A DNA stretch of 64,000 nucleotides, taken from the NCBI GenBank assembly GCA_903858685.1, contig CAIOJR010000217.1, positions 2,707 through 66,706 on the forward strand, given 5' to 3'. Of the stretch, positions 1 to 64,000 are shown one piece after another; position 1 is the first letter of the stretch; each line of letters starts with the position of its first letter. This DNA comes from an uncultured Caulobacterales bacterium. GTDB taxonomy: Bacteria > Pseudomonadota > Alphaproteobacteria > Caulobacterales > Caulobacteraceae. Position numbers and translations under genes: made by a program. The notes under the pieces were generated by a model that saw only the letters and a program-made list of their open reading frames with translations, had not been told where the DNA came from and did not search any database.

Positions 1-1563
1 CACATCGCCCAGGTCGTGCTCGGCGTCGGACAGGGTAAGGACCTTCCGCTCGATCGAGGCCATGTCCAATATGTCGCTTATAAGGGCGCTCATGGAGTCG
101 CCGCAGTGATGCAACATGGTGATCAGGTTGCGAACCTCCGGCGCCAAGTCTTTCCGGCTCAGCAATGCGTGAGCAATGCCGACAATGCCATTGAGCGGGG
201 TGCGGATCTCGTGGCTCGTGCGGGCGAGAAACTCGGTTCGCGCCGCGACGGCGCGCTCCAGAGACCCGTTCAAATGCGCCAGTTCGAGGTTTGCCTTTTG
301 AGCGAAATTCCGTCCGCGTCTCGCCACCAGAAAGGCCGTCACGGCCAGTACAAGGGCCACGGTGAAAACCGCCAGCAACAGGGCGGTCAATCTGCCCAGA
401 TCGGAGGAGAACTTTTGTTGCTCCGTCAACTTCGACAGTTTCAGGCGCGCGAGTTGCAGGTTTTGATTGGTGAAGTCGAATTGCGCCGAAGCGAGTTGAC
501 CGCTGGTGGAGCCCGCCAGTTGCGCCGACGCATCATCCAGACGCTTGTATGCCTCAAGATGCGCCAGGGCTCGCGCATAGGCGCCCGTACGCTTGAAAAT
601 GCGATAGGCCAAAAGGTGAAAGTCGCGGTACGGCTCCGTGGTCGTCGCAAGATCAGCCCCGGCGAAGGCGCGGTCGATGTGTTGCGCAGCCTGGTCCAGA
701 CGTCCGGCGCTGAAATCCACCTCAGCCTGGGCGCCCCACAGGAAAGGCGACCAGTCCGCGACCGAAACATCTCGCGCATAGATTGATCGCGCAAGGTTGA
801 TCTCCTTCCGCGCCGCGTTCAGCTTTCCATTGAGCGCCAGGCAATCCGCCAGATTCGTCAGGATCCGAAATCGGAGTGAATTGCTGTCCAGGCGATCCGA
901 AATCACATAGGCTCTACGGAAATATTGCTCAGCCTTGTCGAATTCCTTCAGGTTTTTAGCTGTAACACCAACGTTGTTCAGGGCCGACAGGGCGAGCGCG
1001 TCGTCCATGCGATAGGTGTCTGACGCCCGCTCATAATAGCTCAGGGCGCGCTTATAGTCCTTGGCGTCATCATAGATCCCGCCGATCATCTGAAGCGTTT
1101 TGGATTGCCCCCGGAGATCCCCGGCTATTGTGAGGATTGCATTGGCCTCCTGGAAATTACGCAGCGCTTCGCCGGGATTTGCCACATTCTGATCGGCATA
1201 GCCTTTCGTGATCAGAAGATCGCCGACCAGTTTGGAATTGGGCGCGTATTTTTCCGCCGTCTTCCTCGCCTTGTCCGCAAGCTGCAAGCCGTCTGCGGGG
1301 CGGTCCATCCGCACCATCGCCTCCGCCTCCAGCCACTGAGCGGTCGCCAGCGCGACCTGAGACGAGGCATCCGTCCCGTGGCCAGCCAGCGCCTCCGCCT
1401 TGCGCGCATGCCCCAAGGCGTGGGCTGAGTCCGCCATCATGCCGGCTTTCGCCGCCTGGATCTCGGCCTCGAACCCTGGCTCGGTGGCGATCGCCGCAAT
1501 CGGCGCGCAGACGATCAACGCAACAGCGATCGCCAGTCTCGTCCAAACCTGATAAGCGCCCAT
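1..1563 (-). CDS. TPR-repeat sensor histidine kinase; C-terminal part cut by the window edge
   Basis: Not in the ORF track because it has no in-window stop. The minus frame is open from ATG (cat 1561-1563) to base 1 (521 codons). My translation gives MGAYQVWTRLAIAVALIVCAPIAAIA (signal/TM), TPR-like repeats (YYERASDTYRMDDALALSALNNVGVTAKNLKEFDKAEQYF), a TM segment LTALLLAVFTVALVLAVTAFLVA and an H-box FLARTSHEIRTPLNGIVG. Confidence 0.75.
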   Translation of the reverse strand, partial: MGAYQVWTRLAIAVALIVCAPIAAIATEPGFEAEIQAAKAGMMADSAHALGHARKAEALAGHGTDASSQVALATAQWLEAEAMVRMDRPADGLQLADKARKTAEKYAPNSKLVGDLLITKGYADQNVANPGEALRNFQEANAILTIAGDLRGQSKTLQMIGGIYDDAKDYKRALSYYERASDTYRMDDALALSALNNVGVTAKNLKEFDKAEQYFRRAYVISDRLDSNSLRFRILTNLADCLALNGKLNAARKEINLARSIYARDVSVADWSPFLWGAQAEVDFSAGRLDQAAQHIDRAFAGADLATTTEPYRDFHLLAYRIFKRTGAYARALAHLEAYKRLDDASAQLAGSTSGQLASAQFDFTNQNLQLARLKLSKLTEQQKFSSDLGRLTALLLAVFTVALVLAVTAFLVARRGRNFAQKANLELAHLNGSLERAVAARTEFLARTSHEIRTPLNGIVGIAHALLSRKDLAPEVRNLITMLHHCGDSMSALISDILDMASIERKVLTLSDAEHDLGDV

Positions 1564-1706
1564 CGGCTCTGGCCTCGCATTGTTGTTGCAACCATGCGGT
1601 ACAGAGGTTGAATTTGAATAAAGGACAGCCTGATCCGGCGTCAGTCACGCTCGAATTGAGACTATCAAAGACTGAATATTCGGTTCGGCGACCCGGGGCG
1701 CAGGGC

Positions 1707-4700
1707 TCAGAACCTGCCGGACACCTTCAAACCGAAAATGGTCGCAGCCGGAGATATTGCGCCATCTATTGGCGACTGGCTCTCATACCGAAGGAAAGCG
1801 CCCATTTCGCTTAATCCATGAAGCTTGCGACCATAATCAAGCTCGGCGGCGACGGGCGAGGCCGCAGTCCTTGGCGTCGCGTCCTGGGTGACAAGACCCA
1901 TGGCGCCGGTTTGACGATCCACGACGCCGTAGCTGGAAAAGGTGACCGCCCCGGCTGTGACATGCATAGGCTGCGACAGTGTCAGCTTCAGAGCGTCGTC
2001 CGCACCCAGGATCTGCGCCTTGACCAGCGAGATGGCGGCCGCCTCGCTCGTCAGCCCGGCGCCGTCAGTGTGCAGAGCCTGGCCCGATCGGGAGACGGTC
2101 TGGCCCACCGTCACGGCGCCGTGCAAAGAGAGCGTTTTCGAGAGCTCACCATGGAACTCAATGCCCATCGCCCGGGTCGAGGCGCCGCGGCCGAGAATGT
2201 CCGGCGTCAGGGACTGGACGCCGAGCAAGGCCTTGTCCTCTGAAAGCTCCGTCATGGTGAAGCGCAACGAGGCGCGATGCGACGGGGCATAGGCCACCGC
2301 CAGATAGGACGCCTGAGCCTGGTAGGTGGCGGCGCCCGACATCTGGATGGCAGGCCCGAAGACGCTGATGTCGCGCGACTGACGGGTCTGTGTATAGGCG
2401 GCGGAGATGGTCGCCTTGTCGAATGGCCGCACCTCGGCCACGCCGTAGGCGCCGCCGGACGCCAGACGCATGAACGGATCGGCGGCGCTGCGTCCGCGGT
2501 CAAAGCCGTCTGCCGAGGCGAAAGCATCGGTCAATCCGAGCGCTGAGGCATTGTCCCCAAATCCCGTGCGCACAACCGCCGCGCCGCGCGCAAGGCTGAT
2601 ATCGGTCACGACGGGATAGCTGGAATCCCTGAATCCGAAGTTGGATTGGGCCGGCGCCATGGACATGCGCATCTGGAAGCCGGCGACCCGCCCATAATCA
2701 ACGCTCGCCCGCGGGCCTGCAGAAAAACCGGAGCCAGAGGCCGAAGGCGCGGCTGCTGACGATTTCGCCCATTGCAGGAACGAACCGGTCAGGAACGACT
2801 GGAACACCGGAAGGCCTGCATGATCAGCGACGCGCTGGCCGACCAATGTCGAGGCCAGGGGTATTTTGAAATCGCGCGCCGTGTCGTCGATCGACTCTAC
2901 CGCGGTAATATAGAGCTTGTTGCTGTTCCAGACGGCCTGGGAGCCGGACTTGATCAGGGTGGTGATCTGGGGAATGCTGATCGCCACACCATCACCCTTG
3001 CCGATCTGAGGGTGCTTGGCGTCCACCGTGAAGTATTGCAGCGCGTTCCAGTTCAGCGGCGCCTGCGAGGCGGCGATGTTCAGCTCTCCCACACCGTAGA
3101 CTGCATCCGATCCGGGCGACGTTCCGAGCGGGGTCGCGGACCGGGTGATGATGTCGACCAGGGCGTTGGGATGCCACGACAGCCACGGCCAGCGAGCCTG
3201 CAGGAGCACGATCGCGCCGGACACCAGCGGGGCGGCCAGAGATGTGCCGGACTGCCGGGTCGTGCCGCCCTTGCCGTCGGACACCAGGATCATTTCACCC
3301 GGCGCGACAATGAAGTGGTTCTTCAACTTGTCGCACGCGCCGGTCGCGGTGTCCGTCAGACAGGCCTCGCCTGGTCGGTTGGAGAAGTTGGAGATCGTTC
3401 CGTCAAGTCCCACCGAGCCGACAACGAGCAGCGCCGGATTCACGGCAAAATTCCACGGAATGCTGGACGGCTGGGTCGCGCCGTCATTGCCGGCCGCCAC
3501 AACAAGGACGTGTCCATGCGCAGAACCAGACGCGAGCGCGGTGTTCCAACCGGAGTCCAGCGTCACGCCATGGACGCCGAGGGAGGCGTTCAGGACCCCG
3601 ACCGGAGCGTCGCTTCCGGTGGAGCCGAACAGCAACGCGGACAAGGCGTCGACGCCTTTCCCAACCTCTGTCCAGTTGGTGGTGAGGCTGGCGTCGTAAG
3701 GATTATAGACGGCGACGCGCGCCAGCTGCGATGGAACCACGCCCATAACGCCGGATCCATCCATTGAACCCAGGATCAGGCTTGAGACCGCCGCGCCATG
3801 GCCGTTGTCAAAGATGTGAGCGCCATACTGGTAGATGGCCCCCTGATACCAGTTTCCAGCATAGCTGGCGGACATGTCGAGCACGCCCACGGAGATGGGA
3901 CGGCGTCGTTCGGCGTTGTCGCTGACCAGTTGCGCCAGATAGGGCGACCATCCGGTCTGCGCCATCCACCAGTCCACGTGCGGCGCGCCGCTATAGGCCA
4001 TCAGGTTGTCGTACAGCGACAGGAACGCCTCTGCCTGCTGGGTCTGCGAAATCGCGGCCAGGCTCGCCGGGTCAACCCCGCCAGAACTGTCCACGCGAAC
4101 GCCATAGGCGCCGAACACCGAAGCAACCAGAGCTTTGAAGGTTTTGGGGACGACGGCGTCCTGGGGGATAACCGACAGCCCGACCTTTGGCCGTCCCGCC
4201 GCCACAGCCTTGGACCAGAAGGTGCTCGACGGGTTCAGAATGGTGGTGTTGATCTCATTCGCGAGCGCAGCATAGTCCGCCGAGGTCGAAGCCTTGGACC
4301 AGTTGACCATCACGTTGGACCAGCTCTGCCCCGTCGAGGTCCAGAATCCAGCCAGGGACTTGAAGGCGATGGATTTGCTTGGATTGTGCAGATAGGGATT
4401 TTGCGATCCGTCGCCCCAGAAGGGATCTACGCCGCTTCCAAGATAGGCGGAATCGCTCGCCGGGACGGTGGAGACATATGGATTGGCGACAGACCAGACG
4501 CCGCTCCCTGCGCTGAATGGCGCGATCTTGCCGTATTGTGGATCGATGGTTCCCCAGAAGGGAGCGATCTTGCCATAGAAGGGGGCGATCTTGCCGTAGA
4601 AGGGGGCGATCTTGCCATACTCGGTTCCGACGTCCCCATAAAAGGGGGCGATCTTGCCGTAGGACGGATCTATAGGTCCACTTTGGACGGTCTGTGCGTC

Positions 4701-4778
4701 GCATTCGCCGACAGCGACCCCTGCAGCAAGCATCGAAAATACTAACGCGCAATATCGCAGTAAATGCCGACGGTACAT
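1707..4778 (-). CDS. Subtilisin-like (S8) serine protease autotransporter
   Basis: From ORF 1707..4844. I moved the start to the internal ATG that gives the signal peptide MYRRHLLRYCALVFSMLAAGVAVGECDA. S8 motif contexts VGVLDMS, HGAAVSS, AAGNDG and SGTSLAAPLVSG are present. The C-terminal region looks like a beta-barrel and ends in SGRF (terminal aromatic). Confidence 0.85.
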   Translation of the reverse strand: MYRRHLLRYCALVFSMLAAGVAVGECDAQTVQSGPIDPSYGKIAPFYGDVGTEYGKIAPFYGKIAPFYGKIAPFWGTIDPQYGKIAPFSAGSGVWSVANPYVSTVPASDSAYLGSGVDPFWGDGSQNPYLHNPSKSIAFKSLAGFWTSTGQSWSNVMVNWSKASTSADYAALANEINTTILNPSSTFWSKAVAAGRPKVGLSVIPQDAVVPKTFKALVASVFGAYGVRVDSSGGVDPASLAAISQTQQAEAFLSLYDNLMAYSGAPHVDWWMAQTGWSPYLAQLVSDNAERRRPISVGVLDMSASYAGNWYQGAIYQYGAHIFDNGHGAAVSSLILGSMDGSGVMGVVPSQLARVAVYNPYDASLTTNWTEVGKGVDALSALLFGSTGSDAPVGVLNASLGVHGVTLDSGWNTALASGSAHGHVLVVAAGNDGATQPSSIPWNFAVNPALLVVGSVGLDGTISNFSNRPGEACLTDTATGACDKLKNHFIVAPGEMILVSDGKGGTTRQSGTSLAAPLVSGAIVLLQARWPWLSWHPNALVDIITRSATPLGTSPGSDAVYGVGELNIAASQAPLNWNALQYFTVDAKHPQIGKGDGVAISIPQITTLIKSGSQAVWNSNKLYITAVESIDDTARDFKIPLASTLVGQRVADHAGLPVFQSFLTGSFLQWAKSSAAAPSASGSGFSAGPRASVDYGRVAGFQMRMSMAPAQSNFGFRDSSYPVVTDISLARGAAVVRTGFGDNASALGLTDAFASADGFDRGRSAADPFMRLASGGAYGVAEVRPFDKATISAAYTQTRQSRDISVFGPAIQMSGAATYQAQASYLAVAYAPSHRASLRFTMTELSEDKALLGVQSLTPDILGRGASTRAMGIEFHGELSKTLSLHGAVTVGQTVSRSGQALHTDGAGLTSEAAAISLVKAQILGADDALKLTLSQPMHVTAGAVTFSSYGVVDRQTGAMGLVTQDATPRTAASPVAAELDYGRKLHGLSEMGAFLRYESQSPIDGAISPAATIFGLKVSGRF
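4515..4661 (-). repeat. Seven tandem 21-bp units encoding the heptapeptide YGKIAPF (5 conserved, 2 diverged) inside the autotransporter passenger N-terminus
   Basis: The units occupy 4515-4535, 4536-4556, 4557-4577, 4578-4598, 4599-4619, 4620-4640 and 4641-4661. On the plus strand they read gaagggggcgatcttgcc(a/g)ta. The protein reads YGKIAPF-YGDVGTE-YGKIAPF x3-WGTIDPQ-YGKIAPF. Confidence 0.9.
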
Positions 4779-5046
4779 GCCAGTTACGCCCCGGATTATA
4801 GATCTATATTGGACATGACCGGCAAAAATGAATAAAAATCTCACGCATTTAGTTTATTTTCATTATCGTTAACACTTACTAACACCCTAAGCGGGAATTG
4901 ACGCCGCCTGCGGTTATCTAGCCAAAGCCGGGGCGCTGAACGCCGTCGCCGACCTCGCACGTTGCATCGTCCGGCCCCCCAACACTGGCGACCAGCCCTA
5001 CCGGACATTGAAAACCGCCGCAGCGGGCGCGATGGCCTACGCCTGG

Positions 5047-5505
5047 TCAGCGCAACTGTTCGAGCCAGATCGTGCGGCGTATCGTCAGTTCGACGCGGCA
5101 GGACACGTAGATGACGGGCGCGATGGTGCCCTCCTGAAACCCATCCGAATCCTTGCGGCAGAACGGGTCGCGGGCGGCGATCCATTTTCGTTGGGCGGCC
5201 AGCAGCGGTCCACGGTCGACGGACGGCATTCGATTCAGAGTGGCCTTCCAGGCCCGGTTCAGGGCGACGTCCTGCCGGACGAACTCGTTTTCAAAGCAGC
5301 GCGCATTGTCCTGGGTTATGCTCGCCCGGTCCTGGCAGGCCCGGAATTGCGGCGAGTAGCGTTTCTCGACGACCGGATTGAGCGGCCCCTCCTCCGGCGT
5401 CACTTCCATCCTGGCGTCGAAACGCGTGTCGGCTCTGGCCGGCGTCGGCGGCGCCAAAAGCGCGGCGATGATGGCAGCCGACAGAAGTCTGAAGCCGTCG
5501 CGCAT
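5047..5505 (-). CDS. LprI-family (DUF1311) periplasmic protein
   Basis: C-terminal 152 codons of ORF 5047..5859, starting at the internal ATG. Signal peptide MRDGFRLLSAAIIAALLAPPTPARA. The LNRAWKATL...AAQRKWIAARDPFC pattern with paired Cys is typical of LprI/DUF1311. The upstream 118 codons are Arg/Gly-rich and begin with TTG. Confidence 0.7.
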   Translation of the reverse strand: MRDGFRLLSAAIIAALLAPPTPARADTRFDARMEVTPEEGPLNPVVEKRYSPQFRACQDRASITQDNARCFENEFVRQDVALNRAWKATLNRMPSVDRGPLLAAQRKWIAARDPFCRKDSDGFQEGTIAPVIYVSCRVELTIRRTIWLEQLR

Positions 5506-5763
5506 CGTGTTTGATCTCACGGTTACCCCCTTAAGCCGACCTTCCCCGGATGGACCGCCCATGCGCCGGTCTGGATGCGCAGAATTGTATAGATGGCGGC
5601 AATGTGGATCCACCCGTCGTCGCTTTCGGTCCCATCCCGCCTGGCCAGCGTCGCCCAAAGCGGTGCGCGCTTGCGTTTGAGCGGTCGGGTCCGGTCGGTC
5701 ATGATGAAGGCTGCTCTGGGATAAGGCTCGCCCGGACGCCATTCCACCTTGGCCGCCACTCCG

Positions 5764-5880
5764 GCTGACGGCCAGCGCCTGGCCAGAAAGCTCGCTCAAT
5801 CCCACAGCTTCGTCGCGTTCACAAAACGCCAGCAGGCCCGAGTCGGACGCGACCCTCAAACCGTGGAACGCCAGCCGTCT
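5764..5880 (-). pseudogene. Possible N-terminal remnant of an IS1380-type (DDE_Tnp_1_2-like) transposase
   Basis: My translation RRLAFHGLRVASDSGLLAFCERDEAVGLSELSGQALAVS resembles the conserved (I/V)TSDAGLLxxRExDxxxGL N-terminal block that I recall for this transposase group. The frame opens directly after a stop, and no DDE domain follows. Confidence 0.25.
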
Positions 5881-6166
5881 TCAATTCATTGAATCAGCTC
5901 ACTATTTACAAAATTGGGCGGTCAAAGCCCCTAAGTCATCCTGGGAGTGCGGGATTATTCATGGCCCGTTTATGTTAGAATAAATCACTGCCAGATCGTG
6001 TGCAAAAGTTAAACGCGTCAAAATCACATAATCAGAACACGAATGAAATATACCTGATTTAATCAGGAGCCTATATTGCGGTAAAATCAGTGCAAGTTGG
6101 ATTTTCCAGGAAATGTGAACTCATTATTATTATCGTTGATCCAGTATATGCTTCCTGGAGGTAGGC

Positions 6167-8323
6167 ATGATCACGCTTCGACAGTTAGCGCTCGCAACGC
6201 CGCCCGCAGGCAAAGCAGATACGAGTGAGACGATCTATCAACGGTTCGAGCGCGAGCCTGAATGCTTGCTCATCCCCGTTGTCGACGATCAGCACAGACC
6301 GACAGGACTGATCGAGCGCAACACCTTTCTCCTTCGTTTAGCCAAGCAATATGGGCGCGCTCTGTTCGCCGCCCGGTCGGTTCAGATCATCATGGACACC
6401 GATCCGCTGGTGGTGGAAGCAGACACCGCGCCGGGAGACTTTGCCTCATTGGCGCTCGACGGGCATTCGGGCCAACTGCTCAAGGGCTTCATCGTCGTCG
6501 AAAACGGACGCTACCTGGGCGTTGGCGCGGCTGTGGACCTGCTCCGCGCGGCCGCTACAGAGCGTCTGGAAACCGCCAGCCAACTCGGTGAGCTGACTGA
6601 AAGCCTGAAGGCTTCCCATCTGGAGGCGGAGCGCAACCGCCATTTTGCGGAAGCCGTCATTGAACATATTCCCTCACTGGTGGCGGTCCGATCGAGCAAT
6701 TCGGGGCGGTTCCTTTTGATGAACCGCGCGAGCGAATCCATTCTCGGCGTCAATCGGGAGACGTTCATCGGCCACCGCATAGACGAAATCGCCCCTTCGC
6801 GTCTGATGGACCAGTTGCGCAATGCGGATCGTCTCATCAGTCAGGATGCCGGGACGGGCCGACATCGCGACCTGGCCTATGTCCGCCCCAGCGACAATGA
6901 TCATCGCGTTCTTCGCATCAGTCAGACGCCTGTCGATATGCCTGACGGCGAGTCTCTCATTCTGACGGTGGCCGACGACCTGACGGACGCCCGACGCGCG
7001 CAGGACCGCATTCAGCATCTCGCCCATTTCGACCTGCTGACCGCCCTGCCCAACCGAGCGCTATTTCAGGAACGTCTCGAAATGTCGCTGCGGCAGGTCG
7101 ATCTCGCCCGCCAACGAGGCGCCCTGATGGACGTCGCCGTCCTGGCGGTGGATCTGGATCGATTCAAGAGCGTCAATGACACATTGGGCCACAATGCAGG
7201 CGATGCTGTGTTGCGCCTTGTCGCAGAGCGCATGAAGGACGTGTTGCGGTCGGACGAACTGGCGTCACGGCTTGGCGGTGACGAATTCGCTGTCCTTCTG
7301 TGTGGCGAAGACGTCGCGGAAACAGCCAAGACCGTCGCCAATCGTTTGACATCGGTGATGTCGACCCCGCTCGAACTTGGGGACCACAGCGTCAGTATCG
7401 GGGCCAGCATCGGGATCGCCCTCTATCCGCAAGATGCGGACAATGCGGAAGAACTGCTCAAGCGGGCGGACATTGCCCTTTACCGGTCAAAATCCGAAGG
7501 CAAAGGGGTGTGGCGTCGGTTTGACGCCACAATGCACGCCGAACTGGCGGACCGCCGCTCGCTTGAAAATGATTTACGACGCGCCGTCTCCAATGGCGAC
7601 TTCAAGGCCCACTTCCAGCCCATTCTGGATCTCAGTCAAGGTCGCATAGTCGGCTTCGAAGCCCTGATGCGCTGGCCGCATGAGCGCAGAGGAATGGTGC
7701 CCCCGAACGATTTCATCCCGCTTGCCGAAGAACTCGGTCTTATAAATCCCATGGGCGAATGGATGATCCGTGCAGCCTGTGACGCAGCCAGCCTCTGGCC
7801 CCAGGACACCAGCGTCGCCGTGAACATATCAGCGATGCAGTTCAAGTCGCCAGGACTGGTCTCCTGCATCTTCCAGGCCCTGTCGAAATCAGGCCTTGCC
7901 CCCAACCGCCTGGAGCTGGAAGTCACCGAGACGGTCCTGATCGACGACGAACCTGAAGTTCTGAAATGCCTTCGCCAGTTGCGAGAGATCGGGGTCTCCA
8001 TCGCCCTGGACGATTTTGGCACGGGCTTCGCTTCCTTGTCCTATTTGCAGCGTTTTCCGTTCGACAAGATCAAGATCGACCAGAGCTTCACGCGCGGCCT
8101 GCCAGACAGTCGCGCCGCGACGTCGATCATCTCCGCCGTGACCGCCCTCAGCGCCAAGCTTGGACTGATCACCACTGCAGAAGGCGTTGAAACCGAGGCG
8201 CAGTTGCAGGCGGTCAGTCGTCTTGGCTGCACTCAAGCCCAAGGCTACCTGATCGGCAAGGCGACGCCTCATCCGGAAATGTTGCTGCGCAGCGCCACCG
8301 CGGGCCGGCTCGCGGCCTCCTGA
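6167..8323 (+). CDS. Sensor-domain/PAS-GGDEF-EAL cyclic-di-GMP turnover protein
   Basis: 718-aa ORF. It has the motifs RLGGDEFAVLL (GGDEF) and EALMRWPH plus ELEVTE and DDFGTGFASLSYL (EAL). A PAS-like segment precedes the GGDEF domain. Confidence 0.9.
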   Translation: MITLRQLALATPPAGKADTSETIYQRFEREPECLLIPVVDDQHRPTGLIERNTFLLRLAKQYGRALFAARSVQIIMDTDPLVVEADTAPGDFASLALDGHSGQLLKGFIVVENGRYLGVGAAVDLLRAAATERLETASQLGELTESLKASHLEAERNRHFAEAVIEHIPSLVAVRSSNSGRFLLMNRASESILGVNRETFIGHRIDEIAPSRLMDQLRNADRLISQDAGTGRHRDLAYVRPSDNDHRVLRISQTPVDMPDGESLILTVADDLTDARRAQDRIQHLAHFDLLTALPNRALFQERLEMSLRQVDLARQRGALMDVAVLAVDLDRFKSVNDTLGHNAGDAVLRLVAERMKDVLRSDELASRLGGDEFAVLLCGEDVAETAKTVANRLTSVMSTPLELGDHSVSIGASIGIALYPQDADNAEELLKRADIALYRSKSEGKGVWRRFDATMHAELADRRSLENDLRRAVSNGDFKAHFQPILDLSQGRIVGFEALMRWPHERRGMVPPNDFIPLAEELGLINPMGEWMIRAACDAASLWPQDTSVAVNISAMQFKSPGLVSCIFQALSKSGLAPNRLELEVTETVLIDDEPEVLKCLRQLREIGVSIALDDFGTGFASLSYLQRFPFDKIKIDQSFTRGLPDSRAATSIISAVTALSAKLGLITTAEGVETEAQLQAVSRLGCTQAQGYLIGKATPHPEMLLRSATAGRLAAS

Positions 8324-8543
8324 TCTGACCCCAATGTTGATTCCACTGAAACGGACACAGGGATTTTCTGGACATTTTCAGAACGCTTCTGAGCCGTCAT
8401 GACCACTTGCGTCAGGCCAAAGCCCCAGACGAGTCGCCTGCGGCTGGCGCTTCCACCGCGTTTGCGCCGCTTGCGCCCGCATCAGCGCCAGCTGCTGCAC
8501 TTGGGGACGCCGCTCAACCCATCCGATATGAATCAATATTGAA

Positions 8544-11366
8544 TCAAGCATGGGCAGGCGCCGCTTCATTAAAGGCTCTGATCACGGACGTCACCAGGTT
8601 CAACGGCGTGACAGGCTTCGCCAGATGCGCGAAGAAGCCTGCACGCTGCACGCGCTGCTGATCGTGGTCATTTGCTGAAAACAATAGGGTTGGCACAAAT
8701 TGATTGGGCCCCGGCGTGGCGCGAACCTGAGCCAGGAGCGCTTCCCCGGACAGGCCGGGCATCTGCTGATCAAACAACATGACGTCGAATGACTGCTCGC
8801 CAAGGAGCGCCACGGATTGGACGGGGTCTTCCTGTTCAGACACTTCGGCGCCGACGCTTTCCAATATGGCGCGCGTGATTTCCCGAACGCTGGCATTGTC
8901 ATCCACGATCAGGACACGAAGCCCGGCAAGGCTGATGCTCAACGCGGACGGAGAAGGCGATTGCCGGGCGGCGGCGGGACGCGCGGGGATGTGGAACCAG
9001 AATGAACTGCCGGTCCCAACAGCGCTTCGAACGCCGATTTCGCCGCCCATGGCCTCGACCAAACCCTTTGAGATCGCAAGTCCCAATCCAGTGCCGCCAT
9101 GACGGCGCGTCGTTGACATGTCAGCCTGACTGAAGCGCTGAAATAAGCTTTGCGACTGCTCGCAGGTCAGACCCGTCCCGGTGTCCGATATTTCTATCTG
9201 CAACTCTTCTTCAGAAGAATTGTACCGAGCTTCAATCGTAACAGCGCCCACATCGGTGAACTTGATCGCATTGCTCACAAGGTTCAGCACAACCTGTCGA
9301 ACCTTGTCCCGATCAACCGACAGTGCGTGAGGCGTCTGCGGGTCGACGACAAGGTTTAAATCGATCCCCTTCTCGCGCGCCTGGGCTTCAAAGATCGCCA
9401 CCGCGCCCTCGATTAATTCGGCGGCATTGGCGGCTTGCAAATTGATCTTCAATTCGCCGGCCTCAATCTTGGAGAAGTCCAGCACGTCGCTCACCAGCGC
9501 CACGAGCGCTTCACTGGCTGCGGCAATGCGTGTGACATATTTCTGATGTTGAGGCGATAGTTGGCTTCCCTCGGACAGGAGCCGCGTAAATCCCAGTATT
9601 GCGGTCAGAGGAGTGCGGATTTCATGGGTCATATTCGCGAGAAAAGCCGATTTTGCTTTGGTCGCAACAATGGCGGCGTCACGCGCCTGTTGCAAATCAG
9701 CTTCAATCGTCTTTCGGTTTGTTACATTACGCACAACGTCCTGAAATCCGATCAGGCCTCCCGATTCAGGATCGTACAATTTCATCGGGTGAGCCTCGAG
9801 CCACACCAGTGATCCATCCTTGGCGGGCGCCCGGTACTCGAAATAGATCGGGGTGGCGTCCGGGCCCGCCTCGACATATTTCTGCAACTGGCTCAGAACA
9901 CGGTGCAGATCTTCGCGTGCAATGAAATCCTGCACCTTGCGCCCGATCAGCTCCTCCGGCCGGTAACCCATTGCGTCGTGAATCGACGGGGACAGATATA
10001 TAAATTCACCACCTATAGTATATTGCGCGACAATGTCCGTGGCGTTTTCACTGAGCAGGCGGAAGCGCGCTTCCCGATCGGCGACGGCTCTCTCCGCCAG
10101 GACGCGCTCGGTCACATCGCGGATGATGTCGGTAATCGCGATGGCCTTCCCAGTCACGGGATCGCGGGCGAGCATGGGTCGCGCCTCAAGCCAAATCACG
10201 CGACCATCCTTGCGGATGTGACGGTACTCTACAATCTCGCTGCCTGCGTGGTTGAGGGCCGATGAGATTTCTGCTTTCACCCGCTCCCTGTCATCAGGGT
10301 GCACAAAATCTGTCGCTTGACGACCGATCGCCTCGCTGGGCGCGAAACCGGTGATCCGTGTCGAGGCCGGGGACACAAAGGTGAAGCGTCCATCCAGGCT
10401 CGCCTCGGTAAAAATGTCATTTGCATTATCCGTCAATCGCCGAAAGCGGGCCTCACCCGCACGCAGCGCCGCATCCGCCAGACGAAGGTGGGTGACATCC
10501 TGATAAGTCCCCATCAGGGCCTCGACCTTGCCGTCAGCCCCCTTTCGCACTGTCCCGCGTGCGAGAACGTCCCGGCGCTCCATGTTCGGCCATATCACAG
10601 TCCCCTGATGCTCATAGTCCAGGCCGTCAGCCATCGCCCGTTCGACGACCACTCGCAGCCTTTCCCGGTCTTCGGGGACATACAGTGCGAGAACCCGGTC
10701 GAGGTCGAGCGCGGGCAGACCCGGGTCGACGCCGTGGATACGGTAAACCTCGGTGGACCAGTCGGTTTGGTTCCTGGCAAGGTCCCATGACCAGGTGCCC
10801 AAGCCGGCCATTTGTTCAGACAGGGACAGAAGCCTGCCGCGGTCGGCAGCCAGCTGGGCCTGTTTCTGGCTCTCTATCGCCTCCGAACGCAAGACCAGCG
10901 CCTGAACAACGCTGGCCGCCAGGCTTGCGAGCGTTTTCCGATCCTTAGCATCAAAGCTCGTGTGGGGCGCCTGGTCCATCAAACACAACGCGCCCAGGCG
11001 ATAGCCTTCGTGGGTGACGAGCGGTGCGCCCGCGAAAAACCGGATATGAGGCGCTTCGGTCACCAGAGGATTATTGCGAAATCGACGATCCTGTGTCGCG
11101 TCGAGGACGACCGTCACGTCGTCAGTCTGGATGGCGTAGTGGCAGAATGAGACGGCCCTCGGCGTTGCATTTGCTTCGAAGCCGATGGTGGACTTGAACC
11201 CCTGCTGGTCTGAAGCCACAAATGAAATAGCCGCGAAGGGGACACAGAAGAGGTCAGCGGCGAGCTTGGTCAGGCCGTCGAAAATTGCCTCCCGCTCGGC
11301 GCTTAAAACATCAAGCTTGGCCAGGACTCGCAGGCGTTCCAGCTCATAAGAAGCGTCTTGACCCAT
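8544..11366 (-). CDS. Hybrid sensor histidine kinase (GAF, multiple PAS, HisKA, HATPase, receiver)
   Basis: 940-aa ORF with H-box MTHEIRTPLTAILGF, G-boxes DTGTGL and GGTGLGLAISKGLVE, and a C-terminal receiver (VLIVDDN ... MLFDQQMPGLSG). Confidence 0.9.
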   Translation of the reverse strand: MGQDASYELERLRVLAKLDVLSAEREAIFDGLTKLAADLFCVPFAAISFVASDQQGFKSTIGFEANATPRAVSFCHYAIQTDDVTVVLDATQDRRFRNNPLVTEAPHIRFFAGAPLVTHEGYRLGALCLMDQAPHTSFDAKDRKTLASLAASVVQALVLRSEAIESQKQAQLAADRGRLLSLSEQMAGLGTWSWDLARNQTDWSTEVYRIHGVDPGLPALDLDRVLALYVPEDRERLRVVVERAMADGLDYEHQGTVIWPNMERRDVLARGTVRKGADGKVEALMGTYQDVTHLRLADAALRAGEARFRRLTDNANDIFTEASLDGRFTFVSPASTRITGFAPSEAIGRQATDFVHPDDRERVKAEISSALNHAGSEIVEYRHIRKDGRVIWLEARPMLARDPVTGKAIAITDIIRDVTERVLAERAVADREARFRLLSENATDIVAQYTIGGEFIYLSPSIHDAMGYRPEELIGRKVQDFIAREDLHRVLSQLQKYVEAGPDATPIYFEYRAPAKDGSLVWLEAHPMKLYDPESGGLIGFQDVVRNVTNRKTIEADLQQARDAAIVATKAKSAFLANMTHEIRTPLTAILGFTRLLSEGSQLSPQHQKYVTRIAAASEALVALVSDVLDFSKIEAGELKINLQAANAAELIEGAVAIFEAQAREKGIDLNLVVDPQTPHALSVDRDKVRQVVLNLVSNAIKFTDVGAVTIEARYNSSEEELQIEISDTGTGLTCEQSQSLFQRFSQADMSTTRRHGGTGLGLAISKGLVEAMGGEIGVRSAVGTGSSFWFHIPARPAAARQSPSPSALSISLAGLRVLIVDDNASVREITRAILESVGAEVSEQEDPVQSVALLGEQSFDVMLFDQQMPGLSGEALLAQVRATPGPNQFVPTLLFSANDHDQQRVQRAGFFAHLAKPVTPLNLVTSVIRAFNEAAPAHA

Positions 11367-11868
11367 TCACCAATACCTGAATTCCCGGTCGGCTTGAGAA
11401 CCAACAGTCTGATATTGGATGTTAGATGGAATTAATTATTACAAAGGAAATCAGCAAAGGCCATGAGTCGGCAATATCCATCCAATTGCCGCGCCTCCCT
11501 GCCTTGACGCCATATTGGTCCGAAGCACGCCACAAGGGGATGCTGAGCTGTCGCTTCCTTTCCTATGTTTGCTCAGGCAACCGAACGCTTCTGCCCATAA
11601 GGGGCGACCCGCCATGGGAACCCTGGGCCGACATGGCGCAGCAGGGCGCCGGTTTCCCCTCATAGCTGCGCGCAACGCTGGATCACCTTGTCGCTACAGC
11701 GAGGAGAAGCCCGAACCAGCATTGCTAGCTTCGTCGCAACCTCCCGGACCGAAACTATTCGGTCAAGACATGGGATCATTCGGCTCCAGATTGAGACATA
11801 AACAAATAACGACTCCAGACATAACACGACTAGACTAAATCAGAGTCCCGTTCAGTTTCAATATTGTA

Positions 11869-12492
11869 TCAATCTATGCCCATGGTCCGCCGCATTAGTT
11901 TTTCGTGCGTCTCAAAGGAATAATTTGCAACACCATTCAACGATTTAAGAAGGTCTGGAATTTCTTCGGCCAAGGCGACAGCATAATTGAAGGCGAAGAC
12001 CCTATCATCCATAAGTATCTTCAGACGCGCGCTATGATCGCCATCCGCCTCAGCTGCCTCGCCCGCTCTAAGAGCGGGATCTACGCTGTTGATCGCATCA
12101 TAGGCTGACAGCACGCCATCCACGGCCAAGGTCATCCGGACCAGAATTGAATGAATACGCGCACGGTCATTGGCCCTGCGCAGATCATAAAGCGACTCTC
12201 GGTTGCGGTCATAGGCTTCCGTCTCCCGCTGGGCGGCGCGGATCATCCGTTGAGTGATCACGCCATAAGGGTCGCCGCGGGAACGGCTTGCGTCCGCAAG
12301 ATAGATCAAAAATTTGAGTGAGGAGAGAATCTCCCCGAATAATAGAGCGGCATTGCGTTCGCGCTCACGCTGGTGAATGTAGCGTTCGAACTGCCCGGCC
12401 AGAAACCCGCCAAGGGTCGCCAGGGTTGCGCCAAGCACGACGGCGAGCAAAGTATCCTGCCCTGTCTCCAGACTGAAATGCTGCCCCGCCAT
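11869..12492 (-). CDS. Hypothetical membrane-anchored protein (orphan, lower GC)
   Basis: 207-aa ORF with an N-terminal TM segment (LLAVVLGATLATLGGFLAG) and otherwise helical, charged sequence. I recognise no family. The 3' half is visibly AT-richer than its surroundings. Confidence 0.5.
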   Translation of the reverse strand: MAGQHFSLETGQDTLLAVVLGATLATLGGFLAGQFERYIHQRERERNAALLFGEILSSLKFLIYLADASRSRGDPYGVITQRMIRAAQRETEAYDRNRESLYDLRRANDRARIHSILVRMTLAVDGVLSAYDAINSVDPALRAGEAAEADGDHSARLKILMDDRVFAFNYAVALAEEIPDLLKSLNGVANYSFETHEKLMRRTMGID

Positions 12493-12745
12493 CTTCGCCC
12501 CGTTCCGCCGACCATTGTTTCATGGCGATCTTAGCCCATGCTGGCCTCGCGCCAATGGCTAAGCTGGGCATAGCTCGCGCCCATGCGCCAAGCCCGGCGG
12601 AACGCCTGCCCTGCGCCCAGGTCGCATCAGCGCTCCTGTGGGCGCTGCGTTGCCAACAGATGACAACCCAGTCCCCCTCCCCCCGTGAGAAATGACCTGA
12701 AGCGGATTTGGACAGGGTCTGAGACGGCTGGTCAGAAGTGAAGAC

Positions 12746-13942
12746 CTACCGGCCGCAATTTGGCGCGGACAACGGATTGCACCTTGCGGCGAATCCTGTG
12801 GGAAGGCTCACGACATAGTTGCCGCCTGGGGAGGCGCCGGGCTTCTCATAGTCGGTGGAAACGATCTGACCGCCGCTGGCGAACGTCGCTGTCGCGCGGC
12901 TCATATCGTTGACCCGGGCCTCATAGGTCTCGATGTCGGACCGTGTGCGCACGAAGTATCCGCGCTTGACCTCGTCACGGATCTCGGGCCCCCGCGCCAC
13001 GGCGTTGTCGTCGAGGATGAACGCCGCGTGCGCCTGTCCGGGCTGGGAATCCATGAAAGCGACGCGGCCCTTGAGGCCCGGATGGCCAATGAGGTAGGCC
13101 GCTGCGCCGTCATGGCCCGTTGCGGTCATCAGGAGGAACATCACCTTCCCCCGGGACTGGGCCAGGCTTGGCCAGGCGCCGGCGAGAACGGCCGCCTCCA
13201 GCGTGGGATAGTTTCCCCGCACATCGTCCGGCGTGATGATCCGTTCTCGGGGAAACCCTTCCAGGATCGTGTGGTCGATCTCGTCATAGGTCTCGGGCGT
13301 GAACGGCGGCGCCGGTTTCGAGCCCGGCAGGATCGGGAAGGACTTCACCTTGGCCTCGACCATGACGAAGATCGGCACGTGGCCGCGATGACGGTCGGAC
13401 CAGGCCCGGATCTCTGCGATACAGCTGCGGAAGGTCGGGCAAGTGCTGCGGAAATCCACGTCAGGCATGTGCAACACCTTCAGACCCGGCGCCGCCACGG
13501 TCGCCGGATCGAATGGGAGCAGGTCCGCCACCCCCTGTGCGCGCAGGATTCGATAGGCCGCCGGATCGCCATAGGCGCCGCCGACGGGGTCAGGGTTCAC
13601 ATCGATCTCGAGGCCGCGCACGCCCAGGTCCAGCTGCTCGGTCAGGGATGGATGGCTATAATCCAGGGCCTGGCTGAAGGTGACATCGTTGGGATGGTCG
13701 ATCAGGAACTGCCGACGGGCCGCCTCGGGCAGACTGCCGACGATCTTGCCCATGGAGGGAAGCTTGGCGTCCATCATGGTCAGAATGTGGGGATCAACGG
13801 CTGCGTGATAGCTGTTGTGAGTGCCCAGCACCTGGATCTGGTTGATCTTCAGGTCCGCCGGGAGGTCAGGCGCCTCGACCGCGGAGACGGCGGTGGCGAT
13901 GGCGACGCTGGCCGCCACGAGCATGAGCACGCGGGTCATCAT
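12746..13942 (-). CDS. Secreted PI-PLC-like (Ca-dependent phosphoinositide phospholipase C family) phosphodiesterase
   Basis: 398 aa with signal peptide MMTRVLMLVAASVAIATAVSA. The LGTHNSYH motif near the N-terminus and GLEIDV are typical of the PLC-like phosphodiesterase TIM barrel. Confidence 0.65.
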   Translation of the reverse strand: MMTRVLMLVAASVAIATAVSAVEAPDLPADLKINQIQVLGTHNSYHAAVDPHILTMMDAKLPSMGKIVGSLPEAARRQFLIDHPNDVTFSQALDYSHPSLTEQLDLGVRGLEIDVNPDPVGGAYGDPAAYRILRAQGVADLLPFDPATVAAPGLKVLHMPDVDFRSTCPTFRSCIAEIRAWSDRHRGHVPIFVMVEAKVKSFPILPGSKPAPPFTPETYDEIDHTILEGFPRERIITPDDVRGNYPTLEAAVLAGAWPSLAQSRGKVMFLLMTATGHDGAAAYLIGHPGLKGRVAFMDSQPGQAHAAFILDDNAVARGPEIRDEVKRGYFVRTRSDIETYEARVNDMSRATATFASGGQIVSTDYEKPGASPGGNYVVSLPTGFAARCNPLSAPNCGR

Positions 13943-14024
13943 CGTTAGCTCCTTCAGGCGCGGCTCGGGCCGCCAAACAGAAACGGCCCGCCCGGATCAG
14001 GTCGGCGATAAGGCGGGCCCTTGG

Positions 14025-14058
14025 GGGCGGACGCTGAGGGAAGCCTCAGCGCCCGCCC
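14025..14058 (-). terminator. GC-rich hairpin downstream of the TonB receptor gene
   Basis: The sequence gggcggacgctgagg-gaag-cctcagcgcccgccc forms a 15-bp stem with one mismatch, 25 nt past the stop at 14083. There is no T-tract. Confidence 0.45.
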
Positions 14059-14082
14059 GGTCTTGAAGTTCCTCAGACAGGT

Positions 14083-16332
14083 TCAGTAGGCGTATTTCAG
14101 GAACACGCCCGCCGTGCGCGATGCATCCAGGGACTGGTAATGCAGCAGACCGAGGGCGCCATACTGCTGCCAGCCGGTCGAGAAATAGTGGTCGAAAAGG
14201 TTGCGGGCATAGACGCCCAGCTCCAGGCCCCGGCTGGGCATCTGGAAGCTGATGCGGGCATTGGCCAGGCCATAGCCCTTCACTTCCGAATAGGCGGGCT
14301 GGCCGGTCACCGTCCACAGGTTGGAACGATAGGCATAGTCCAGGGTCGCCTTCATCTTCAGGCTGTCGTTGATCGGCCGCACATAGTCCGCCGCCACAAA
14401 GCCCGCCCAACGCGGCGCATTGGTGAGGCGTGTATTGGTGTAGTTGGTGGTGGTGTTGGGCACGTAATTCGTGAAATAGGCGTCGGTATAGGTCACCGAG
14501 CCATTGAGGGTGAGGGCGTCGGTCGCCTTCCAGGCAAACGTCGCCTCCGCGCCCTCGCTCTTCAGGCCACCGGCGTTGCCGATCACCGACTGTAGCAGCA
14601 CGCTGCCCGGGATCGCCGTCAAAATGGTCGCCTGAAACTGCTTGAAGTCCTCATTGAAGGCGTCCGCATTCAAGCGGAGACGGTGGCCGAACAGTTCGGA
14701 CTTCACGCCGACCTCGTAAGCGTTGACGGTTTCCTCGCGGAACGGGTCGTACTTGTTGCCCACAAAGGCCACACCGCCGGGCTTGTAGCCGGTGGAATAG
14801 CTCGCATACAGCAGCACATCATCGGTCAGGTGGTATTCCGGCGCGATACGGTAGGAGAAATTGTGCCCTACGAGGCTGCCCGCGGGCTGGAACGGCTGGG
14901 CGCTTGTCGCCACAAAAGTGACGGAGTGTCCGACAACGGAAACGGGATCGACGAAGGGATAAGACAGCGACTGGCTGTTGTCGTCGTAGGTGTAGCGTCC
15001 GCCAAAGGCAATATTGAACCTGGGCGTGAGATTGAACTTCAGCTGACCATAGGCCGCCGCCGTCGTATTGCGCGCCATGAACAGCGAAATGTCGCCCGAC
15101 GCGCCGATCGCGCCAGTCAAGGCGTAGAGACGGGTCGTCGAGGCGTTCAGGGGCGCCCCAAGCGTCGCCCACTGGAGCTGGGTCTGGTCCGCAATCAGCT
15201 TGTTATAGAACAGACCGCCCACATATTCGATGAACTGGCCGGTCGGCGAGGCCAACCGCAGTTCCTGGCTGACCTTTGAGGTGCTGAGCCGACCCGAGTT
15301 GAACGGGATATAGGCATAGGTGCTGGTGGGCGTGAGGTCGGCTGGCGTATCGTTGTTATAGGTCGTTTCGCGCACCGCGGTGATCGAGGTGAGGGTATCG
15401 GCGCCGATCTTCAAACGGGCCTGGACGGATGTGCCCTGCGACGTCGTGACGATTGCGCCGACCGAGCTGTCGGCGTCGTTGCCGTTCTGCGGGCCCGCGG
15501 TCACGCCCAGGGCCGCCTGGGTGGAGGCGACGATAGCGGGCTGACCGGACACGGCCACGCGGATCGAGCTGTCCCAGTGGTGCTGGTAGTCGTTCATCAC
15601 GAGCAGCTGGAAGGCGTCGTTCGGCTTGTAGAGAAGCTTGGCCCGATAGCCCCAGTCTTCGAAGGCGCCGAGGGACTTGTGTACGGTCGTATACTGGCCG
15701 GGGCCGTCCTGGCCCTGGTCAAAGGCTGTGATGCGCACGGCCATGTCCAAGCCGATCGGGATATTGACTGTGGCGTTGTCGTTCCGGTCATTGCGCTCGC
15801 CATGGCTGGCTGCGGCCTTGGCTGAGAACTGCCCAAGCACCGGATTGGCGGTCGTGACGACAATCGCGCCCGAGGTAGAATTCTTGCCGAACAGTGTGCC
15901 TTGGGGCCCCATCAGAACGTCGACGCGCTGGATGTCTGACAGGCCGGTCAGGCCGTTCTCCCGCTGGGCGTCCATCACCACGTCATCGACAACGACGCTG
16001 ACCGACTTCTCGTTGGAGAAGTCGAACGAGGTGCTGCCGACACCCCGGATCTGGAACGCCGCACCCTGGGTGGGATCGTACTGGACGCCAGGAACCAGGA
16101 ACTGCAGGTCGGTCAGGTTCTGAAAACCGCTGTCCTCGATCGTCTTGCCGCTGACCACTGTGACGGCGATCGGCACCACCTGGACGCTCTCATCGCGATG
16201 CTGGGCGGTGATGATCACCGGCGCCAAGGACGTCGCATCGTCGGCTGATGCTGCGGCGACTGCCAGTGGAGCCGAGCAGACAGAAGCCGCAAGGGCCATG
16301 GCGATCGAGCGCCAGTAAGGATGAACAGGCAT
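14083..16332 (-). CDS. TonB-dependent receptor
   Basis: From ORF 14083..16356. I prefer the ATG at 16332, which is preceded by GGGGGA and gives the signal peptide MPVHPYWRSIAMALAASVCSAPLAVAAA. It has a plug region (VIITAQHRDESVQVVPIAVTVVSG) and ends in a beta-barrel with a terminal aromatic (KYAY). Confidence 0.9.
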   Translation of the reverse strand: MPVHPYWRSIAMALAASVCSAPLAVAAASADDATSLAPVIITAQHRDESVQVVPIAVTVVSGKTIEDSGFQNLTDLQFLVPGVQYDPTQGAAFQIRGVGSTSFDFSNEKSVSVVVDDVVMDAQRENGLTGLSDIQRVDVLMGPQGTLFGKNSTSGAIVVTTANPVLGQFSAKAAASHGERNDRNDNATVNIPIGLDMAVRITAFDQGQDGPGQYTTVHKSLGAFEDWGYRAKLLYKPNDAFQLLVMNDYQHHWDSSIRVAVSGQPAIVASTQAALGVTAGPQNGNDADSSVGAIVTTSQGTSVQARLKIGADTLTSITAVRETTYNNDTPADLTPTSTYAYIPFNSGRLSTSKVSQELRLASPTGQFIEYVGGLFYNKLIADQTQLQWATLGAPLNASTTRLYALTGAIGASGDISLFMARNTTAAAYGQLKFNLTPRFNIAFGGRYTYDDNSQSLSYPFVDPVSVVGHSVTFVATSAQPFQPAGSLVGHNFSYRIAPEYHLTDDVLLYASYSTGYKPGGVAFVGNKYDPFREETVNAYEVGVKSELFGHRLRLNADAFNEDFKQFQATILTAIPGSVLLQSVIGNAGGLKSEGAEATFAWKATDALTLNGSVTYTDAYFTNYVPNTTTNYTNTRLTNAPRWAGFVAADYVRPINDSLKMKATLDYAYRSNLWTVTGQPAYSEVKGYGLANARISFQMPSRGLELGVYARNLFDHYFSTGWQQYGALGLLHYQSLDASRTAGVFLKYAY

Positions 16333-16395
16333 TGGAAGTCCCCCGATAATCAACAATCGAGGGCTTGCCTAACCAAGGGGCATGACAAGGTCATG

Positions 16396-16411
16396 ACGTT
16401 TGTACGAACGT
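16396..16411. promoter_or_regulatory. Candidate TetR operator, copy 1 (ACGTTTGTACGAACGT)
   Basis: 14 of 16 positions are self-complementary around a central GTAC. The site lies 64-79 nt upstream of the receptor start at 16332. Confidence 0.4.
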
Positions 16412-16448
16412 TTTCCAAGACAAAATGGGAAAATATCGATCACTCCGG

Positions 16449-16465
16449 ACGATTGTACGAAACGT
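16449..16465. promoter_or_regulatory. Candidate TetR operator, copy 2 (ACGATTGTACGAAACGT)
   Basis: It shares the 9-mer TTGTACGAA and the ACG/CGT flanks with copy 1. Centres are about 53 nt apart, in the same intergenic region. Confidence 0.35.
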
Positions 16466-16489
16466 CACCTCCCCCCGCCGCCGACAGAC

Positions 16490-17740
16490 TCAGCCAAGCG
16501 CCCCGGCGTCCAGCATCCAGCGCCGGCTCTGCTCGATCAGGGCTTCGTTCGCGGCGCTGGACGGCTCGTTGACCGGGTTGAGCAGGCCTGCGCCGATCAG
16601 GCCCAGGGCCAGGGTCTGGGCCGATAACCGGTCCATCCGGTCGTAGTCCTGTGAGCGGCTCTGCAGAAGCCGCAGCAGATTGATCCCGCGGCGACGGCGC
16701 ATGTCCGCCGCACAGGGAACCAGCCGGGCCATCCGGATGGCGGCGACGGCGACGGCAAATGTCGCCCTGCCCACATCCAACCCCTCCATTGGATCGGCTG
16801 GGACGAGTTCGCCCGACCGGCTGGCCTCGAGATCCGCCACGGAGGTCAGCAGATGGGTAATGATGTATTCCAGGCCCGCGATGACCAGGTCTTCCTGTGT
16901 GGGATAGCGGTAGGCCAGCGTCGTCGGCTTCAGCCCCGCCAAAGTCGCGACGCTGCGATGGGTGACGGCCGACACCCCGTGCCGGGTCAACTGGACGGCG
17001 CAGCACCTCGCCGCACCCAGGCGCCAGTCCTGAGGAAGGGCCACGCCGTGAACCACGCCCGGCGCGGCGGCGTCTTCCGCCAGCAGATCGTAGAGCGCTT
17101 CACCGAGCGCGCCATCGTCCCAACGGGGATCGCCGACGGGCAGCAGATTTGTGAACAGCCGGCGCAGACACAGGCGACGGAGCGTCCGGTAGGCGGGAAG
17201 ACGGGTCAGAGAGATCGAATAGGCGAACTCGTCGATGAAATAGCCCTCGATGAGGCCGCTGCTGATCACGTCCTGCGGAACACCGGCATGGCGCGCCAGT
17301 CCATTCCAGGCGTCGGCGCGAACGTCGCGCCAGTCACAGAGGGCTGTGCGGACCTGGGCGTCCCAGCTGCTGGCCTGGACGCACTCCAGGAACAGGACGG
17401 ACAGGTCGCGCTGATCTGTCGCCGCATGGTCCAGCATCAGTTCGGCGAGTTCGGCCAGAGACTGAACTTGCCCGGCGGGAATTCGGTCGCGCATCTGCGT
17501 CCAGGGGGTCAGAGCGAGACGGTCCTCCGCGGCGGCTTCCGCAAGCACCTGGGCGATGATGTCTTCGCGCGAACCGTAACGGCTGGTCAGCGAGGAGACT
17601 GACATCCCGAGCACGCCCGCCAGCGGCCGAAGGGTCAAGCCGGAAAATCCGTCTTTCGCCACAAGATGCGCAGCCGCCTGCAGTAGCGGGCTGGCTGCGG
17701 CGCGACCGGCGACTTCGGTGAGCGGTAGAGGCTTGACCAT
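16490..17740 (-). CDS. Tandem-duplicated (two-HTH) TetR-family regulator
   Basis: From ORF 16490..17791. I prefer the ATG at 17740; GTG at 17791 is the alternative. There are two TetR_N-like HTH blocks: GFSGLTLRPLAGVLGMSVSSLTSRYGSREDI and GVSAVTHRSVATLAGLKPTTLAYRYPTQEDL. At about 416 aa the protein is roughly twice the usual TetR length. Confidence 0.75.
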   Translation of the reverse strand: MVKPLPLTEVAGRAAASPLLQAAAHLVAKDGFSGLTLRPLAGVLGMSVSSLTSRYGSREDIIAQVLAEAAAEDRLALTPWTQMRDRIPAGQVQSLAELAELMLDHAATDQRDLSVLFLECVQASSWDAQVRTALCDWRDVRADAWNGLARHAGVPQDVISSGLIEGYFIDEFAYSISLTRLPAYRTLRRLCLRRLFTNLLPVGDPRWDDGALGEALYDLLAEDAAAPGVVHGVALPQDWRLGAARCCAVQLTRHGVSAVTHRSVATLAGLKPTTLAYRYPTQEDLVIAGLEYIITHLLTSVADLEASRSGELVPADPMEGLDVGRATFAVAVAAIRMARLVPCAADMRRRRGINLLRLLQSRSQDYDRMDRLSAQTLALGLIGAGLLNPVNEPSSAANEALIEQSRRWMLDAGALG

Positions 17741-17853
17741 CGACCGGTCACTAAGCAAGACCGGGCATTCGCACAAGAGAGGGTCCGACACGGCACGAAC
17801 CTTTGGCGAAACCCGGCCTTCCGAACAGCCGCAAACACCCCCGGGCGGCCCCT

Positions 17854-19353
17854 TCAGTGAAGAAATATCGGGTTAGTGATCAGGCTCAGCCGGTCATGCG
17901 CATCATAAACCTTGAGATAAATGTATCGGGCGCCGGGTGTGGTGATGACCATCGCCTGACGTTGGTCATCCTCGGTCAGGCGCGGAGACAACGCGTCACT
18001 CGCCAAGCTCTTTCCGTCCTGGACAAGCTCTGCGCGCCCCCCCGCCAGATGGGACACGGCGACCTGCAATCTCACCCTTCGCTGCCCCTGCATCTCCACC
18101 GTTCCTCCCATTGGAACAATCTGCCCGGTTGAGCTGACGGCGGATAAGTCGGCGACCCGATCGCGGCTGCCAATGATGTCGATAAACACCCTCCCCGCCT
18201 TGACGCCCTGGAGTATGGCGCGCTCGGACAGGTTTTCGGCAAACACGACAGTGCTCGGATAGCCGATGCTCCCCGGTTCGTCGGGGGAGAGTTCAGGCGT
18301 GTGATTGTCGCTACCCCCCACTGCCGTAATATGCAGACCACGCCCCAAAAGGCTCTCCCACAAGCCCCAGCCGGATAATGGCCCCTCTGCGCGGCCGGTG
18401 GCGCGCATCGACCCGCCATTGACGACTTCCATGGCGTCGACGGACGTCCAATCGAAGTCAGGCGCGGTCCAGCCGCATCCCATACAGACCTCTCCGGAGG
18501 GATTGGTCGGGTGATTGACGCTGAACAGGGCGCCCAGGGCGTGCACTGCGCGGATCATGTCCTCGGCGCGGTTCACATGCTCGCCGTCCACCCGAAAATC
18601 CACCGGATCAACAAGGCCGATGGCGTTTCCATGACCGTGGAAGGTGGTCAGTTCGCTTCCCGGTATCAGCAGGGTCTGATCGTAATAGGCCTGCAACGCC
18701 CGCAGGTCCTGGGCCTGGCTGACGGTGTTATGATCGCTGACCACAATGAAATCGAGACCGCGGGCCTGCGCCGCCTCGACGGTCCGGAAGGTGGGACAGG
18801 GCACGGTGCGACCGGATCGGGAGGGACAATGCCCATCACTGTGGCCCGTATGCATATGCAGATCGCCGCGATACCAGCCCGGCCCTGACCTCAGCGGCGC
18901 ATTGCTGAAATGCGACGAGGCGGGTGTGGCGCCTACCTTTCCGAACCCTATGGTCGCGCGATAATGAGTCACCACGCCCTTGCGGATATTGGGCACGCCC
19001 ATGACCAATCGCCATGTGCCGGCCGGTATCGGTCCGGGCAGATAGGAGGGCGTGGCATCGGCGCGCCCGACCGTCATTTCCTGCTTCTCGCCGCCGCTCC
19101 AACCGCGAAAGCGATCAGGGTCTCTCAGGCCAAGATCGATCGTCGTGCGCTGCGCCGCACCGTCCTGTTCGAACCGGACCGTCACCCGGTCAACCCCCGC
19201 CGGGACGATGAAAGGACGCTCCAGATAGTGATTCAGGTCGCCCTCGCGCACCTCGCCGGTCAGCACAATTTCCCAAGGCGCGGTCGCCGTCATCGGCGCG
19301 GCTTCGGCTGCGCCAAGCGCAAAGGCCATCAACATGGCGAATACAGGCATCAC
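17854..19353 (-). CDS. Secreted PHP-domain metallohydrolase (CehA/McbA-like)
   Basis: 499 aa with signal peptide MMPVFAMLMAFALGAAEA. Metal-binding motifs are HMHTGHSDGH, VVSDHN and VNHP. A beta-rich C-terminal domain follows. Confidence 0.7.
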   Translation of the reverse strand: MMPVFAMLMAFALGAAEAAPMTATAPWEIVLTGEVREGDLNHYLERPFIVPAGVDRVTVRFEQDGAAQRTTIDLGLRDPDRFRGWSGGEKQEMTVGRADATPSYLPGPIPAGTWRLVMGVPNIRKGVVTHYRATIGFGKVGATPASSHFSNAPLRSGPGWYRGDLHMHTGHSDGHCPSRSGRTVPCPTFRTVEAAQARGLDFIVVSDHNTVSQAQDLRALQAYYDQTLLIPGSELTTFHGHGNAIGLVDPVDFRVDGEHVNRAEDMIRAVHALGALFSVNHPTNPSGEVCMGCGWTAPDFDWTSVDAMEVVNGGSMRATGRAEGPLSGWGLWESLLGRGLHITAVGGSDNHTPELSPDEPGSIGYPSTVVFAENLSERAILQGVKAGRVFIDIIGSRDRVADLSAVSSTGQIVPMGGTVEMQGQRRVRLQVAVSHLAGGRAELVQDGKSLASDALSPRLTEDDQRQAMVITTPGARYIYLKVYDAHDRLSLITNPIFLH

Positions 19354-19414
19354 TTCACCTCAACCCTATAGGCGGACCGCATCAGGGGGAAGGATGCGGC
19401 CCGCCCGATCAGGA

Positions 19415-22144
19415 TCAGAACTTGTAAAGCAAAGACGCCTTCAAGGTCCGCCCGACAATCGACCTGGCTATAAAGACAGGCGCGCCCGACTGTGAGGACA
19501 AAAGTTCCCCCGAGCGCGGATTGCCCTCGGTGAAGCCAATCTCGTTGGTCAGGTTGTAGCCGTTGACATACAGGGTCAGGTCCGGTGCGAACCGGTAGCG
19601 CACCGACGCATTCAAAACGGTGTATTCCGGCAGCTTCTGAGTGTTCGCTGCGTCGGCGTAGCGGCTGCTGTAATATTCAACCGACACTTCTGCGCGCAGG
19701 CGGTCATTCAGAAGATTTACGGCAGGGCTGATGCTGAAGTTCGTTTTCGGCACGCGGAGCAGTTGTTTTCCGTTCAGGTCCATGGTGGTCAGGCTGGCGC
19801 CAGACAGGACCGTATATTTGAGCGAAGTAAACTCAGGCTGCTGCACCGTGCCGGCGAAGCCGACGTCAAACCAGCTCAGCGGCCGGATATCGCCATCCAG
19901 CTCCACGCCATAGTCGCGCGTATCGGCAAAATAGTTCTGGCTGACATAGCCGCTGGTCGCCGGATTATAGACGGTCTGGGAGACGCCGTAATTATGATAT
20001 TCGGTGTCAAATAGCGTGACATAGGCGTCCAGCCACGGGCGGCTGAGCTTGTAGCCCAATTCGAACATGTCGGTGTGATTGATCACCGGCAGCGTCACAG
20101 GGCTGGGGTTGGTGTTGGTGAGGAAGTCCGACAGACTGGGCATCCGCGCCGCGCTGGTATAGCGGGCGAAAACGCCCTGCGCCGCGTCCAGTTGGTAATT
20201 GGTCCCCACCGTCCAGGTCAGGGTAGAATAGGTCTTGTTCCACGGGATGAAGAGACCAGACCCGGTGAGATAGGACTTGTCCGCCGCAGTCGCGGTCTGC
20301 CCCAGATTTGTGGTCGCGGAAGTTTCAGCAGACGCCGTGGCGTTCATCTGCTCCTGTCGAAGTCCGAAATCGATCCTAAGCCTGTCGCTCACCTGCCACT
20401 CGTCAGCGCCATAGATGGCCATGGTGCGCTGGTTGCCGGAGCCGTTGGCGAATTCCGAGCCATAGCGAAGCACGCCATTGTCCGTCACCGAACCAATGAC
20501 AGCGTTGCTGGCGTTCAGCGCGACAATGTTCATCAGTCTGGCGTGGTTGGTCACGTCCATCGCCAAAACGGCGGCGTAACGAACAAAGCTTTCGCCCGCG
20601 CTCATATAATAACCGCCGACCGTTATGTCGTGGGTCTGGCCGCCGATGTTGAACTTGCGCGAGAAGCGCAGATCATTCATCAGCTCATGTTCGCTGACAT
20701 TGATGTCTCTGGCGCTGTTTTCCAGCTCCAGACCATTGGCGGTTGGCGGGGTGGTGAAGGTCTGGCCGGGGGCGTCGACATAGCTATAGGCCAGGCTGGT
20801 CGCCGCCGGGAACAGGGCCTTTGCCGAGCCCAGAAGCTGGGTCAATCGCAGGGCTCCGGCAGTGACCGAGGCCGGGAACAGGCCGATCCGCACCTGATCG
20901 GTGGTGCGATAGCGCAGCCGCTCATCCATGTGCCAGCCATTGGCCAGATCCTGAACCAGATGCACCGTCGCCTGATCGAGCTTCACCGTCGTGCCGCTGG
21001 TCAGATCGTAGTTGAGCGGGCCGTTCAGCGTGCGCAGGTCCAGGCGCTGGGTCTCAGGGCCGCTCAGAATGCCCGACGTCGCGTTCAGGCCGGGAACGCC
21101 AGTGATGCCGCCGCCGCTGACCATATAGGGCTGGCCGAGATAGAAGCCGACATGGTCGTCAATGTGCTTGACGTCCAGATCGATGGTTCCGTGACCAACA
21201 TCATGGCCCACGGACAGGCGGACCTGCCCGCCGTCGTTGAAATTGAAGCCCGGATCACGGGTTCCGCGCTCGACGCGGTAAAAGCCGCCCATGGCCACGC
21301 GCCAGTCGCCGACCGGACCGCCGTACCAGAAGTCGGTGCGATACAGACCATCATCGCCGATGCTGACCTTGGCCAGACCTTCAGCCTCGGCGCCCGCCTT
21401 GCGGGTGATATAGTTCACCAGACCGCCCGGCGCGTTTGAAGAGAAGACAGAGGACGGGCCGCCGCGCACGACCTGAATCTGGCTGATCGTTTCATCCAGA
21501 CGGAAGGACTGGTCCGCGTTGAGATAGCCAAGGCCGGGATCATGCTGGATCGGCATGCCGTCCTCAGCCAGCTGGACCGACGCAAAACCGTCCACGGGAA
21601 TGCCGCGAGCCCGAACATTGGCGCTGGCTTCGCCACCGGAGTTTTCCACCCAGAAGCCCGGAATGTTGCGCAAGGTGTCGGCAACGCTGCTGACGCCCGT
21701 TTCACGAAGGCGCTCCATCGGAACAACGCTGATGGAATAGCTGGTGTCGGCGCGCGTGCGCAGTTCGGCGCCAACCCGACCGGTCACCACCACGGTCTCG
21801 ACCGAGGTCGCGCTGTCAGCGCCCTCTTTGCGCACCACCGAATAGGTGGCGTCTCCGGTCTCGCGCGCTTCCAGACCGGTGCCGGCCAGCAGAATCCGCA
21901 AACCGTTGCGCACATCATATTGACCACGGACCGCACGGGTGCGGCGATTGGCGGCGGCGTCGCCTGAAATCAGGATCTGGAGGTTGGCTTGTCGCGCAAA
22001 CTCGGCCACGCCGGTGGACGCCGCCTGTTCTGGCACGTTGAAATCATGCGACTGGGCGAAGGCTGGCGACGACAGGGCCGCCACAGACAGGGCCGTCCCG
22101 GCCAGGATTTGCAGTCGCAGATTGCGACCAGATAGCGAGTTCAT
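19415..22144 (-). CDS. TonB-dependent transducer with an N-terminal STN signalling domain (FecA type)
   Basis: 909 aa. After the signal peptide comes an STN-like segment (FNVPEQAASTGVAEFARQANLQILISGD...GLRILLAGTGLEA), then a TonB box/plug (VETVVVTGR) and a barrel ending in LLYKF. Confidence 0.9.
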   Translation of the reverse strand: MNSLSGRNLRLQILAGTALSVAALSSPAFAQSHDFNVPEQAASTGVAEFARQANLQILISGDAAANRRTRAVRGQYDVRNGLRILLAGTGLEARETGDATYSVVRKEGADSATSVETVVVTGRVGAELRTRADTSYSISVVPMERLRETGVSSVADTLRNIPGFWVENSGGEASANVRARGIPVDGFASVQLAEDGMPIQHDPGLGYLNADQSFRLDETISQIQVVRGGPSSVFSSNAPGGLVNYITRKAGAEAEGLAKVSIGDDGLYRTDFWYGGPVGDWRVAMGGFYRVERGTRDPGFNFNDGGQVRLSVGHDVGHGTIDLDVKHIDDHVGFYLGQPYMVSGGGITGVPGLNATSGILSGPETQRLDLRTLNGPLNYDLTSGTTVKLDQATVHLVQDLANGWHMDERLRYRTTDQVRIGLFPASVTAGALRLTQLLGSAKALFPAATSLAYSYVDAPGQTFTTPPTANGLELENSARDINVSEHELMNDLRFSRKFNIGGQTHDITVGGYYMSAGESFVRYAAVLAMDVTNHARLMNIVALNASNAVIGSVTDNGVLRYGSEFANGSGNQRTMAIYGADEWQVSDRLRIDFGLRQEQMNATASAETSATTNLGQTATAADKSYLTGSGLFIPWNKTYSTLTWTVGTNYQLDAAQGVFARYTSAARMPSLSDFLTNTNPSPVTLPVINHTDMFELGYKLSRPWLDAYVTLFDTEYHNYGVSQTVYNPATSGYVSQNYFADTRDYGVELDGDIRPLSWFDVGFAGTVQQPEFTSLKYTVLSGASLTTMDLNGKQLLRVPKTNFSISPAVNLLNDRLRAEVSVEYYSSRYADAANTQKLPEYTVLNASVRYRFAPDLTLYVNGYNLTNEIGFTEGNPRSGELLSSQSGAPVFIARSIVGRTLKASLLYKF

Positions 22145-22284
22145 CAGCGGATCCCCACAAGCAAGCGCGACGTTCGCGCCTTCCTGATGGTTAAGACGGG
22201 CGGGGCCACCCGATCCTTATGAAATATTTATGAATACTATCCGCGTACGTTTAAACATAATCCGAACACGAATTATATGGTTTC

Positions 22285-23265
22285 TCACCCGCCAATGATG
22301 ATCAGACTATTTGACGTACTTATCTGGGCATTCAGACTGTAATGGATGGCCCTCGAAAATCCGTCCGGATCGTCCACCCGGAATATCCCATACAACTTTC
22401 TCGAATTCAGCTCCGGTTGAGCCACATAGATCTGCCGGGCATTGTATCGGTTGAACTCCTCGACCGCCTCAGCAAGCGTCTCTCCCGCCAGATCGATCCG
22501 CCCAGATCGCCAGGCCAGTCGCCGGTCCAGTTCAGACGGCGCGGTGTCCAGTTGCTTGATCGGCGAGGTCTCCGCCACCATCGCCTTCTGGCCGGCAGAC
22601 AGGCGGATCCGGTTTGCCTCACGCCCCACAAGCCACGCCTCGACCACGCCTTCCGTCACCAATATTTCGACGCCCAGATCACGCTGGCGCACAGAAAAAG
22701 CGGTGCCGACCGCGCGCACGCGTACAGACCCGACCTCGACGATAAAGGGACGCGCAGGGTCCCTCTGGACCTGAAACCACGCCTCGCCGCTGGACATCTT
22801 CAACCGGCGCTCATGCGGGCGCATCGCCACCCTGACACGGCTCTGGGTGTTGAGCAGCATGGTCGAGCCGTCGGGCAGGGGCACATGCCGCACCTCCCCC
22901 CGCGCCGTCGAAATCGCGCCGCCCTCATTGGCCTGCCAGACCAGACCCGCCGCGCACGCCGCGATCAGAGCGCCGCCGCCGCCAATCCAGGCCCGGCGCG
23001 CTGGCCGGCGCAATTCCCGTTCCGGGCCCGGCGAAACCCGTCCTGTGACATCGTTAATCTCAGGCTGCGCGTCGATCCGACTGGCGCGGTCGAGCGATTG
23101 CCAGATGGCCTGCGCGCGCAGAAACGCGCCCTGACGACGGGTGTCGACAGCCAGCCATTGCTCAAGTTCCGCCTGCAGGTCAGACGTTAGGTCAAGGCGA
23201 TCCAGCCGCGCGACCCAGGCGAACGCAGCATCATCAATCTCTTCTGCGGTCTCGCCTCTTCTCAT
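22285..23265 (-). CDS. FecR-family anti-sigma factor
   Basis: 326 aa with an N-terminal anti-sigma segment (AAFAWVARLD), a single TM segment (AWIGGGGALIAACAAGLVW) and a periplasmic FecR domain. It sits directly downstream of the ECF sigma gene. Confidence 0.85.
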   Translation of the reverse strand: MRRGETAEEIDDAAFAWVARLDRLDLTSDLQAELEQWLAVDTRRQGAFLRAQAIWQSLDRASRIDAQPEINDVTGRVSPGPERELRRPARRAWIGGGGALIAACAAGLVWQANEGGAISTARGEVRHVPLPDGSTMLLNTQSRVRVAMRPHERRLKMSSGEAWFQVQRDPARPFIVEVGSVRVRAVGTAFSVRQRDLGVEILVTEGVVEAWLVGREANRIRLSAGQKAMVAETSPIKQLDTAPSELDRRLAWRSGRIDLAGETLAEAVEEFNRYNARQIYVAQPELNSRKLYGIFRVDDPDGFSRAIHYSLNAQISTSNSLIIIGG

Positions 23266-23854
23266 CGTCTTTCTTCACGGCTAACGCCAAATTACGATCC
23301 GGCCCCTCACGCAGAGCCCTGGATATGATCCTCATCCCCTTGGCCACGTCATTTTCGACGATGGTTTCCGTCACTCCAAGCTTTGCGGCGATCTCCTTCT
23401 GAGACAAGCCCTCGATCTTGCGCAACTGAAAGACGCTTCGGCACCGGTCTGGCAATTGCGAGATCAGCAACATCACCTCGGCAAGCTCCCGGCGGGCGGC
23501 GACGATCCGCTCGGACGAAGGCTCGTCTGTTATGACGGGCAGCGCCTCAATTTCCGTAACAGTTTCTATCCGAACCACTCTCGCCTGACGCATTTTATCG
23601 ACGATAAGGCTGCGGATGATCTGGAAGAAATAGGCCTGTGGCTGTGTGATGTGATCCAGCGAAGCCATTGCGGCGAAGCGGCAATAGGCCTCCTGCACCA
23701 GATCATCTATCTGATCATGTGGCAAACGCGAGCGCGCCAGCCATCTGCGCACGCCTGGCTCGTGCGGCATGATGCGGCTGGCCACCCACGCCACTCGCCT
23801 CGCGCGATCTGCGTCCACCTGTCCCGCGCCCTCGCCCGACCCCAAATCGACCAT
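23234..23854 (-). CDS. ECF (FecI-type) RNA polymerase sigma factor
   Basis: 206 aa with region 2 (DDLVQEAYCRF) and region 4 HTH (LSQKEIAAKLGVTETIVENDVAKG). It overlaps the fecR-like start by 32 nt. A shorter start at 23770 is possible. Confidence 0.85.
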   Translation of the reverse strand: MVDLGSGEGAGQVDADRARRVAWVASRIMPHEPGVRRWLARSRLPHDQIDDLVQEAYCRFAAMASLDHITQPQAYFFQIIRSLIVDKMRQARVVRIETVTEIEALPVITDEPSSERIVAARRELAEVMLLISQLPDRCRSVFQLRKIEGLSQKEIAAKLGVTETIVENDVAKGMRIISRALREGPDRNLALAVKKDDEKRRDRRRD

Positions 23855-24223
23855 TGGCCGATCTTCCTATAGGTCGAGGCGACAGCGAACTAGCGCGGGG
23901 CTGTCATAATCGAATGAACAGGATTGTCCGGACGAACATCGTGGCGCTGGACAGGGTGTCGTTAGGCGTTGGCGGGGAGAACGCGCCGAAGCCCGGGGGG
24001 CCTTCCTTGGCGATGAGAGTCTAATTGGGGGCGCCAGGGCAAATGTGCAGGGATGCGCTCGCCGCCCACCGAAGACGCTTTTCAACTGAATGGTTAAATT
24101 TCATGAAACTGTTGCGTCCCTGACATTTGCCTGAAGCTGGACAAAGATCTCTTGGTCCTGGGCAAGCCCTGCCTCGGTGGGAAACCAGTAGAGCGAGGGC
24201 TCAATCGGGATTTGGGGGCTTTG

Positions 24224-27200
24224 ATGTCTAGATATCTCATGGCGAATTCTGCCGCATTAGGCGTTATCGCGGTCGCACTCTGTGCGCCTGCAGCCTTTGC
24301 GCAACAGACAACTGCATCGTTGCGCGGGGTTGCTGTCGACGAGGCTGGAGCCCCCATAGCGGGCGCTACGGTAACGGTCATCCACACGCCGTCCGGCACC
24401 AAGTCCAGCCTGGTCACCGACGCCGCCGGTGTCTTCGACGCGCGCGGGCTTCGGGTCGGGGGGCCTTACAAGGTTATTGGCAAGGCCGCGAAGTTCGCAG
24501 ACCAGACCCTGACGGATATCTATCTGACTGTGGGCGATGCTGGCCGTGTCACCTTGAATTTCTCGGCTGCAACTGAAGTCTCGGCCGTCGTGGTCACGGG
24601 CAAGAAAAAGTCCTTCGCCGACCTTGCCAATGTGGGATCGCGCACCACGCTGAAAAGCGCTGATATTGAAGAAGTCGTGACGGTGAAACGCGACATTCGC
24701 GACGTCGCACGACGTGATCCACTGGCCCAGCTCGATTTCGTGGCGCGTGGCACCGGTCCGTCTGGCGGTCTCTATATCGCTGGTTCATCCCCGCGCCGCA
24801 ACCGGATCACCATTGACGGCGTCCGTTCTCAGGACGACTTTGGCCTCAATACCGGCGGCCTTTCCACGAACCGCGGCCCGGTCTCTCTGGAAGCTGTCGA
24901 GCAAATCGCTGTGCAGGCGACGCCCTTCGACGTGGAGGACGGCGATTTTACCGGCGGCGCCCTGAACATGATTCTGAAGTCGGGGGGCAACGATTTTCAC
25001 GGGTCGGTCTTTGACCTCTATCGCACCCCTCGCCTGATCGGCAATCGGGTTCCCCAGTTCTCAACCGTCACCAATGCCGACGGTACGATCAGCCTGCAAC
25101 AGTCCACAGCGACGGTGAAGAATTACGTCCACGACCAGAACTATGGCGCATTTCTTTCGGGTCCCATCATACGCGACCGACTATTCTTCGCCGTGTCATA
25201 CGAAAAATATTCAAGCTACGATGTCACGGCAGCCGGCCCGGCGGGCCAGGGGTACGGAACCCTCTTCAATCCGCTGGGCCTGTCCACGGGACCGAACGCC
25301 ACGGCCGCCGACATCAATTCGGTATTGTCCAACTGGACCAAATATGCCGCCTCAAGCAAGCTGTCACCCGGACAGGATGACCTCGTAAAGCCGGTCCTGG
25401 ACGAGAAATCGTCGGTAAAAATCGACTACAACATCACCGACACACAGCGCCTGACCGCCAGCTACCGGCATGCCTATTCATCCGTCTGGAAGCGCAGCCC
25501 CTCCGCCACAGGCATCAGCCTTGACTCCAACTGGTATGCCCAGCCGGAAAACGAAGACAACTACGCTCTGCAGTTAAACTCCAAGTGGTCTCCCGACCTG
25601 ACCACCGAAGCCCGCGTCTCCTATCGTGGCTACCAGCGGGGACAGAACCCGCCGGAGGGGCAAGGCTTCGCCAATTTCAGCATATGCACCGACAATCTGA
25701 GCACGGGCAGCCTCACCTCGTGCAGCAGCGGGCGCCCTTCGATATCCTTTGGTCCTGACCAGTTCCGGCAGGCGAATATCCTCAAGACGACGGACCTGGC
25801 GGGATCCTTTACCGCCGACTACCGGTTCCTGGACACTCACCAACTGAAGCTCGGCTATCAGTTCAAAGGCATCCACATCTACGATCTGTTTGTTCAGAAC
25901 GCCCAAGGGTCCTACTATTTCGACAGTGTCGCCGATTTCGCTGCGGGTCTGGCGAACTCATATTCTTACGGCAACGCGCTAACAGGCACACCGTCGGACG
26001 CCGCCGAACGGTTTTCCTACAATGTGCAGACGCTGTTCGCGCAGGATACCTGGGACATCTCGCCGGAGCTGACCGTCAATTACGGTCTGCGCTATGATTT
26101 CTATGCGGAAGACACCAAACCGACACTCAACACGAATTTCGTCAATCGCTACGGATATAGCAACCAAACAACCTATGACGGCATCGACATCCTCATGCCG
26201 CGCCTTTCCGCCAAATGGCGCACCTACTGGTTTGAGTTGTCAGGCGGCATCGGCCTCGTGTCGGGCGGTATTCCGGACGTGTTCATCGGCAACAGCTACG
26301 GGGCTCAGACCGGCGCGTTGAACAACAGCTTTACCGTCATCCGCACTGGCCTCAACGCCTATAAGAACTCGTCAACGGGCACGGTGCTTGATCCGACGAC
26401 TGGCGCAGCATTGTTGAACCTGAATCTGGCGGACCCGACCTTCGTGTCGACCCCATCGGCGACGGCTCAGTCTCTCGTCTCCGCGCCCAGCGCGACCCAG
26501 AGGCTCGCCTTCACCAACTCGATCGCACCCGGCTTTGACATGCCCGCAGACTGGAAAGCGAACCTTTCCTTCAAGACCAGCAAGTGGAACTGGGACTTCG
26601 GCATCGATGCGGTGGCCACAATGTCTGACACCAACATCGCGTTCCGCGATATTCGCGCCAGACTCCTGACGGTCAACGGCGTCCAGCAATATACGCCCGA
26701 CGGTCGGATCCGGTACGATGGTCTTCAGATCGCCGGCGCGGCGCCAGCAACCGTCACAGCCAACCGCGCACTTCTGGGTCTTCCGACCTCGACAAATCCT
26801 GATCTGGCCAATATCGGCTCAAACGGCGACATCCAGGCCTATAATCCCAGCGAACAGAACTGGAATTCCACCGTCGCCCTCTCCGCGGGCACAAGATGGC
26901 GCGGTCTCGACTTTTTCGCCGCCTATGTCTTCCAGAATGGAACAAGCTATGGCGGGATTTCGGAATTCGGCACCACCGAGGGCGGAAACAGTTCAAGCGG
27001 AAACTATTACGCCGATCAGGTCTCAAAAAATGACCCCAACACATCGGTCAAGGGACTTTCTGGGAACGTCATCAAACAGGCGCTCAAGATTGAGCTCAGC
27101 TACAAGCATGAATTCATAAAGGGCTTTGAATCTCGCTTCACCCTGTTCGGCGAAAGCCGGGACGGGCGTCGGATCAACTTCCTCATGACCGACCCGTCGC

Positions 27201-27769
27201 TATCGAGCGGGCGCGGCCAAGTGTTTGGCGTGTATCGTGACGACCAGCTTCTCTACGTCCCGAACCTGGGCTCGCCCGATCCTACGAACCCGCTGAAGTT
27301 CACCAGTGCAAATGGAACCACTGTGTATTTCGCCAACACAACGGCGCTTCAGCAATTCCGATCGCTGGTCAATCAGTTCAACCTGCCGCAAGGCCAGATC
27401 ACGCCCAAAGGGTTTGGCCAGAACCCGCACATCAACCGGATTGATTTTCAATATGCCCAGGACATTCCGGGCCCGCTGCCTGGCCACAAGCTGCAATTCA
27501 CTGTGGATGTGACCAATCTGGGCAATCTCATCAACAAGCACTGGGGCGTGGTGAAGGAGTTTTCCAATAGTCGTGCAGGAACGTCGCTGGTCAATGTCTC
27601 CTGCGCCGACGTGGCGGGGGTCGCGCCGACTGCGGCCAATCCGGCCGTCTGCTCAAGCTATGTGTACAGCTACTCCACCGTGAGCGCTGCGACTGCGGCA
27701 AAACCCACAATCGTCGACACGACGGGCAGCCTCTGGTCCGTCGAACTTGGCTTGAAATACAAGTTCTAG
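24224..27769 (+). CDS. TonB-dependent receptor with an N-terminal carboxypeptidase-regulatory-like domain
   Basis: From ORF 24152..27769. The start is set at ATG 24224 (MSRYLMANSAALGVIAVALCAPAAFAQ). The segment SLRGVAVDEAGAPIAGATVTVIHTPSGT matches a CarboxypepD_reg fold. The protein ends in LGLKYKF. Confidence 0.9.
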   Translation: MSRYLMANSAALGVIAVALCAPAAFAQQTTASLRGVAVDEAGAPIAGATVTVIHTPSGTKSSLVTDAAGVFDARGLRVGGPYKVIGKAAKFADQTLTDIYLTVGDAGRVTLNFSAATEVSAVVVTGKKKSFADLANVGSRTTLKSADIEEVVTVKRDIRDVARRDPLAQLDFVARGTGPSGGLYIAGSSPRRNRITIDGVRSQDDFGLNTGGLSTNRGPVSLEAVEQIAVQATPFDVEDGDFTGGALNMILKSGGNDFHGSVFDLYRTPRLIGNRVPQFSTVTNADGTISLQQSTATVKNYVHDQNYGAFLSGPIIRDRLFFAVSYEKYSSYDVTAAGPAGQGYGTLFNPLGLSTGPNATAADINSVLSNWTKYAASSKLSPGQDDLVKPVLDEKSSVKIDYNITDTQRLTASYRHAYSSVWKRSPSATGISLDSNWYAQPENEDNYALQLNSKWSPDLTTEARVSYRGYQRGQNPPEGQGFANFSICTDNLSTGSLTSCSSGRPSISFGPDQFRQANILKTTDLAGSFTADYRFLDTHQLKLGYQFKGIHIYDLFVQNAQGSYYFDSVADFAAGLANSYSYGNALTGTPSDAAERFSYNVQTLFAQDTWDISPELTVNYGLRYDFYAEDTKPTLNTNFVNRYGYSNQTTYDGIDILMPRLSAKWRTYWFELSGGIGLVSGGIPDVFIGNSYGAQTGALNNSFTVIRTGLNAYKNSSTGTVLDPTTGAALLNLNLADPTFVSTPSATAQSLVSAPSATQRLAFTNSIAPGFDMPADWKANLSFKTSKWNWDFGIDAVATMSDTNIAFRDIRARLLTVNGVQQYTPDGRIRYDGLQIAGAAPATVTANRALLGLPTSTNPDLANIGSNGDIQAYNPSEQNWNSTVALSAGTRWRGLDFFAAYVFQNGTSYGGISEFGTTEGGNSSSGNYYADQVSKNDPNTSVKGLSGNVIKQALKIELSYKHEFIKGFESRFTLFGESRDGRRINFLMTDPSLSSGRGQVFGVYRDDQLLYVPNLGSPDPTNPLKFTSANGTTVYFANTTALQQFRSLVNQFNLPQGQITPKGFGQNPHINRIDFQYAQDIPGPLPGHKLQFTVDVTNLGNLINKHWGVVKEFSNSRAGTSLVNVSCADVAGVAPTAANPAVCSSYVYSYSTVSAATAAKPTIVDTTGSLWSVELGLKYKF

Positions 27770-27784
27770 ATCTGCCCGACGCCA

Positions 27785-27822
27785 GGCGTAGCGAAACGGC
27801 CATTCGGCCGCCTCGCTACGCC
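27785..27822. terminator. Bidirectional hairpin between convergent genes
   Basis: The outer stem is perfect over 10 bp (ggcgtagcga ... tcgctacgcc) and encloses an inner cggcc-attc-ggccg hairpin. It lies between the stop at 27769 (+) and the stop at 27869 (-). Confidence 0.55.
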
Positions 27823-27868
27823 ATCGCGACGGCGTGCTTGAGGGTCGCGGTCTGCCCACTCGGGCGAT

Positions 27869-28384
27869 CTAGCTGCGCCGAAGTTGCCTTTGGTCCCGGA
27901 TGGAGTCAGTCGCGGCATTCATTTCGTCGGTGAGTTTATCAACCCGACGCGTTAGCCCCTGCAAGGCGGACACCTTGATCATCAGGGTCTTTCTGGACAC
28001 ATTTTTTGTGTAATTCGTGTAGTCCACCGCCACGAGAACAAGCTCGCCATCCTGTTCCCGCAAAACGCCGGTCGCGACTGTCGTGCGTTTGTTCAACAAT
28101 TTCTCAGCTTTTTCGACCCGCTTCAGCACCTGCTTCATGAATGGCATGGCGGACGTCTTCGCAACGCTCTTGATCAGTTGCATCTTGCGCGGAAGATCAA
28201 TGGAATGGATCACCGTTTCATGATCGCCGTCGTCCATGTTCAGCACCACGGCGGCGAGCGAGGAGATGGCCAGATCAAGGTCCGCGCAATTGACGATGAA
28301 CATCCCCACGGACCTGAAGGTGTCGTCCAGGCCCATTTCGCTCGTCGTCGGTTCGTCTGGTAAGCTTGGCAAGGTCTTCCTCAT
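27869..28384 (-). CDS. Hypothetical protein (orphan)
   Basis: 171-aa ORF with natural-looking composition (KMQLIKSVAKTSAMPFMKQVLKRVEKAEKLLNKRT). I recognise no motif. It is somewhat AT-richer than the flanks. Confidence 0.45.
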   Translation of the reverse strand: MRKTLPSLPDEPTTSEMGLDDTFRSVGMFIVNCADLDLAISSLAAVVLNMDDGDHETVIHSIDLPRKMQLIKSVAKTSAMPFMKQVLKRVEKAEKLLNKRTTVATGVLREQDGELVLVAVDYTNYTKNVSRKTLMIKVSALQGLTRRVDKLTDEMNAATDSIRDQRQLRRS

Positions 28385-28527
28385 TACACGGCGGCGGACC
28401 TCGGCCTTTCAAGGCGCACAGACCCCCGATAGAGCGCCGTCGTTTGCGCTCTCCAATCGCTAAGCTGTTATACCCCGCCTGAACGCGGCTCAAGCACTGG
28501 CGCTTCGAAGCACGGACGATCAGGCTG

Positions 28528-29451
28528 TCATCTCATCTGGACCAGTCTGACCATGGCGGCGACGGTCATCATTTCCGCCATCTCCGGCAGGTGAACGAGA
28601 TATAGCCCGGCATGTCGTCTCACATCGGTGATCGGAATGCAGGCCAGACGGTCATCGCGGCCCGCCTCTGCGGAAAACACGACGCCCGCGCCCAGTCCAG
28701 CCGCCACGGCTTCGCGGACCCCTTCCCTTCCCTCGACCACCAGACGGTAGGTGGGACAGAGCCCTTGATCTTCGCAAGCCCGCTCGAACAGGGCGCGCGT
28801 CATGGATCCAGCTTCCCGCCCGATCAGCGGCAATTCAACGATGTCCCTGAGGTTCACCTGAGGGCGCGCCGCCAGCTTGTGACCCGCATCCGCCCACAAG
28901 GTCAGGGTCAGCGGCTCGATCAGGTAGGATGAAAGCTGAGCCGGCGGCGATGTCAGACCAACAATGGCGAGATCGACCCGCCCCTGCTCCACCTCATTCA
29001 ACAGCTTTCGCGTGTTGCCGCTGACCGTTTCAAAGCTGATTGCGGGATAGAGGCGGCTGAACTCGCCAAGCAGGCGCATGGCGCAGCGGGGCGCGCTGAA
29101 CCCCACTGACAGTCGACCTTTACCCAGATCGCGAAAGGCGTCGAGTTCCTGAAAAAGATCATCAAACCGGCTCAAGATCACTTTCAGGCGACCATGGAAC
29201 ACCTGTCCGACGTCCGTGAGCCTGAGGTTAGGCTTGCGATGAAGCAGCCTGGCCTCGCAAACCGCTTCCAGATTGGCGATCTGGAATGAGATTGTCGGCT
29301 GGGACACGCCCAATGCAAGAGCGGCCTTCGAAAAACTGCCATGCTCGACCACTGCGCAGAAGATGCGCAAGGCCTGCAGGCTCAGACTGGCCGATTTCGG
29401 CCTGTCAGACGATTCCGCAGGAAGTTCGACCGCAAGAAGCCTGTCATTCAA
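28528..29451 (-). CDS. LysR-family transcriptional regulator
   Basis: 307 aa with an N-terminal wHTH (LQALRIFCAVVEHGSFSKAALALGVSQPTISFQIANLE). It is divergent from the operon that starts at about 29547. Confidence 0.9.
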   Translation of the reverse strand: MNDRLLAVELPAESSDRPKSASLSLQALRIFCAVVEHGSFSKAALALGVSQPTISFQIANLEAVCEARLLHRKPNLRLTDVGQVFHGRLKVILSRFDDLFQELDAFRDLGKGRLSVGFSAPRCAMRLLGEFSRLYPAISFETVSGNTRKLLNEVEQGRVDLAIVGLTSPPAQLSSYLIEPLTLTLWADAGHKLAARPQVNLRDIVELPLIGREAGSMTRALFERACEDQGLCPTYRLVVEGREGVREAVAAGLGAGVVFSAEAGRDDRLACIPITDVRRHAGLYLVHLPEMAEMMTVAAMVRLVQMR

Positions 29452-29489
29452 AATTCATCACCCAAGGTTTGACCGGATCACGGATTTCA

Positions 29490-29504
29490 ATTTAATTTTT
29501 AAAT
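29490..29504. promoter_or_regulatory. Perfect palindrome ATTTAATTTTTAAAT (T-N11-A type LysR-box candidate)
   Basis: Arms are 6-3-6. It sits in the AT-rich divergent region between the LysR gene and the HD-oxygenase operon. Confidence 0.4.
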
Positions 29505-29546
29505 GACCTTATGATTTCTGATTTAAATTATAATTCGGAGTTGGCC

Positions 29547-30089
29547 GTGCGCGAAGTCGAAAAATGGAGCCCGATCGAGACCCTGGACCAACTGCTCTCC
29601 GATATGGAGGCCATGGCGAACGCACCTGGCGAGGAGCCGGGCCTGTCCGAACTCGATCACGGTCTGCAATGCGCCGAAGAACTTCGTCAAATGGCGCCCA
29701 ATGACATCGATCTGCAGCTCGCCGGGCTGTTGCACGACATCGCCCATAGTCGTTGTCCCATATCCCATCATGCACAGGTCGGCGCTGACGCGGTGCGACC
29801 ACTTCTGGGCGAACGAATTGCGCACCTGATCGGCCTGCATGCCGACGCCAAACGCTATCTGGTGACAACCACACCCGAATATCTGCTTCGCCTTTCCCCG
29901 ATCAGCCGCAAATCGTTTGAATTGCAGGGCGGGCTGATGTCACAAGCCGAGGTCGCCCGCTTCGCTGCCGATCCAGAAGCCGCCAACGCCCTATGGCTCA
30001 GAAGCGCCGACGACGCCGCCAAGGCGCCCGGCCGCATCGTCCCTGGCATGGACGCCTGGCTTGCCCCGCTTCGCGCCGCCGCCCAGTGA
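29547..30089 (+). CDS. HD-domain diiron oxygenase, PhnZ-like (phosphonate-degradation-associated HD protein)
   Basis: From ORF 29511..30089. I prefer GTG 29547, which has GGAG 6 nt upstream; the first 12 codons of the longer form are very AT-rich. The ligand pattern is LDHGLQ, LLHDIAH, SHHAQ, GLHAD and SADDA, that is H..HD..H..H..D as I recall for PhnZ, TmpB and MIOX. Confidence 0.65.
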   Translation: MREVEKWSPIETLDQLLSDMEAMANAPGEEPGLSELDHGLQCAEELRQMAPNDIDLQLAGLLHDIAHSRCPISHHAQVGADAVRPLLGERIAHLIGLHADAKRYLVTTTPEYLLRLSPISRKSFELQGGLMSQAEVARFAADPEAANALWLRSADDAAKAPGRIVPGMDAWLAPLRAAAQ

Positions 30090-31411
30090 GACGCCTCATT
30101 ACGCGTAAATTGCAGAGCCGTGGAAACCTGACCGTTGCAATATGGGCGTTGAGCTTCGCCTTCACCTCCTATTTCTGCATGTACGCCTTTCGCAAGCCGT
30201 TCACGGCCGGAACCTATCACGATGTGGCGGGCTGGACATCGGGGATGGACTTCAAGTCTGCCGCCGTGATCAGTCAGGTGCTGGGCTATGCGGTATCCAA
30301 ATATCTGGGCGTGAAATTCGTCTCGGAAGCCAAAGAAAAGGGGCGGACGAGCCTCATTCTGGGACTGATCCTGTTTGCTGAGGCGGCGCTCGTCCTGTTC
30401 GCGGTCGCGCCTGCGCCGGTCAAGCTTGTCGCCATATTCCTCAACGGCCTGCCGCTGGGCATGATTTTCGGGCTCGTCTTCCGCTACCTCGAAGGGCGAC
30501 GCACCAGCGAGTTTCTTGGCGCAGGCCTTTGCACCAGCTTCATCGTGTCGTCGGGCTTTGTGAAGTCGATTGGACGATCGCTGATGGATCAATTTGGCGT
30601 CACGGAATTCTGGATGCCCGCCGCCACCGGACTGGTGTTCCTGCCGGTCATCGCTCTGGCCGTCTGGCTGTTGTCGATGACGCCGGCGCCCGATGATCTG
30701 GATATCGTTGAGAGAGCAGTCCGACAGCCCATGGACGCGCAGGCTCGCGCCCACTTCTTCAGACAATACGCCCCGGGCCTGGCGCTTCTGGGACTGTCGT
30801 TCATAGCCCTGGGCGCGCTTCGGGACTTTCGGGACAATTTTGCCGCAGACATCTGGAAGGCGCTTGGATACGGCAACGCGCCAGAACTCTTCACCCTGGC
30901 GGAGCTCCCAGCTGCGGCGCTGGTGCTTGTGTCGCTCAGCCTCATGATCCTGGTGCATGATAATCGCCGGGCCGTTTGGAGGATCCACCTTCTGATGGCG
31001 AGCGGCGTCCTTCTGGCGCTTGGCGCCACGATCGGCTTTCAACTGCACATTCTGAGCCCTGTCGCCTGGATGGTCATCATGGGCGCCGGTGTTTATCTGG
31101 GCTATGTGCCCTGCACCTCGATCCTGGCCGACCGCCTGATCGCAGCTTTGAAATCAGGCGGCAATTCCGGCTTCATGATGTATGTCCTGGACGCTTTCGC
31201 CTATGGGGGCAGCGTGGGCGTGTTGCTGGTGCGCTCCCTGGCGACGGCGGATCTGTCCTGGCTGCACTTCTTCATAGGCTTTGCCTATGTGGCGCTCGCC
31301 ATCGCCCTTTTGGCCACCCTGGCTTCGATGATCTATTTCGACAAAAGCGCCAGGCTGGACGCGACAGCCTCTTCAGCCCTGATACAGATGGACGAGGTCG
31401 TGGATGCTTAA
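30086..31411 (+). CDS. Multi-pass membrane protein, probable transporter (resembles the DUF5690 family from memory)
   Basis: In frame with ORF 29993..31411. The GTG at 30086 overlaps the upstream stop as GTGA. About 12 hydrophobic segments are visible, and the N-terminal motif is YFCMYAFRKPFTAG. Confidence 0.6.
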   Translation: MRRLITRKLQSRGNLTVAIWALSFAFTSYFCMYAFRKPFTAGTYHDVAGWTSGMDFKSAAVISQVLGYAVSKYLGVKFVSEAKEKGRTSLILGLILFAEAALVLFAVAPAPVKLVAIFLNGLPLGMIFGLVFRYLEGRRTSEFLGAGLCTSFIVSSGFVKSIGRSLMDQFGVTEFWMPAATGLVFLPVIALAVWLLSMTPAPDDLDIVERAVRQPMDAQARAHFFRQYAPGLALLGLSFIALGALRDFRDNFAADIWKALGYGNAPELFTLAELPAAALVLVSLSLMILVHDNRRAVWRIHLLMASGVLLALGATIGFQLHILSPVAWMVIMGAGVYLGYVPCTSILADRLIAALKSGGNSGFMMYVLDAFAYGGSVGVLLVRSLATADLSWLHFFIGFAYVALAIALLATLASMIYFDKSARLDATASSALIQMDEVVDA

Positions 31412-32732
31412 GCGCGCTTGCCTTATCCTGAGCACCCTGTTCAGCATCGGATCAATTGCAAACGCTGACCCGATCCTGTTGATCTCCGTGGACGGAATGC
31501 GTCCGGCGGACGTGCTTCAATCCGAAGCGCTAGGCGTCAGCCTGCCCTTTCTGCAATCGGTCATGCGAGACGGCGCCTATGCTTCCGATGTTGTCAATGT
31601 CGCGCCGAGCATCACCTTGCCCAATCATGCGACCCTGCTGACCGGCGCAACGCCGGCTCACCACGGAATCGTCGACAACCTCTATTTCGATCCGCTCAAA
31701 TCGCGCCCGGGTCGCTACTATTTCTTCGCCTCTGACATCAAGCTTCCCACCCTTTGGGACGCGGCGCACCAGTGCGGCGCCAAGGTCGCCAGCCTGAACT
31801 GGCCCGCCAGTGTCGGCGCCCCCTCGATTGATGATAATATTCCCGAATATTTTCGTGACCGTGACGCCGACGACCTCAAAATGGTCAAGGCCCTGTCAAC
31901 GCCTGGACTGATGGCGCGCCTTGAGAAAAGAACCGGCGCTTCCGCCGCCCTGGTCACCACCGAATCCGCCCCAGGCGACGCCGCCCTCAGCCAATATGCA
32001 GCGGCGCTCTTCACACTGGACCACCCGCGCTTCATGACGCTGCATTTTGCGAGCCTTGACCTTGCGGAGCACCTGTCTGGCCCGGACTCGCCCGCGTCAC
32101 GGGTCGCCCTGGAAGGCATAGACAGGGATATCGCACGGGTCGTCGCCGCGGGGCGCGCCGTCTGGCCCGATTTGAAAGTCATTGTCGTGTCCGACCACGG
32201 CTTCGCGCCGCTTCGTCACGAGATCAACCTCTATCGTCGCTTCGCAGAGGCCGGCCTCCTGACCTATGACCCCAGCGGCCAGCATCTGACATCATGGGAG
32301 GCGGTTCCGACCGGTGCGGCCTCTGCTTTTGTCCGCCTCGCCCGACCGGATGACACAGCTTTGCAACATCGGGTGATCGAGCTGCTCAGTGCCCTCAAGG
32401 CTGATCCGGCGTATCGCATCCATCGCGTGCTGGACCGGTCGGCCATGGACCGTCTGGGGGTCGATCCGGCTGCGTCCTTCCTGATCGACTTTGATGAGGG
32501 CAGCGAACTGGCTCAGCGTGTTGATGGCCCAATAGACGCACCGAGCGCCCTGAAGGGCACGCATGGATGGCTTCCAGACGACGCAAACATGCATTCCAGC
32601 CTGTTTATTGTTGGTCCCGGCGTCCCGAAGGGAACACGTCTTGGTCAGGTGAACATGCTGGACATCGCCCCGACGATCGCCAAATGGATTGGCTGTCCGC
32701 TGTCCGGCGCTGAGGGAAAGCCGCTTTTTTGA
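31404..32732 (+). CDS. Secreted nucleotide pyrophosphatase/phosphodiesterase (NPP, alkaline-phosphatase superfamily)
   Basis: 442 aa with signal peptide MLKRACLILSTLFSIGSIANA. NPP motifs are ISVDGMRPAD, PSITLPNHATLLTG (Thr nucleophile context), VVSDHGF and GTHGW. The ATG overlaps the upstream gene by 8 nt. Confidence 0.8.
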   Translation: MLKRACLILSTLFSIGSIANADPILLISVDGMRPADVLQSEALGVSLPFLQSVMRDGAYASDVVNVAPSITLPNHATLLTGATPAHHGIVDNLYFDPLKSRPGRYYFFASDIKLPTLWDAAHQCGAKVASLNWPASVGAPSIDDNIPEYFRDRDADDLKMVKALSTPGLMARLEKRTGASAALVTTESAPGDAALSQYAAALFTLDHPRFMTLHFASLDLAEHLSGPDSPASRVALEGIDRDIARVVAAGRAVWPDLKVIVVSDHGFAPLRHEINLYRRFAEAGLLTYDPSGQHLTSWEAVPTGAASAFVRLARPDDTALQHRVIELLSALKADPAYRIHRVLDRSAMDRLGVDPAASFLIDFDEGSELAQRVDGPIDAPSALKGTHGWLPDDANMHSSLFIVGPGVPKGTRLGQVNMLDIAPTIAKWIGCPLSGAEGKPLF

Positions 32733-34123
32733 CCGGGACGCCAACAATGTCAGGCAGGACAGCCGACAGGCGCCCCGATCTGGTCGCGCGGATCGAGGGC
32801 GGCGCGCGCAACTGGCCCTTTGGATCGCCAGCTGAGGACCTGGAAGCGCGGGGCTATGTCCTCGAAGAATTTACGGTAGCAGGCCGCGCACGTCGTTACG
32901 TGGCGGGTGAAGACCATCCCGCTGATACGATGCGCATTGACGACGCAGTCTACCGAACGCGCATCTATGTGCTAACGCCAAGGCGGCCGGATGACTTCAA
33001 TGGCGTTTTGATCGTCAACTGGCAAAACGTGTCACGCCACCTGGACGTCGGCAGTCCGGACGGCGACGAGGTCTACAGGGGCTATGCCTGGGTTGGCGTT
33101 ACGGTGCAAAAGCTTGGCATAGATGGCGCGCCAGGGACCAGCCCGTCTCTGGCGACATGGGATTCGCATCGCTATGAAAGCCTGCATCATCCGGGCGACG
33201 CCTATGCCTATGACATATTCGGCCAGGTGGCGCGGATGCTCCGGAGCGAACCCGATCGCCAGGCGCCGGATCCACTGCGCGGCCTGAAGCCGCAATGCAT
33301 CGTGGCGTGCGGACGGTCGCAGTCGGCCATGCGACTGGCGTCCTATATCAATTTCGCTCATCAGCACGACCGGATCTTCGACGGATTTTTGCTGCTGGTT
33401 CACTTCGGCCTGTGCCCGCCTCTATCGGAGAGGCCCTTCCTCGATATTTTCACGTCGGATCAGGCCGGGCGACTGCCATTCCAGACACCCTTGCGCGAAC
33501 CCGAAGGGGCCAAGGTCCTGGCCCTGTCCACCGAGTGCGAAGCCGTGTACAATTTTGGCGCTCGCCAGCCCGATAGCGACGCCTACCGCTTCTGGGAAAT
33601 CGCCGGCGCCTCGCACTCCAATCCGCACCGCGATCGCAGCCTCAGCCTCATTTTTCAAAGGGACGGGATCTCCAGCCAAAACAGCGACACCGACCGTGAC
33701 GCGAACCTTGTGGAATATCAGTTCGTCAAGGACGCCGCGCTGCGATGGCTGAAACGATGGATGATGACCGGCGAAGCGCCGCCTCGCCTTCCCCCGATCG
33801 ACATGTATCCAGGCCCCAACGGACAACCCGCCATCCGGCGAGACGCGCTTGGCAATGCGCTGGGCGGGGTGAGATTGCCTGATCTTGACGCCGCGACAGG
33901 CCAGCACCTGGGGCGGAGCGCGGGCGAACTGCTTGAATCACTGTCCGGGTGGAGCTCACTTTACTCAAGGCGAAAACTTCAGGAGACGCATGGCGCCTGG
34001 ACAGCCTTTCAGCGCAAGTGGAACACCTGTGTAGACCAGTTGCTGCAACAAGACCTCATTCTGCCGCGCGAAGCCGAAACCTTGCGAGACGACGCGCTCA
34101 GGCGATGGAATTCCGCTTCCTGA
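32729..34123 (+). CDS. Uncharacterised protein, possibly alpha/beta-hydrolase-domain family
   Basis: 464-aa ORF. The TTG at 32729 overlaps the NPP stop; ATG 32747 is the alternative. CGRSQSAMRL looks like a nucleophile-elbow segment. I have no firm family assignment. Confidence 0.5.
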   Translation: MTGTPTMSGRTADRRPDLVARIEGGARNWPFGSPAEDLEARGYVLEEFTVAGRARRYVAGEDHPADTMRIDDAVYRTRIYVLTPRRPDDFNGVLIVNWQNVSRHLDVGSPDGDEVYRGYAWVGVTVQKLGIDGAPGTSPSLATWDSHRYESLHHPGDAYAYDIFGQVARMLRSEPDRQAPDPLRGLKPQCIVACGRSQSAMRLASYINFAHQHDRIFDGFLLLVHFGLCPPLSERPFLDIFTSDQAGRLPFQTPLREPEGAKVLALSTECEAVYNFGARQPDSDAYRFWEIAGASHSNPHRDRSLSLIFQRDGISSQNSDTDRDANLVEYQFVKDAALRWLKRWMMTGEAPPRLPPIDMYPGPNGQPAIRRDALGNALGGVRLPDLDAATGQHLGRSAGELLESLSGWSSLYSRRKLQETHGAWTAFQRKWNTCVDQLLQQDLILPREAETLRDDALRRWNSAS

Positions 34124-34133
34124 CATAGACCGA

Positions 34134-34166
34134 TGGCGCGATTACTCGTGATGAGCCATCGCGCCA
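34134..34166. terminator. Hairpin between convergent genes
   Basis: The sequence tggcgcgat-15 nt-atcgcgcca gives a perfect 9-bp stem, between the stop at 34123 (+) and the stop at 34201 (-). Confidence 0.35.
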
Positions 34167-34200
34167 CATCCCGAACGGCCAGATCCATGCGGGCGGCGCT

Positions 34201-35139
34201 TCAGTAGATCGACGGAACAAACAGCTCTTCCGGCGTGGGGTGGCGCACATAGTCCGGATTATGCACGCGCGCCGGAAGCATCACAAAAGGTCGCTCTATT
34301 TCCTCGTACGGAAACTGGCCGAGAAGGTGATGAATGCAGTTCAGGCGCGCGCGCTTCTTGTCCACCGCCTCGACAACCCACCACCGCGCTTCTGGAATAT
34401 GCGTGCGGTTGAGCATCTCTTCCTTGGCCTGAGTATAGAGTTCCCAACGACGTCGGGACTCCAGGTCCATCGGGCTCAACTTCCATTGCTTGATAGGATC
34501 GGTGTTTCGCATATGGAAGCGAAGGTGTTGCTCGTCATCTGTGATTGAAAACCAGTATTTTATGATCCTGATCCCGGACTTGACCAACATGCGTTCGAAT
34601 TCCGGGACGGTTTCGAAAAACTCCTGAACTTCGTCATCGGTGCAAAAGCCCATTACCCGCTCTACGCCGGCCCGATTATACCAACTGCGATCGAACAGGA
34701 CGATTTCCCCCGCCCCGGGGAGGTGGGGCACATAGCGCTGGAAATACCACTGGGTCCGCTCTTTCTCGGAGGGCGCAGTCAGGGCGACGACGCGGCAGAC
34801 GCGCGGATTGAGCCTTTGAGTGATGCGCTTTATGACGCCGCCCTTGCCGGCAGCGTCCCGGCCCTCAAAAATCACGACAACCTTGAGCTTCTCCTGCACG
34901 ACCCAGTCCTGCAGCTTGACCAGCTCCGCTTGAAGTCGAAAGAGTTCCTTCAGATAGACCCGACGATTAAACACCCCGCCCGGGCCGGTATCGTCGGACA
35001 GGAAGTCTAATGCCCTGCTGAATGAATCGTCGCCATCATCATTCAGTTCAAGTTCAAGAACCTCGTCAAAATCATCAACACGCTCTGCGGTGATCCGGTC
35101 TCGAGAAATCTGGCTGTCGGGCTCGTTGGTCATTTCCAC
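34201..35139 (-). CDS. ppk2: Polyphosphate kinase 2
   Basis: 312 aa with a Walker A context (VVIFEGRDAAGKGG). The signatures RYVPHLPGAGEIVLFDRSWYNR and KQWKLSPMD are typical of PPK2. Confidence 0.9.
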   Translation of the reverse strand: MEMTNEPDSQISRDRITAERVDDFDEVLELELNDDGDDSFSRALDFLSDDTGPGGVFNRRVYLKELFRLQAELVKLQDWVVQEKLKVVVIFEGRDAAGKGGVIKRITQRLNPRVCRVVALTAPSEKERTQWYFQRYVPHLPGAGEIVLFDRSWYNRAGVERVMGFCTDDEVQEFFETVPEFERMLVKSGIRIIKYWFSITDDEQHLRFHMRNTDPIKQWKLSPMDLESRRRWELYTQAKEEMLNRTHIPEARWWVVEAVDKKRARLNCIHHLLGQFPYEEIERPFVMLPARVHNPDYVRHPTPEELFVPSIY

Positions 35140-35384
35140 ACCTGCTCGCGAGTGCGGGCTTTGCGACTTCAGTCCGCATGAACACCTGAAATCATTTCAG
35201 CCGAACCTGACGCATTTGCGACAGTTTATTGAATTGTTTGCGCAGCCCGAACCCGACATCGCGACCTCGGGCGCCGCTCTACCGATGCCTCGCCGCAACA
35301 CCTTCCCAAATGATTGATTTCTCCTGTAGCACTCTGCCCCGTGGCCGCCTAACATCGGCACAGCCCGATGGATGAGGCCGAACC

Positions 35385-35594
35385 ATGACGACGCTATACG
35401 AGATTGAGTTCGCCGATCAGCGGACAGTGGTTGATCGAGCGGTTATTGCGGCCAGCAGCCGGACATTCGCAGACAGTGAAGCCGCATCATTGCTGGGGAC
35501 CATGAACGCCCTCTACGGCGCCACCTGCTTCCGGGTCAAAGAATACGCCGCGGAATCCAGCCCGTCCCGCGCGGAAGATTCAACCCGGCACTGA
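35385..35594 (+). CDS. Small hypothetical protein
   Basis: 69-aa ORF with an ATG start and plausible composition. It overlaps no other good ORF. I recognise no family. Confidence 0.3.
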   Translation: MTTLYEIEFADQRTVVDRAVIAASSRTFADSEAASLLGTMNALYGATCFRVKEYAAESSPSRAEDSTRH

Positions 35595-35698
35595 CGATCC
35601 ACTGGCGAGGCGGCGCTGATTCACGGACAGGGGTTTTCCTGTTCTTAAGCAACCGTGCCCATTCCCCTTATTGAAGTGGACTGCCGGATCTGAAGAAC

Positions 35699-37000
35699 TC
35701 ACGCTTTGTCTGCCGGATCGAAAGCTCGCTGCATGAGCCGCGCAGAGACCAGATGTGCGACCAGCGCGACCAAAGCGACAGGCGCAAGCGCTGCGAGTCC
35801 AAACCTCAGGGCCGTCGTCCCATAAACCGGTTTGAAATGATCGGCGATGAGGCCGACATAGAGCGGGCCGCCGCCATAGCCGATGATCCCCATAAGGAAC
35901 AGAAGAATAGATCCCGCCATCCCGCGCTGCCCCGCAGGTACGGCGTTCTGGACCACGGCCAGCGCCGGAGCCTGGAAGACCGCGTTCAGGGCGATCGGCA
36001 CACTCATGAACATCAAGGCTATCTGCCAGCTGGGCGCCCACAGATATGCAAGAAGAAACGGGGCGTTGATGGCAAGGGCGGCGGCCGGAACCAGCGCATA
36101 GGCTGCGGGGCTGAACCGGCTCAGCCGGTCAGACAACCACCCCCCGGCAAACATCCCGATCCCGCCCGCAACAGCCTGAGTGACGCTGTAGAAGGTGGCG
36201 ATCTGCGTCAGCTTCATGCCGCGGTTACTGATGAGGTAAGCGACCGCATTCATTGCAAATCCCTGCGAGACAAACACGGCGAGGCCAGCGGCCACGCCCG
36301 TCATGACGAGCACGGGATTGCTGAAATAGGCGATCAGTGATTGCACCAATGGCCGGCTGGGAGAGATCGCCGCCTGGCCATCCCCATGCGCATCGAGCCT
36401 GCCGCGCCGAGGCTCGCGGATCACCACAAGCACAATCAGCGCAAGCAGGACGCCGGGCAGGCCGACCAACAGGAATGCCGCCCGCCAGCCATAGACTGCC
36501 GCAATCCCTGCACCCGCCGCGGCCGCCAGCGCGCTGCCGACCGGGGCGCCCATCGAATAGATGGCGATTGCGGTTCCGCGCTGTCGGGCCGGGAAATAAT
36601 CCGAAAGAAGCGACAGCGACGCCGGTCCCCCGCCAGCCTCGCCGACGCCCACGCCTATCCGGGCCAGGGCAAGCAGCGCAAAGCTCGACGCCAGGCCGCA
36701 ACCCATGGAAAAGAGGCTCCAAATAGATAGTGCAGCAGCGATCATCCTGACCCGGTTCGTCCGGTCGGCCAGCCACGCGATGGGAATCCCGAAGGTTGTA
36801 TAGAACAGGGCGAAGGTCAGCCCCGTCAATAACCCAATCTGCGTGTAGCTTAGGTTCAGCTCCCGTCGGATCGGCTCGGACAGGTTCGCCAACAGGTTTC
36901 GGTCGAGAAAGTTGAACGTATAGACCACCGCCAGCAGAACAACGACGACAAGGTTGTAACGCCTGGACAGCGGCTTGGCGCCTTGAGATTCGTCGCTCAT
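35699..37000 (-). CDS. MFS transporter (Spinster-like subgroup)
   Basis: From ORF 35699..37075, with the start at the internal ATG (MSDESQGAKPLSRRYNLVVVVLLAVVYTFNFLDRNLL). About 12 TM segments are visible. Confidence 0.85.
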   Translation of the reverse strand: MSDESQGAKPLSRRYNLVVVVLLAVVYTFNFLDRNLLANLSEPIRRELNLSYTQIGLLTGLTFALFYTTFGIPIAWLADRTNRVRMIAAALSIWSLFSMGCGLASSFALLALARIGVGVGEAGGGPASLSLLSDYFPARQRGTAIAIYSMGAPVGSALAAAAGAGIAAVYGWRAAFLLVGLPGVLLALIVLVVIREPRRGRLDAHGDGQAAISPSRPLVQSLIAYFSNPVLVMTGVAAGLAVFVSQGFAMNAVAYLISNRGMKLTQIATFYSVTQAVAGGIGMFAGGWLSDRLSRFSPAAYALVPAAALAINAPFLLAYLWAPSWQIALMFMSVPIALNAVFQAPALAVVQNAVPAGQRGMAGSILLFLMGIIGYGGGPLYVGLIADHFKPVYGTTALRFGLAALAPVALVALVAHLVSARLMQRAFDPADKA

Positions 37001-37111
37001 CAATCCCCCGCAGATCTTTGGCGCTCGGAAGAGGCTCGGCGAGGTTAGGATGAGGTTTTCGTGAAGGCTAGACAAATACCCATGACATGCGTTCCACTTG
37101 GCGACGGGCCT

Positions 37112-37951
37112 TCAGCCCTGCGTGAGCTTGCCGCTGAGTTCGGCCACCTTTAGCTCCGCCTCGCGGGTCTGACCGCCCAGTTCGAGGAACCGCTGCATAT
37201 TGCGGCGGGCATGCGGGGTGCGGGTCAGCTTCTGAAAGAGGTAGCTTTCCTGCGCCAGGCCTTCGGCCAGCGGCCCATCAGCGCCATTGATCGCCTGCTT
37301 GGCCAGGCGAACCGCTTCGATCGGAAATGAGGCGATGCGTTTGGCCAGGTCACTCACAAAGGGTCCGATCTCTTCACTGGGCAGGGCGCGGTTGAGATAC
37401 CCCCAGCGCTCGGCCGTCACGGCGTCCAGATCGACGCCGCCCAGAATGACCTCGATCGCCCGATTTCGACCGATCAGCCTGGGCAGGTTCTGGGTGCCGC
37501 TGCCGCCCGGCAGAATGCCAAGCGGCACTTCCATCTGATTGACGATGGTCTTGCCGATCACGCCAAATCGCATGTCAAAGCTCATGCACAGTTCGCTGCC
37601 GCCACCGCCCAGCCGACCCTCGATCTGAGCAATCGTCACCTTGTCCATGGTGCGGAACCGCTCGCACATCGCGTGATAGGCGTTGTTTGCCGCCGCCTCT
37701 CGGGTCGGCTCCGGTTCGGTGGGAAAGTCGAGAATGGCGGCGACGTCAAAATGGGCGAGGAAGAAGTCCGGATCTGCGCTCTTGAGAACAAATACCAGAG
37801 CATCCGGATCCGCCGCCAATTCCTGCGACAATTTCAACAATTCGCCATAGAGGGCCAGGGTGATCACATTGATCGGGGGTGCGTCCACCGTAGCGGTCAC
37901 GATCGGTCCATCGACCTCAATCCGGATCAGACGATAGTCTTCATAGGCCAT
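37112..37951 (-). CDS. Enoyl-CoA hydratase/isomerase (crotonase) family protein
   Basis: 279 aa with a crotonase-fold pattern (VFVLKSADPDFFLAHFD ... IAQIEGRLGGGGSELCMSFDMRF). Confidence 0.8.
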   Translation of the reverse strand: MAYEDYRLIRIEVDGPIVTATVDAPPINVITLALYGELLKLSQELAADPDALVFVLKSADPDFFLAHFDVAAILDFPTEPEPTREAAANNAYHAMCERFRTMDKVTIAQIEGRLGGGGSELCMSFDMRFGVIGKTIVNQMEVPLGILPGGSGTQNLPRLIGRNRAIEVILGGVDLDAVTAERWGYLNRALPSEEIGPFVSDLAKRIASFPIEAVRLAKQAINGADGPLAEGLAQESYLFQKLTRTPHARRNMQRFLELGGQTREAELKVAELSGKLTQG

Positions 37952-38078
37952 GGCGCTCCCCTTCCCTTTCGGCGAGCTTAGCCGGTTGCTTCATGCCCGC
38001 AATGGGTCGATTGCAGCGCACCGAGACGACAGCCCTGGCGACCCCAAAGGGCTCAGACTGGTCCCCGAATGCTCCCGG

Positions 38079-38951
38079 TCATGCGGCCAGAGGCGGGGCG
38101 AAGGTCGCGCGCCAGCGGTTCAGCTTGTCGCTGTTATCGTGGTCCCAGGGGTGGAAGTTCGGGCGGAACCAGTCCCAGTAGGCTGTCCAGCTCTTGCGGA
38201 ACAGGCCCGGCTTGCCGAACAGGTAGTTCAGCACCGACAGATGCGCCTTCCACGACCCCATGCCGTCGGCCATCAACAGCTTGGCCGAATAGCGGCAGAT
38301 GTTGGAGGTGAAGAAGATCGTGGAGATCACCATGATCCGCACGCGCATGCGGTAGCGCTTTACGGGCGACCAGTCCCTTGTCGCCTCGCGCCAGACATCG
38401 AAGGCGACGGCCTTGTGCTCGCTCTCCTCCATGGCGTGCCACTGCCACAGGCGAACCAGATCCTCCGGCACGCCGGCCCAGAAGTCCGGCGCGTCGAGAA
38501 ACATGTCGGCCATCATGGCGGTGAAATGCTCCAGCGCGATGGTCACGCCCAGCATGGCCATCGGCCCGCGGCCGCGCAGGAACTCCAGGCGGCTGCGCAT
38601 CTCGGTCTCGATCGCGTCAATCGGATAGTGGCCGCGGTCGAGACCCGCGTTCAGCCCTACATGCTCCCGGGAATGGATCGCCTCCTGGGCGATGAAGGCG
38701 CGCGCCTCCGCCAGCAGCTTGCCGGACAGCTGATCGCGATAGTTTCGCACCGCATCCATAAACAGCCGCTCCCCGTCCGGAAAGGTCATGGACAGGGCGT
38801 TGAAGACGGCTGTCGCCACCGGGTCGCCGCCCATCCAGGGCCGACCATGGGAAGCAGTCGTGTCAAAGCGGATGTCCCGCGGGGTGATCGTGTGGTCGGC
38901 GGGTGCGCGCATTGTATCGGCGGGGGTCATGGGCGTATGTCCATACTGCAT
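38079..38951 (-). CDS. Predicted metal-dependent hydrolase (Metal_hydrol/PF10118-like)
   Basis: 290 aa with QEAIHSREH and AMEESEHKAVAFDV motifs. The antisense 338-aa ORF is Arg/Gly-rich and was rejected. Confidence 0.7.
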   Translation of the reverse strand: MQYGHTPMTPADTMRAPADHTITPRDIRFDTTASHGRPWMGGDPVATAVFNALSMTFPDGERLFMDAVRNYRDQLSGKLLAEARAFIAQEAIHSREHVGLNAGLDRGHYPIDAIETEMRSRLEFLRGRGPMAMLGVTIALEHFTAMMADMFLDAPDFWAGVPEDLVRLWQWHAMEESEHKAVAFDVWREATRDWSPVKRYRMRVRIMVISTIFFTSNICRYSAKLLMADGMGSWKAHLSVLNYLFGKPGLFRKSWTAYWDWFRPNFHPWDHDNSDKLNRWRATFAPPLAA

Positions 38952-38972
38952 CTGTCATCAAACTAGGCACTA

Positions 38973-39605
38973 ATGACAAAAATGTCAATAGACGCGATTT
39001 CGTCGTCCCCGCGACAGCGCCGGTCTCCGGAGGCCGCGCGAGAGAATATCCTGAACGCGGCGCAGATCCTGCTGGTCGAACAAGGGCCGCAGACCCTGAA
39101 ACTGGTCGAGGTCGCCCGCGCCGCCGGGATCTCAAACGCCACGGTTCTCCACTATTTCGGCACGGTGGCCGAACTGCAGACGGCGTTGATGACCAAGATG
39201 ATCGAGAAACTGGTCGCCGACATCATCGAGATCTCCGCCCGCACCGAGGATCACGGCCAGATGGCGGGGGAGAGTACGGCCGCTCTGTTCGACGCCTTCG
39301 AGGCCCGGGGCGTGGCCCGCCTCGCGGCCTGGCTGGAGCTGACCGGCGAGTCCCGCCGCCTGACCCTCGTGCGCGAAGCCGTTCGGACGGTAATCGCCAC
39401 CCGCGCTGACCAGCCCAGCGGGGCGCCGCCGGAGATACTGGAGGACTTCATCCTCACCAATATCAGTATCGCCCTGGGAGTTGGCCTGTTCGGCGCGACC
39501 TTGAGCATGTTGCTCGACAAACCGCAAACCCGTGCCCGCGACCTCGCGCTAGCCCTGCTGCAGGGCCGGATCACCGAAACGATGGCGGGGTTGGGAAGGG
39601 AATAA
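38973..39605 (+). CDS. TetR-family transcriptional regulator
   Basis: 210 aa with HTH LKLVEVARAAGISNATVLHYFGTVAELQ. It is divergent from the hydrolase gene with only a 21-nt gap. Confidence 0.85.
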   Translation: MTKMSIDAISSSPRQRRSPEAARENILNAAQILLVEQGPQTLKLVEVARAAGISNATVLHYFGTVAELQTALMTKMIEKLVADIIEISARTEDHGQMAGESTAALFDAFEARGVARLAAWLELTGESRRLTLVREAVRTVIATRADQPSGAPPEILEDFILTNISIALGVGLFGATLSMLLDKPQTRARDLALALLQGRITETMAGLGRE

Positions 39606-39773
39606 GGGACAAAAGGAGCACTGTCAGACCAAGCGCGCCAATAACCTGCATCTCTGTCTGGCGCACGCAATATCCAACACCCTGGGCGTCGCGCACGGTT
39701 TTCGGCTTCAAAAGGCTGATCGAAGGCTCATGAGCGGCTCAACGCGAAGATCGCTGGCCGCGCAACCGGCGGG

Positions 39774-40132
39774 CTAAGGCCCGGTCGGGATGGCGAGGAT
39801 GGGCATCTCATTGCCGAAGTACATGTATTCGCGGTCGACGAAGATCGTCGGTGAGCCGAAGGCGCCGCGGTCAATCGCCTCCTGCGTGTTGGCGCGAAGG
39901 CGATCCTTGCAGTCCTGCGCCGACGCGGCCCGCGCCAAGGCGGCGCCGTCCGCTGGATCATGGTCGATGATCGCCGGGATACGGCTGTTCGGACTGACGG
40001 CCAGGAATTACGGCTTGAACTGGTCGCCCTTGCCGATGTTGATCCAGCGCACCTTGCAGGCCATGTCGCACTTCTCCAGCATGGTGGAGATCTTCCAGCC
40101 GTTAGGCGTTGGGCGGTGAATAGCTCGATCAT
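39774..40132 (-). pseudogene. Chimeric remnant: yfcG-like glutathione S-transferase N-terminus fused to the C-terminus of a DsbA-like 2-hydroxychromene-2-carboxylate isomerase
   Basis: My translation reads MIELFTA, then a 1-bp loss in the G-run at 40111-40113. Restoring it gives PTPNGWKISTMLEKCDMACKVRWINIGKGDQFKP, followed by an in-frame TAA at 40008-40010 where Glu is expected, then FLAVSPNSRIPAIIDHDPADG. The sequence then switches abruptly to DCKDRLRANTQEAIDRGAFGSPTIFVDREYMYFGNE and ends at the TAG at 39774-39776. Confidence 0.7.
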
Positions 40133-40504
40133 GCCGCGGCTTCCCAGCGCCGAAACGGCCGCGATATCAGCCCATCAACGCAAATAAAATCAACAAAAAC
40201 AGTGTTTTCCTGAAGTTTTCAGAACGCTTATGGCGCCAATCCTTCGCGATTTTTGCAGATTGCAGCTTCGATGTGCCAGCACCATATTGTCTTAGGAGCC
40301 TGATATGCCCTTCTAAGCATCATGCTCGAACCCGATGGTCTTGGGGGTCTCAGCCTGCCCCGTGGAAACCCAAAGGCCGCCGCGTATTGCAGAGTTATTC
40401 CATCTTCGCCGAATCGCCTGGGCGCGTAACCTCTGCGACGCGGTCTTCGTATTGAGCGTTAAAACCGCAACAGCGGCCCATCTTGTGTCCGACAGGATCT
40501 TACA

Positions 40505-42661
40505 TTGCTGACTGCCGAAGCTCCGGGGCCTGCCGATGGCCGCCTTCCGCCTGCCACCCGCACGATCCTGCTACAGGGGGATTCCGCGCTCGCAAAACGG
40601 CAGGAAATACTGAATTATTTCCACAGGACGTTCGACCTTTACGAGCGCCTTTTCGATTGTATCTCAGACGAACGGGGCTTTTACGCGAAGGCCATTCCGC
40701 TTCGCCACCCGCTGATCTTCTACTTCGGCCATACGGCGGCGTTCTTCATCAACAAGCTGCTTGCAGACGGGCAGATCTCGGAACGGATCGATGCGGCGAT
40801 CGAGGCCCAGGTCGCCATTGGCGTCGACGAGATGAGCTGGGACGACCTTGATGACCGCAACTATGTATGGCCCACGATTGCCGCACTGAGAGCGTACCGG
40901 GCCGAGGTGCGGGAACGGGTGTCACGGCAGATTCTGTCGATGCCGCTGTCCCTTCCGATCCGATGGGACAGTCCCGCCTGGGTGATCCTGATGGGGATCG
41001 AGCACGAGCGGATTCACCTGGAAACCTCAAGCGTCCTCATTCGCCAGTTACCGCTGGAGTGGGTGCGGGACGATCCAAGCTGGCCCGCCTGCGACCGTGC
41101 GCGTCAGCAGGTCTCAAGCGTGCCGGCGAACCGCCTGCTGCCTGTGTCTGGCGGCGAGGTCGTCTTGGGCAAGCGCGACGCCACCTATGGCTGGGATAAC
41201 GAATATGGCGAGCGAAGGGTGACGCTGGCGCCTTTCGAAGCCTCGGCGATGCTGGTCAGCAATGCCGAATATTTCACCTTTGCAGCGGCTGACGGCTATT
41301 TAGATCGTCGCTGGTGGTCAGATGAGGGCTGGGCCTGGCGGACCTTCGCCGGTGCAACGCGCCCGACCTTCTGGGTGGGCGACATAGAGGAGCCGGGGTC
41401 CCTGAAGCTTCGCCTGATGACCCGGGAAGTCTCCATGCCGTGGGATTGGCCCGTGGAAGTAAATGCATTGGAAGCTCAGGCCTTCTGCCGCTGGAAGTCC
41501 TCGATCACCGGAAGGTCGGTGCAACTGCCCAGTGAGGCGGAATGGGCGGCCCTGCGAAACCGGGTCGCGGGTGATCAACCAGACTGGGAAACCGAGCCGG
41601 GCAATATCAACCTGTCCCGATGGGCCAGTTCCTGTCCTGTCGACATGTTCGCCCAGGGCGACGGCTTCTTCGATATTGTCGGCAATGTCTGGCAGTGGAC
41701 CTCGACGCCGATCAGCGGCCTTGGCGGTTTTGCCGTCCATCCGCGCTATGACGACTTCTCAACGCCCACCTTCGATGGCAAGCATGACCTGATCAAGGGC
41801 GGCAGCTGGATTTCGACGGGCAATCTGGCGCTAGCCTCCGCGCGTTACGCATTCCGCCGTCACTTTTTCCAGCACGCAGGCCTTCGCTACGTCGTGTCCA
41901 GTTACAAAGAGCCCGCCTTGGAAAACCCATACGAAACTGACGAGCAGGTCTGCCAGTACCTGGACTTTCACTATGGAGACGAGCATTTCGGCGTGCCGAA
42001 CTTCCCCCGGGCGCTTTCTGAAATCGCGATGGACTTCTGCCCTGAAGGCGGGCGCGCGCTGGATATTGGCTGCGCTGTCGGCCGGGCGAGCCTGGAACTG
42101 GCCCGGCGGTTCACCCATGTTGACGCCGTGGACTTCTCTGCGCGCTTCATTGACGTGGCCCAGCAACTGGTCGCCAGGGAGAGCTATCGCTACACCCTGC
42201 CGCTCGAGGGGGAGCTTGTGGATTACCATGAGGCCCGCCTTTCTCGGCTCGGCCTTGGCGCGGACGAGGCCAGCCGCGTCCATTTCAGTCAGGGTGACGC
42301 CCTGAACCTGAAACCCAAATATACCGGATACGACCTCATTCTGGCGGCCAACCTGATTGACCGCCTGCGTGAGCCCGCGCAGTTCCTTGCCGAGATCGGA
42401 CGCCGGATCAAGCCCGGCGGGGTTCTGGTTCTGACCTCGCCCTACACCTGGCTCGAGAGTTTCACGCCGCGCGCCAACTGGCTGGGGGGCGTTCGCGAGA
42501 ACGGAGAGGCGGTGACCACCTACAGGGCGCTGCAGCTTGCCCTGGCGGACTGTTTTGAGGAGGCGGCGCCGCCGCGGGACGTGCCATTCGTGATCCGCGA
42601 AACGGCGCGAAAGCATCAACACACCCTGGCGCAGCTCACCGTCTGGCGCCGCCGCGCCTAA
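40505..42661 (+). CDS. ovoA: 5-histidylcysteine sulfoxide synthase / mercaptohistidine methyltransferase (ovothiol biosynthesis)
   Basis: 718 aa with a TTG start. The N-terminal DinB-like part carries LRHPLIFYFGHTAAFFINKL and the iron motif IEHERIHLE (HxxxHxE). A central FGE-sulfatase-like domain carries GNVWQWT. The C-terminal SAM methyltransferase carries ALDIGCAVGRASLEL. Confidence 0.85.
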   Translation: MLTAEAPGPADGRLPPATRTILLQGDSALAKRQEILNYFHRTFDLYERLFDCISDERGFYAKAIPLRHPLIFYFGHTAAFFINKLLADGQISERIDAAIEAQVAIGVDEMSWDDLDDRNYVWPTIAALRAYRAEVRERVSRQILSMPLSLPIRWDSPAWVILMGIEHERIHLETSSVLIRQLPLEWVRDDPSWPACDRARQQVSSVPANRLLPVSGGEVVLGKRDATYGWDNEYGERRVTLAPFEASAMLVSNAEYFTFAAADGYLDRRWWSDEGWAWRTFAGATRPTFWVGDIEEPGSLKLRLMTREVSMPWDWPVEVNALEAQAFCRWKSSITGRSVQLPSEAEWAALRNRVAGDQPDWETEPGNINLSRWASSCPVDMFAQGDGFFDIVGNVWQWTSTPISGLGGFAVHPRYDDFSTPTFDGKHDLIKGGSWISTGNLALASARYAFRRHFFQHAGLRYVVSSYKEPALENPYETDEQVCQYLDFHYGDEHFGVPNFPRALSEIAMDFCPEGGRALDIGCAVGRASLELARRFTHVDAVDFSARFIDVAQQLVARESYRYTLPLEGELVDYHEARLSRLGLGADEASRVHFSQGDALNLKPKYTGYDLILAANLIDRLREPAQFLAEIGRRIKPGGVLVLTSPYTWLESFTPRANWLGGVRENGEAVTTYRALQLALADCFEEAAPPRDVPFVIRETARKHQHTLAQLTVWRRRA

Positions 42662-42669
42662 GCTATCCT

Positions 42670-43977
42670 TCACCTGTCCTTGGACGGCGCGCCAAGCCGG
42701 ATGGGCGCCGTCTCTGCGATCATCAGCATACAGATGACGCCCACGGCCATGGCGCCGGTGATATAGAAGGCGGGCGCAAGCGGGTTATGGCTGATTTCGA
42801 TCAGCCCACGGGCGACAAACTGGGTCGTACCGCCAAAGACAGACATGGCCACGCCATAGAGGGCGCCAAGAAGGCCGGATCGGACGTGTCGTGGCAGGCT
42901 CTCGGTCACGGCGATCAGAGCCGGGCCCGAAATAAGCGCACTCAGGACGCCAAGAATCGCGGTGACGCCGACAATCACGCCAGGCTGCGGGAAACGGTTG
43001 AGGATCATGAAGGCGGGAGCGATCACCAGCACGACGCAGACTGACGCCGCAATCATGACAGGCCGCCGACCAACCCAGTCCGTCAGCATCCCGCACAGAA
43101 CATCGGTCACCACCATGACCAGCCCCAGGACGATCGTCGCGCCAAACGCCAGTCTTACCGACATGTGCAGCGTGTCCTGCGCGTAGGTGTTCATATATTC
43201 AATGCCGTAATAGGCGATGGTGGAGGCTCCCAGCATCAGGACGCCGAGCGCCACGACCCGGAAATGGGCGGAGGCGCGGGTGATCGGCGCTGCGTCCCGG
43301 TGCTTGGCGTGAAAAGTTTCCGGCAAGCGTCTGCGCACTGCAAGTCCGAAGGGAACGATCAACGCCCCCAGCAGGAACGCGACCCGCCAGCCCCAGGCAT
43401 CCAGCACATTGGGGCTCATCATCACGGAGAGGGCGAATCCCACCAGGCCGGCGACCAGTACGGCCAGATCCTGCGTCGCCATCTGGAGGCCAATATAGAG
43501 GCCGCGACGATGTTTCGGCGAGGCTTCCATCAGAAATGCGGTCGAGGGTCCGACCTCCCCGCCGAGGGCGAAGCCCTGCACGAGCCGAAACAGCACCAGC
43601 AGGATGGGCGCGGCAATCCCGATCTGGTCGTATCCCGGAGTCAGGGCCAGGCCGAAGATCGCCACGCCCATCAGCGAAAAGCTCAATATCATGGCCGGTT
43701 TGCGGCCCACCCTGTCGCCATAGGCGCCGAGGATCAAACCGCCCAGCGGACGGGTGATAAAGCCCACGCCGAAGGTGGCCAGCGTATAGAGCAGCCCATG
43801 AGATGTCTGGCTGGCCGGAAAAAACGCATGGCCGATTTGCACGGCGAAGAACGAAAATGACAGAAAGTCATAGAACTCCAAGGCGTTGCCGACGCCTACA
43901 GCGGCAACTTGCGACAATGGCAATGGATCGGCTTCGGTGTCCGCGACGACAGGGCTGTGCGTTGTTGTCGTCGTCAT
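42670..43977 (-). CDS. MFS metabolite:H+ symporter (MHS family)
   Basis: From ORF 42670..44169, with the start at the internal ATG (MTTTTTHSPV...). The motif GNALEFYDFLSFSFFAVQIG is typical of MHS transporters. The longer form would overlap the next gene. Confidence 0.85.
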   Translation of the reverse strand: MTTTTTHSPVVADTEADPLPLSQVAAVGVGNALEFYDFLSFSFFAVQIGHAFFPASQTSHGLLYTLATFGVGFITRPLGGLILGAYGDRVGRKPAMILSFSLMGVAIFGLALTPGYDQIGIAAPILLVLFRLVQGFALGGEVGPSTAFLMEASPKHRRGLYIGLQMATQDLAVLVAGLVGFALSVMMSPNVLDAWGWRVAFLLGALIVPFGLAVRRRLPETFHAKHRDAAPITRASAHFRVVALGVLMLGASTIAYYGIEYMNTYAQDTLHMSVRLAFGATIVLGLVMVVTDVLCGMLTDWVGRRPVMIAASVCVVLVIAPAFMILNRFPQPGVIVGVTAILGVLSALISGPALIAVTESLPRHVRSGLLGALYGVAMSVFGGTTQFVARGLIEISHNPLAPAFYITGAMAVGVICMLMIAETAPIRLGAPSKDR

Positions 43978-44129
43978 TCGCCGAACTCCTCTTTCGAGGC
44001 CGGTCTGACATACTGGTCTGAACTTGCAAACCCTCTTCCGTGCGGCGCCGCCCCCCCCTGACAGAAGGTCGCGCGGTCGTCGCCCCTCTGGCGCCGGCGT
44101 TTCTGACGTGCGGATCAAGAGGAACGGCG

Positions 44130-44735
44130 CTACCAGCGCCGCGCCAGCCAGACTGTCCGTCCGCCACACTGCGGGTCTTCATTGACCTGGGCGACGGGTT
44201 CGAACCGGTTCGCGGCCAGAAGCCGCCGGTATTCCTCTCCGTCAAGGCTTGAATGGTAGAGGGGCTCCCCCTCCAAAGAGCCGATGGCCTCGCCGAATGC
44301 GGGGCCGGACGTGAACATTAACGCGGCGCCAGGGTGCGTATGGGTCTGAAAAGTTCCAAACATCATCCTCTGGTCCTGATGGGAAAGATGGAAGAAACTG
44401 TCCCATGCGATCACGCCGTCGAAGCTCGACGCAAGCGTCAGGCGGCGCATGTCGCAGACCTGGGCAGAGTGATCTGGCAGGTGTGTCTGAAACAGCGAAA
44501 CCATCTCTGGAGCGCTGTCCACTCCGGTCAGAGCATGTCCCTGACCGGCGAGATGGCGGCCGATCGGAACGCCGGAGCCGCAGCCAAGATCCAGGATCGC
44601 CGACCCCGGCGGCAGCAGGGCGAGAAATCGCTCGATCCAGGGCGCCTCGACGAAGTCCGCCGCCTCCCGCGCCGTCGTCCACGCTCGGGCATGGCGGCGG
44701 TAGATGTCGACGATCTGGTCCGCGTACTCACTCAT
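44130..44735 (-). CDS. Class I SAM-dependent methyltransferase
   Basis: 201 aa with motif I ILDLGCGSGVP and the post-I acidic residue in LTGVDSAPEM. Confidence 0.8.
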   Translation of the reverse strand: MSEYADQIVDIYRRHARAWTTAREAADFVEAPWIERFLALLPPGSAILDLGCGSGVPIGRHLAGQGHALTGVDSAPEMVSLFQTHLPDHSAQVCDMRRLTLASSFDGVIAWDSFFHLSHQDQRMMFGTFQTHTHPGAALMFTSGPAFGEAIGSLEGEPLYHSSLDGEEYRRLLAANRFEPVAQVNEDPQCGGRTVWLARRW

Positions 44736-44840
44736 CGATCTATCGCCGGCTCCGTTTGCGACCTCGGCAGTGGGTCGATCGCGCCGGTGAACAGAGAGGT
44801 CCGGACCGCGCTTCGATGTCCGGTCCGAGCCCTTCCCCGA

Positions 44841-46940
44841 TCAGCCGATCATGACCGAGCGGTGCAAAGCTTGCGCCATTGCGGATGACCCGCCGACATA
44901 GACCGTGTGCGGGCCTGACTCCAACAGCCACTGTCGGGTCTGGACATCCCACCAGCGCAGGTCGTCGAATTTGACCTGCAAATGGACAATTCGGGTCTGA
45001 CCGGGCTGCACGCAGGTTCGGCCGAAAGCCTTCAAGAGCTTTTTCGGCCGCTTGGCCTGTATGCCGGGGAAACCGACATAGAGCTGCGTGACTTCTTCAC
45101 CGGCGACGTTTCCGTCATTTCGGACCGCCACTTCGATGTCTAGGCTGTGGTCCAAGCGACGCACCTTCAGGCTTCGATAGCTGAAGGACGTGTAGGAGAG
45201 GCCATGCCCGAAGGGATAGGCGGCTGGCACGCCCCTGTCCTCCAGCAGGGTATAGCCATGCAACGGACCATAATCGATGCTGTCCGCCTCGGCGTCGAAG
45301 AAGGGCAGGTCCGCCTCGTCCTCCGGCACGGTGAAGGGCAGTTTGCCGGACGGACAGACCGCGCCAAGAAGGATATCCGCCAGGGCGCGCCCGCCCTCCA
45401 TGCCATTGTAGAAGGTCTGCAGGATCGCGGGCGCTCGTCCATCCCATTCGGACATGATCACGGCCGACCCGGCGACGACGACGACCACAGTCCTGGGATT
45501 AGCTTCTATGGACGCCTCGATCAGCGCGACCTGGTCCGGAGACAACCGCAGAGACTTGCGATCACCGCCAAGCCCCGCCCGCAGCCCTTCGGAGGGCTTT
45601 GCCTCATCATCCAGCGGAATGTCGCCGGGAATGTATTCTCCTTCGTCCCTTAGTGTGTAGCCTACCACGACTATGGCGACATCGGCGCCCCTGGCGGCTA
45701 CGGCCGCCGCCGCCAAGTCTGTCTCATCGCCCGTTGTCACCTGGGCGTCCGGGCCCAGCGCATCGGTGATCCCGGCGAGCGCCGTCACCACATAGGGCGG
45801 GAAGACGCGCGAGGACCCGCCATCGCCTGTGTTCACCAACCCCGCCAGCCGACCGAGCACGGCGACACGCCGGACCGCTTCGGGTCGCAGCGGCAACAGC
45901 CCGTCATTCTTCAACAGGACAGCGCCCTTGCAGGCCGCCTCATAGGCCAGCTGGCGGTGAGCGTCGCAGGCCACCAGGTCCGGACCATAGTTGCTGAGGG
46001 GATCTTCTGCGCACAGCATCCGGAACTGGGTTTCAAGAATACGGCGGCAGGCCTGATCGATCACCTGAGGCTCGACCTGACCCTTCTCGACCGCCTCCAC
46101 CAGGGATTTGCCAAAGACCAACGGCTCCGGGTTCTCCACATCCAGTCCGGCGCTGGCCCCATAGACCTTGTAGACGCCGCGCACCCAGTCCGAGTGAACA
46201 AAGCCATTGAAACCCCATTCGTCCCGCAGGATGTCGGTCAGAAGATAACGATTCTGACCACAGTATTCGCCATTCACCTTGTTATAGGCGCTCATCACAC
46301 TGGCGCAGCCCGCATCGATGATGCGTTTGAAATGGGGCAGATAGACCTCGCGCAAGGTGCGTTCATCCACCCGCACATCGACCTTGAACCGGGCATTTTC
46401 CATGCTGTTGAGGGCAAAATGCTTCACGCTGGCCACAACATTATGGGACTGGATTCCCTGGGACAGGGCGGCGCCCATTTCACCCAGATGGTGCGGGTCC
46501 TCCCCGTAGGTTTCCTGGGCGCGCCCCCAGGCCGGGTGACGCAGCAGATTGACACAGACGGCGCCGGTCATGGAACGGCCAAGCGCCCTGATCTCCACCC
46601 CCATGGCCTCTCCGATCCGCCGCTCCAAATCCACATCGAAGCTGGCGCCCCGCGCCATCGTCACTGGAAAACAGGTCGATTCTCCGGCGCACACGCCCCT
46701 TGGTCCATCCGTGAAATAGAGGGGAGCAAGCCCAAGCCGCTCACATCCGCCGCCCGCGCGATACGGCTCAGCGCACCAACGGCCCTTGTTGGCCTGATAG
46801 CTCGCAAAGAACCCCTGGCCCGACATCATTTCCACCTTTTCAGCCAGACTCATCGCGCCGATCAGCGCGGCCGCGGCCTGGGTGATTTCAGACGCACTTG
46901 CGCCCTTGGCGGGAGCGGTTGGCAGGTCGGGAAGGTTCAT
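44841..46940 (-). CDS. Glycoside hydrolase family 3 (beta-glucosidase-like)
   Basis: 699 aa with KHFALNSMENARF and GFVHSDW (nucleophile Asp context). The C-terminal region looks FnIII-like. Confidence 0.85.
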   Translation of the reverse strand: MNLPDLPTAPAKGASASEITQAAAALIGAMSLAEKVEMMSGQGFFASYQANKGRWCAEPYRAGGGCERLGLAPLYFTDGPRGVCAGESTCFPVTMARGASFDVDLERRIGEAMGVEIRALGRSMTGAVCVNLLRHPAWGRAQETYGEDPHHLGEMGAALSQGIQSHNVVASVKHFALNSMENARFKVDVRVDERTLREVYLPHFKRIIDAGCASVMSAYNKVNGEYCGQNRYLLTDILRDEWGFNGFVHSDWVRGVYKVYGASAGLDVENPEPLVFGKSLVEAVEKGQVEPQVIDQACRRILETQFRMLCAEDPLSNYGPDLVACDAHRQLAYEAACKGAVLLKNDGLLPLRPEAVRRVAVLGRLAGLVNTGDGGSSRVFPPYVVTALAGITDALGPDAQVTTGDETDLAAAAVAARGADVAIVVVGYTLRDEGEYIPGDIPLDDEAKPSEGLRAGLGGDRKSLRLSPDQVALIEASIEANPRTVVVVVAGSAVIMSEWDGRAPAILQTFYNGMEGGRALADILLGAVCPSGKLPFTVPEDEADLPFFDAEADSIDYGPLHGYTLLEDRGVPAAYPFGHGLSYTSFSYRSLKVRRLDHSLDIEVAVRNDGNVAGEEVTQLYVGFPGIQAKRPKKLLKAFGRTCVQPGQTRIVHLQVKFDDLRWWDVQTRQWLLESGPHTVYVGGSSAMAQALHRSVMIG

Positions 46941-46996
46941 GAATCATCTTTCGTGGAAACGGCGAACGGACGGACCTGCAAAGCCTTCGAACTCTG

Positions 46997-47037
46997 AAAA
47001 TTCTAGATTGCATGGTTATTCTATGCCAGTAGAATTA
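46997..47037. promoter_or_regulatory. Bipartite AT-rich operator candidate, site A: AAAATTCTAG-N9-TTATTCTA, followed by the inverted TAGAATTA
   Basis: The site lies in the divergent region between GH3 (start 46940) and the TIM-barrel gene (start 47275). It has the same 10-mer, the same 8-mer and the same 9-nt spacer as site B at 51847-51873. Confidence 0.5.
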
Positions 47038-47274
47038 CCCCGATTGACGCCATCGTGCGACTCCTTTTCGGCGTCGTGGTCCGACACTGCCGAACGGACG
47101 AGGAGCCTGCCATGATAGGCGAGATTGATCGAGGACGCTGCGAAACCCACAGGCATTTCGAACTGTCCGACGCAGGTGCGCGCGGGGAGCGCCTCTTCGG
47201 AAGATGCGGCCATGTCCCGCAGATCTTGCGAGTTAATGAGCCGAGGACGTTAAGGTCGATGAAGGTTTGAGCGA

Positions 47275-48282
47275 ATGACCGAAAAGACACTCCTGATCGG
47301 TATCGTTGAAGCCAGTGTCATGCACGCCGAACCGGATGAGTTCGACCTCGACACCCGGTTTGGAATGGTCAAGGCGGCAGGCGTATTCGACTATTTCGAC
47401 AAGACACCAGCGCCCCATCTGATCTGGGACTACTACAAGGCCAGCCGGACCCACAACCTGCCCCTGACGGCGGGCGGATTCTATTATTTCCTGAATCGCG
47501 ATGAAAAGCTGCTCGACTGGAACCTGAGGATCGCCGGAGACCTGGGGTCCAGCGTCCATAATGTCCAGATCATATCTCACGACCTGAAGGGCCGCCTGGT
47601 CACAAACCAACAGGTCGCCGAGGCTTATCTTCATGCGGCCGAACAGGGCGCGGCCAATGGCGTGACCCCCTGTTTCGAAGTCCATGTAAACATGTGGTCA
47701 GAACACTTCGGCCGAGTGGCCGAAGTCGCCCGTCTGGTGGAAGCCCGGGGGGTGAAATTCTGCATGACCCTGGACCACTCCCACGTCATCTTCAAGATGG
47801 ACAACCCCCAGCAGCAGGCTGTCCAGGGCATGGATGCGGACATCGCTTCAGGCGCCATAGTGCTGGACCCTTTCAGCCCGGGCGGCATCTGCCAGAGCTG
47901 GATTGACGCGGGCTATGTCCGACACATGCACGCCCGTGCGGCGGCGCCGAACGGCCCCCCGAACCTCTGGGACAAGCACCCCAATGGCGACCCGGGGCGA
48001 GGGATTCAATATCCCTTCATAGAACCCGGCCCAGGCGAGTGGCACAGTCCCTGGGATGCGAAAAATCTTGAGCCCTGGAAAGAAGTGGTGCGTCAGTTCC
48101 TGACGCATCATGCCACCGACCCCGAAAACCCGGTCGCCACCATATCCACGGAATTCATTCCGTTTACGGACTATGGCGGCGGTGCACGCTATTCCCAGTT
48201 CGAACACTCGATCGCCTGCGCCAAATGGATCCGGGAAGAATGGAACCGGATCTACAGCGCCATCGCCAGGCCCGGCGCGTGA
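47275..48282 (+). CDS. Xylose-isomerase-like TIM-barrel protein (sugar isomerase/epimerase/lyase-like)
   Basis: 335 aa. The motif spacing CFEVHVNMWSEHF and MTLDHSHVIF is compatible with the AP-endonuclease-2/xylose-isomerase-like fold. The assignment is tentative. Confidence 0.5.
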   Translation: MTEKTLLIGIVEASVMHAEPDEFDLDTRFGMVKAAGVFDYFDKTPAPHLIWDYYKASRTHNLPLTAGGFYYFLNRDEKLLDWNLRIAGDLGSSVHNVQIISHDLKGRLVTNQQVAEAYLHAAEQGAANGVTPCFEVHVNMWSEHFGRVAEVARLVEARGVKFCMTLDHSHVIFKMDNPQQQAVQGMDADIASGAIVLDPFSPGGICQSWIDAGYVRHMHARAAAPNGPPNLWDKHPNGDPGRGIQYPFIEPGPGEWHSPWDAKNLEPWKEVVRQFLTHHATDPENPVATISTEFIPFTDYGGGARYSQFEHSIACAKWIREEWNRIYSAIARPGA

Positions 48283-48287
48283 CTTCA

Positions 48288-49418
48288 ATGCCGGTGGAGC
48301 TCAAGGGCTATTGCGCGCCGAATCTGGAACCCGTGCGGGCGGCCTTCCAGTCCAATTTCGACCTTGGCCTGGAAGACGGCGCATCGGTGGCCGTGAGTGT
48401 CGCGGGCGAGATGGTGGTTGACCTCTGGGGCGGCCGCCGCAACGCCGCCGGAGACCCCTGGGAAAGCGATACGCTGGTCAATCTATACTCCACCAGCAAG
48501 ACCATGACCGCGCTCGCACTCCTGGTTCTGGCCGATCGTGGCCAGGTGGACCTGGCAGCGCCGGTGGCGCGATACTGGCCCGAATTTGCCGCCAACGGAA
48601 AAGGCGAGGTGACGATCGGCCAGGTGCTTGGCCACACAGCCGGCCTGCCGGGCTGGGATGCGCCCATTGTCGAGGCGGACCTCTATGACTGGGAAAAGGT
48701 GACCTCTCTGCTCGCCGCCCAGGCGCCCTGGTGGGAACCGGGTACGGCATCGGGCTATCATGCCGTGACCCAAGGCTATCTGCTCGGCGAAGTCGTGCGC
48801 CGGGTCACAGGTCAAACCTTCGGCCAGTATTTCCGGGAGGCGATCGCCGAACCGATCGAGGCCGACTTCTATTTCGCCAGTCCGCCCGACGTGGACGCCC
48901 GTATTTCACGCCTGATCCCGACCGGGATCCGCCCGGGTGACCGCGCGACGTCGGGCATGGCCGAACGGGTGTTTCGCAATCCCTATGAACGGGCGGAGTG
49001 GTCATGGACCGAGGCCTTTCGGCGCGCTGACATTCCCGCCTGCAACGGGCTGGGCAATGCGCGCTCGATCGCCCGGCTGCAATCCCTGCTGGTCGGTCCG
49101 GGGCCAACAGCCGGTCAGGGCCTACTGTCGGCGAGCGCGGGCCTTGCCGCCTTGACCCAGCAATCCAGGGGCCCCGATCTGGTGGTCGGCGCCAACCTCC
49201 GATTTGGCCTTGGCTACGGCCTGGGCGAGGATCTCGAGCGTCGAATCTGCTTCTGGGGCGGATGGGGCGGGTCCATGGTCTGGCTCGACTTCGACCGACA
49301 GATGGTGGTCGCCTACGCCATGAACCGCATGGCTGAAGGCTCATTCATAGGGGATCGCACACAGGCTATCATCGGCGCCGCCACCAGAAACGTCCGGCCG
49401 ACGCCCCGAAGCGCCTAG
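48288..49418 (+). CDS. Serine hydrolase of the beta-lactamase/transpeptidase-like family (EstB-type esterase)
   Basis: From ORF 48225..49418, with the start at ATG 48288, 6 nt after the upstream stop. SxxK motif is LYSTSKTM. Confidence 0.8.
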   Translation: MPVELKGYCAPNLEPVRAAFQSNFDLGLEDGASVAVSVAGEMVVDLWGGRRNAAGDPWESDTLVNLYSTSKTMTALALLVLADRGQVDLAAPVARYWPEFAANGKGEVTIGQVLGHTAGLPGWDAPIVEADLYDWEKVTSLLAAQAPWWEPGTASGYHAVTQGYLLGEVVRRVTGQTFGQYFREAIAEPIEADFYFASPPDVDARISRLIPTGIRPGDRATSGMAERVFRNPYERAEWSWTEAFRRADIPACNGLGNARSIARLQSLLVGPGPTAGQGLLSASAGLAALTQQSRGPDLVVGANLRFGLGYGLGEDLERRICFWGGWGGSMVWLDFDRQMVVAYAMNRMAEGSFIGDRTQAIIGAATRNVRPTPRSA

Positions 49419-50854
49419 CGATTGATCGCCTCCAGCATCTCCAGATTTTTCTGGTGAGTCTTCCGATCGATGCGATAGGTGGCCATGACAGCGATCGCCA
49501 GTCCGTTGAAGATCGCCGATACCGGCAAATAGATGAGCCCGAGCTCCCGGAGCATGGGCAGCGGGATCGTCCCTTGCTGGGCATGGCTGGGCAACTGGAC
49601 CAAGGTCACGATCACCGAACCCAGGAAGGCGCCCACGCCGCCACTGAGCTTGGGGACCAGCAGGTTTGCGGCGAACAACAGCCCCTCCGCCCGCTTGCCT
49701 GTGCGCACGGCATTGTCCTCGACAATGTCACCAAGCATGGACGAGGCGATGATGAAGCCCATCAGATAGAGGACTATGCCCAGAAAGGTGTCCGCCACAA
49801 GGATTCCGGCCAGAAGCGGCGTCCCATTGGCCGGCATCAGACCGATCAGCCGCAAGCCGACGGGCAGGAGCGAGCTCACCACCGCCACGGCGAACAGCGC
49901 CATCATGGTCGGCTTCTTGTCAAAACGCCGGGACAGCATGGGGGCGAGGATGGCCCCCAGAAAGGTGGCCGGAATGCCGGTCAAGGTCATCAGACCCACC
50001 AATTGTGGAGACAGGTTCCAGAAATACAGGTTCATGTAGGGGCTCATGGCCGCCGTCACCCCGCCTCCGATGGCTGAAAAGAGGCCGGATATCACCAGAG
50101 CCAGAAGCGACCTGTTCGACAGGGTCGATCTGATCTCCCCTATGACCTGAGCCAGACTTGCTTTTTCCGGGGCGGGGGCGCTGAGCCTGGGAATGAAGCG
50201 GTGCGTTGCGAAGCTGGACAGCACGATGCTGACAAAGATGGTGATGGCGCCGATCGTGCCCCACTGGCTGTAGCCGTCCTTGTTGAGGATCCCCAGGGTG
50301 TGGGTCGCGTCGTGACGCAGAAAGACCCCGTTCAAGAGCGCGATCATGGTCCCTGCCCCCGCGACCGCAAACACGAACCGATAGGACTGGAGGGATGTCC
50401 GGTCGTCATAGCCAGGCGCCAGCTCCGGGGCCAGCGCCGAACTCGGAATCTCGTACATGGCGTTGAAGAAGCGCACGATGATGAGGACCACGACCATGTA
50501 GACGAAGAGCTGGCCCATGGGCCAGGTCGTCGGTGGGTGCCACAGGGCGTAAAACGCCAGGGCGCCGGGGACGGCCGCGGCATACATGAATGGATGTCGC
50601 CGTCCCCAACGGGTGCGCACATTATCGGACCATTGGCCCAGTAAGGGATCGACCAGCGCATCCACGATCTGGGAAATCATGATTGCGGTTCCGATCAGAA
50701 CCGCCGGCACGCCCACCACGATAAACAGATACTGGCTGATGATCGAGGTGGACAGCGCCTGACTGGCGATGCCGAAGGCCGTCGATCCCAGCCCGTACCC
50801 CAATTTGGTTCCAAACCCCAGACGAGGCCGTTCGGTAGCGCCAGGTGATCTCAT
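49415..50854 (-). CDS. Glycoside-pentoside-hexuronide (GPH):cation symporter
   Basis: 479 aa with about 12 TM segments. GPH signature: DALVDPLLGQWSDNVRTRWGRRHPFM. Confidence 0.85.
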   Translation of the reverse strand: MRSPGATERPRLGFGTKLGYGLGSTAFGIASQALSTSIISQYLFIVVGVPAVLIGTAIMISQIVDALVDPLLGQWSDNVRTRWGRRHPFMYAAAVPGALAFYALWHPPTTWPMGQLFVYMVVVLIIVRFFNAMYEIPSSALAPELAPGYDDRTSLQSYRFVFAVAGAGTMIALLNGVFLRHDATHTLGILNKDGYSQWGTIGAITIFVSIVLSSFATHRFIPRLSAPAPEKASLAQVIGEIRSTLSNRSLLALVISGLFSAIGGGVTAAMSPYMNLYFWNLSPQLVGLMTLTGIPATFLGAILAPMLSRRFDKKPTMMALFAVAVVSSLLPVGLRLIGLMPANGTPLLAGILVADTFLGIVLYLMGFIIASSMLGDIVEDNAVRTGKRAEGLLFAANLLVPKLSGGVGAFLGSVIVTLVQLPSHAQQGTIPLPMLRELGLIYLPVSAIFNGLAIAVMATYRIDRKTHQKNLEMLEAINR

Positions 50855-51081
50855 CGATTGCCTCCTGATTTCCCCAACAAGTGCGGCGTCAGAGCGGTTT
50901 CAAATCGGTCGACGGAGCCTTGCCGTTTGAGATCACGCCCATCCGGCCGATGCCAGCGGCATGAGCCCCCAAAGCCCGGACGCGGCACGCCGTTGCGGCC
51001 CCAAGGTTTGTGGCGGTGTCAGGCCGTGACGTGGGCCGCACAGGCGGTCGCCCCGGCGGGCGAGTCTCCAAATTACCATGT

Positions 51082-51759
51082 TCAGCCCGGGATGGACCGC
51101 GTCATGCTCTGCCCCTCCCCGGCGGGCGCCAGTCCGCGTTTCACAAGTGTTTCGACAGCATCAAGGACGGCGAGGGATTCGGCGACGAGATCGAGTCGCC
51201 CCTCGCTATCCACCCACCGCTGATGAACCATGATGTTTCCGCCGACGATCATGTTGGCGATAAGGGTCGGCCGGTAGTCGCGCGCGACATCCAGTGCGAA
51301 ATCTTCGGCGATATAGCCAGCGAGCATTTCGATCTGGCGCCGTTCATAGGTCATCCAGCTGGCGGTGAAATCTTCGTCGGCCCCGAACAGCCGACCCATG
51401 GCAAGGTTTTGCTCCGATCGACGCAGATGTTCGCGACCTGCGTTTTCAGTGAGCCTTCGCATGAAATCGAAGAACCGGCGCTTGCCGCGGTTCTCCGAAA
51501 TGGCCTTCGCCATGGCCTCCAGCACACGCTCGGAGATTGCATCACTGAGGTCACGCTTGGATTTGAAATGGGTGAAGAGCGTGGTGACGTGGACATCCGC
51601 CGCTTCGGCGATGGCCTGCATCGTCGTGTTGGTGAAGCCCACCTGCCGAAAGAGAGACTCAGCCGCCTCAACAATCCGCTGTCGGGTTTCCCGCTTGCGC
51701 CGGGAGCGGCGCGGAAACGACAGCACGGCCTGTTCCGCAGGATCGAGGGCCTTCGACAT
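51082..51759 (-). CDS. TetR-family transcriptional regulator
   Basis: From ORF 51082..51792. I prefer the ATG at 51759, which has GGGAG 6 nt upstream. HTH: FTNTTMQAIAEAADVHVTTLFTHFKSKRDL. Confidence 0.85.
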   Translation of the reverse strand: MSKALDPAEQAVLSFPRRSRRKRETRQRIVEAAESLFRQVGFTNTTMQAIAEAADVHVTTLFTHFKSKRDLSDAISERVLEAMAKAISENRGKRRFFDFMRRLTENAGREHLRRSEQNLAMGRLFGADEDFTASWMTYERRQIEMLAGYIAEDFALDVARDYRPTLIANMIVGGNIMVHQRWVDSEGRLDLVAESLAVLDAVETLVKRGLAPAGEGQSMTRSIPG

Positions 51760-51827
51760 AGCAGACTCCCTAGCCGCGAGGACCGTGACCAAAATTCTAA
51801 GCGCTAAGTTTCATCCATTGCAACCAG

Positions 51828-51873
51828 TAAAATCTATTGTCACGCTAAAATTCTAGTCTAATAGATTATTCTA
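51828..51873. promoter_or_regulatory. Bipartite AT-rich operator candidate, site B: AAAATTCTAG-N9-TTATTCTA, nested in the inverted repeat AATCTATT/AATAGATT
   Basis: The motif occupies 51847-51873. A third partial copy, AAAATTCTAA, is at 51791-51800. The site lies in the divergent region between TetR (start 51759) and the PhyH operon (start 51952). Confidence 0.5.
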
Positions 51874-51951
51874 CACCAAGGGGGAGCCATGTTTGGCGTC
51901 AGGATGACATCAAGCTGTCGTCCTGTCCGGCGCCGGAATTAGGGGTGTGAA

Positions 51952-52782
51952 TTGGGACTGTCAGAGGCTGAAAAGGAACAGTTTCGCAAGCTGGGCTATG
52001 TCATCCGGCCAGGCATGCTGGACTCCGGCCGCGTCGCCGCCGTGTCTGCGGAAATCGACCGGTATGTGACCGTGGAGCCTCTGTTCGATGGGAGCCATAT
52101 CTCCCATTATGACGCGCTCTCAGCACTGGTCGTCGACCCGCTGACCCTTGAGATCACCCAGGACATCATGGGCGATGACAGCTTCAGCTTCCACCACTGC
52201 CACGCCGCCAGACATGATCCCGGCCTGCGCGGCGTGCCCTGGCACCACGACTATGAGCAGATCCCCCAGACCAATCGCAGCCATGTGCAATTGCACGTCC
52301 TGCACTATCTTGACGGTCTGAACGGCACGGTCGGGGATCTGCTGCTCCTGCCCCGCAGTCACCGCTCGGTAATGCGGCGTGACGCCCTGGCCTTTTTGGG
52401 CGACCAGGAGATCCCCGGCACGGTGGTCGTCAACGATCTGCCCCCCGGCAGCGTCGTGTTTGTGCATTCCGCCGTGGTCCACGCCCGCAGGCCTCAGCCG
52501 GGCGGCGGCGATCGCAAGCGCTATTTCATCGACATCGCCTTCGTACAGCACGGGGTCCAATGGCCCTCCTACGGGCGAGAGGGCTGGCGGGACACGCTCG
52601 CCGACATGGACCGCAAACATCATCAGGCCGCTCACCCGCGCCTGTTTGACGCAAACGCCTTTTTTGACATCGCCGACGCGGTCTCCAGGGTGCAGGGCGC
52701 AGCGGGCAGCATCGCCATGCATCTGCCCGAACGCTCAGGCGCTGAGCGTCCGGTTTCGGGCCAGATCCCCATCGTGCAGTGA
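51952..52782 (+). CDS. Phytanoyl-CoA dioxygenase (PhyH) family Fe(II)/2-oxoglutarate oxygenase
   Basis: 276 aa with a TTG start preceded by AGGGG. It has the N-terminal FRKLGYVI, the HxD context PWHHDYE and a distal His in VFVHSAVVHAR. Confidence 0.75.
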   Translation: MGLSEAEKEQFRKLGYVIRPGMLDSGRVAAVSAEIDRYVTVEPLFDGSHISHYDALSALVVDPLTLEITQDIMGDDSFSFHHCHAARHDPGLRGVPWHHDYEQIPQTNRSHVQLHVLHYLDGLNGTVGDLLLLPRSHRSVMRRDALAFLGDQEIPGTVVVNDLPPGSVVFVHSAVVHARRPQPGGGDRKRYFIDIAFVQHGVQWPSYGREGWRDTLADMDRKHHQAAHPRLFDANAFFDIADAVSRVQGAAGSIAMHLPERSGAERPVSGQIPIVQ

Positions 52783-53624
52783 GCTCATCCATGTCCAAGT
52801 TTGCTGAACTCCCCGCGCCTTCAGGGATCGACACGCCTTTCCAACTGGATGATGCGACCGTCGAAGGTTTTCGCAGAAACGGTCACGCCGTGGTGCGCGG
52901 CCTGGCCAGCGCCGAAGAAATCGCCTCGTTTTCGCCGCCGATCCTGGCTCAGGAGAGGGCTCTGGCGGCAAAGGCGCCGCCGCTGGAAGAGCGAACAACC
53001 TATTTCAAGGCCTTTCTCCAGGGGCATAATCTCTGGATGCGGGACCCGGCGATCAAGCCCTTCGTGTTCTCCGCCCGCTTCGCCAGGGTTGCGGCCGAAC
53101 TGCTGGGGGCGCCAGGCGTGCGCCTCTATCATGACCAGTCCCTGACCAAGGAGCCGGGCGGCGGGCATACGCCGTGGCACCAGGACCAGACCTATTGGCC
53201 GCTCGACACAGATGACACCATCACCATGTGGATGCCGCTGGTCGATGTGCCCGCGAGCGTCGGCTCCATGACCTTTGCCGACCAGAGCCACCTCCGGCGC
53301 GACCTTGGGCCCTGGGTGATCGGTGATGAAAGCGAAACCGCCTTTTCGGAAATGGTCGAGCGTGAAGGCTTCTCCACATCGACCCACGGCCCAATGAAGG
53401 CGGGCGACGCGACCTTCCACAGGGGCTGGACCCTGCACCGGGCGCCCGCCAATCCCACAGATCTGGTGCGGTCGGTCATGACCGTGATCTGGTATGCCGA
53501 TGGCGCCAGGGTCAGCGCCGACCTCACTGGCATGCGGGCGATGGACCACCAGTTCTGGCTCAACGCCATTCCACCGGGCGAGGTGGCCGACGGGCCTCTG
53601 AATCCACAGCTCTGGCCGCGATAG
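52779..53624 (+). CDS. Phytanoyl-CoA dioxygenase (PhyH) family Fe(II)/2-oxoglutarate oxygenase, second paralogue
   Basis: 281 aa. The GTG overlaps the upstream stop as GTGA; ATG 52791 is the alternative. Motifs are FRRNGHAVV, TPWHQDQTYWP and TFHRGWTLHRA. Confidence 0.75.
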   Translation: MSSSMSKFAELPAPSGIDTPFQLDDATVEGFRRNGHAVVRGLASAEEIASFSPPILAQERALAAKAPPLEERTTYFKAFLQGHNLWMRDPAIKPFVFSARFARVAAELLGAPGVRLYHDQSLTKEPGGGHTPWHQDQTYWPLDTDDTITMWMPLVDVPASVGSMTFADQSHLRRDLGPWVIGDESETAFSEMVEREGFSTSTHGPMKAGDATFHRGWTLHRAPANPTDLVRSVMTVIWYADGARVSADLTGMRAMDHQFWLNAIPPGEVADGPLNPQLWPR

Positions 53625-53641
53625 ATATTCAGTCAGCAACC

Positions 53642-55876
53642 GTGCTCGATCCAGCCCATCCCGTCTGGCGCCACCCGATTGCGTTTGACACCGCGCCAGT
53701 GTCTTCGGATCAGGGACTGCCGATCGGCAACGGACTGATCGGCGCCAGCCTCTGGGGCAGGCACCCCTGTGTCTGCCTGTCCCTTGACCGGTCCGATCTT
53801 TGGGACATGCGCCCCATCCCCGAATACGAAAGCCCGAACTACAGGTGGGACTATGTCGCCGCGGCCCACCATGCCGCAGAGCATGACAAGCTGAAGACCT
53901 TGCTGGAGGCCCCCTATGACCGGGCGGGTCCGACCCGCCTGTCCGCAGGCCGGCTGGAATTGACCTTTGCCGCCCCCGCCGTGCAATGGCGCCTGGAGCG
54001 GGCCACGGGTCTGGCCCGAGTTGATTTTGCCGACGGCGCTGTCCTGCAAGCGCTGATCCCCGCAAATGGCGGTCTTGGCCGCCTGACAGTGAACGGACAG
54101 GCGCCCATGGCGCGGCTGATCCCTCCCCCGTTCGGCGGCCCGCCGCAAGGCTTGCCGCCCCCTAGCGGGTTCAATCTCAGTCAGCACAATGCCTGGGATC
54201 TGGGCTATCCGCCGCCCCAGACCCTGTCCGAAGACGGGCTGGAGGGCTTTCTCCAGCAAGGCTTCGGCGGATTCGCCTTTGCCGCGGTCCTGGCGCAGGA
54301 GACCAGGGGACGAATCTGGAGCGGAGCATGGGCCGTCGAGACCGGCGCCTCCGCAGACCCAGACCTCTTGCAGGAGACGGCCGAAGCCGCCCGATCCGCC
54401 CTGGCCCGTGATTTCGACAAGGACGCCTCGGCCCTGGCGGACTGGTGGGCGGACTATTGGTCAAGGGGGCGTGTCAGCCTTCCCGAAGCCTTAGTCGAAC
54501 AAACCTACTATGCCGGCATGTCGCAATTCGGCGCCGCCGCCCGCCGCGGTCGACCGCCGGTGGCCCTGCAGGGGGTATGGACCAGTGATTGCGGCCGTCT
54601 GCCTCCGTGGAAGGGCGATTATCATCATGATCTGAACACCCAGATGACCTATTGGCCCGCCTATGTCGGCGACCAGCTCGAGGGCGGATTGGGCTTTCTC
54701 GACTGGCTCTGGGCGACGCGGGAGGCGTGCAAGGCATGGACGCTGCGTTTCTTTGGCGTGGAGGGCCTGAACGCCCCCATGACGGCCGATATCGCCAACC
54801 GTCAGATCGGAGGATGGCGCCAGTACACCCATTCCGTGTCGACCAGCGCCTGGCTCGCTCATCATTTCCATCTGCACTGGCGCTACAGCCTGGACCATCA
54901 GTTCCTGGCTGAACGGGCCTATCCCTATCTCAGCGCCGTCTGCCAGTTCGTGCAAGCCATTACCGAGACCCGCGATGAACAGGGGTTTCGCACCGTGGCC
55001 CTGTCGTCCTCTCCCGAAGTCGGGGACAATCAGCCCCAGGCCTGGTTCACGACCTGGAGCAACTATGACCTGACCCTTTTCCGCTGGGTTCTGGGGGCGG
55101 CTGCAGACATGGCGCTGGCCTTGTCGTTGCCGGACCAGGCCGATCATTGGCGCCAGATCCTGGCAGAGCTTCCTTCGGTCAGCCTGTCGGATAACCATGC
55201 CCTTCTGATCGCCCCTGGGCTTGCCTATCCCGGACACCACCGCCACTTCTCTCACGCCGTCGGGGTGCACCCTCTTGGCCTGTTCGACGGTCTTGACGGC
55301 TCGCAAGCAGACCGCCGGATCGCCATGGGCACATTCGAAGAGATCAAGGCGGCGTCGGGGGATTTCTGGATGGGTTACAGCCATGCCTGGGCGGCGGCTA
55401 TAGCCGCCAGGGCGGGTGATGGAGAGACTGCCCGCCAAAGCCTGCTCGATTATGGCGCCGCCTTCGTCTTTCCCAACGGCTTCCACGCCAATGGCGACTG
55501 GCAGGGCCTGGGCTATGGCAAGGCCCCTTTCGGGGCCTTCACGATCGAAGGCGCCATGGGGGCTTGCGACGCCATTCAGACCATGTTGCTGCAAAGCGCA
55601 CCGGGCCGCCTTCGCCTGTTTCCCGCCCTTCCCGAAGCCTGGACCGATCTGTCCTTTGACGCCTTGCGCGCCGATGGTGCGGTTCTGGTGTCGGCCGTCA
55701 TCGACGCGGGCCGATTGACGCGGGTCGCCCTGAGGCCTCACGCTTCGGGCAAGGTCCAAGTCGCCTTTGGAGACCGGGCGCCCGCCCTCGAACTTCAATT
55801 GGCGGCCGGGACATTTGTCGAACTCACGGCCGATGAACTGTCGCGTCTCGAAACCGCCCCGCACCAGACGCATTGA
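53642..55876 (+). CDS. GH95-like six-hairpin glycosidase (alpha-L-fucosidase-like)
   Basis: 744 aa. The N-terminal LPIGNGLIGASLWG and the central LQGVWTSDCGRLPPWKGDYHHDLNTQMTYWPAY resemble GH95 signatures as I recall them. Confidence 0.65.
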   Translation: MLDPAHPVWRHPIAFDTAPVSSDQGLPIGNGLIGASLWGRHPCVCLSLDRSDLWDMRPIPEYESPNYRWDYVAAAHHAAEHDKLKTLLEAPYDRAGPTRLSAGRLELTFAAPAVQWRLERATGLARVDFADGAVLQALIPANGGLGRLTVNGQAPMARLIPPPFGGPPQGLPPPSGFNLSQHNAWDLGYPPPQTLSEDGLEGFLQQGFGGFAFAAVLAQETRGRIWSGAWAVETGASADPDLLQETAEAARSALARDFDKDASALADWWADYWSRGRVSLPEALVEQTYYAGMSQFGAAARRGRPPVALQGVWTSDCGRLPPWKGDYHHDLNTQMTYWPAYVGDQLEGGLGFLDWLWATREACKAWTLRFFGVEGLNAPMTADIANRQIGGWRQYTHSVSTSAWLAHHFHLHWRYSLDHQFLAERAYPYLSAVCQFVQAITETRDEQGFRTVALSSSPEVGDNQPQAWFTTWSNYDLTLFRWVLGAAADMALALSLPDQADHWRQILAELPSVSLSDNHALLIAPGLAYPGHHRHFSHAVGVHPLGLFDGLDGSQADRRIAMGTFEEIKAASGDFWMGYSHAWAAAIAARAGDGETARQSLLDYGAAFVFPNGFHANGDWQGLGYGKAPFGAFTIEGAMGACDAIQTMLLQSAPGRLRLFPALPEAWTDLSFDALRADGAVLVSAVIDAGRLTRVALRPHASGKVQVAFGDRAPALELQLAAGTFVELTADELSRLETAPHQTH

Positions 55877-55929
55877 CATCGACCCGATGTCACCCCCGCA
55901 GCTGGCCTGCGTGACCAAAGGAGCGTGGC

Positions 55930-56697
55930 ATGGCCCCGCAAAGGTTCGATCTTACCGGCCGCATCGCCCTGGTGACCGGGTCCTCGCGCGGAATCGGTCT
56001 GGCCCTGGCCCGCGGACTTGGCGAAGCGGGGGCCCGGATATTGCTGAACGCGCGAGACGCGGCGAGAACGGAGGCGGCGGCGCAGGCGTTGCGGGACGAC
56101 GGTCTTGACGCTCTCGCCTGCCCCTTTGACGTCACAGACCCGCAAGAGGTCGCCGACGGACTGGCGAATTGTGAGCAGCTCATGGGTCCTCTGGACATTC
56201 TGATCAACAATGCCGGCATACAGCGCCGCGGCCCGCTGCTCGACATGCCCGAAGAGACGTGGGCCGAAGTGCTCGACACAAACCTGACGGCCGTCTTTCG
56301 CGTGGGACGGGAGGCGGCTCGCCGGATGGCGTCCCGGAAAAGGGGCAAGATCATCAATATCGCGTCCCTCATGAGCGAGGTCGCTCGTCCAGGGGTGGCT
56401 CCCTATGCGGCGGCCAAGGGAGGCGTGAGGCTGCTGACCCGGGCGATGTGCGTCGAGTGGGCCCCGCTGGGCATCAATGTCAACGCCATAGGACCGGGCT
56501 ATTTCGCGACCGAGCTCAATGCGGACCTCGTCGCCGATGCGACATTCGACGCCTGGATCCGCGCGCGCACCCCTGCCGGGCGTTGGGGCAAGGTCGATGA
56601 ACTGGTCGGCGCCGCAGTATTCCTCGCCTCGGACGCCGCCAGCTTCGTCCATGGTCAGGTCCTCTATGTGGACGGCGGCGTATTGGCTGGCCTTTAG
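55930..56697 (+). CDS. Short-chain dehydrogenase/reductase (KduD/gluconate-5-dehydrogenase-like)
   Basis: 255 aa with motifs TGSSRGIGLA, NNAG and YAAAKGG. Confidence 0.85.
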   Translation: MAPQRFDLTGRIALVTGSSRGIGLALARGLGEAGARILLNARDAARTEAAAQALRDDGLDALACPFDVTDPQEVADGLANCEQLMGPLDILINNAGIQRRGPLLDMPEETWAEVLDTNLTAVFRVGREAARRMASRKRGKIINIASLMSEVARPGVAPYAAAKGGVRLLTRAMCVEWAPLGINVNAIGPGYFATELNADLVADATFDAWIRARTPAGRWGKVDELVGAAVFLASDAASFVHGQVLYVDGGVLAGL

Positions 56698-56729
56698 GCC
56701 CCGGCCCCCGTCCAGCCGTCAGTCGGACG

Positions 56730-57854
56730 TCAGACCGACAGGTCGGTCCAGCCGCGCTGCTCCCGGCTGGCCAGGACGCAGCGCTCAACAAAGGCCATGC
56801 TCCGAACACCAGCCTCGATATCGGGCAGGTCAGGCGCGTCCCCGTCACCCCGGACAACCGCGGCGAAGTCCCGATATATATTGGCAAAGGCCAAGATAAG
56901 GGGGGCAAACGGACCCGCGAGTCCCGGGGCGCGACGGGCCGTCTCCGCGATATGTCCGGCCTCTTGGACCACTGTCTCGACGCCGCCATCCAGGCGGCTG
57001 AGCAACAGCTGGTCCGGGGTCTTGACACTCCAGTCCAGCGCCCCCGTGTCCCCGTAGACCCGAAGCTGCAGCGTGTTCATCTCACCAACCGCAATCTGGG
57101 AGGCGATCAGCACCCCCCGAGCGCCATTGGCGAAGCGCAGCAGAACCGTCGCATCATCGTCCAGTCGGCGCCCGCCCACGACACTTCCCAGGTCCGCCAG
57201 CACCTGGGCGACCGGCTGACCCGAGACAAATTCCGCCAGGTTGAAGGCGTGGACGCCGATGTCGGCGATACATCCGCCTATCCCGGATTTTTCGGGGTCA
57301 ACGCGCCAGGCGGCCTGCTTGTTTCCGGCCGTCTCCACCGCCGCCGCCAGCCAGGCCTGGGAATATTCCACCACGACCTTGCGCACCTGGCCAATCGCTC
57401 CGGACGCCACAAGCCTGCGCGCCTCCCGGACCATCGGAAAACCGGTATAGGTAAAAGTCAGGGCATAGGGGCGCCCGGACCGGCGAACAGAGCGTGCAAG
57501 TTCCTCCGCTTCGGCCAGAGTGGCCGTGGCCGGCTTGTCGGAAATCACCGCCAGACCCGCCGCCAACGCCGCCTGCGCCGCCGACAGGTGCAGATGGTTG
57601 GGAGTGGCGATCGCCACCAGCTCAATCCCGTCCGGTCGCCCGACTTCCGCGGCCAGCATGGACTCAACCCCGCCATAGGCGCGCGCAGGGTCGACGCCAT
57701 AGCTTTGAGCCGATTGCGCGGATCGCTCAGGATCGCTGCTGAACGTCCCCGCCACCAGGGCGATCTGGCCATCCAGCTCCGCCGCGATGCGGTGCACTGG
57801 TCCGATAAGAGACCCCTTGCCGCCCCCGATCATTCCCAGTCTCAGACGGCGCAT
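56730..57854 (-). CDS. Gfo/Idh/MocA-family NAD(P)-dependent oxidoreductase
   Basis: 374 aa with an N-terminal Rossmann motif LRLGMIGGGKGSLIG and an EKP-like context in VISDKPATATLAEAEEL. Confidence 0.85.
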   Translation of the reverse strand: MRRLRLGMIGGGKGSLIGPVHRIAAELDGQIALVAGTFSSDPERSAQSAQSYGVDPARAYGGVESMLAAEVGRPDGIELVAIATPNHLHLSAAQAALAAGLAVISDKPATATLAEAEELARSVRRSGRPYALTFTYTGFPMVREARRLVASGAIGQVRKVVVEYSQAWLAAAVETAGNKQAAWRVDPEKSGIGGCIADIGVHAFNLAEFVSGQPVAQVLADLGSVVGGRRLDDDATVLLRFANGARGVLIASQIAVGEMNTLQLRVYGDTGALDWSVKTPDQLLLSRLDGGVETVVQEAGHIAETARRAPGLAGPFAPLILAFANIYRDFAAVVRGDGDAPDLPDIEAGVRSMAFVERCVLASREQRGWTDLSV

Positions 57855-58043
57855 GGCTTCAAATCCTGTTTATCGACCGGGTCCAGGGTCTGACTCAGGA
57901 TTAGGATGAGGATCAAAAACCTCAACCCCAAAATCTCAATTCGGCGCGTGGGTCCGGCGGGCAATGTCGTCCATGTCCGACGGACGTCTCGTGCGCGGTC
58001 AGTTGGACTTGGACGCGGCCAAATCCACCAACCCAGTCGACTC

Positions 58044-59795
58044 TCAACAATTAAGCCAATCCATCAAGGCAGACAGCGCCAATTCTCGACTGGAGGACCG
58101 GGCCAGTCCGTGGTCCAGGGTCGGCTCAACCCTAATCATCAGGTTAGCGGCATGGCGCATGCGGGCGCCATGGGTTCCGAAATGAGCGTTCACCTCATCG
58201 AGTGATGAATCGTCCAGTCCCACCAGAAAGGCCGCCCGTCCGCCGCGGGCGAGAAACGCCTGCAAAATGGAACTTGGCGACCTGGACACCGAGGCCTGGC
58301 GCGCAACCCTCCATCGGCGCAGGCCCCTCGAAATGAGCGTCCGTAGCACGGCGTAAACATCAATCCTGCCTTGCAGCAGACGGCGCCATGCGCTGGGCGA
58401 CAGCGCCGCCGACCTATAGGCGAGGGTCGCCCGCCCCTGGTCCGTCCGGCCGAAGGTCAGCGCATCGCCTTTTCGCCATGTCAGTCTGGCGGGGCTGACG
58501 GCGAAGATGCCGCAGACCCGCTCATTTTCAGCTTCCAGAAGCACATGATAGGCGCCCGAGCAGACGCCGACCAGAAAGATTTCCTGGCTTCCTGCGCTTT
58601 TGAGCAGCGCGACAGCCGCCGCCAGATCGTCACGCCGGGGGGTCTCATAGACATGCGTCCGAAGATGCGGCGTCGGGGCGGGACTGTCGCCCAGTCCTGC
58701 GAAATCGAATCGCAGACAGGTGATCCCCTGGCTGGCGAGGCGACGCGACGCTGTCGTGGCGAACCCCCCGATGCCCGCGCGAGGCTCGCCTCCCGTATTG
58801 CAAAAAATCACTCCTCTGGCGCGGTCCGCCCCGTGATGTGGAACGGTCAGAATCCCTTGTAAGCTGGAGCCAAATGCTATGGGTCTTTCGAAATAGTCGT
58901 CACAGGCGAGCAAGGGTTCTGGTTGGGCCAGACCGGTCGAAGGGGTGTCGTCGGGCCGCGGTTGCCGCGTTTCGGCGCCAAATCTATCGGCCATCCAGTC
59001 ACAGACGCGGTCAAAGAGTGACTGAGGAACCTGGTTGCTGTGGGTGTCGAGAAACAGCGCCTCAAGGCCTGCAAAATCGCTGACCGTCGCGTCAACGCCG
59101 CCATCGACCAGGGAAGCGGCGAACCTTTCCGACAACAGGTTGTGAGTGGCCATCAGAACCGGTGCGCCGGGAAGGGCGAGGTCCTTCAGATTCATCCTGG
59201 ACAGGCTGTCAGCGGTCGCCTTGTTCAGGAGGACGCCGTCGATATCCAGCGCCATCGCCGATGTCTGCGGCGCCTCGCGTCCCGCCTGCATCGAAAACTG
59301 TTGCTGTCTGAGCCAGGATCGTCCGCTCAGCACGGGCGCCAGCAATATGAGTCCGTCTGCCTGGGTCGCCTGGGCGTAGGCCAAGGTCGCGCCCAGGCGA
59401 ACTCCAGCCAGCACGACACGTCGAACATGGGTCATCCGGCGGAGATGGTCGATCGCCCGCTCGATATCTTCAAGCCATGTTTGCACCGCGTCGGTGTCAT
59501 CCGCATCCGGCAATGGCAGGGAATCCCCCTCGCCCCGGTGGTCGTATCGCAGCGTGGGAAATCCGTGCGCGGCGAGTTGATCGGCCAGAATCCGCATCGG
59601 CGCGTGGACGCAGCGCTCGTCACGTCCGATCGGCGACACAATCACGACGCCTGTATCCAGACTCGCACTCTGGGCATTGTGCAGCCAGCCAAACAGCCCG
59701 GCAAAGGTCGCAGGCTGCATGCCTTCGGCTGCGGGAGTCTGAACGCTCAAGGTTTCGACCTGCTTTGGCGCAATATGTATAACAACCTGGTTCAC
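58044..59795 (-). CDS. Fused double alpha/beta-hydrolase-fold protein (resembles the exosortase-A-associated hydrolase 2 + hydrolase 1 pair)
   Basis: 583 aa in two halves, each with the pattern (V/I)xxxP/NxG...RxDxxGxGDS: TLRYDHRGEGDS and CLRFDFAGLGDS. The elbow of half 1 is VLAGVRLGATLA, with Arg at the nucleophile position. The elbow of half 2 is FLVGVCSGAYHV, with Cys. A late His occurs in PTLDHGL. Confidence 0.6.
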   Translation of the reverse strand: MNQVVIHIAPKQVETLSVQTPAAEGMQPATFAGLFGWLHNAQSASLDTGVVIVSPIGRDERCVHAPMRILADQLAAHGFPTLRYDHRGEGDSLPLPDADDTDAVQTWLEDIERAIDHLRRMTHVRRVVLAGVRLGATLAYAQATQADGLILLAPVLSGRSWLRQQQFSMQAGREAPQTSAMALDIDGVLLNKATADSLSRMNLKDLALPGAPVLMATHNLLSERFAASLVDGGVDATVSDFAGLEALFLDTHSNQVPQSLFDRVCDWMADRFGAETRQPRPDDTPSTGLAQPEPLLACDDYFERPIAFGSSLQGILTVPHHGADRARGVIFCNTGGEPRAGIGGFATTASRRLASQGITCLRFDFAGLGDSPAPTPHLRTHVYETPRRDDLAAAVALLKSAGSQEIFLVGVCSGAYHVLLEAENERVCGIFAVSPARLTWRKGDALTFGRTDQGRATLAYRSAALSPSAWRRLLQGRIDVYAVLRTLISRGLRRWRVARQASVSRSPSSILQAFLARGGRAAFLVGLDDSSLDEVNAHFGTHGARMRHAANLMIRVEPTLDHGLARSSSRELALSALMDWLNC

Positions 59796-59958
59796 ATACT
59801 GTGCAATGCAAACATTGTGCCGATCAGTTTATCTTCCCGTGATCAAAGCCTCCCATTTTTGAACTGAAACGGCTTACACACCCATTGGGATCAAGCATAT
59901 ATTAGCCGTGCGCAGTCATGGATAGTGGCTTCATTCCAGGGTTTAGATCGAATTGCTC

Positions 59959-60219
59959 ATGTCCACCTTCGCCGTCATTGAACGTCAAATTCAGATCATC
60001 GCCAAAGTGCAGGGCAAGCACATCGCCCCCCTGACCGGCGGCCTTGTGCTGCTGGACAGCGGCCTCGATTCCATGAGCCTGGCCATTCTGGTGGGCAGAC
60101 TTGAAGACGAGCTGGGCGTCGACCCGTTTGCGGAGGCTGACGATCAGGCTTTTCCGACGACGCTGGGAGACCTGGTCACCTTTTATGACCGGGCGATCGA
60201 AGCCCGAAACCAGCCATAG
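59959..60219 (+). CDS. Acyl/aminoacyl carrier protein (phosphopantetheine-binding)
   Basis: From ORF 59953..60219; I prefer the ATG at 59959. LLDSGLDSMSLAILVGRLEDELGV contains a canonical DS(L/M) attachment serine in a helix-II context. GC3 is high. The antisense 158-aa ORF was rejected. Confidence 0.7.
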   Translation: MSTFAVIERQIQIIAKVQGKHIAPLTGGLVLLDSGLDSMSLAILVGRLEDELGVDPFAEADDQAFPTTLGDLVTFYDRAIEARNQP

Positions 60220-60230
60220 GCCCGCATGGG

Positions 60231-61154
60231 CTAAAGGCCGAGCAGAGTCAGAACGGGCTGCGGCCAGGCTGACAGATCCAGGCCGTGGTGCGCGAACATG
60301 GCGATGGTCATGCGATCCATGCCGAAGCCGACACAACCGGTATGGGCCGGTCCGCCACGCGCAAGATGGATGTCCCAAGCCTCCCCAAAATGGCTCTTGT
60401 GATAATTGAAGCTCATGCAGGCCGTGGGTTTATCGTGTGACAGGATCGGAATCAGCAGCTCAAATTTCAATTTCTGTTCGCGCTGTCCAGCGGCCAGAAA
60501 CTGACCGCCCGCCCCGAAAAACGGATCGTTGGCGACGTCGACACTGTAGGGGAGCTGCAACTGCTCTGCCATGGACTGAGCCTTGACGATCCAGTCATCG
60601 CGAAACCGACAAACCGTTTCAGGAGAACCAATGCAGACATATTCCCGCTGGCGGAAAGACTGCATCCGGTCGATGTCGCGAGAGGGCTCACGCCGAAAAC
60701 ACTCGCAACCGACATCAAATATCCAACCCTGATCCGGCGCTGCGCCCTTGGCGGCGGCGATGGGATAGACCGGGTAACAGCTGGCGGGAGTAAGGACGAG
60801 ATCGGCGACCCCCAGTCCCTCAGTCCAGGGCTCGCCTTCATATATCCGGTTTGCGGTGCGCCTGATCTCCGCGGGCGATCCCGCCAGACAGCACATGAAT
60901 CCCACAAGATTGGGAAAACTCTGCAAATAGCCAGACTTTTCAATGTCGCTGCGGCTCATGACCGGCGGGAAACGATAGACCTCGGCAGCCTCGGGTCGGA
61001 ATGTGGAGATGAAGTCCGTCAGCCCATCCAGAACCCGTTCATAAAGCCCGGTCCGGGCGCGCACGCCGTCTGCGCCCATGGGGCGGAACAAGACCTGTTC
61101 CAGATTTGCCAAGCGCTCATCATTCGACACTTGAGAACCAACGAACCCACTCAT
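60231..61154 (-). CDS. Amino acid--[carrier protein] ligase (truncated class II, SerRS-like aaRS homologue)
   Basis: 307 aa, a catalytic core without a tRNA-binding arm. Class II motif 2 is GCECFRREPSRDIDRMQSFRQREYV and motif 3 is GCVGFGMDRMTIAMF. Candidate Zn ligands are Cys in PASCYPVY, Glu in CFRRE and Cys in HTGCVGFG, as I recall for methanogen-type SerRS and aa:CP ligases. Confidence 0.75.
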   Translation of the reverse strand: MSGFVGSQVSNDERLANLEQVLFRPMGADGVRARTGLYERVLDGLTDFISTFRPEAAEVYRFPPVMSRSDIEKSGYLQSFPNLVGFMCCLAGSPAEIRRTANRIYEGEPWTEGLGVADLVLTPASCYPVYPIAAAKGAAPDQGWIFDVGCECFRREPSRDIDRMQSFRQREYVCIGSPETVCRFRDDWIVKAQSMAEQLQLPYSVDVANDPFFGAGGQFLAAGQREQKLKFELLIPILSHDKPTACMSFNYHKSHFGEAWDIHLARGGPAHTGCVGFGMDRMTIAMFAHHGLDLSAWPQPVLTLLGL

Positions 61155-61217
61155 ATTCGCTCCTATCGGCGATTCATGGCGTGACGACGCCTATGCCGAA
61201 TATCGACGCCACAAGAT

Positions 61218-61925
61218 CTAGGCGTCATCAGCAAACAACTTGTCCGCAGCAGAATAGCTGCTGGGCAGGCCGATATCGATGAAGGCGCCTTCAAACTCCA
61301 GTCCCGCCAGCCCGCCCGTGCGACATGCGTGAGGCAGGATGTCAGACTCCAGGGAACAGGAGGTCAGACCTGACGGCAGCCCCGCCTTATCTATGCGGTA
61401 GGCGCCGCCATTGATCAGACCCGCCTTTTTCTCGCCAGAACGGGCAACAATGCGACAGACGCGACGGTCGTCCAGCTCTACCGTTTCGTAGCGATCAGCC
61501 AGATCCAGTCGCTTCAGCCCGAGCACGATCGGGGCCAGATCGGCGTCAGCCAGGCTGCGCCAGTCGAAGTCGAACCAGGTGTCGCCATTGACGAGCAGGA
61601 AGGTCTGATCGAGCCGGTCCCGTGCAAAAAGCAGGGCGCCGCCTGTTCCCATCGGCTCAGGCTCGATCGAAAGGTCGATCTGAATTCCCAGGCGCTCAGC
61701 GATGGCGCTTTCCGCAAGCCAGTGCGCAACCACGTCAGCACGAAAACCGGCCAACAGGACGATGCGTGTCAACCCGCTCAGAGCCGCCTTTTTCAGAAGA
61801 TGGGCCAAGAAGGGCGCTCGGCCGATCGGCAGCATCGGCTTGGGCGTCTCGCGCGTCAGGTCTCCCAGGCGGCTTCCAGCCCCCCCGATGAGGATCGCAC
61901 ATTGGGTGACGGGACCCGGCGTCAC
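61218..61925 (-). CDS. Sugar-1-phosphate nucleotidyltransferase (HddC/GmhD-like)
   Basis: 235 aa with a GTG start that overlaps the upstream stop as GTGA. The N-terminal signature is AILIGGAGSRLGDLTRETPKPMLPIG. Confidence 0.8.
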   Translation of the reverse strand: MTPGPVTQCAILIGGAGSRLGDLTRETPKPMLPIGRAPFLAHLLKKAALSGLTRIVLLAGFRADVVAHWLAESAIAERLGIQIDLSIEPEPMGTGGALLFARDRLDQTFLLVNGDTWFDFDWRSLADADLAPIVLGLKRLDLADRYETVELDDRRVCRIVARSGEKKAGLINGGAYRIDKAGLPSGLTSCSLESDILPHACRTGGLAGLEFEGAFIDIGLPSSYSAADKLFADDA

Positions 61926-62995
61926 CGGGGCACCGTCCAGGCTTCCGCGCCGTCAAATGTGAACTTCACAGAGCTGGCCTGCCCGCCCGCCCGGTTCAGG
62001 GTCGTGATCAGATTGTAACGGTTCTCCGGATCCGTGCAGAACATGAGAAATCCCCCACCGCCCGCGCCCGAGATCTTCCCGCCATAGGCGCCATGGGCCA
62101 TCGCCTGCTCGAAGAGCGCCTCGACCGCAGAGGTGGAGACGCCCTTCGCGGTGCGACGCTTGGCCTCCCAGGATCGCATGAGAATCTCGCCGATTTGTCG
62201 GATATCGCCATCCAGCATGGCCCGACGCATGGATGCCGCGTCCGCCTTCAGCCGATGCATGTTGTCGATCGTCTCGGCGTTCAAGGTTCGCAGACCGTCA
62301 ATCTGCTCCTGAATGATCACGTCCGAGCGGCGCGACTGACCGGAAAAACAGATGACAATCGAGGCTTCGAGTTCGTTCAGATGCGCCCGCGGGAACCTCA
62401 GCGGGCTGACGAGAACGCGCTCATCAGCAAGAAATTCCAGAAAATTGATCCCGCCGAACGCGGCGGCGTAGTGATCCTGTCGACCGCCCGCCAGACCGAT
62501 CTCTATCCGTTCAATGTCGAACGCCGTGCGGGCGACCTCATGGGGCCCGAGCGGCAGATCAAGCGCATGGCGAAAGGCTTCCACCAGCGCCACCACCAGG
62601 GCTGATGACGATCCCAGCCCCGAACCGGCCGGCGCGTCGATTGTGGAGGTGACCGTCAGCGCCTGGGGTTGGCCATCCAGATAGTGCTTCACCATGTGGC
62701 TGTAGACCGCCTTGTGCAGCACCAGACCGCCGTCCAGCGGCAAGGCCTCGCCAAGCTGATAGGTCTCTTCCGCGCCCAGATCACTGGCCCGGAAAGTTGT
62801 GGTCCCCTCTCGGGTGGACGACACATGTGCAAAGGCGAACCGATCAATGGTGGCGTTCAGCACCGCCCCGCCGAACTGATCGCAATAGGGCGACAGGTCC
62901 GTTCCGCCGCCTGCAAGCCCCAGACGCAAGGGCGCGCGCGCTCGAACATCGAACTGCCGCTCCCGCCCGGTCTTGGCCATGATGAGACGTCCCAT
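61922..62995 (-). CDS. GHMP-family sugar kinase (HddA-like)
   Basis: From ORF 61922..63034. The start is uncertain: ATG 62995 or 62980 both avoid overlap with the PAP2 gene. Motifs are RAPLRLGLAGGGTDL, PAGSGLGSSSALVVALV and GGKISGAGGGGFLMF. Confidence 0.8.
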   Translation of the reverse strand: MGRLIMAKTGRERQFDVRARAPLRLGLAGGGTDLSPYCDQFGGAVLNATIDRFAFAHVSSTREGTTTFRASDLGAEETYQLGEALPLDGGLVLHKAVYSHMVKHYLDGQPQALTVTSTIDAPAGSGLGSSSALVVALVEAFRHALDLPLGPHEVARTAFDIERIEIGLAGGRQDHYAAAFGGINFLEFLADERVLVSPLRFPRAHLNELEASIVICFSGQSRRSDVIIQEQIDGLRTLNAETIDNMHRLKADAASMRRAMLDGDIRQIGEILMRSWEAKRRTAKGVSTSAVEALFEQAMAHGAYGGKISGAGGGGFLMFCTDPENRYNLITTLNRAGGQASSVKFTFDGAEAWTVPR

Positions 62996-62999
62996 TTCC

Positions 63000-63569
63000 C
63001 TAGATGACCGTCGCGCCCGACAGCCGAACCCCAAACAGCAACGGCGCCAGCGAAGCCACCGTCAGTCCCACCATCAATTCGATCGCGGGCGCCTGAAAAC
63101 TATTCGCCGGCCCTCTCACCGTCGCGACCATCAGGCCAAGCGGGACGGACGCCACCGCCAGACCCGCCGCCACATCGGCCATGGTGTGATGATGAAGCGT
63201 CACCCGCGTCACCGCCACGGCGGCCACGACGCCCAGGCAGCCCAGCGCGCCGAGCCTGTTGGCGAGCGTCGATCCGGTGCGGACGAAAAGCCACGCCGAA
63301 AACCCGAAAACGAAGGTCGCCATGGCCGCATGTCCGCTTGGCGCACCGCGCGTCAGCATCCATTGCCGGGCCAGCCAGGGCTCAGGCGAGCCGGACGCCG
63401 CGACCGCTTTCAACACCGCGACAAAAATCGCCAGCAGGGTCAGGCATAGCAGGGTCGCCAGACCGATCACAGGCCTTAGCCGGGTGGCGCACCACACCGC
63501 CACGAACAGACCCGCAGAACCGACGATGGCCAGGTCGCCCAGGTCCGTCACCATGGCCGCAAGCTTCAT
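63000..63569 (-). CDS. PAP2-family membrane phosphatase
   Basis: 189 aa with about 6 TM segments. PAP2 motifs are PSGHAAMA and TRVTLHHHTMADV. The ATG overlaps the upstream stop as ATGA. Confidence 0.8.
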   Translation of the reverse strand: MKLAAMVTDLGDLAIVGSAGLFVAVWCATRLRPVIGLATLLCLTLLAIFVAVLKAVAASGSPEPWLARQWMLTRGAPSGHAAMATFVFGFSAWLFVRTGSTLANRLGALGCLGVVAAVAVTRVTLHHHTMADVAAGLAVASVPLGLMVATVRGPANSFQAPAIELMVGLTVASLAPLLFGVRLSGATVI

Positions 63570-64000
63570 GCCGACTGACCCAGTAATTGCACGCCGCCGC
63601 GCGCGATCTCATAATGCAGTCGGGGCATGTTCTGGGACGCCATATAGGCCTCCAGTTCCTCACCCGGCCCAGGGGTGAACAACATCAGAAACCCCCCGCC
63701 GCCCGCGCCGATGATCTTGCCGCCCGTCACCCCGTGGGCGCTTCGGACGTGATCATACAACAGGTCAATCGCAGGCCAGCTGATCTTCTGGGACATGCGC
63801 TTCTTGCTCAGCCAGTGCTCGTGCAGCATCTGGCCCCACCCTTCCAGGTCGCCTCGCACCCAGGCGTCACGGATTCTGAAGCCCAGGTCCTTGATGGCGT
63901 CCAGGCTATCGCCAACAGTGGCCTGCCGGTCCTGGCTGGCGCCCTTCATCGCCGAGTTCTGATCGTCCAATATGCCCGACGCGTCCCGGCGCAGTCCGGT
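63566..64000 (-). CDS. Second GHMP-family sugar kinase; N-terminal part lies beyond the window end
   Basis: The frame stays open past ORF-track start 63970 up to base 64000 (..TGLRRDASGILDDQNSAMKG..). The C-terminal GHMP motif is GGKIIGAGGGGFLMLFT. Confidence 0.75.
   Translation of the reverse strand, partial: TGLRRDASGILDDQNSAMKGASQDRQATVGDSLDAIKDLGFRIRDAWVRGDLEGWGQMLHEHWLSKKRMSQKISWPAIDLLYDHVRSAHGVTGGKIIGAGGGGFLMLFTPGPGEELEAYMASQNMPRLHYEIARGGVQLLGQSA

What the first reader, a model, noticed from the sequence alone, without database searches (positions are those of the whole stretch)
28528..34123. PhnZ-like HD oxygenase operon without a partner hydroxylase, coupled to an NPP phosphodiesterase
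Seen in the sequence: a divergent LysR gene plus four overlapping genes. The overlaps are GTGA at 30086-30089, 8 nt at 31404-31411 and TTGA at 32729-32732. The genes encode an HD protein with the H..HD..H..H..D ligand set, a 12-TM protein, a secreted NPP with a Thr-nucleophile context, and an uncharacterised hydrolase-like protein.

Established knowledge: PhnZ and TmpB cleave C-P bonds only after a PhnY/TmpA-type Fe/2OG dioxygenase installs a 1-hydroxyl. No such gene is in this operon.

Inference: the substrate may already carry the hydroxyl, for example 1-hydroxy-2-aminoethylphosphonate released from phosphonolipid or phosphonoglycan conjugates by the NPP and the hydrolase. Alternatively the HD enzyme acts on a different substrate. 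PPK2 lies immediately downstream (34201-35139).
Basis: partly seen in the sequence, partly recalled or inferred. Interest (0 to 1): 0.6.

Follow-up and report, generated by a model that had tools for sequence, protein, structure and literature searches.

The report
Phosphonate-ester scavenging operon, PhnZ-like oxygenase
A LysR-controlled accessory operon joins a new subfamily of the carbon-phosphorus-cleaving PhnZ/TmpB iron oxygenases to a secreted phosphodiesterase, an unstudied membrane permease (DUF5690) and an unstudied serine hydrolase. It most likely feeds on esterified phosphonates without the usual partner hydroxylase.

Summary

**What the HD protein is**
- It is a PhnZ/TmpB-type diiron oxygenase by sequence profile (E 3e-41 to PhnZ) and by predicted fold (TM 0.84).
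- It scores below every curated equivalog cut-off.
- It lacks the YxxE substrate loop of PhnZ and TmpB.
- It belongs to a distinct subfamily of about 180 residues.

**What surrounds the subfamily elsewhere**
- In 80 genome loci the subfamily sits beside alkaline-phosphatase-superfamily esterases. 38 loci have a PehA-like phosphonate monoester hydrolase, and others have an NPP.
- A third gene is either a methylphosphonate-hydroxylase-like PhyH (Actinomycetota) or a cytoplasmic acyl-esterase (GDSL or Abhydrolase_10, Alphaproteobacteria). No locus has both.
- DUF5690 recurs next to PhnX, PbfD-like and PhnZ-like genes, so it is a candidate phosphonate importer.

**The hydroxylase question**
- This genome has no methylphosphonate-hydroxylase-like gene, no PEP mutase and no PehA homologue.

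**Best reading and limits**
- The operon scavenges exogenous phosphonate esters and cleaves a substrate that already carries the 1-hydroxyl.
- The substrate is untested.
- PhnZ without PhnY* is already published, and this scan has noted DUF5690-linked phosphonate islands on other DNA.
- I class it as a new variant of a known kind.

The parts
28528..29451 (-). LysR-family regulator, divergent from the operon. It is the likely substrate-sensing activator.
   Evidence: HTH_1 plus LysR_substrate domains. The best NCBIfam hit is TIGR03339, the aminoethylphosphonate-catabolism-associated LysR, at 186.7 bits (cut-off 341). A LysR at 34-46% identity accompanies the HD gene in many related loci.
29452..29546 (.). 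AT-rich divergent control region. It holds the palindrome ATTTAATTTTTAAAT (29490-29504) and a TTTGAC-N5-TCACG element.
   Evidence: Read. The TTTGACnnGnTCACG and CATTTAATTT elements recur in the equivalent LysR-HD spacer of L103, whose HD is 68% identical. Function is inferred, not tested.
29547..30089 (+). PhnZ/TmpB-type HD-domain mixed-valent diiron oxygenase of a distinct subfamily. The ORF opens at 29511; the likely start is GTG 29547.
   Evidence: - NCBIfam scores, all below cut-off: TIGR03276 119 bits (cut-off 214.6), GmPhnZ1 model 91 bits, TmpB model 74 bits.
- Solved structures by sequence: PhnZ E 4e-18 for the single sequence and 3e-41 for the profile; TmpB 8e-36.
- AlphaFold2 model: pLDDT 95. 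TM 0.84 to PhnZ and 0.78 to TmpB; the next HD proteins reach at most 0.53.
- Ligands H50, H75, D76, H87, H110, D167.
- K114, S132, Q139 and R164 (192-aa numbering) are invariant in the subfamily.
- There is no YxxE loop. The equivalent residues read G-E-E-P (PMC8177086).
30086..31411 (+). DUF5690 polytopic inner-membrane protein, a candidate phosphonate importer.
   Evidence: - PF18943 at 488 bits.
- 49% identical to a second copy in this genome that lies between phnX and another PhnZ-like gene.
- In relatives it sits next to PbfD-like FAD oxidoreductase, PhnX, HD and TonB-receptor genes.
- No solved relative by sequence.
31404..32732 (+). [quoted passage not shown]
   Evidence: - PF01663 at 153 bits.
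- Best solved relative is Xanthomonas NPP 2gsn, E 5e-18, and the catalytic residues are kept.
- Signal peptide MLKRACLILSTLFSIGSIANA.
- Secreted NPP homologues at 39-43% identity accompany HD-DUF5690 in L023, L027, L106 and L107.
32729..34123 (+). Abhydrolase_10 serine hydrolase, cytoplasmic, substrate unknown.
   Evidence: - PF20091 at 348 bits.
- Invariant G-x-S197-x-S elbow, D218 and H296 in 37 homologues.
- AlphaFold2 model pLDDT 92, with only generic alpha/beta-hydrolase matches in the PDB (TM 0.31 or less).
- No signal peptide.
- The closest homologues (56%) lie in LysR-HD-DUF5690-Abh10 operons. More distant ones sit in acyl-CoA or TonB contexts.
34201..35139 (-). PPK2 polyphosphate kinase, convergent. 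It is a neighbour only and is not shown to belong to the system.
   Evidence: TIGR03707 at 370 bits, above cut-off. No PPK2 lay within 9 kb of the HD gene in any of the 80 related loci.

Best explanation
This is a horizontally mobile, LysR-activated operon for scavenging phosphorus from exogenous esterified phosphonates, such as head groups of phosphonolipids or phosphonoglycans, or other phosphonate monoesters.

Proposed route:
1. The secreted NPP hydrolyses the P-O ester bond in the periplasm and frees a phosphonate. This step is inferred.
2. The DUF5690 permease imports the phosphonate. This is inferred from gene neighbourhoods.
3. The cytoplasmic Abhydrolase_10 serine hydrolase removes an acyl or ester group from the imported molecule. 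This is inferred and is the weakest step.
4. The HD-domain diiron oxygenase cleaves the C-P bond of a 1-hydroxyalkylphosphonate oxidatively, giving phosphate plus a carboxylic acid. Fold, ligand set and the residues aligned with PhnZ K108, S126, Q133 and R158 are shown here. That these residues bind the phosphonate in PhnZ is my recollection, not checked against a paper. Activity is inferred.

No hydroxylase is encoded with the operon, and no PhnY*-like one is found in the genome. The substrate is therefore most likely already 1-hydroxylated, or its 1-hydroxyl is unmasked by the esterase. The loss of the YxxE loop suggests it is recognised differently from (R)-HAEP in PhnZ.
For: **The HD protein is PhnZ/TmpB-like**
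- Sequence and profile matches.
- Fold: TM 0.84 to PhnZ and 0.78 to TmpB, then a gap to 0.53 or less.
- Six ligands plus K114, S132, Q139 and R164 are invariant.

**The regulator fits phosphonate catabolism**
- Its best model is the AEP-catabolism LysR family.

**This genome has a second HD-DUF5690 pair**
- It lies inside a PbfD-like FAD oxidoreductase, PhnX, DUF5690, HD, TonB-receptor cluster.
- Window-type HDs occupy the same kind of cluster in other Caulobacteraceae (L051, L100).

**The subfamily is coupled to phosphoester hydrolases**
- 38 of 80 loci have a cytoplasmic PehA-like enzyme directly upstream. It scores NF045661 358-404 bits. Its solved relatives are the phosphonate monoester hydrolases 2w8s (1e-93) and 2vqr (9e-93).
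- 14 of those 38 loci, plus 5 more loci, have a PhyH whose best model is methylphosphonate hydroxylase, at 174 bits.
- 12 of the 38 have a GDSL protein instead.
- The DUF5690-linked members carry a secreted NPP plus GDSL or Abh10.
- The tree places the window with the HD-DUF5690-Abh10 locus L103 (support 100/99), nested in the alphaproteobacterial PehA+GDSL clade.

**No hydroxylase is evident**
- No GmPhnY*-like gene here (27.8 bits) or in five related carriers.

**The role is scavenging**
- No PEP mutase in this genome.

**Literature**
- PhnZ without PhnY*, and natural R-HAEP, are documented in PMC8154272.
- Phosphonate esters are thought to need an AP-like esterase before C-P cleavage (PMC5649143).
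Against: - No experiment or expression data could be obtained.
- The HD is below all three curated equivalog cut-offs and lacks the YxxE loop. Its substrate may therefore differ from every characterised one.
- The residue equivalent to PhnZ H62 varies (S, A or F) in some subfamily members.
- NPPs are generally phosphodiesterases or pyrophosphatases. Phosphonate monoester activity of this one is assumed.
- The role of Abhydrolase_10 is unexplained if the NPP has already freed the phosphonate. More distant family members sit in fatty-acid/CoA contexts.
- The genome holds 11 generic PhyH genes and a TmpA-like gene that cannot be excluded as unlinked hydroxylases.
- The exact four-gene order was found only in this window.
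Confidence: 0.55

Rival explanations
1. The pathway is the same, but the imported phosphonate is not hydroxylated (for example 2-AEP or methylphosphonate). An unlinked Fe/2OG enzyme elsewhere in the genome installs the 1-hydroxyl. Candidates are the 11 PhyH-family genes and the TmpA-like gene on contig C254.
For: - Characterised PhnZ, TmpB and GmPhnZ1 all work after a hydroxylase (PMC10574752).
- Actinobacterial orthologues of this HD have an adjacent PhyH.
- The genome has 11 PhyH hits and 4 TauD hits.
Against: - None of these genes is adjacent to the operon.
- The best match to the methylphosphonate-hydroxylase model is 27.8 bits, against 174 bits for the true partners of orthologous HDs.
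- The TmpA-like gene has its own adjacent HD partner.
- Five alphaproteobacterial carriers of this HD type also lack such a hydroxylase.
- In the alphaproteobacterial PehA-HD triads, GDSL takes the downstream slot that PhyH holds in the actinobacterial triads. No locus has both.
Confidence: 0.17
2. The HD oxygenase cleaves a C-C bond, not a C-P bond, in a hydroxylated head-group alcohol such as an inositol- or glycerol-type polyol. The alcohol is released from ordinary phospholipids by the NPP and the esterase, so the operon would be phospholipid head-group catabolism.
For: - Weak Pfam MIOX hit (E 3.6e-4).
- MIOX shows that HD diiron oxygenases can cleave C-C bonds (PMC8177086).
- A secreted PI-PLC gene lies 16 kb upstream.
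- The YxxE loop is absent, as in MIOX.
- Earlier notes of this scan describe TmpB-like sister families that probably act on non-phosphonate substrates.
Against: - The MIOX hit is below the gathering score and covers only residues 19-78.
- Fold match to MIOX is TM 0.53 or less, against 0.84 for PhnZ.
- The residues aligned with PhnZ K108, S126, Q133 and R158 are invariant in the subfamily.
- Subfamily members sit in PhnX/PbfD clusters and next to phosphonate monoester hydrolases and methylphosphonate-hydroxylase-like genes.
Confidence: 0.1
3. The genes are only loosely related phosphate-starvation neighbours. The HD protein would be a metal-dependent phosphohydrolase, and the overlaps would reflect compact gene packing rather than one pathway.
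For: - Public annotations call homologues 'predicted HD phosphohydrolase'.
- The region is rich in other P-related genes: PI-PLC, PPK2 and an MFS of the organophosphate type.
Against: - The fold search puts a large gap between PhnZ/TmpB and all HD hydrolases.
- HD-DUF5690-Abh10 under a divergent LysR is conserved at 56-68% identity on independent metagenomic contigs.
- Three start/stop overlaps indicate translational coupling.
Confidence: 0.05

Closest known systems
PhnY*/PhnZ oxidative 2-AEP pathway (uncultured bacterium HF130_AEPn_1; PDB 4mlm, 4mln, 4n71)
   Same: - Same fold (TM 0.84) at 33-34% identity.
- Same six-residue diiron ligand set.
- The residues aligned with PhnZ K108, S126, Q133 and R158 are conserved, as is the H62 equivalent (H79).
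- The same reaction is expected: oxidative C-P cleavage of a 1-hydroxyphosphonate.
   Different: - No PhnY* partner.
- The YxxE loop is absent (the window has G-E-E-P).
- There is a deletion of about 9 residues after HDxxH.
- It scores 119 bits against the 214.6-bit cut-off of TIGR03276.
- It is coupled to an NPP, DUF5690 and Abhydrolase_10.
PhnZ homologues embedded in phnWX, phnWAY or PbfD-PhnX clusters without PhnY* (Zangelmi et al. 2021, PMC8154272; 2023, PMC10590968)
   Same: - A hydroxylase-less PhnZ-type gene presumed to deal with environmental (R)-HAEP.
- This genome's second copy on contig C154 is exactly such a case.
- Window-type HDs occupy such clusters in other Caulobacteraceae (L051, L100).
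   Different: - The window operon has no PhnW, PhnX or PbfD.
- It has a secreted phosphodiesterase and a serine hydrolase instead.
- Its HD is only 35% identical to the C154 copy, which keeps a Y-x-E motif.
Gimesia maris GmPhnY*/GmPhnZ1 methylphosphonate pathway
   Same: - GmPhnZ1 is the second-best curated model for the HD (91 bits).
- The PhyH partners of actinobacterial orthologues match the GmPhnY* model best (174 bits).
   Different: - All scores are far below the equivalog cut-offs (300 and 500 bits).
- No GmPhnY*-like gene exists in this genome.
Phosphonate monoester hydrolases PehA/PMH (Burkholderia caryophylli 2w8s, Rhizobium leguminosarum 2vqr)
   Same: - They are the direct neighbours of this HD subfamily in 38 of 80 loci.
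- They perform the ester-cleaving step that the NPP is proposed to perform here.
- Both enzyme types belong to the alkaline phosphatase superfamily.
   Different: - The window has an NPP with a Thr nucleophile that is secreted. PMHs have a formylglycine nucleophile and are cytoplasmic.
- This genome has no PehA homologue.
TmpA/TmpB (Leisingera caerulea; PDB 6npa)
   Same: HD diiron oxygenase fold (TM 0.78, profile E 8e-36).
   Different: - No TmpA partner next to it.
- No YxxE loop.
- 74 bits against a 300-bit cut-off.

Membership tests
[quoted passage not shown] | H...HD...H...H...D six-residue diiron ligand set | tested here: met
   H50, H75, D76, H87, H110 and D167 align with PhnZ H34, H58, D59, H80, H104 and D161. 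They are invariant in 34 subfamily members.
[quoted passage not shown] | Fold closest to PhnZ/TmpB rather than to HD phosphohydrolases | tested here: met
   AlphaFold2 model with pLDDT 95. Foldseek ranks 1-10 are all PhnZ or TmpB (TM 0.77-0.84). The best other HD protein reaches TM 0.53 or less with E above 0.2.
PhnZ/TmpB C-P-cleaving oxygenases | Transient YxxE substrate-gating loop (Y24/E27 in PhnZ, Y30/E33 in TmpB; PMC8177086) | tested here: not met
   The profile alignment puts PhnZ Y24 and E27 opposite G40 and P43 of the window protein (192-aa numbering; segment G-E-E-P). No Tyr occurs there in the subfamily, though a Glu two residues earlier than the E27 position is nearly invariant.
PhnZ/TmpB C-P-cleaving oxygenases | Residues aligned with PhnZ K108, S126, Q133 and R158. 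Their phosphonate-binding role is recalled from the PhnZ structure papers and was not checked, because the paper could not be opened. | tested here: met
   K114, S132, Q139 and R164 are conserved in the window protein and invariant in the subfamily. Their role in PhnZ rests on my knowledge, not on a tool result.
PhnZ/TmpB C-P-cleaving oxygenases | Encoded next to an Fe/2OG hydroxylase (PhnY*, TmpA) that makes the 1-hydroxy substrate | tested here: not met
   There is no PhyH or TauD gene in the operon. The nearest PhyH genes lie 20 kb away and are generic. The best GmPhnY* model score in the genome is 27.8 bits.
TIGR03276 (Phn-HD), NF052439 (GmPhnZ1) and NF049941 (TmpB) equivalogs | Score above the curated cut-off | tested here: not met
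   119.2 against 214.6, 91.1 against 300, and 73.7 against 300 bits.
PhnZ/TmpB C-P-cleaving oxygenases | Fe(II)/Fe(III)-dependent release of phosphate from a 1-hydroxyphosphonate | not testable with these tools
   This needs an enzyme assay.
NPP (nucleotide pyrophosphatase/phosphodiesterase, PF01663) | Thr nucleophile, two-metal site ligands and the stabilising Asn | tested here: met
   PF01663 at 153 bits, above the cut-off of 23. T71, D30, D219, H223, D264, H265, H387 and N92 align with the Xanthomonas NPP catalytic residues. The Phe after the nucleophile that stacks the nucleotide base in Xac NPP (my recollection) is Leu here.
PbfD/PhnX or PhnWX hydrolytic AEP pathway | Presence of PhnX (or PhnA) with PhnW or PbfD in the cluster | tested here: not met
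   None is in the window operon. They are present only in the second locus, on contig C154.

The most novel reading that the evidence does not exclude
The HD subfamily and its obligate esterase partners would define an undescribed 'phosphonate-ester' branch of oxidative C-P cleavage.
- An alkaline-phosphatase-superfamily esterase (PehA-like or NPP) frees the phosphonate. This would give the long-orphan phosphonate monoester hydrolases a physiological role.
- In Alphaproteobacteria, a cytoplasmic acyl-esterase (GDSL or Abhydrolase_10) would replace the Fe/2OG hydroxylase by unmasking a pre-existing, acylated 1-hydroxyl.
- DUF5690 would be a new family of phosphonate importers.
Probability: 0.15. 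Interest if true: 0.8.

Novelty: new variant of a known kind. Interest (0 to 1): 0.55.

Why it matters
Phosphonates are a large pool of organic phosphorus, and most of them occur as esters on lipids and glycans. The known C-P-cleaving pathways start from free phosphonates.

If this reading is right, three things follow:
- It names the missing front end of phosphonate use: ester cleavage, import and unmasking.
- It gives testable functions to three uncharacterised families: DUF5690, Abhydrolase_10, and a YxxE-less PhnZ subfamily.
- It suggests a natural role for phosphonate monoester hydrolases.

There is also a practical warning. 'phnZ' counts in metagenome surveys lump together subfamilies that have different partners and probably different substrates.

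Tried and rejected
- **Generic PhyH genes in the window (51952-53624) as hidden PhnY\*.** Rejected. One has no NCBIfam hit and the other scores 28.6 bits on the methylphosphonate hydroxylase model.
- **The upstream 1205-aa TonB receptor (24152-27769) as a conserved part of the system.** Not supported. It gave no hit next to the HD gene in any of the 80 loci, and it is divergent from an ECF sigma/FecR unit.
- **PPK2 as a conserved member.** Not found near any related HD.
- **MIOX-like reading.** Rejected on fold and profile scores.
- **Promoter and terminator scan.** Nothing above shuffled expectation.
- **Fold search for Abhydrolase_10.** Only generic alpha/beta-hydrolase matches, so no functional lead.
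- **DUF5690 against solved structures.** No hit.
- **DUF5690 in an even sample of 200 genomes of the class.** None found, so that search gave no co-occurrence statistics.
- **Literature search for DUF5690.** It found only an unrelated Pandoravirus paper.
- **Literature search linking 'phosphonate monoester hydrolase' with PhnZ.** No paper in the held library.
- **The PhnZ structure paper PMC3986159.** Could not be opened.
- **Neighbours of the 25 loci classed 'none of the seeds' (mostly Actinomycetota).** Not resolved. My crude ORF calls in high-GC DNA were unreliable.

Full report
**1. Observation**

The ORF map matches the finding:
- A LysR gene at 28528-29451 (-).
- Four same-strand genes: HD protein 29511-30089, membrane protein (ORF from 29993; GTG at 30086), NPP 31404-32732, and hydrolase 32729-34123.

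The overlaps are real. GTGA at 30086-30089 was read directly. The 8-nt and TTGA overlaps follow from the ORF ends.

Pfam assigns the following:
- HD (plus a sub-threshold MIOX hit).
- DUF5690, 488 bits.
- Phosphodiest/NPP, 153 bits.
- Abhydrolase_10, 348 bits.
- LysR.
- A convergent PPK2.

The publicly called HD gene is 180 aa (P0001).

Base composition gives no clear sign of foreign DNA (GC 0.57-0.63).

**2. The HD protein**

NCBIfam places it nearest three models, all well below their equivalog cut-offs:

| Model | Score (bits) | Cut-off (bits) |
|---|---|---|
| TIGR03276, phosphonate-degradation HD oxygenase | 119 | 214.6 |
| GmPhnZ1, hydroxymethylphosphonate dioxygenase | 91 | 300 |
| TmpB | 74 | 300 |

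Against solved structures, only PhnZ and TmpB match:
- Single sequence: E 4e-18 and 7e-13.
- Subfamily profile: E 3e-41 and 8e-36.

An AlphaFold2 model (pLDDT 95) superposes on PhnZ with TM 0.83-0.84 and on TmpB with 0.78. Every other HD protein, MIOX included, scores 0.53 or less.

The six diiron ligands (H50, H75, D76, H87, H110, D167) are invariant in 34 relatives. So are the residues aligned with PhnZ K108, S126, Q133 and R158. That those four bind the phosphonate in PhnZ is my recollection and was not checked against a paper.

Two things differ from PhnZ and TmpB:
- The YxxE loop, which gates Fe2 and binds the substrate amine in PhnZ and TmpB (PMC8177086), is absent. PhnZ Y24 and E27 align with Gly and Pro of a G-E-E-P segment.
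- About nine residues are missing after HDxxH.

The protein is therefore a PhnZ/TmpB-type oxygenase of a separate subfamily, probably with different substrate recognition.

**3. The rest of the genome**

The assembly is 3.87 Mb and 100% complete. It holds two more PhnZ-like genes.

- **Contig C154.** An operon of a TIGR03364 FAD oxidoreductase (PbfD-like), PhnX (331 bits), a second DUF5690 (49% identical to the window's), an HD protein (204.7 bits on TIGR03276, keeping a Y-x-E motif) and a TonB receptor. This is a published type of cluster: a hydroxylase-less PhnZ attached to a hydrolytic AEP pathway (PMC8154272, PMC10590968).
- **Contig C254.** A TmpA-like dioxygenase (357 bits) is followed by a very divergent HD protein (35 bits).

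The genome has 11 PhyH and 4 TauD hits, none adjacent to the window operon. Three further searches came back negative:
- The methylphosphonate hydroxylase model scores at most 27.8 bits.
- There is no PEP mutase (23.9 bits), so the organism does not make phosphonates.
- There is no PehA homologue.

**4. Comparative context**

The HD protein has 455 relatives at E 1e-10 or better, mostly unnamed or called 'predicted HD phosphohydrolase'. I fetched 80 genome loci and scored their neighbours by tblastn with seed proteins.

| Context next to the HD gene | Loci (of 80) | Taxa |
|---|---|---|
| Sulfatase-family gene directly upstream | 38 | mixed |
| ...of which with a PhyH gene as well | 14 | 13 Actinomycetota and 1 Burkholderiales MAG |
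| PhyH only | 5 | Actinomycetota |
| ...of the 38, with a GDSL gene instead of PhyH | 12 | Alphaproteobacteria |
| DUF5690 nearby | 7 | Alphaproteobacteria |
| NPP directly adjacent | 4 | Acidimicrobiaceae |
| None of my seed proteins nearby | 25 | mostly Actinomycetota |

- The sulfatase-family protein is cytoplasmic and carries a C-S-P-G-R formylglycine motif.
- Its best models are PehA (358-404 bits) and the solved phosphonate monoester hydrolases 2w8s and 2vqr (E about 1e-93).
- The PhyH partner's best model is the G. maris methylphosphonate hydroxylase (174 bits).
- The GDSL partner resembles the two-domain O-acyltransferase SsfX3 (3skv, E 3e-30).
- No locus has both PhyH and GDSL.

Among the closest relatives of the window HD:
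- At 64-68% identity, metagenomic contigs carry LysR, then divergently HD, DUF5690 and Abhydrolase_10.
- At about 55% identity, the set is a secreted NPP, LysR, GDSL, a TonB receptor, HD and DUF5690. One example is Caulobacter vibrioides OR37.

A maximum-likelihood tree pairs the window with the HD-DUF5690-Abh10 locus (support 100/99). It nests the DUF5690-linked members inside the alphaproteobacterial PehA+GDSL clade. This genome's own C154 copy is a long-branched outgroup.

Within the genus, only one of seven other species has a window-type HD (61% identity), while all have the C154 type. The operon is therefore accessory.

**5. DUF5690**

The family was not found in 200 evenly sampled genomes of the class. 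It is present in 13 of 41 relatives. There it sits next to PbfD-like/PhnX genes, PhnZ-like genes or TonB receptors in most loci. Eleven genomes carry both DUF5690 and a PhnZ-like gene, although related genomes are not independent observations.

This makes DUF5690 a candidate phosphonate importer. No paper in the held library discusses it in this role.

**6. Abhydrolase_10**

- The G-x-S197-x-S elbow, D218 and H296 are invariant in 37 homologues.
- The model is confident (pLDDT 92). It has only generic alpha/beta-hydrolase neighbours in the PDB, such as prolyl oligopeptidase domains, acetyl-xylan esterases and glucuronoyl esterases, with TM 0.31 or less.
- It has no signal peptide.
- Only the nearest clade (56% identity) is linked to HD-DUF5690. 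More distant members sit among acyl-CoA genes or TonB receptors.

**7. Mechanism**

Shown here:
- The HD protein is a PhnZ/TmpB-type enzyme.
- The NPP is catalytically intact and secreted.
- The hydrolase is a serine hydrolase without an export signal.
- The LysR is of the phosphonate type.
- The gene partnership is conserved.

Inferred:
1. The NPP cleaves a phosphonate ester in the periplasm.
2. DUF5690 imports the product.
3. Abhydrolase_10 removes an acyl or ester group in the cytoplasm.
4. The HD oxygenase cleaves the C-P bond of a 1-hydroxyphosphonate.

Two observations bear on the hydroxylase question. GDSL or Abh10 and PhyH are alternative third genes that never co-occur. No suitable hydroxylase is found in this genome or in five related carriers. 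The alphaproteobacterial version therefore probably uses a substrate whose 1-hydroxyl already exists, possibly masked by an acyl group. That last idea is speculative.

Natural 1-hydroxyphosphonates are known. (R)-HAEP occurs in Acanthamoeba glycans and Bdellovibrio sphingophosphonolipids (PMC8154272). The need for an AP-like esterase ahead of C-P cleavage has been postulated for marine phosphonate esters (PMC5649143).

**8. Comparison and novelty**

- A PhnZ without PhnY* is published.
- This scan has already noted phosphonate islands with DUF5690, secreted phosphodiesterases and outer-membrane receptors on other DNA (a Brevundimonas-like genome and a Bacteroidota genome). Those are unchecked AI notes.
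- New here, as far as the held literature shows:
  - the YxxE-less HD subfamily;
  - its systematic pairing with phosphonate monoester hydrolases or NPPs;
  - the PhyH-or-esterase alternation;
  - the Abhydrolase_10 member.

I class it as a new variant of a known kind, with interest 0.55.

**9. Limits**

There is no biochemistry. Neighbour scoring used tblastn with seed proteins rather than full annotation. 25 of the 80 loci have neighbours I did not identify.

Noticed in passing
L016 (G000 contig C154) 5757-12579, minus strand: A second phosphonate cluster in the same genome: PbfD-like FAD oxidoreductase (TIGR03364, 397 bits), PhnX (331 bits), DUF5690 (503 bits), a PhnZ-like HD (204.7 bits, keeps Y-x-E) and a TonB receptor. 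It has no PhnW and no PhnY*. All seven other species of the genus have an HD of this type.
   Followed up: partly
L017 (G000 contig C254) 7961-9675: A TmpA-like dioxygenase (357 bits against a 400-bit cut-off) is followed 18 nt later by a very divergent HD protein (35 bits on TIGR03276, matching only around the HD motif). The pair is flanked by an aldehyde dehydrogenase and a formyl-THF deformylase. Earlier notes of this scan suggest such pairs act on trimethylammonium compounds rather than phosphonates. I did not test this.
   Followed up: no
L021, L038, L043, L046 and other Acidimicrobiia loci (HD at about 10001-10510): A conserved three-gene unit: PehA-like phosphonate monoester hydrolase, window-type HD oxygenase, and a methylphosphonate-hydroxylase-like PhyH. 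It looks like a complete cytoplasmic route from phosphonate ester to phosphate. I found no paper describing it.
   Followed up: partly
L018, L024, L025, L029, L031, L032, L039 and others (Caulobacterales, Sphingomonadales, Parvibaculum): The alphaproteobacterial counterpart unit is LysR, a PehA-like hydrolase, the HD oxygenase, and an SsfX3-like two-domain GDSL protein (3skv, E 3e-30). All are without signal peptides and there is no hydroxylase.
   Followed up: partly
window 12746-23854: An upstream island holds a secreted Ca-dependent PI-PLC (PF16670, 358 bits), two TonB receptors (one with an STN domain), FecR and an ECF sigma factor. The 499-aa ORF at 17854-19353 has no Pfam hit. Together with the operon, PPK2 and an MFS transporter, this makes the 12-37 kb stretch rich in phosphorus-related genes.
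   Followed up: partly
L016 3660-5681; L020 1824-3851 and 8775-10607; L125; L132: A TPR plus Sulfotransfer_3 protein of about 610-675 aa recurs beside TonB-receptor/HD/DUF5690 phosphonate loci in several Alphaproteobacteria. Its role there is unexplained.
   Followed up: no
window 29452-29546 and L103 3465-3574: The LysR-HD spacer shares the elements AAAATTCA, TTTGACnnGnTCACG and CATTTAATTT with a locus whose HD is only 68% identical. This suggests a conserved operator or promoter.
   Followed up: partly
A1 alignment, column of window H79 (192-aa numbering): The His after the HD dyad, equivalent to PhnZ H62 and thought to be catalytic, is replaced by Ser, Ala or Phe in several subfamily members (P0036, P0044, P0053, P0092, P0111). 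All six ligands stay invariant in those members.
   Followed up: no
window 27869-28384 (-): A 171-aa ORF between the TonB receptor and the LysR gene has no Pfam or NCBIfam hit. I did not look for it beside the related operons.
   Followed up: no

What the first reader, a model, noticed from the sequence alone, without database searches (positions are those of the whole stretch)
58044..64000. Candidate undescribed system: carrier-protein aminoacylation module coupled to a sugar-activation operon
Seen in the sequence: five minus-strand genes run in series. They are a GHMP kinase (63566 to beyond 64000), PAP2 (63000-63569, ATGA overlap), a second GHMP kinase (61922-62995), a nucleotidyltransferase (61218-61925, GTGA overlap) and, after 63 nt, an aaRS-like amino acid:carrier-protein ligase (60231-61154). 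A carrier-protein gene converges on the ligase with an 11-nt gap (59959-60219, +). A 583-aa double alpha/beta hydrolase is transcribed divergently from the carrier gene (58044-59795, -).

Established knowledge, from memory: aa:CP ligases are SerRS-like enzymes that load small amino acids onto dedicated carrier proteins (Mocibob et al., PNAS 2010), and to my knowledge the fate of the aminoacyl-S-carrier has not been established. Exosortase-A-type EPS loci pair two unrelated alpha/beta hydrolases with an ACP and an AMP-forming ligase.

Inference: here the aaRS-like enzyme takes the ligase role and the two hydrolases are fused. The tight linkage to kinase, nucleotidyltransferase and PAP2 genes suggests aminoacyl decoration of an NDP-sugar-derived glycan or of a polyprenyl-phosphate-linked intermediate.
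Basis: partly seen in the sequence, partly recalled or inferred. Interest (0 to 1): 0.8.

Follow-up and report, generated by a model that had tools for sequence, protein, structure and literature searches.

The report
Carrier-protein ligase module beside heptose operon
A tRNA-synthetase-like enzyme that loads small amino acids onto a carrier protein sits here with a carrier protein and a two-domain cysteine "hydrolase", right after the sugar (heptose) genes of a surface-polysaccharide locus, and relatives show the same link in several gene orders, which gives a testable idea of what these ligases are for.

Summary
All seven genes are at the stated coordinates and match the stated families. The 307-aa protein is a true amino acid:[carrier protein] ligase (NF005479 above cutoff; 59% identical to Bll0957).

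1. The kinase-PAP2-kinase-nucleotidyltransferase genes are the 3' end of a conserved Caulobacteraceae NDP-heptose-type operon. That operon belongs to a Wzy-dependent polysaccharide locus.
2. The carrier protein is not the canonical aminoacyl carrier type. It is the type that normally precedes an AMP-ligase and a short-chain dehydrogenase. The acyl-CoA-dehydrogenase-like gene, found upstream of the ligase in 75 of 80 relatives, is missing.
3. The fused hydrolase belongs to a large family. Its N domain has Arg in place of the nucleophile. Its C domain has a Cys-Asp-His triad, which suggests thioester transacylation.

Direct ligase-to-sugar-gene adjacency occurs only here (0 of 80 genomes). The hydrolase, with or without the ligase, is nevertheless linked to heptose or polysaccharide loci in at least five different gene orders and in both ligase clades.

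Best reading, at about 40% confidence: a reduced carrier-protein transacylation module that adds an amino acid to a heptose-containing polysaccharide. Main rival: a remnant of a small-molecule gene cluster. All evidence is genomic.

The parts
63566..64000 (-). K1: 3' part of a GHMP sugar kinase. The gene runs beyond the window end.
   Evidence: GHMP_kinases_C. 72-73% identical to the K1 gene of the Caulobacter operon TAL-NT1-HAD-SIS-K1-K2-NT2.
63000..63569 (-). PAP2-family membrane phosphatase. It overlaps K1 by 4 nt.
   Evidence: PF01569, 33.4 bits against 27.2. A PAP2 gene sits at the same K1-PAP2-K2 position in Phenylobacterium (L175-L177) and after K1 in L099/L118. It is absent from Caulobacter L089/L090.
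61922..62995 (-). K2: HddA-like GHMP sugar kinase.
   Evidence: NF049969 340 bits (cutoff 600) plus GHMP_kinases_N/C. 72-77% identical orthologues in Caulobacter, Phenylobacterium, Brevundimonas and Xanthobacter.
61218..61925 (-). NT2: HddC-like sugar-1-phosphate nucleotidyltransferase. It overlaps K2 by 4 nt.
   Evidence: NTP_transferase; NF049965 117 bits (cutoff 300). 49-58% identical to the last gene of the heptose-type operon in L089, L090 and L175.
61155..61217 (-). 63-nt spacer between NT2 and the ligase. It carries AGGAG 6 nt before the ATG.
   Evidence: Sequence read. No terminator-like or promoter-like site was found here. Co-transcription is inferred, not shown.
60231..61154 (-). 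Amino acid:[carrier protein] ligase, a truncated class II SerRS-like core of the Bll0957 type.
   Evidence: NF005479 422.9 bits against 357. 59% identical over 293 aa to Bll0957 structures 3mey/4h2w, E 1e-114. C126, E171 and C274 are invariant in 35 homologues.
59959..60219 (+). 86-aa carrier protein (Ser38 in GLDSMS). It converges on the ligase with an 11-nt gap.
   Evidence: PP-binding 22.7 against 20.8. 55-63% identical to the CP that precedes AMP-ligase and SDR genes in related clusters, and only 33% to the canonical aminoacyl-CP type. Best PDB hit is MacpD, not 4h2s_C or Atu2571.
59796..59958 (.). AT-rich (48% GC) divergent intergenic region between the hydrolase and CP genes. It holds one promoter-like site at 59875-59903 (+).
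   Evidence: This is a consensus match only.
58941..59720 (-). Hydrolase N domain (about aa 26-285). Alpha/beta fold with Arg133 at the nucleophile elbow (G-V-R-L-G).
   Evidence: TIGR03101-like 77 bits; Hydrolase_4. Arg is invariant in 38 homologues and present in 113 of 127 diverse family representatives. AF2 model pLDDT 85.9.
58044..58898 (-). Hydrolase C domain (about aa 300-583). Alpha/beta fold with Cys412 (G-V-C-S-G), Asp529 and His562.
   Evidence: TIGR03100-like 124.7 bits. Cys in 125/127, Asp in 121/127 and His in 125/127 representatives. Codons verified.

Best explanation
Two units abut here.

Unit 1 (61218 to beyond 64000) is the 3' end of a conserved NDP-heptose-type sugar-activation operon. 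In relatives it reads transaldolase, NT1, GmhB-like HAD, GmhA-like SIS, K1, (PAP2), K2, NT2. It belongs to a Wzy-dependent surface-polysaccharide locus.

Unit 2 (58044-61154) is a reduced carrier-protein transacylation module.

Proposed mechanism:
1. The Bll0957-type ligase adenylates a small amino acid (Gly or Ala type) and thioesterifies it onto the phosphopantetheine arm of a carrier protein.
2. Cys412 of the hydrolase C domain takes over the aminoacyl group by thioester exchange.
3. The enzyme passes the group to a hydroxyl of the heptose-containing repeat unit, or of its nucleotide- or lipid-linked precursor, on the cytoplasmic side.
4. The N domain, which has Arg instead of a nucleophile, binds the acceptor or the carrier protein.

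Shown: the family identities, the conserved catalytic residues and the recurrent gene linkage.

Inferred: the amino acid, the use of this non-canonical CP by the ligase, the transfer chemistry, the acceptor and co-transcription with the sugar operon.
For: - The ligase is a family member and close to the glycine/alanine-loading enzymes (PMC5370406).
- The hydrolase family keeps a Cys-Asp-His triad in the C domain and has no nucleophile in the N domain. The two-domain alpha/beta model is confident.
- Of 80 metagenome loci with the hydrolase, 31 carry the ligase, 30 an ACAD and 26 a canonical CP within the flanks.
- The link to heptose or polysaccharide genes appears in different architectures:
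  (A) this window.
  (B) L099/L118: large cluster ...HTS-CysMet-hydrolase converging on PAP2-K1-SIS-HAD-NT1-TAL-GT2-Bac_transf.
  (C) L105-L115 and L127: CP-ACAD-ligase-hydrolase converging on NT2-K2-K1-SIS-HAD-NT1-TAL-GT2-GT2-Bac_transf.
  (D) Caulobacter L087/L091/L117: the module lies at the other end of the same locus.
  (E) L131: hydrolase between two AT3 O-acyltransferases, with the ligase next to Wzz, inside a different Wzx/Wzy cluster.
  (F) P. aquaticum L178: hydrolase alone beside GH10-PCP-Poly_export.
  Also L159 and L166.
- Hydrolases of these classes are only 34-56% identical.
- Linked ligases fall in both major ligase clades.
- In the window there is no terminator between NT2 and the ligase, and the ligase has a good Shine-Dalgarno sequence.
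- Carrier-protein-dependent glycine addition to a surface glycolipid has a precedent in AlmEFG (PMC4278540).
Against: - No experiment supports this; everything is gene context.
- Direct ligase-sugar adjacency is unique to this genome and a near-identical 2-kb contig.
- In 80 species genomes the ligase neighbourhood is ACAD (75), Cys/Met-PLP enzyme (40), Abhydrolase_3 (38), SDR (32), AMP ligases (31 and 29), HTS (31), class IV aminotransferase (23) and TPP enzyme (19). None has heptose or export genes. That pattern looks like small-molecule biosynthesis.
- The window's ligase belongs to that clade.
- The window lacks the ACAD and the validated CP type. Its only CP is the type that normally partners an AMP ligase and an SDR, so the ligase may have no cognate acceptor nearby.
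- Most heptose-linked loci share K1 at 72-77% identity and are likely one bacterial family, so part of the linkage may be inherited synteny.
- Two of six annotated distant hydrolase loci have no polysaccharide genes (L147, L172).
- Structural neighbours are generic esterases and lipases.
Confidence: 0.4

Rival explanations
1. The trio is a remnant of a small-molecule biosynthetic cluster. In relatives the full cluster reads ACAD-ligase, canonical CP, Abhydrolase_3, AMP ligase, CP-AMP ligase-SDR, TPP enzyme, class IV aminotransferase, HTS, Cys/Met-PLP enzyme, with or without the double hydrolase. It lies next to the heptose operon only through local synteny and gene loss. It either makes a cytoplasmic or secreted metabolite unrelated to the polysaccharide, or it no longer works as a pathway.
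For: - The ligase census in 80 genomes shows this cluster and no sugar genes.
- The window's ligase and hydrolase are closest to members of that cluster: L083, L096/L098 and L099 (63-65% and 50-52% identity).
- The window keeps the same relative orientations as L099 (ligase and hydrolase on one strand, CP on the other). It looks like L099 minus SDR-AMP ligase and minus TPP-AT4-HTS-CysMet.
- Other reduced variants exist, such as L102 and L112.
- The CP is the AMP-ligase partner type.
Against: - All three genes are intact and keep their catalytic residues.
- The spacers are compact, with no pseudogene debris.
- Linkage of the hydrolase and ligase to polysaccharide loci recurs in other architectures, in the second ligase clade and in a non-homologous Wzx/Wzy cluster.
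- In L099 the full cluster itself abuts the heptose operon.
Confidence: 0.3
2. The double hydrolase is a thioesterase or editing enzyme of the type II thioesterase kind. It releases or proofreads what is bound to the carrier protein. The product is a free small molecule, and nothing is transferred to a sugar.
For: It has an alpha/beta-hydrolase fold. Its structural and sequence neighbours are esterases, lipases and the thioesterase DcsB. It often ends CP-ACAD-ligase-hydrolase operons.
Against: - The near-universal Cys nucleophile and the conserved non-catalytic second domain are unusual for simple thioesterases.
- From memory, Cys-nucleophile alpha/beta enzymes include the transferases PhaC and SyrC/CmaE.
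- The gene sits among polysaccharide-modifying genes. It is flanked by two AT3 acyltransferases in L131. In P. aquaticum it stands alone beside GH10-PCP-Poly_export with no CP or ligase within 10 kb upstream of it.
Confidence: 0.15
3. The module modifies a lipid or polyprenyl-phosphate carrier, or lipid A or LPS core, rather than the polysaccharide repeat unit. The PAP2 phosphatase would prepare the acceptor.
For: PAP2 is embedded in the operon here, in Phenylobacterium, and next to the hydrolase in L099/L118. AlmEFG adds glycine to lipid A through a carrier protein (PMC4278540).
Against: PAP2 is absent from classes C, D and E, which still keep the hydrolase-polysaccharide link. No lipid A or core genes were seen nearby.
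Confidence: 0.1

Closest known systems
Amino acid:[carrier protein] ligases Bll0957, Bll6282 and Atu2573 (Mocibob et al. 2010, 2013; structures 3mey, 4h2s-4h2y)
   Same: The ligase is a true member. It passes NF005479, is 59% identical to Bll0957, has a truncated SerRS-like core, and keeps the Cys/Glu/Cys positions.
   Different: The adjacent CP is not the Bsr0959/Atu2571 aminoacyl-CP type. The ACAD-like gene upstream of the ligase in 75 of 80 relatives is absent. The ligase follows a heptose-type operon instead.
Exosortase A (XrtA/PEP-CTERM) EPS-locus module: hydrolase 1 (TIGR03100), hydrolase 2 (TIGR03101), ACP, AMP-forming ligase (TIGR03098), PLP decarboxylase
   Same: The two domains of the 583-aa protein are the best matches to these two models, in the order hydr2-like then hydr1-like. 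A distant fused homologue sits with GNAT-ACP-PLP decarboxylase-AMP ligase-ACAD (L158). Both are associated with polysaccharide loci.
   Different: Both scores are below the family cutoffs. The two domains are fused. The ligase is aaRS-like rather than AMP-forming ANL type. No exosortase or PEP-CTERM genes were seen in the window. The function of the XrtA module is itself uncharacterised, to my knowledge.
AlmEFG (Vibrio cholerae lipid A glycylation) and DltABCD (D-alanylation of teichoic acids)
   Same: The logic is the same: a ligase loads a small amino acid onto a dedicated carrier protein, and a transferase puts it on a cell-surface glycoconjugate (PMC4278540).
   Different: AlmE and DltA are ANL-superfamily adenylating enzymes, not class II aaRS-like. 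From memory, the transferases are LpxL-type (AlmG) or MBOAT plus DltD, not a Cys-dependent alpha/beta-fold protein. No homology exists beyond the CP fold.
GDP-D-glycero-alpha-D-manno-heptose pathway (GmhA, HddA, GmhB, HddC)
   Same: K2 and NT2 have HddA and HddC as their best named matches. Orthologous operons add GmhA-like SIS, GmhB-like HAD and a transaldolase.
   Different: All scores are far below equivalog cutoffs. There are two kinases and two nucleotidyltransferases, plus a PAP2 gene in this lineage. The sugar made is not established.
SyrC/CmaE aminoacyl shuttles and PhaC (alpha/beta-fold enzymes with a Cys nucleophile; recalled from memory)
   Same: They have a G-x-C-x-G nucleophile elbow with His and Asp, and they accept acyl or aminoacyl thioesters.
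   Different: Homology to these proteins was not tested here. They have no second Arg-containing pseudo-hydrolase domain.

Membership tests
Amino acid:[carrier protein] ligase (NF005479) | Whole-protein score above the curated equivalog cutoff | tested here: met
   422.9 bits against 357, covering 290 of 318 model positions.
Amino acid:[carrier protein] ligase (NF005479) | SerRS-like class II catalytic core without the tRNA-binding N-terminal domain | tested here: met
   The 307-aa protein aligns only to positions 259-502 of the 518-position SerRS model and to residues 307-507 of the type-2 SerRS structure 3w3s.
Amino acid:[carrier protein] ligase (NF005479) | Zinc-binding Cys/Glu/Cys of the active site (Bll0957 Cys131, Glu176, Cys279; identities recalled from memory) | tested here: met
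   C126, E171 and C274 align to those positions and are invariant in 35 homologues.
Amino acid:[carrier protein] ligase (NF005479) | Neighbouring cognate aminoacyl carrier protein of the Bsr0959/Atu2571 type | tested here: not met
   The window CP gives no hit to 4h2s_C, 4h2w_C or 2jq4 at E<=1, whereas the ACAD-divergent CP of L083 does. No second CP is present in the 64 kb. This is a context feature and does not disqualify the enzyme.
Amino acid:[carrier protein] ligase (NF005479) | ATP-dependent aminoacylation of holo-CP and no tRNA charging | not testable with these tools
   Requires biochemistry.
Phosphopantetheine-binding carrier protein (PF00550) | Score above gathering threshold and a conserved Ser in the D-S-x motif | tested here: met
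   22.7 bits against 20.8. Ser38 lies in GLDSMS. 55-63% identical homologues exist.
Exosortase A-associated hydrolase 1 / hydrolase 2 (TIGR03100 / TIGR03101) | Scores above the curated cutoffs | tested here: not met
   124.7 against 168.45, and 77 against 202.75. The protein is related to these families but not a member.
Exosortase A-associated hydrolase 1 / hydrolase 2 (TIGR03100 / TIGR03101) | Location in an XrtA/PEP-CTERM EPS locus with TIGR03098 ligase, ACP and decarboxylase | tested here: not met
   None of these was found among the window ORFs that were scanned. The window was not exhaustively scanned for XrtA.
GDP-D-glycero-alpha-D-manno-heptose pathway (HddA/HddC equivalogs) | Equivalog-level scores for kinase and guanylyltransferase | tested here: not met
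   K2 scores 340 against 600. NT2 scores 117 against 300. K1 of L090 scores 113 against 600.
GDP-D-glycero-alpha-D-manno-heptose pathway (HddA/HddC equivalogs) | Operon partners GmhA (SIS isomerase) and GmhB (HAD phosphatase) | tested here: inconclusive
   Both are present upstream of K1 in orthologous operons (L089, L090, L099, L109, L175), with weak GmhA and moderate GmhB scores. The corresponding part of this contig lies beyond position 64000.
Dlt / AlmEFG carrier-protein aminoacylation systems | ANL-superfamily (AMP-binding) D-Ala or Gly carrier ligase | tested here: not met
   The ligase matches only tRNA-synt_2b and NF005479. No AMP-binding gene lies in 58-64 kb.
Dlt / AlmEFG carrier-protein aminoacylation systems | MBOAT/DltD or LpxL-type transferase | tested here: not met
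   The only candidate transferase is the alpha/beta-fold double hydrolase.

The most novel reading that the evidence does not exclude
aaRS-derived aa:CP ligases, whose biological role has been open since 2010, supply aminoacyl groups that a dedicated Cys-dependent two-domain alpha/beta-fold transferase esterifies onto heptose-containing capsular or exopolysaccharides on the cytoplasmic side. This would be a third, evolutionarily independent route to amino-acid decoration of bacterial surface glycans, beside Dlt and AlmEFG. It would also explain the related, uncharacterised ACP/hydrolase modules of XrtA polysaccharide loci.
Probability: 0.3. Interest if true: 0.8.

Novelty: new variant of a known kind. 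Interest (0 to 1): 0.6.

Why it matters
The function of amino acid:[carrier protein] ligases is still described as unknown (PMC9437257). This locus and its relatives tie the ligase, through a large and uncharacterised family of Cys-triad double hydrolases, to Wzy-dependent polysaccharide and heptose loci. Some of these loci are in cultivable Caulobacter and Phenylobacterium. That turns an open question into concrete knock-out and mass-spectrometry experiments. If confirmed, it would add a new enzymology for amino-acid decoration of surface glycans, which can affect charge, phage and antimicrobial-peptide susceptibility and biofilm properties. It would also give a first functional handle on the exosortase-A-associated hydrolase 1/2 modules. 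If refuted, the same data point to a widespread unexplored small-molecule gene cluster in soil Alphaproteobacteria.

Tried and rejected
- Ordinary SerRS fragment or pseudogene: rejected. NF005479 is above cutoff, identity to Bll0957 is 59%, the ORF is intact and the active-site residues are conserved.
- The CP as the canonical cognate aminoacyl-CP: rejected.
0 of 80 genomes show it. Phenylobacterium has the same K1-PAP2-K2-NT operon followed by a non-ligase gene.
- Extending the contig beyond 64000: failed. Exact-protein look-up returned only a 2.1-kb near-identical contig.
- Foldseek and PDB profile searches of the hydrolase gave only generic esterases and lipases, with no informative relative.
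- Rfam on the whole window gave no hits.
- The promoter and terminator scan found no more sites than the shuffled controls.
- Literature searches for a described role of aa:CP ligases, DUF1839 or the XrtA ACP/hydrolase module found nothing beyond 'unknown' and one context-based guess for DUF1839. The PNAS 2010 paper could not be read.
- A GC dip over the ligase (56-60% against 62-68% in neighbours) is too weak to call horizontal transfer.
- Whether standalone hydr1_PEP proteins share the Cys nucleophile could not be tested with the searches left.

Full report
OBSERVATION.
All seven ORFs are at the coordinates and strands given. The overlaps and gaps are as described: ATGA between K1 and PAP2, GTGA between K2 and NT, 63 nt between NT and ligase, and 11 nt between the convergent CP and ligase.

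Profile searches confirm the family assignments:
- The 307-aa protein passes NCBIfam NF005479, 'amino acid--[acyl-carrier-protein] ligase' (422.9 bits, cutoff 357).
- The 86-aa ORF passes PP-binding (22.7 against 20.8).
- The 583-aa protein has two alpha/beta-hydrolase domains. Their best named matches are exosortase-A hydrolase 2 for the N half (77 bits) and hydrolase 1 for the C half (124.7 bits). Both are below cutoff.
- The others are NTP_transferase (HddC-like), GHMP kinase (HddA-like, 340 bits), PAP2, and a GHMP kinase C-terminal part cut by the window end.

THE LIGASE.
It is 59% identical over 293 residues to Bll0957 of Bradyrhizobium, whose structures with and without carrier protein are in the PDB. 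It aligns only to the catalytic half of SerRS. C126, E171 and C274 align with what I recall as the zinc ligands of Bll0957, and they are invariant in 35 homologues.

The family is very large, with more than 5,900 90%-clusters among the scored candidates. Reviews still call its biological role unknown (PMC9437257). They state that the enzymes load Gly or Ala onto the phosphopantetheine arm (PMC5370406).

THE SUGAR GENES.
K2 has 72-77% identical orthologues in Caulobacter, Phenylobacterium, Brevundimonas and Xanthobacter. In Caulobacter hibisci and a related contig the context is Poly_export, 416-aa protein, Wzy_C, WecG, Bac_transf, GT2, GT2, transaldolase, NT1, HAD, SIS, K1, K2, NT2. K1, K2 and NT2 are 72%, 73% and 49-56% identical to the window genes.

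NCBIfam names the partners as follows:
- transaldolase, above cutoff;
- GmhB-like HAD and weakly GmhA-like SIS;
- K2 and NT2 are closest to HddA and HddC;
- K1 and NT1 form a second kinase/nucleotidyltransferase pair.

Phenylobacterium MAGs have exactly the window's K1-PAP2-K2-NT2 order, but the next gene is not a ligase. So the window's 'sugar-activation operon' is the tail of a self-standing heptose-type operon of a Wzy-dependent polysaccharide locus. Its 3' flank varies between genomes.

THE USUAL CONTEXT OF THE LIGASE.
I examined 80 species-representative genomes carrying a 56-64% identical ligase. None has a kinase, NT, PAP2, SIS, HAD, TAL, Wzy or Poly_export homologue within 10 kb.

Instead, an acyl-CoA-dehydrogenase-like gene lies directly upstream of the ligase in 75 of 80. 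The following recur (examples):

| Neighbour | Loci out of 80 |
|---|---|
| Cys/Met-PLP enzyme | 40 |
| Abhydrolase_3 | 38 |
| SDR | 32 |
| 476-aa AMP ligase | 31 |
| HTS | 31 |
| 603-aa AMP ligase | 29 |
| class IV aminotransferase | 23 |
| TPP enzyme | 19 |

The double hydrolase is present in only 2 of the 80. The window has no ACAD, DUF1839, Abhydrolase_3 or AMP ligase anywhere in its 64 kb.

THE CARRIER PROTEIN.
The CP that diverges from the ACAD gene in relatives matches the solved 'aminoacyl carrier protein 1' (4h2s_C, E 2e-10) and Atu2571. The window CP does not. Its best PDB hit is MacpD. It is 55-63% identical to the CP that precedes the 476-aa AMP ligase and SDR in related clusters, and only 33% identical to the canonical type. 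It is the only CP in the window.

In L099 the order is ligase, then on the other strand SDR, AMP ligase and CP. The window looks like that arrangement without SDR and AMP ligase. Whether the ligase charges this CP is therefore an open inference, not a given.

THE DOUBLE HYDROLASE.
The fusion is a large family. It has 1,059 representatives at 50% clustering with E<=1e-30, and nearly all of the top 150 are full-length two-domain proteins.

In 38 close and 127 diverse members the pattern is constant:
- The N-domain nucleophile elbow reads G-x-R-x-G. Arg is invariant in the 38 and present in 113 of the 127.
- The C domain reads G-x-C-x-G, with Cys in 125 of 127.
- Asp529 is kept in 121 of 127 and His562 in 125 of 127.

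AlphaFold gives a confident two-domain alpha/beta model (pLDDT 85.9, pTM 0.89). Solved structures offer only generic esterase, lipase and thioesterase neighbours at 14-20% identity. There is no signal peptide or membrane segment evident in the sequence.

A Cys-His-Asp alpha/beta enzyme next to carrier proteins suggests thioester exchange. From memory, mechanistic precedents are SyrC/CmaE and PhaC.

THE LINK TO POLYSACCHARIDE LOCI.
I fetched 80 metagenome loci with the hydrolase. Within the often truncated flanks, 31 have the ligase, 30 an ACAD, 26 a canonical CP, 10 DUF1839, and 9-10 the heptose genes.

Distinct architectures keep the module near the heptose or polysaccharide locus:
- (B) L099/L118: the full small-molecule-like cluster ends HTS-CysMet-hydrolase. 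It converges on PAP2-K1-SIS-HAD-NT1-TAL...GT2...Bac_transf.
- (C) L105-L115 and L127: CP-ACAD-ligase-hydrolase converges on NT2-K2-K1-SIS-HAD-NT1-TAL-GT2-GT2-Bac_transf.
- (D) Caulobacter: GH2-like, DUF1839, ligase and CP diverge from ACAD-hydrolase. These are followed by GH10, a chain-length determinant, and then the same locus that ends in the heptose operon.
- (E) L131, a distant relative (hydrolase 35%, ligase 49%): the hydrolase lies between an AT3-SGNH and an AT3 O-acyltransferase, and the ligase lies beside Wzz. Both are inside a different cluster with Bac_transf, WecG, GT4, Wzx, Wzy and Poly_export.
- (F) P. aquaticum: the hydrolase stands alone beside GH10, PCP and Poly_export.
- L159 and L166 are further polysaccharide contexts.

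Hydrolases of these classes share 34-56% identity. In an NJ tree the linked ligases fall in both major clades. The window groups with the Bll0957/large-cluster clade, next to L083, L096/L098 and L099.

L158 shows the fused hydrolase with GNAT, ACP, PLP decarboxylase, AMP ligase and ACAD.

Two counter-examples, L147 and L172, have no polysaccharide genes.

INTERPRETATION.
The most economical reading is that the double hydrolase is a carrier-protein-dependent transacylase associated with polysaccharide loci. It can be fed by different loading enzymes: aaRS-like ligase with or without ACAD, or AMP ligase plus decarboxylase. The window holds a minimal version placed directly behind the heptose operon.

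No terminator separates NT2 and the ligase, and the ligase has its own Shine-Dalgarno sequence. The CP and hydrolase are transcribed divergently from an AT-rich 163-nt spacer.

The proposed chemistry has four steps: amino acid, aminoacyl-AMP, aminoacyl-S-CP, aminoacyl-S-Cys412, then an ester on a heptose-containing intermediate on the cytoplasmic side. It parallels AlmEFG in logic (PMC4278540) but uses unrelated enzymes.

The step from aminoacyl-S-CP onward, the acceptor and even the CP pairing are inferences. I put this reading at about 0.4.

The main rival, at about 0.3, is that the trio is a reduced remnant of the widespread small-molecule-like cluster and that proximity to the heptose operon is inherited synteny within one bacterial family. 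Two smaller rivals are a pure thioesterase role (0.15) and a lipid or polyprenyl acceptor involving PAP2 (0.1).

COMPARISON WITH KNOWN SYSTEMS AND NOVELTY.
- The ligase is a member of the aa:CP ligase family.
- The hydrolase is related to, but not a member of, TIGR03100/TIGR03101.
- The sugar genes are heptose-pathway-like, below equivalog level.
- The whole works like Dlt/AlmEFG but shares no catalytic components with them.

In the literature I could search, no paper connects aa:CP ligases to polysaccharide loci. [quoted passage not shown]

I rate this a new variant of a known kind: carrier-protein-dependent decoration of surface glycans. Interest is moderately high because it makes the open question of aa:CP ligase function directly testable. 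The evidence is purely contextual, and this particular locus is an atypical, reduced example.

Noticed in passing
L002-L081, L082, L083, L086, L093-L099 (relatives of window 60231-61154): A widespread conserved cluster surrounds aa:CP ligases in Alpha-, Gamma- and Betaproteobacteria. It comprises ACAD-ligase, canonical CP, Abhydrolase_3, a 603-aa AMP ligase, CP-476-aa AMP ligase-SDR (MacpD/MupQ/MupS-like by memory), TPP enzyme, class IV aminotransferase, HTS and a Cys/Met-PLP enzyme. I could not find its product described anywhere.
   Followed up: partly
window 63000-63569; L175-L177 9421-9990 (L175 coordinates); L099 11703-12263: A small PAP2 phosphatase gene is inserted between the two GHMP kinases of the heptose-type operon in this genome and in Phenylobacterium. 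In L099/L118 it follows K1 directly. It is absent from Caulobacter. Its role in a cytoplasmic sugar-nucleotide operon is unexplained.
   Followed up: partly
L089/L090 6325-11800; window 61218-64000: The heptose-type operon carries two GHMP kinases and two nucleotidyltransferases plus a dedicated transaldolase. All are well below HddA/HddC/GmhA equivalog scores. It may make two activated sugars or a non-canonical heptose.
   Followed up: partly
L158 7172-16654: A fused double hydrolase lies next to GNAT, ACP, two Orn/DAP-type PLP decarboxylases, an AMP ligase, an ACAD-like gene and a deoxyhypusine-synthase homologue. This resembles an exosortase-A-type acyl module combined with polyamine-type enzymes.
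   Followed up: no
L087 3915-7333; L173 4189-7502; L154, L171: DUF1839 (papain-like fold) and an ~820-aa GH2_N2-like protein regularly follow CP-ACAD-ligase in the second ligase clade. This suggests further glycan-directed components of the system.
   Followed up: no
window 40505-42661 (+): A 718-aa protein has DinB_2, FGE-sulfatase and C-terminal SAM-methyltransferase domains. From memory, this is the architecture of OvoA (ovothiol biosynthesis).
   Followed up: no
window 44841-57854: The region left of the module is a carbohydrate-use region: GH3, a xylose-isomerase-like TIM barrel, beta-lactamase-fold protein, MFS_2 transporter, two PhyH dioxygenases, GH95, SDR and a Gfo/Idh/MocA oxidoreductase. 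The polysaccharide-related block therefore ends at about 58 kb.
   Followed up: partly
L178 5147-8605: In P. aquaticum a UbiA, FAD_binding_4, SDR and GtrA set lies just upstream of the double hydrolase and polysaccharide locus. By memory this resembles the decaprenyl-phosphoribose epimerase/arabinose pathway.
   Followed up: no

What the first reader, a model, noticed from the sequence alone, without database searches (positions are those of the whole stretch)
59953..61154. aaRS-like ligase and its carrier protein arranged tail-to-tail
The ligase keeps class II motifs 2 and 3 and three Zn-ligand-like residues, but at 307 aa it is too short to carry a tRNA-binding domain. The 86-88 aa ORF next to it has a textbook LDSGLDSMSL attachment site. 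The carrier gene lies on the opposite strand (convergent, 11-nt gap) and shares a divergent promoter region with the double hydrolase. This implies the carrier is co-regulated with the presumed acceptor or transferase enzyme rather than with its loading enzyme.
Basis: partly seen in the sequence, partly recalled or inferred. Interest (0 to 1): 0.65.

Follow-up and report, generated by a model that had tools for sequence, protein, structure and literature searches.

The report
tRNA-synthetase-like ligase with swapped carrier partner
This is a genuine member of a known enzyme family that loads small amino acids onto carrier proteins, but the carrier gene beside it belongs to a different carrier class from the one these enzymes are known to load, in a stripped-down locus that could help find the family's still-unknown role.

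Summary
A 307-aa ORF (60231-61154, -) and an 86/88-aa carrier ORF (59959/59953-60219, +) converge with an 11-nt gap, and a 583-aa double alpha/beta-hydrolase diverges from the carrier.

The ligase is an ordinary member of the amino acid:[carrier protein] ligase family. It passes the NCBIfam equivalog cutoff, is 57% identical to the crystallised Bll0957, and keeps the Zn ligands and motif 2/3 residues.

The adjacent carrier is not the characterised cognate class (Bsr0959/Atu2571, "CP-A"). It belongs to a second class ("CP-B"). In 88 of the 89 other loci with enough sequence downstream, an AMP-forming adenylating enzyme gene follows CP-B directly. That gene, the usual acyl-CoA-dehydrogenase-like partner and CP-A were all undetected in the window.

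The tail-to-tail layout is what remains if the adenylase and reductase genes are deleted from the common convergent layout.

The double hydrolase is a recurrent neighbour of these ligases. Its N-domain has an invariant Arg at the nucleophile position. Its C-domain has a Cys-Asp-His triad.

Here the ligase ends an operon of sugar-activating genes. My best reading is a minimal aminoacyl-transfer module acting on a glycan; every transfer step is inferred. This is a new variant of a known kind, of moderate interest.

The parts
60231..61154 (-). Amino acid:[carrier protein] ligase, 307 aa. It is a class II aaRS catalytic core of the methanogen-type SerRS lineage without a tRNA-binding domain. Zn ligands: C126 (60777-60779), E171 (60642-60644), C274 (60333-60335). 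Unusual A215 (60510-60512) replaces an otherwise R/K position.
   Evidence: NF005479 scores 422.9 bits against a cutoff of 357. PDB 3mey/4h2w E = 1e-114. Residue checks. Conservation test.
59959..60219 (+). Carrier protein of the CP-B class, 86 aa (88 aa if the TTG at 59953 is used). The phosphopantetheine Ser38 codon is 60070-60072. Helix II reads DS-MSL instead of the class-typical DS-LCF.
   Evidence: PF00550 scores 22.7 against 20.8. CP-B HMM 104.9 bits, CP-A HMM -2.3 bits. Alignment A3. Most deviant of 101 CP-B sequences.
60220..60230 (.). 11-nt gap between the convergent stop codons. It overlaps a short palindrome GCCCGCATGGGC (60220-60231). No intrinsic terminator.
   Evidence: Sequence. 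Terminator scan found none at the junction. Folding z-scores -1.8 and -1.5, no U-tract.
58044..59795 (-). Double alpha/beta-hydrolase, 583 aa from GTG. The real start is more likely TTG 59750 or ATG 59720. The N-domain has an invariant Arg133 at the nucleophile elbow (59397-59399). The C-domain has Cys412 (58560-58562), Asp529 and His562.
   Evidence: Pfam Hydrolase_4 and Abhydrolase_1/6. TIGR03101 (N) and TIGR03100 (C) match below cutoff. Alignments A1 and A2. AF2 model pLDDT 87 places R133 and C412 between a strand and a helix.
59796..59958 (.). Divergent intergenic region between the hydrolase and the carrier. It holds one sigma-70-like match, TACACA-17-TATATT, on the + strand at 59875-59903.
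   Evidence: 1 site found, 1.0 expected from shuffles, so position is the only support. No repeats or operator-like palindromes.
61218..61925 (-). Sugar-1-phosphate nucleotidyltransferase (HddC-like, below cutoff), 63 nt upstream of the ligase on the same strand.
   Evidence: PF00483. NF049965 scores 116.9 against 300.
61922..63034 (-). GHMP-family sugar kinase (HddA-like, below cutoff). It overlaps the nucleotidyltransferase start by 4 nt.
   Evidence: PF00288 and PF08544. NF049969 scores 340 against 600.
63000..63569 (-). PAP2-family phosphatase, same strand, overlapping the kinase start.
   Evidence: PF01569 scores 33.4 against 27.2.
63566..64000 (-). Second GHMP-kinase-like gene. Only its C-terminal part is in the window, and the reading frame stays open to the window end.
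   Evidence: PF08544. The open frame to 64000 and 39% identity to the first kinase come.

Best explanation
The locus is a pared-down, rewired version of a widespread proteobacterial gene neighbourhood built around an aaRS-derived amino acid:[carrier protein] ligase.

Step 1, shown for the 57%-identical homologue Bll0957 and inferred here from conserved residues: the Zn-dependent class II core activates a small amino acid (Gly or Ala type) with ATP to the aminoacyl-adenylate.

Step 2, inferred: it thioesterifies the phosphopantetheine arm of the adjacent 86-aa carrier. This carrier is of the CP-B class, which elsewhere is served by an AMP-forming adenylase. That adenylase was not detected in the window, so the aaRS-like ligase would have taken over as loader.

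Step 3, inferred: the C-terminal Cys412/Asp529/His562 domain of the double hydrolase takes the aminoacyl group by transthioesterification. The N-terminal domain, with Arg in place of a nucleophile, would serve for binding rather than catalysis.

Step 4, inferred from operon context: the group is passed to a sugar-derived acceptor made by the co-transcribed GHMP kinase(s), nucleotidyltransferase and PAP2 phosphatase. This would be an O- or N-aminoacyl decoration of a glycan or glycolipid.

The tail-to-tail geometry is a historical remnant of the common layout (ligase convergent with a CP-B, adenylase, SDR operon) after loss of adenylase and SDR. It is not a regulatory device.
For: Ligase identity:
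- NF005479 scores above its equivalog cutoff.
- E = 1e-114 to Bll0957 structures.
- The catalytic and Zn residues checked are invariant in 51 homologues.
- No deviation at 71 invariant columns.

Carrier class:
- 104.9 bits to the CP-B HMM against -2.3 to CP-A. Bsr0959 behaves the opposite way. The CP-A class is the solved carriers 4h2s_C and 2jq4.
- The CP-B to adenylase coupling holds in 20 of 21 genome loci and 68 of 68 metagenome loci with clear room downstream.
- tblastn found no adenylase, ACAD, CP-A, SDR, TPP or other canonical-cluster gene in the window, and no remnants at E<5 in 56501-64000.
- A second locus (L033) also has CP-B without an adenylase, directly followed by double hydrolase, ACAD and ligase. 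It shares the helix-II F41L change.

Ligase and hydrolase linkage.

Glycan context:
- The window operon.
- A ligase/hydrolase pair inside a Wzz/Wzy/glycosyltransferase cluster.
- The Caulobacter locus beside Wza/Wzy.
- A GH2 gene in the Azospirillum operon.
- An independent published context inference for DUF1839 (PMC10318531).

Cys nucleophile and Arg pseudo-nucleophile.

Layout logic: the ligase is convergent with the CP-B operon in 15 of 20 genome loci.
Against: - No experiment or structure shows that an aa:CP ligase can charge a CP-B carrier. The only demonstrated substrates are CP-A carriers.
- The window ligase carries four substitutions at >=95%-conserved positions, including R215A at the start of the segment that was swapped in the 4h2w chimera. 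The carrier is the most deviant of 101 CP-B sequences. Both facts fit relaxed constraint as well as partner adaptation.
- No close relative (>67% identity) of the ligase shares this arrangement, so conservation of the layout cannot be shown.
- The sugar genes score well below their equivalog cutoffs, so the acceptor is unknown.
- The rest of the genome was not visible. About 6 kb of the 70,202-bp source contig lies outside the window.
- Foldseek gives only generic esterase and lipase matches for the hydrolase.
Confidence: 0.4

Rival explanations
1. The adjacency is an accident of rearrangement. The ligase charges a CP-A-type carrier encoded elsewhere in the genome, and the CP-B carrier is loaded by an AMP-forming adenylase encoded elsewhere. 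The two neighbours do not interact.
For: All biochemically shown substrates are CP-A type (PDB names). CP-B is followed by an adenylase in 88 of 89 other testable loci. The layout is explained by simple deletion. One canonical supercluster (L053/L054) lacks the ligase altogether, so components can be separated.
Against: tblastn found no CP-A, ACAD or adenylase in the 64-kb window. L033 independently places an adenylase-less CP-B in one co-directional unit with double hydrolase, ACAD and ligase. Both adenylase-less carriers share a helix-II change. All three genes keep their functional residues.
Confidence: 0.25
2. The double hydrolase is a hydrolytic (type II-like) thioesterase or editing enzyme that frees the carrier. 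It is not a transferase, and the sugar genes upstream are unrelated neighbours.
For: Structural neighbours are esterases, lipases and one thioesterase, DcsB. In canonical superclusters the hydrolase follows amino-acid-metabolism genes (HTS, O-acetylhomoserine sulfhydrylase) with no glycan genes nearby.
Against: A near-invariant Cys nucleophile and a conserved second, nucleophile-less domain are unusual for a simple editing thioesterase. There is repeated embedding in or next to polysaccharide loci. The ligase is 63 nt downstream of the nucleotidyltransferase with no predicted terminator.
Confidence: 0.15
3. The trio is a decaying remnant of a canonical cluster and no longer has a function.
For: Loss of ACAD, CP-A, adenylase, SDR and the other canonical genes. 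The carrier is the most deviant CP-B, and the ligase ranks 47th of 48 for deviations at conserved positions. There is a local GC dip to 57-59% against 63-67% around it.
Against: All three ORFs are intact. The ligase has 0 of 71 deviations at invariant columns, and the hydrolase has 0 of 46 at >=95% columns. The Ser38 motif and all other CP-B hallmarks are kept. No pseudogene fragments of the lost genes remain.
Confidence: 0.12

Closest known systems
Bradyrhizobium japonicum Bll0957 / Bsr0959 and Agrobacterium Atu2573 / Atu2571 amino acid:[carrier protein] ligase systems (PDB 3mey, 3mf1, 4h2s-4h2y, 2jq4)
   Same: The ligase is a full-length homologue (57% identity to Bll0957 and the same length class) with the Zn triad and motifs 2 and 3, and it scores above the NF005479 equivalog cutoff. 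As in those systems, the carrier is a separate small gene that is not co-transcribed with the ligase.
   Different: The neighbouring carrier belongs to another class (CP-B), with no detectable similarity to Bsr0959 or Atu2571. The ACAD-like gene lies immediately upstream of the ligase in 44 of 45 genome loci but is absent here. The ligase has Ala at the DPFFG[R/K] position.
Methanogen-type (atypical) seryl-tRNA synthetase (PDB 3w3s; NF002120, TIGR00415)
   Same: Homologous catalytic core, E = 4e-20, aligned over SerRS residues about 307-507, with shared Zn-ligand positions.
   Different: It lacks the roughly 250-aa N-terminal tRNA-binding domain. It scores 92.6 bits against a cutoff of 611, so it is not a SerRS.
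Canonical CP-B / AMP-forming adenylase / SDR operon of the ligase supercluster (for example L003, L047, L053, L055)
   Same: The window carrier is 44-55% identical to these carriers and has the DSGLDS...RLED..DPF...FP.T signature.
   Different: The adenylase and SDR are missing here. Helix II reads MSL instead of LCF. The carrier abuts the aaRS-like ligase instead.
Exosortase A system-associated hydrolase 2 and hydrolase 1 (TIGR03101, TIGR03100). From my own knowledge of the TIGRFAMs descriptions, these occur as neighbouring genes with an AMP-forming ligase, an acyl carrier protein and a PLP decarboxylase.
   Same: The best NCBIfam matches of the N- and C-terminal halves are hydr2_PEP and hydr1_PEP respectively. 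The pairing with a carrier protein and a carboxylate-activating ligase is also shared.
   Different: Both scores are below cutoff (77 against 203, and 125 against 168). The two domains are fused in one protein. The loader is a class II aaRS-like enzyme. No exosortase or PEP-CTERM gene was seen among the window ORFs scanned.
DltA/DltC (D-alanylation of teichoic acids) and AlmE/AlmF/AlmG (glycine on Vibrio lipid A). This comparison rests on established knowledge, not on tests here.
   Same: The proposed logic matches: a stand-alone loader charges a small carrier protein with a small amino acid, which is then transferred to a cell-envelope glycoconjugate.
   Different: Those loaders are ANL-family adenylases, not aaRS-like enzymes. 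Their transferases are MBOAT (DltB) or LpxL-like (AlmG), not alpha/beta-hydrolases. No homology was tested or is claimed here.

Membership tests
Amino acid:[carrier protein] ligase (NF005479; Bll0957/Atu2573 type) | Whole-protein score above the curated equivalog cutoff | tested here: met
   422.9 bits against a cutoff of 357, covering profile positions 25-315 of 318.
Amino acid:[carrier protein] ligase (NF005479; Bll0957/Atu2573 type) | Class II aaRS catalytic core of the methanogen-type SerRS lineage, without the N-terminal tRNA-binding domain | tested here: met
   The 307-aa protein aligns to SerRS residues about 259-502 only. PDB 3w3s E = 4e-20, 3mey E = 5e-114.
Amino acid:[carrier protein] ligase (NF005479; Bll0957/Atu2573 type) | Zn-binding Cys/Glu/Cys triad and motif 2 and 3 arginines | tested here: met
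   C126, E171, C274, R154, E156 and R281 are present and invariant in 51 homologues. That these positions bind Zn in Bll0957 is from my memory of Mocibob et al. 2010, which could not be read here.
Amino acid:[carrier protein] ligase (NF005479; Bll0957/Atu2573 type) | Neighbouring cognate carrier of the Bsr0959/Atu2571 class (NF005480) | tested here: not met
   The window carrier has no NF005480 hit, no PDB hit to 4h2s_C or 2jq4 at E<=1, and -2.3 bits to the CP-A HMM. tblastn found no CP-A anywhere in the window.
Amino acid:[carrier protein] ligase (NF005479; Bll0957/Atu2573 type) | ATP-dependent aminoacylation of a carrier's phosphopantetheine thiol, with no tRNA charging | not testable with these tools
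   This needs biochemistry.
Phosphopantetheine-binding carrier protein (PF00550) | Score above the gathering threshold, and a conserved Ser in a DS motif at the start of helix II | tested here: met
   22.7 bits against 20.8, residues 33-57. GLDS with Ser38 is invariant in alignment A3.
CP-B carrier class of the ligase supercluster (defined here) | Sequence membership | tested here: met
   104.9 bits to an HMM built without the window sequence. It is 44-55% identical to members.
CP-B carrier class of the ligase supercluster (defined here) | An AMP-forming adenylase gene immediately downstream | tested here: not met
   Present in 20 of 21 genome loci and 68 of 68 metagenome loci with clear room downstream. 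tblastn found none in the window.
Exosortase A-associated hydrolases 1 and 2 (TIGR03100, TIGR03101) | Scores above the curated cutoffs | tested here: not met
   124.7 against 168.45, and 77.0 against 202.75.
Exosortase A-associated hydrolases 1 and 2 (TIGR03100, TIGR03101) | Two separate adjacent genes in an exosortase/PEP-CTERM locus | tested here: not met
   This is a single fused 583-aa protein. No exosortase-type domain appeared among about 35 window ORFs scanned against Pfam. That scan was not exhaustive.
Canonical alpha/beta-hydrolase (Ser-His-Asp) | A nucleophile at the elbow between strand 5 and helix C, plus His and an acid residue | tested here: inconclusive
   The C-domain has Cys412, Asp529 and His562 (Cys in >=90% of 40 sequences; His and Asp invariant). 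The N-domain has an invariant Arg133 at the elbow and no nucleophile. The fold is confirmed, but the chemistry is not canonical.

The most novel reading that the evidence does not exclude
A class II aaRS-derived ligase has displaced the usual ANL adenylase as loader of the CP-B carrier class. Together with a Cys-nucleophile double alpha/beta-hydrolase, it would form a minimal three-protein system that puts a small amino acid (Gly or Ala) onto a sugar-derived cell-envelope molecule. This would be a proteobacterial counterpart of the Dlt and Alm systems built from entirely different parts, and it would give aa:CP ligases their first biological role.
Probability: 0.25. Interest if true: 0.75.

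Novelty: new variant of a known kind. Interest (0 to 1): 0.5.

Why it matters

The comparative work done here gives three concrete handles:
- The ligase genes sit in a few stereotyped neighbourhoods containing two distinct carrier classes.
- A Cys-type double alpha/beta-hydrolase is a near-constant companion.
- Some of these neighbourhoods, including this one, are tied to glycan genes.

The window locus is the smallest version seen: ligase, one carrier, the hydrolase and sugar-activation genes. That makes it a convenient system for reconstituting the pathway and for asking whether carrier specificity of an aaRS-derived enzyme can switch class.

If instead the two neighbours do not interact, the locus is simply a rearranged copy of a known system.

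Tried and rejected
- **Extending beyond the window.** I tried look-up of encoding contigs on the GHMP kinase and on two start variants of the hydrolase. No record was found. The ligase gave only a 2.1-kb twin contig with 1 SNP, so there was no dN/dS information.
- **First metagenome scan** with the single hydrolase sequence found nothing. It was replaced by a protein search plus context look-ups.
- **Primary literature.** Mocibob et al. 2010 and Craig et al. 2011 are not held. Haft 2006 does not mention the hydrolases. No newer paper on the role of these ligases turned up.
- **Foldseek of the hydrolase model against PDB** gave only generic esterases and lipases, with no functional clue.
- **Terminator or structured RNA at the 11-nt junction:** not significant.
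- **Operator-like repeats in the divergent region:** none.
- **Pseudogene remnants of ACAD, adenylase or CP-A near the locus:** none at E<5.
- **"The second GHMP-like ORF is a truncated fragment":** rejected, because its frame stays open to the window end.
- **"The carrier ORF is a chance ORF":** rejected.
- **Left-flank genes as part of the system.** GH95, SDR, GFO/IDH/MocA, transporters and regulators were considered but judged to be unrelated sugar catabolism.
- **A fused ligase-linker-carrier structure prediction** was not attempted, because the tool admits only exact window or searched sequences.
Full report
**1. What is in the sequence**

- A 307-aa ORF lies on the minus strand at 60231-61154.
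- A small plus-strand ORF ends at 60219. It is 88 aa from TTG 59953 or 86 aa from ATG 59959.
- The two stop codons are separated by 11 nt (60220-60230).
- A 583-aa ORF at 58044-59795 on the minus strand diverges from the small ORF.

Alignment with homologues and an independent gene call on a twin contig favour the ATG start for the carrier. For the hydrolase, many homologues start at the position of Met26 (ATG 59720), and the twin contig's gene call uses TTG 59750. The divergent spacer is therefore 157-238 bp.

**2. The ligase is a standard family member**

- It scores 422.9 bits on NCBIfam NF005479 (amino acid--[acyl-carrier-protein] ligase, cutoff 357). It scores only 92.6 of 611 on methanogen-type SerRS.
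- Its best solved relatives are the Bradyrhizobium Bll0957 structures (3mey, 4h2w; E about 1e-114, aligned end to end). A type-2 SerRS follows at 4e-20, aligned only to that protein's C-terminal catalytic half.
- Identity to Bll0957 is 57%.
- The Zn-ligand equivalents C126, E171 and C274, motif 2 (R154, E156) and motif 3 (R281) are invariant in all 51 aligned homologues.
- The window protein shows no deviation at 71 strictly invariant columns.
- It has four unusual substitutions at >=95%-conserved columns: R136K, M169Q (two residues before Zn-ligand E171), R215A and L282M. R215 opens the segment that differs between native Bll0957 and the engineered variant crystallised with the Agrobacterium carrier (compare the two PDB sequences).
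- The family is very large: at least 5,953 proteins at E<=1e-40. No relative is closer than 67%.

**3. The carrier is real but belongs to a different class from the known substrates**

The small ORF passes the Pfam PP-binding threshold. Comparing 45 genome loci that hold ligase homologues shows that the common neighbourhood contains two different carrier genes.
- **CP-A** lies just upstream of, and usually divergent from, an acyl-CoA-dehydrogenase-like (ACAD) gene, which is followed by the ligase. CP-A is homologous to the crystallised "aminoacyl carrier proteins" 4h2s_C (Bsr0959) and 2jq4/4h2w_C (Atu2571), and to NF005480.
- **CP-B** heads an operon of CP-B, an AMP-forming adenylase and a short-chain dehydrogenase. 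It has no such PDB matches.

HMMs built from the two sets, without the window sequence, separate the classes cleanly.
- The window carrier scores 104.9 bits on CP-B and -2.3 on CP-A.
- A Bsr0959 fragment scores 64.8 on CP-A and 3.6 on CP-B.
- The window carrier also gave no NF005480 hit and no PDB hit to the aminoacyl carrier proteins.

**4. How unusual the pairing is**

- In the 21 genome loci with a CP-B gene, the adenylase follows directly in 20. The exception is L033.
- A second scan with a CP-B alignment returned 80 metagenome loci. The adenylase follows in 68.
- The other 12 are nine with under 200 nt of sequence left, two with about 500-600 nt, and one with an unassigned 1.9-kb gap.
- None of the 80 has a ligase tail-to-tail.
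- In the window, tblastn finds no adenylase, ACAD, CP-A, SDR, TPP enzyme, class IV aminotransferase, homoserine acyltransferase or O-acetylhomoserine sulfhydrylase. At E<5 in 56501-64000 there are no remnants either.

The window carrier is the most deviant of 101 CP-B sequences at >=85%-conserved columns: 7 of 34 against a median of 2. The changes concentrate around helix II (L39M, F41L, A46G), and its motif reads DS-MSL instead of DS-LCF. L033, the other adenylase-less carrier, shares F41L and reads DS-LSL.

**5. Why tail-to-tail**

In 15 of the 20 genome loci with the CP-B operon, the ligase's 3' end faces the 3' end of that operon (ligase forward; SDR, adenylase and CP-B in reverse). Removing the adenylase and SDR genes yields exactly the window geometry. 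The nearest ligase homologues (P0122, P0141) sit in the canonical layout, so the window arrangement is derived.

The junction has no intrinsic terminator, so overlapping 3' ends are likely. One sigma-70-like site (59875-59903, + strand) sits appropriately upstream of the carrier. One site is also what shuffled sequence gives.

**6. The double hydrolase**

- Pfam finds two alpha/beta-hydrolase domains.
- The best NCBIfam matches are exosortase-A-associated hydrolase 2 (N-terminal half) and hydrolase 1 (C-terminal half), both below cutoff.
- The protein search returned 198 homologues at E<=1e-5.
- In 40 aligned homologues, the N-domain elbow is G-x-R-x-G with an invariant Arg133. The C-domain elbow is G-x-C-x-G, with Cys412 in >=90% of sequences. 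Asp529 and His562 are invariant.
- An AlphaFold2 model (pLDDT 87, pTM 0.90) places R133 and C412 between a strand and a helix, the classic nucleophile position.
- Foldseek finds only generic esterases, lipases and one thioesterase.
- The window protein has no deviation at 46 conserved columns.

**7. Linkage of hydrolase and ligase**

- L033: CP-B, hydrolase, ACAD and ligase in one direction.
- Canonical superclusters end with homoserine acyltransferase, O-acetylhomoserine sulfhydrylase, then the hydrolase.
- Caulobacter sp.: CP-A, ligase and DUF1839 diverge from ACAD and hydrolase, beside Wza/Wzy/WecG genes.
- Azospirillum brasilense p2: one operon of ACP, ACAD, ligase, DUF1839, GH2 and hydrolase.
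- A 171-kb soil contig: Wzy-like gene, ligase, then a convergent hydrolase, inside a Wzz/glycosyltransferase/Bac_transf cluster.
- Plasmids and chromids: 58 records hold the hydrolase and 70 hold the ligase. Of 36 shared records among the listed rows, 35 have the two genes within 25 kb and 21 within 5 kb. The remaining record is circular, and its distance across the origin is about 20 kb.
- DUF1839 is a papain-like family, for which a glycan-related, acyl-dependent role has been inferred from context (PMC10318531).

**8. Local context**

The ligase is the last gene of a same-strand run:
- a GHMP-like kinase that runs off the window end;
- a PAP2 phosphatase;
- a second GHMP kinase (HddA-like, 340 of 600 bits);
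- a nucleotidyltransferase (HddC-like, 117 of 300 bits), 63 nt upstream of the ligase.

The left flank is unrelated catabolism and regulation: GFO/IDH/MocA oxidoreductase, SDR, GH95, transporters and a TetR regulator. The rest of the window encodes TonB-dependent receptors and sensors.

**9. Interpretation**

My best-supported reading is a minimal aminoacyl-transfer module.
- The ligase activates a small amino acid. Gly or Ala is expected by homology. The M169Q and A276G-type differences next to the Zn ligands leave the exact specificity open.
- It loads the adjacent CP-B-type carrier.
- The Cys412 domain of the hydrolase accepts the aminoacyl group and passes it to a sugar-derived acceptor.

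Only the first half-reaction has experimental support, and only in a homologue. Everything after it is inference from gene order, conserved residues and recurrent context.

The main rival is that ligase and carrier are mere neighbours left by a deletion, each working with partners encoded elsewhere. Two further rivals are that the hydrolase is only an editing thioesterase, and that the trio is decaying. The decay reading is weakened by intact catalytic residues and zero deviations in the hydrolase.

**10. Verdict**

The family assignment is correct and already known. The "its carrier" assumption and the regulatory reading of the layout are not supported as stated. What is new is a rare, stripped-down variant in which an aaRS-derived ligase abuts a carrier of the class normally served by an ANL adenylase, next to sugar-activation genes. 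Because the biological role of these ligases remains unknown (PMC9437257), the locus and the ligase/hydrolase/glycan linkage give testable leads. Interest is moderate.

Noticed in passing
window 63566-64000 (-): A second GHMP-kinase-like gene, 39% identical to the first over its C-terminal domain. Its reading frame stays open to the window end. The operon therefore starts outside the window and holds two kinases.
   Followed up: partly
window 60510-60512 and 60648-60650 (ligase residues A215 and Q169): The window ligase alone has Ala where 50 homologues have Arg or Lys (DPFFG[R/K]). It also has Gln for a >=95%-conserved Met two residues before Zn-ligand E171. These could reflect altered carrier or amino-acid specificity, or drift.
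   Followed up: partly
L053 and L054, 1173-3169: A canonical supercluster that keeps CP-A, ACAD, SDR, adenylase, CP-B, TPP enzyme, aminotransferase, HTS, sulfhydrylase and double hydrolase, but has no ligase gene between ACAD and SDR.
   Followed up: no
L058 (Azospirillum brasilense plasmid p2) 3122-10794; L049 (Caulobacter sp.) 1915-9734; L036-L040 (Cupriavidus): A second stereotyped neighbourhood: CP-A, ACAD, ligase, the papain-like DUF1839, a GH2-family protein and the double hydrolase. It is common on rhizobial, Azospirillum, Burkholderia and Mycetohabitans replicons.
   Followed up: partly
window 59500-61300: Local GC falls to 57-59% against 63-67% on both sides. The dip covers the carrier, the ligase and the divergent spacer. 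It may reflect separate origin or relaxed codon usage.
   Followed up: no
window 40505-42661 (+): A 718-aa fusion of DinB_2, FGE-sulfatase-like and SAM-methyltransferase domains. From my own knowledge this is the architecture of OvoA-type sulfoxide synthases of ovothiol biosynthesis. It is unrelated to the finding.
   Followed up: no
window 60220-60231: A 12-nt palindrome, GCCCGCATGGGC, fills the gap between the two convergent stop codons. It is too short and lacks a U-tract, so it is not a terminator.
   Followed up: yes
window 12746-13942 (-): A Ca2+-dependent phosphoinositide phospholipase C-like protein (PF16670, E = 4.5e-107) lies among TonB-dependent receptor genes.
   Followed up: no
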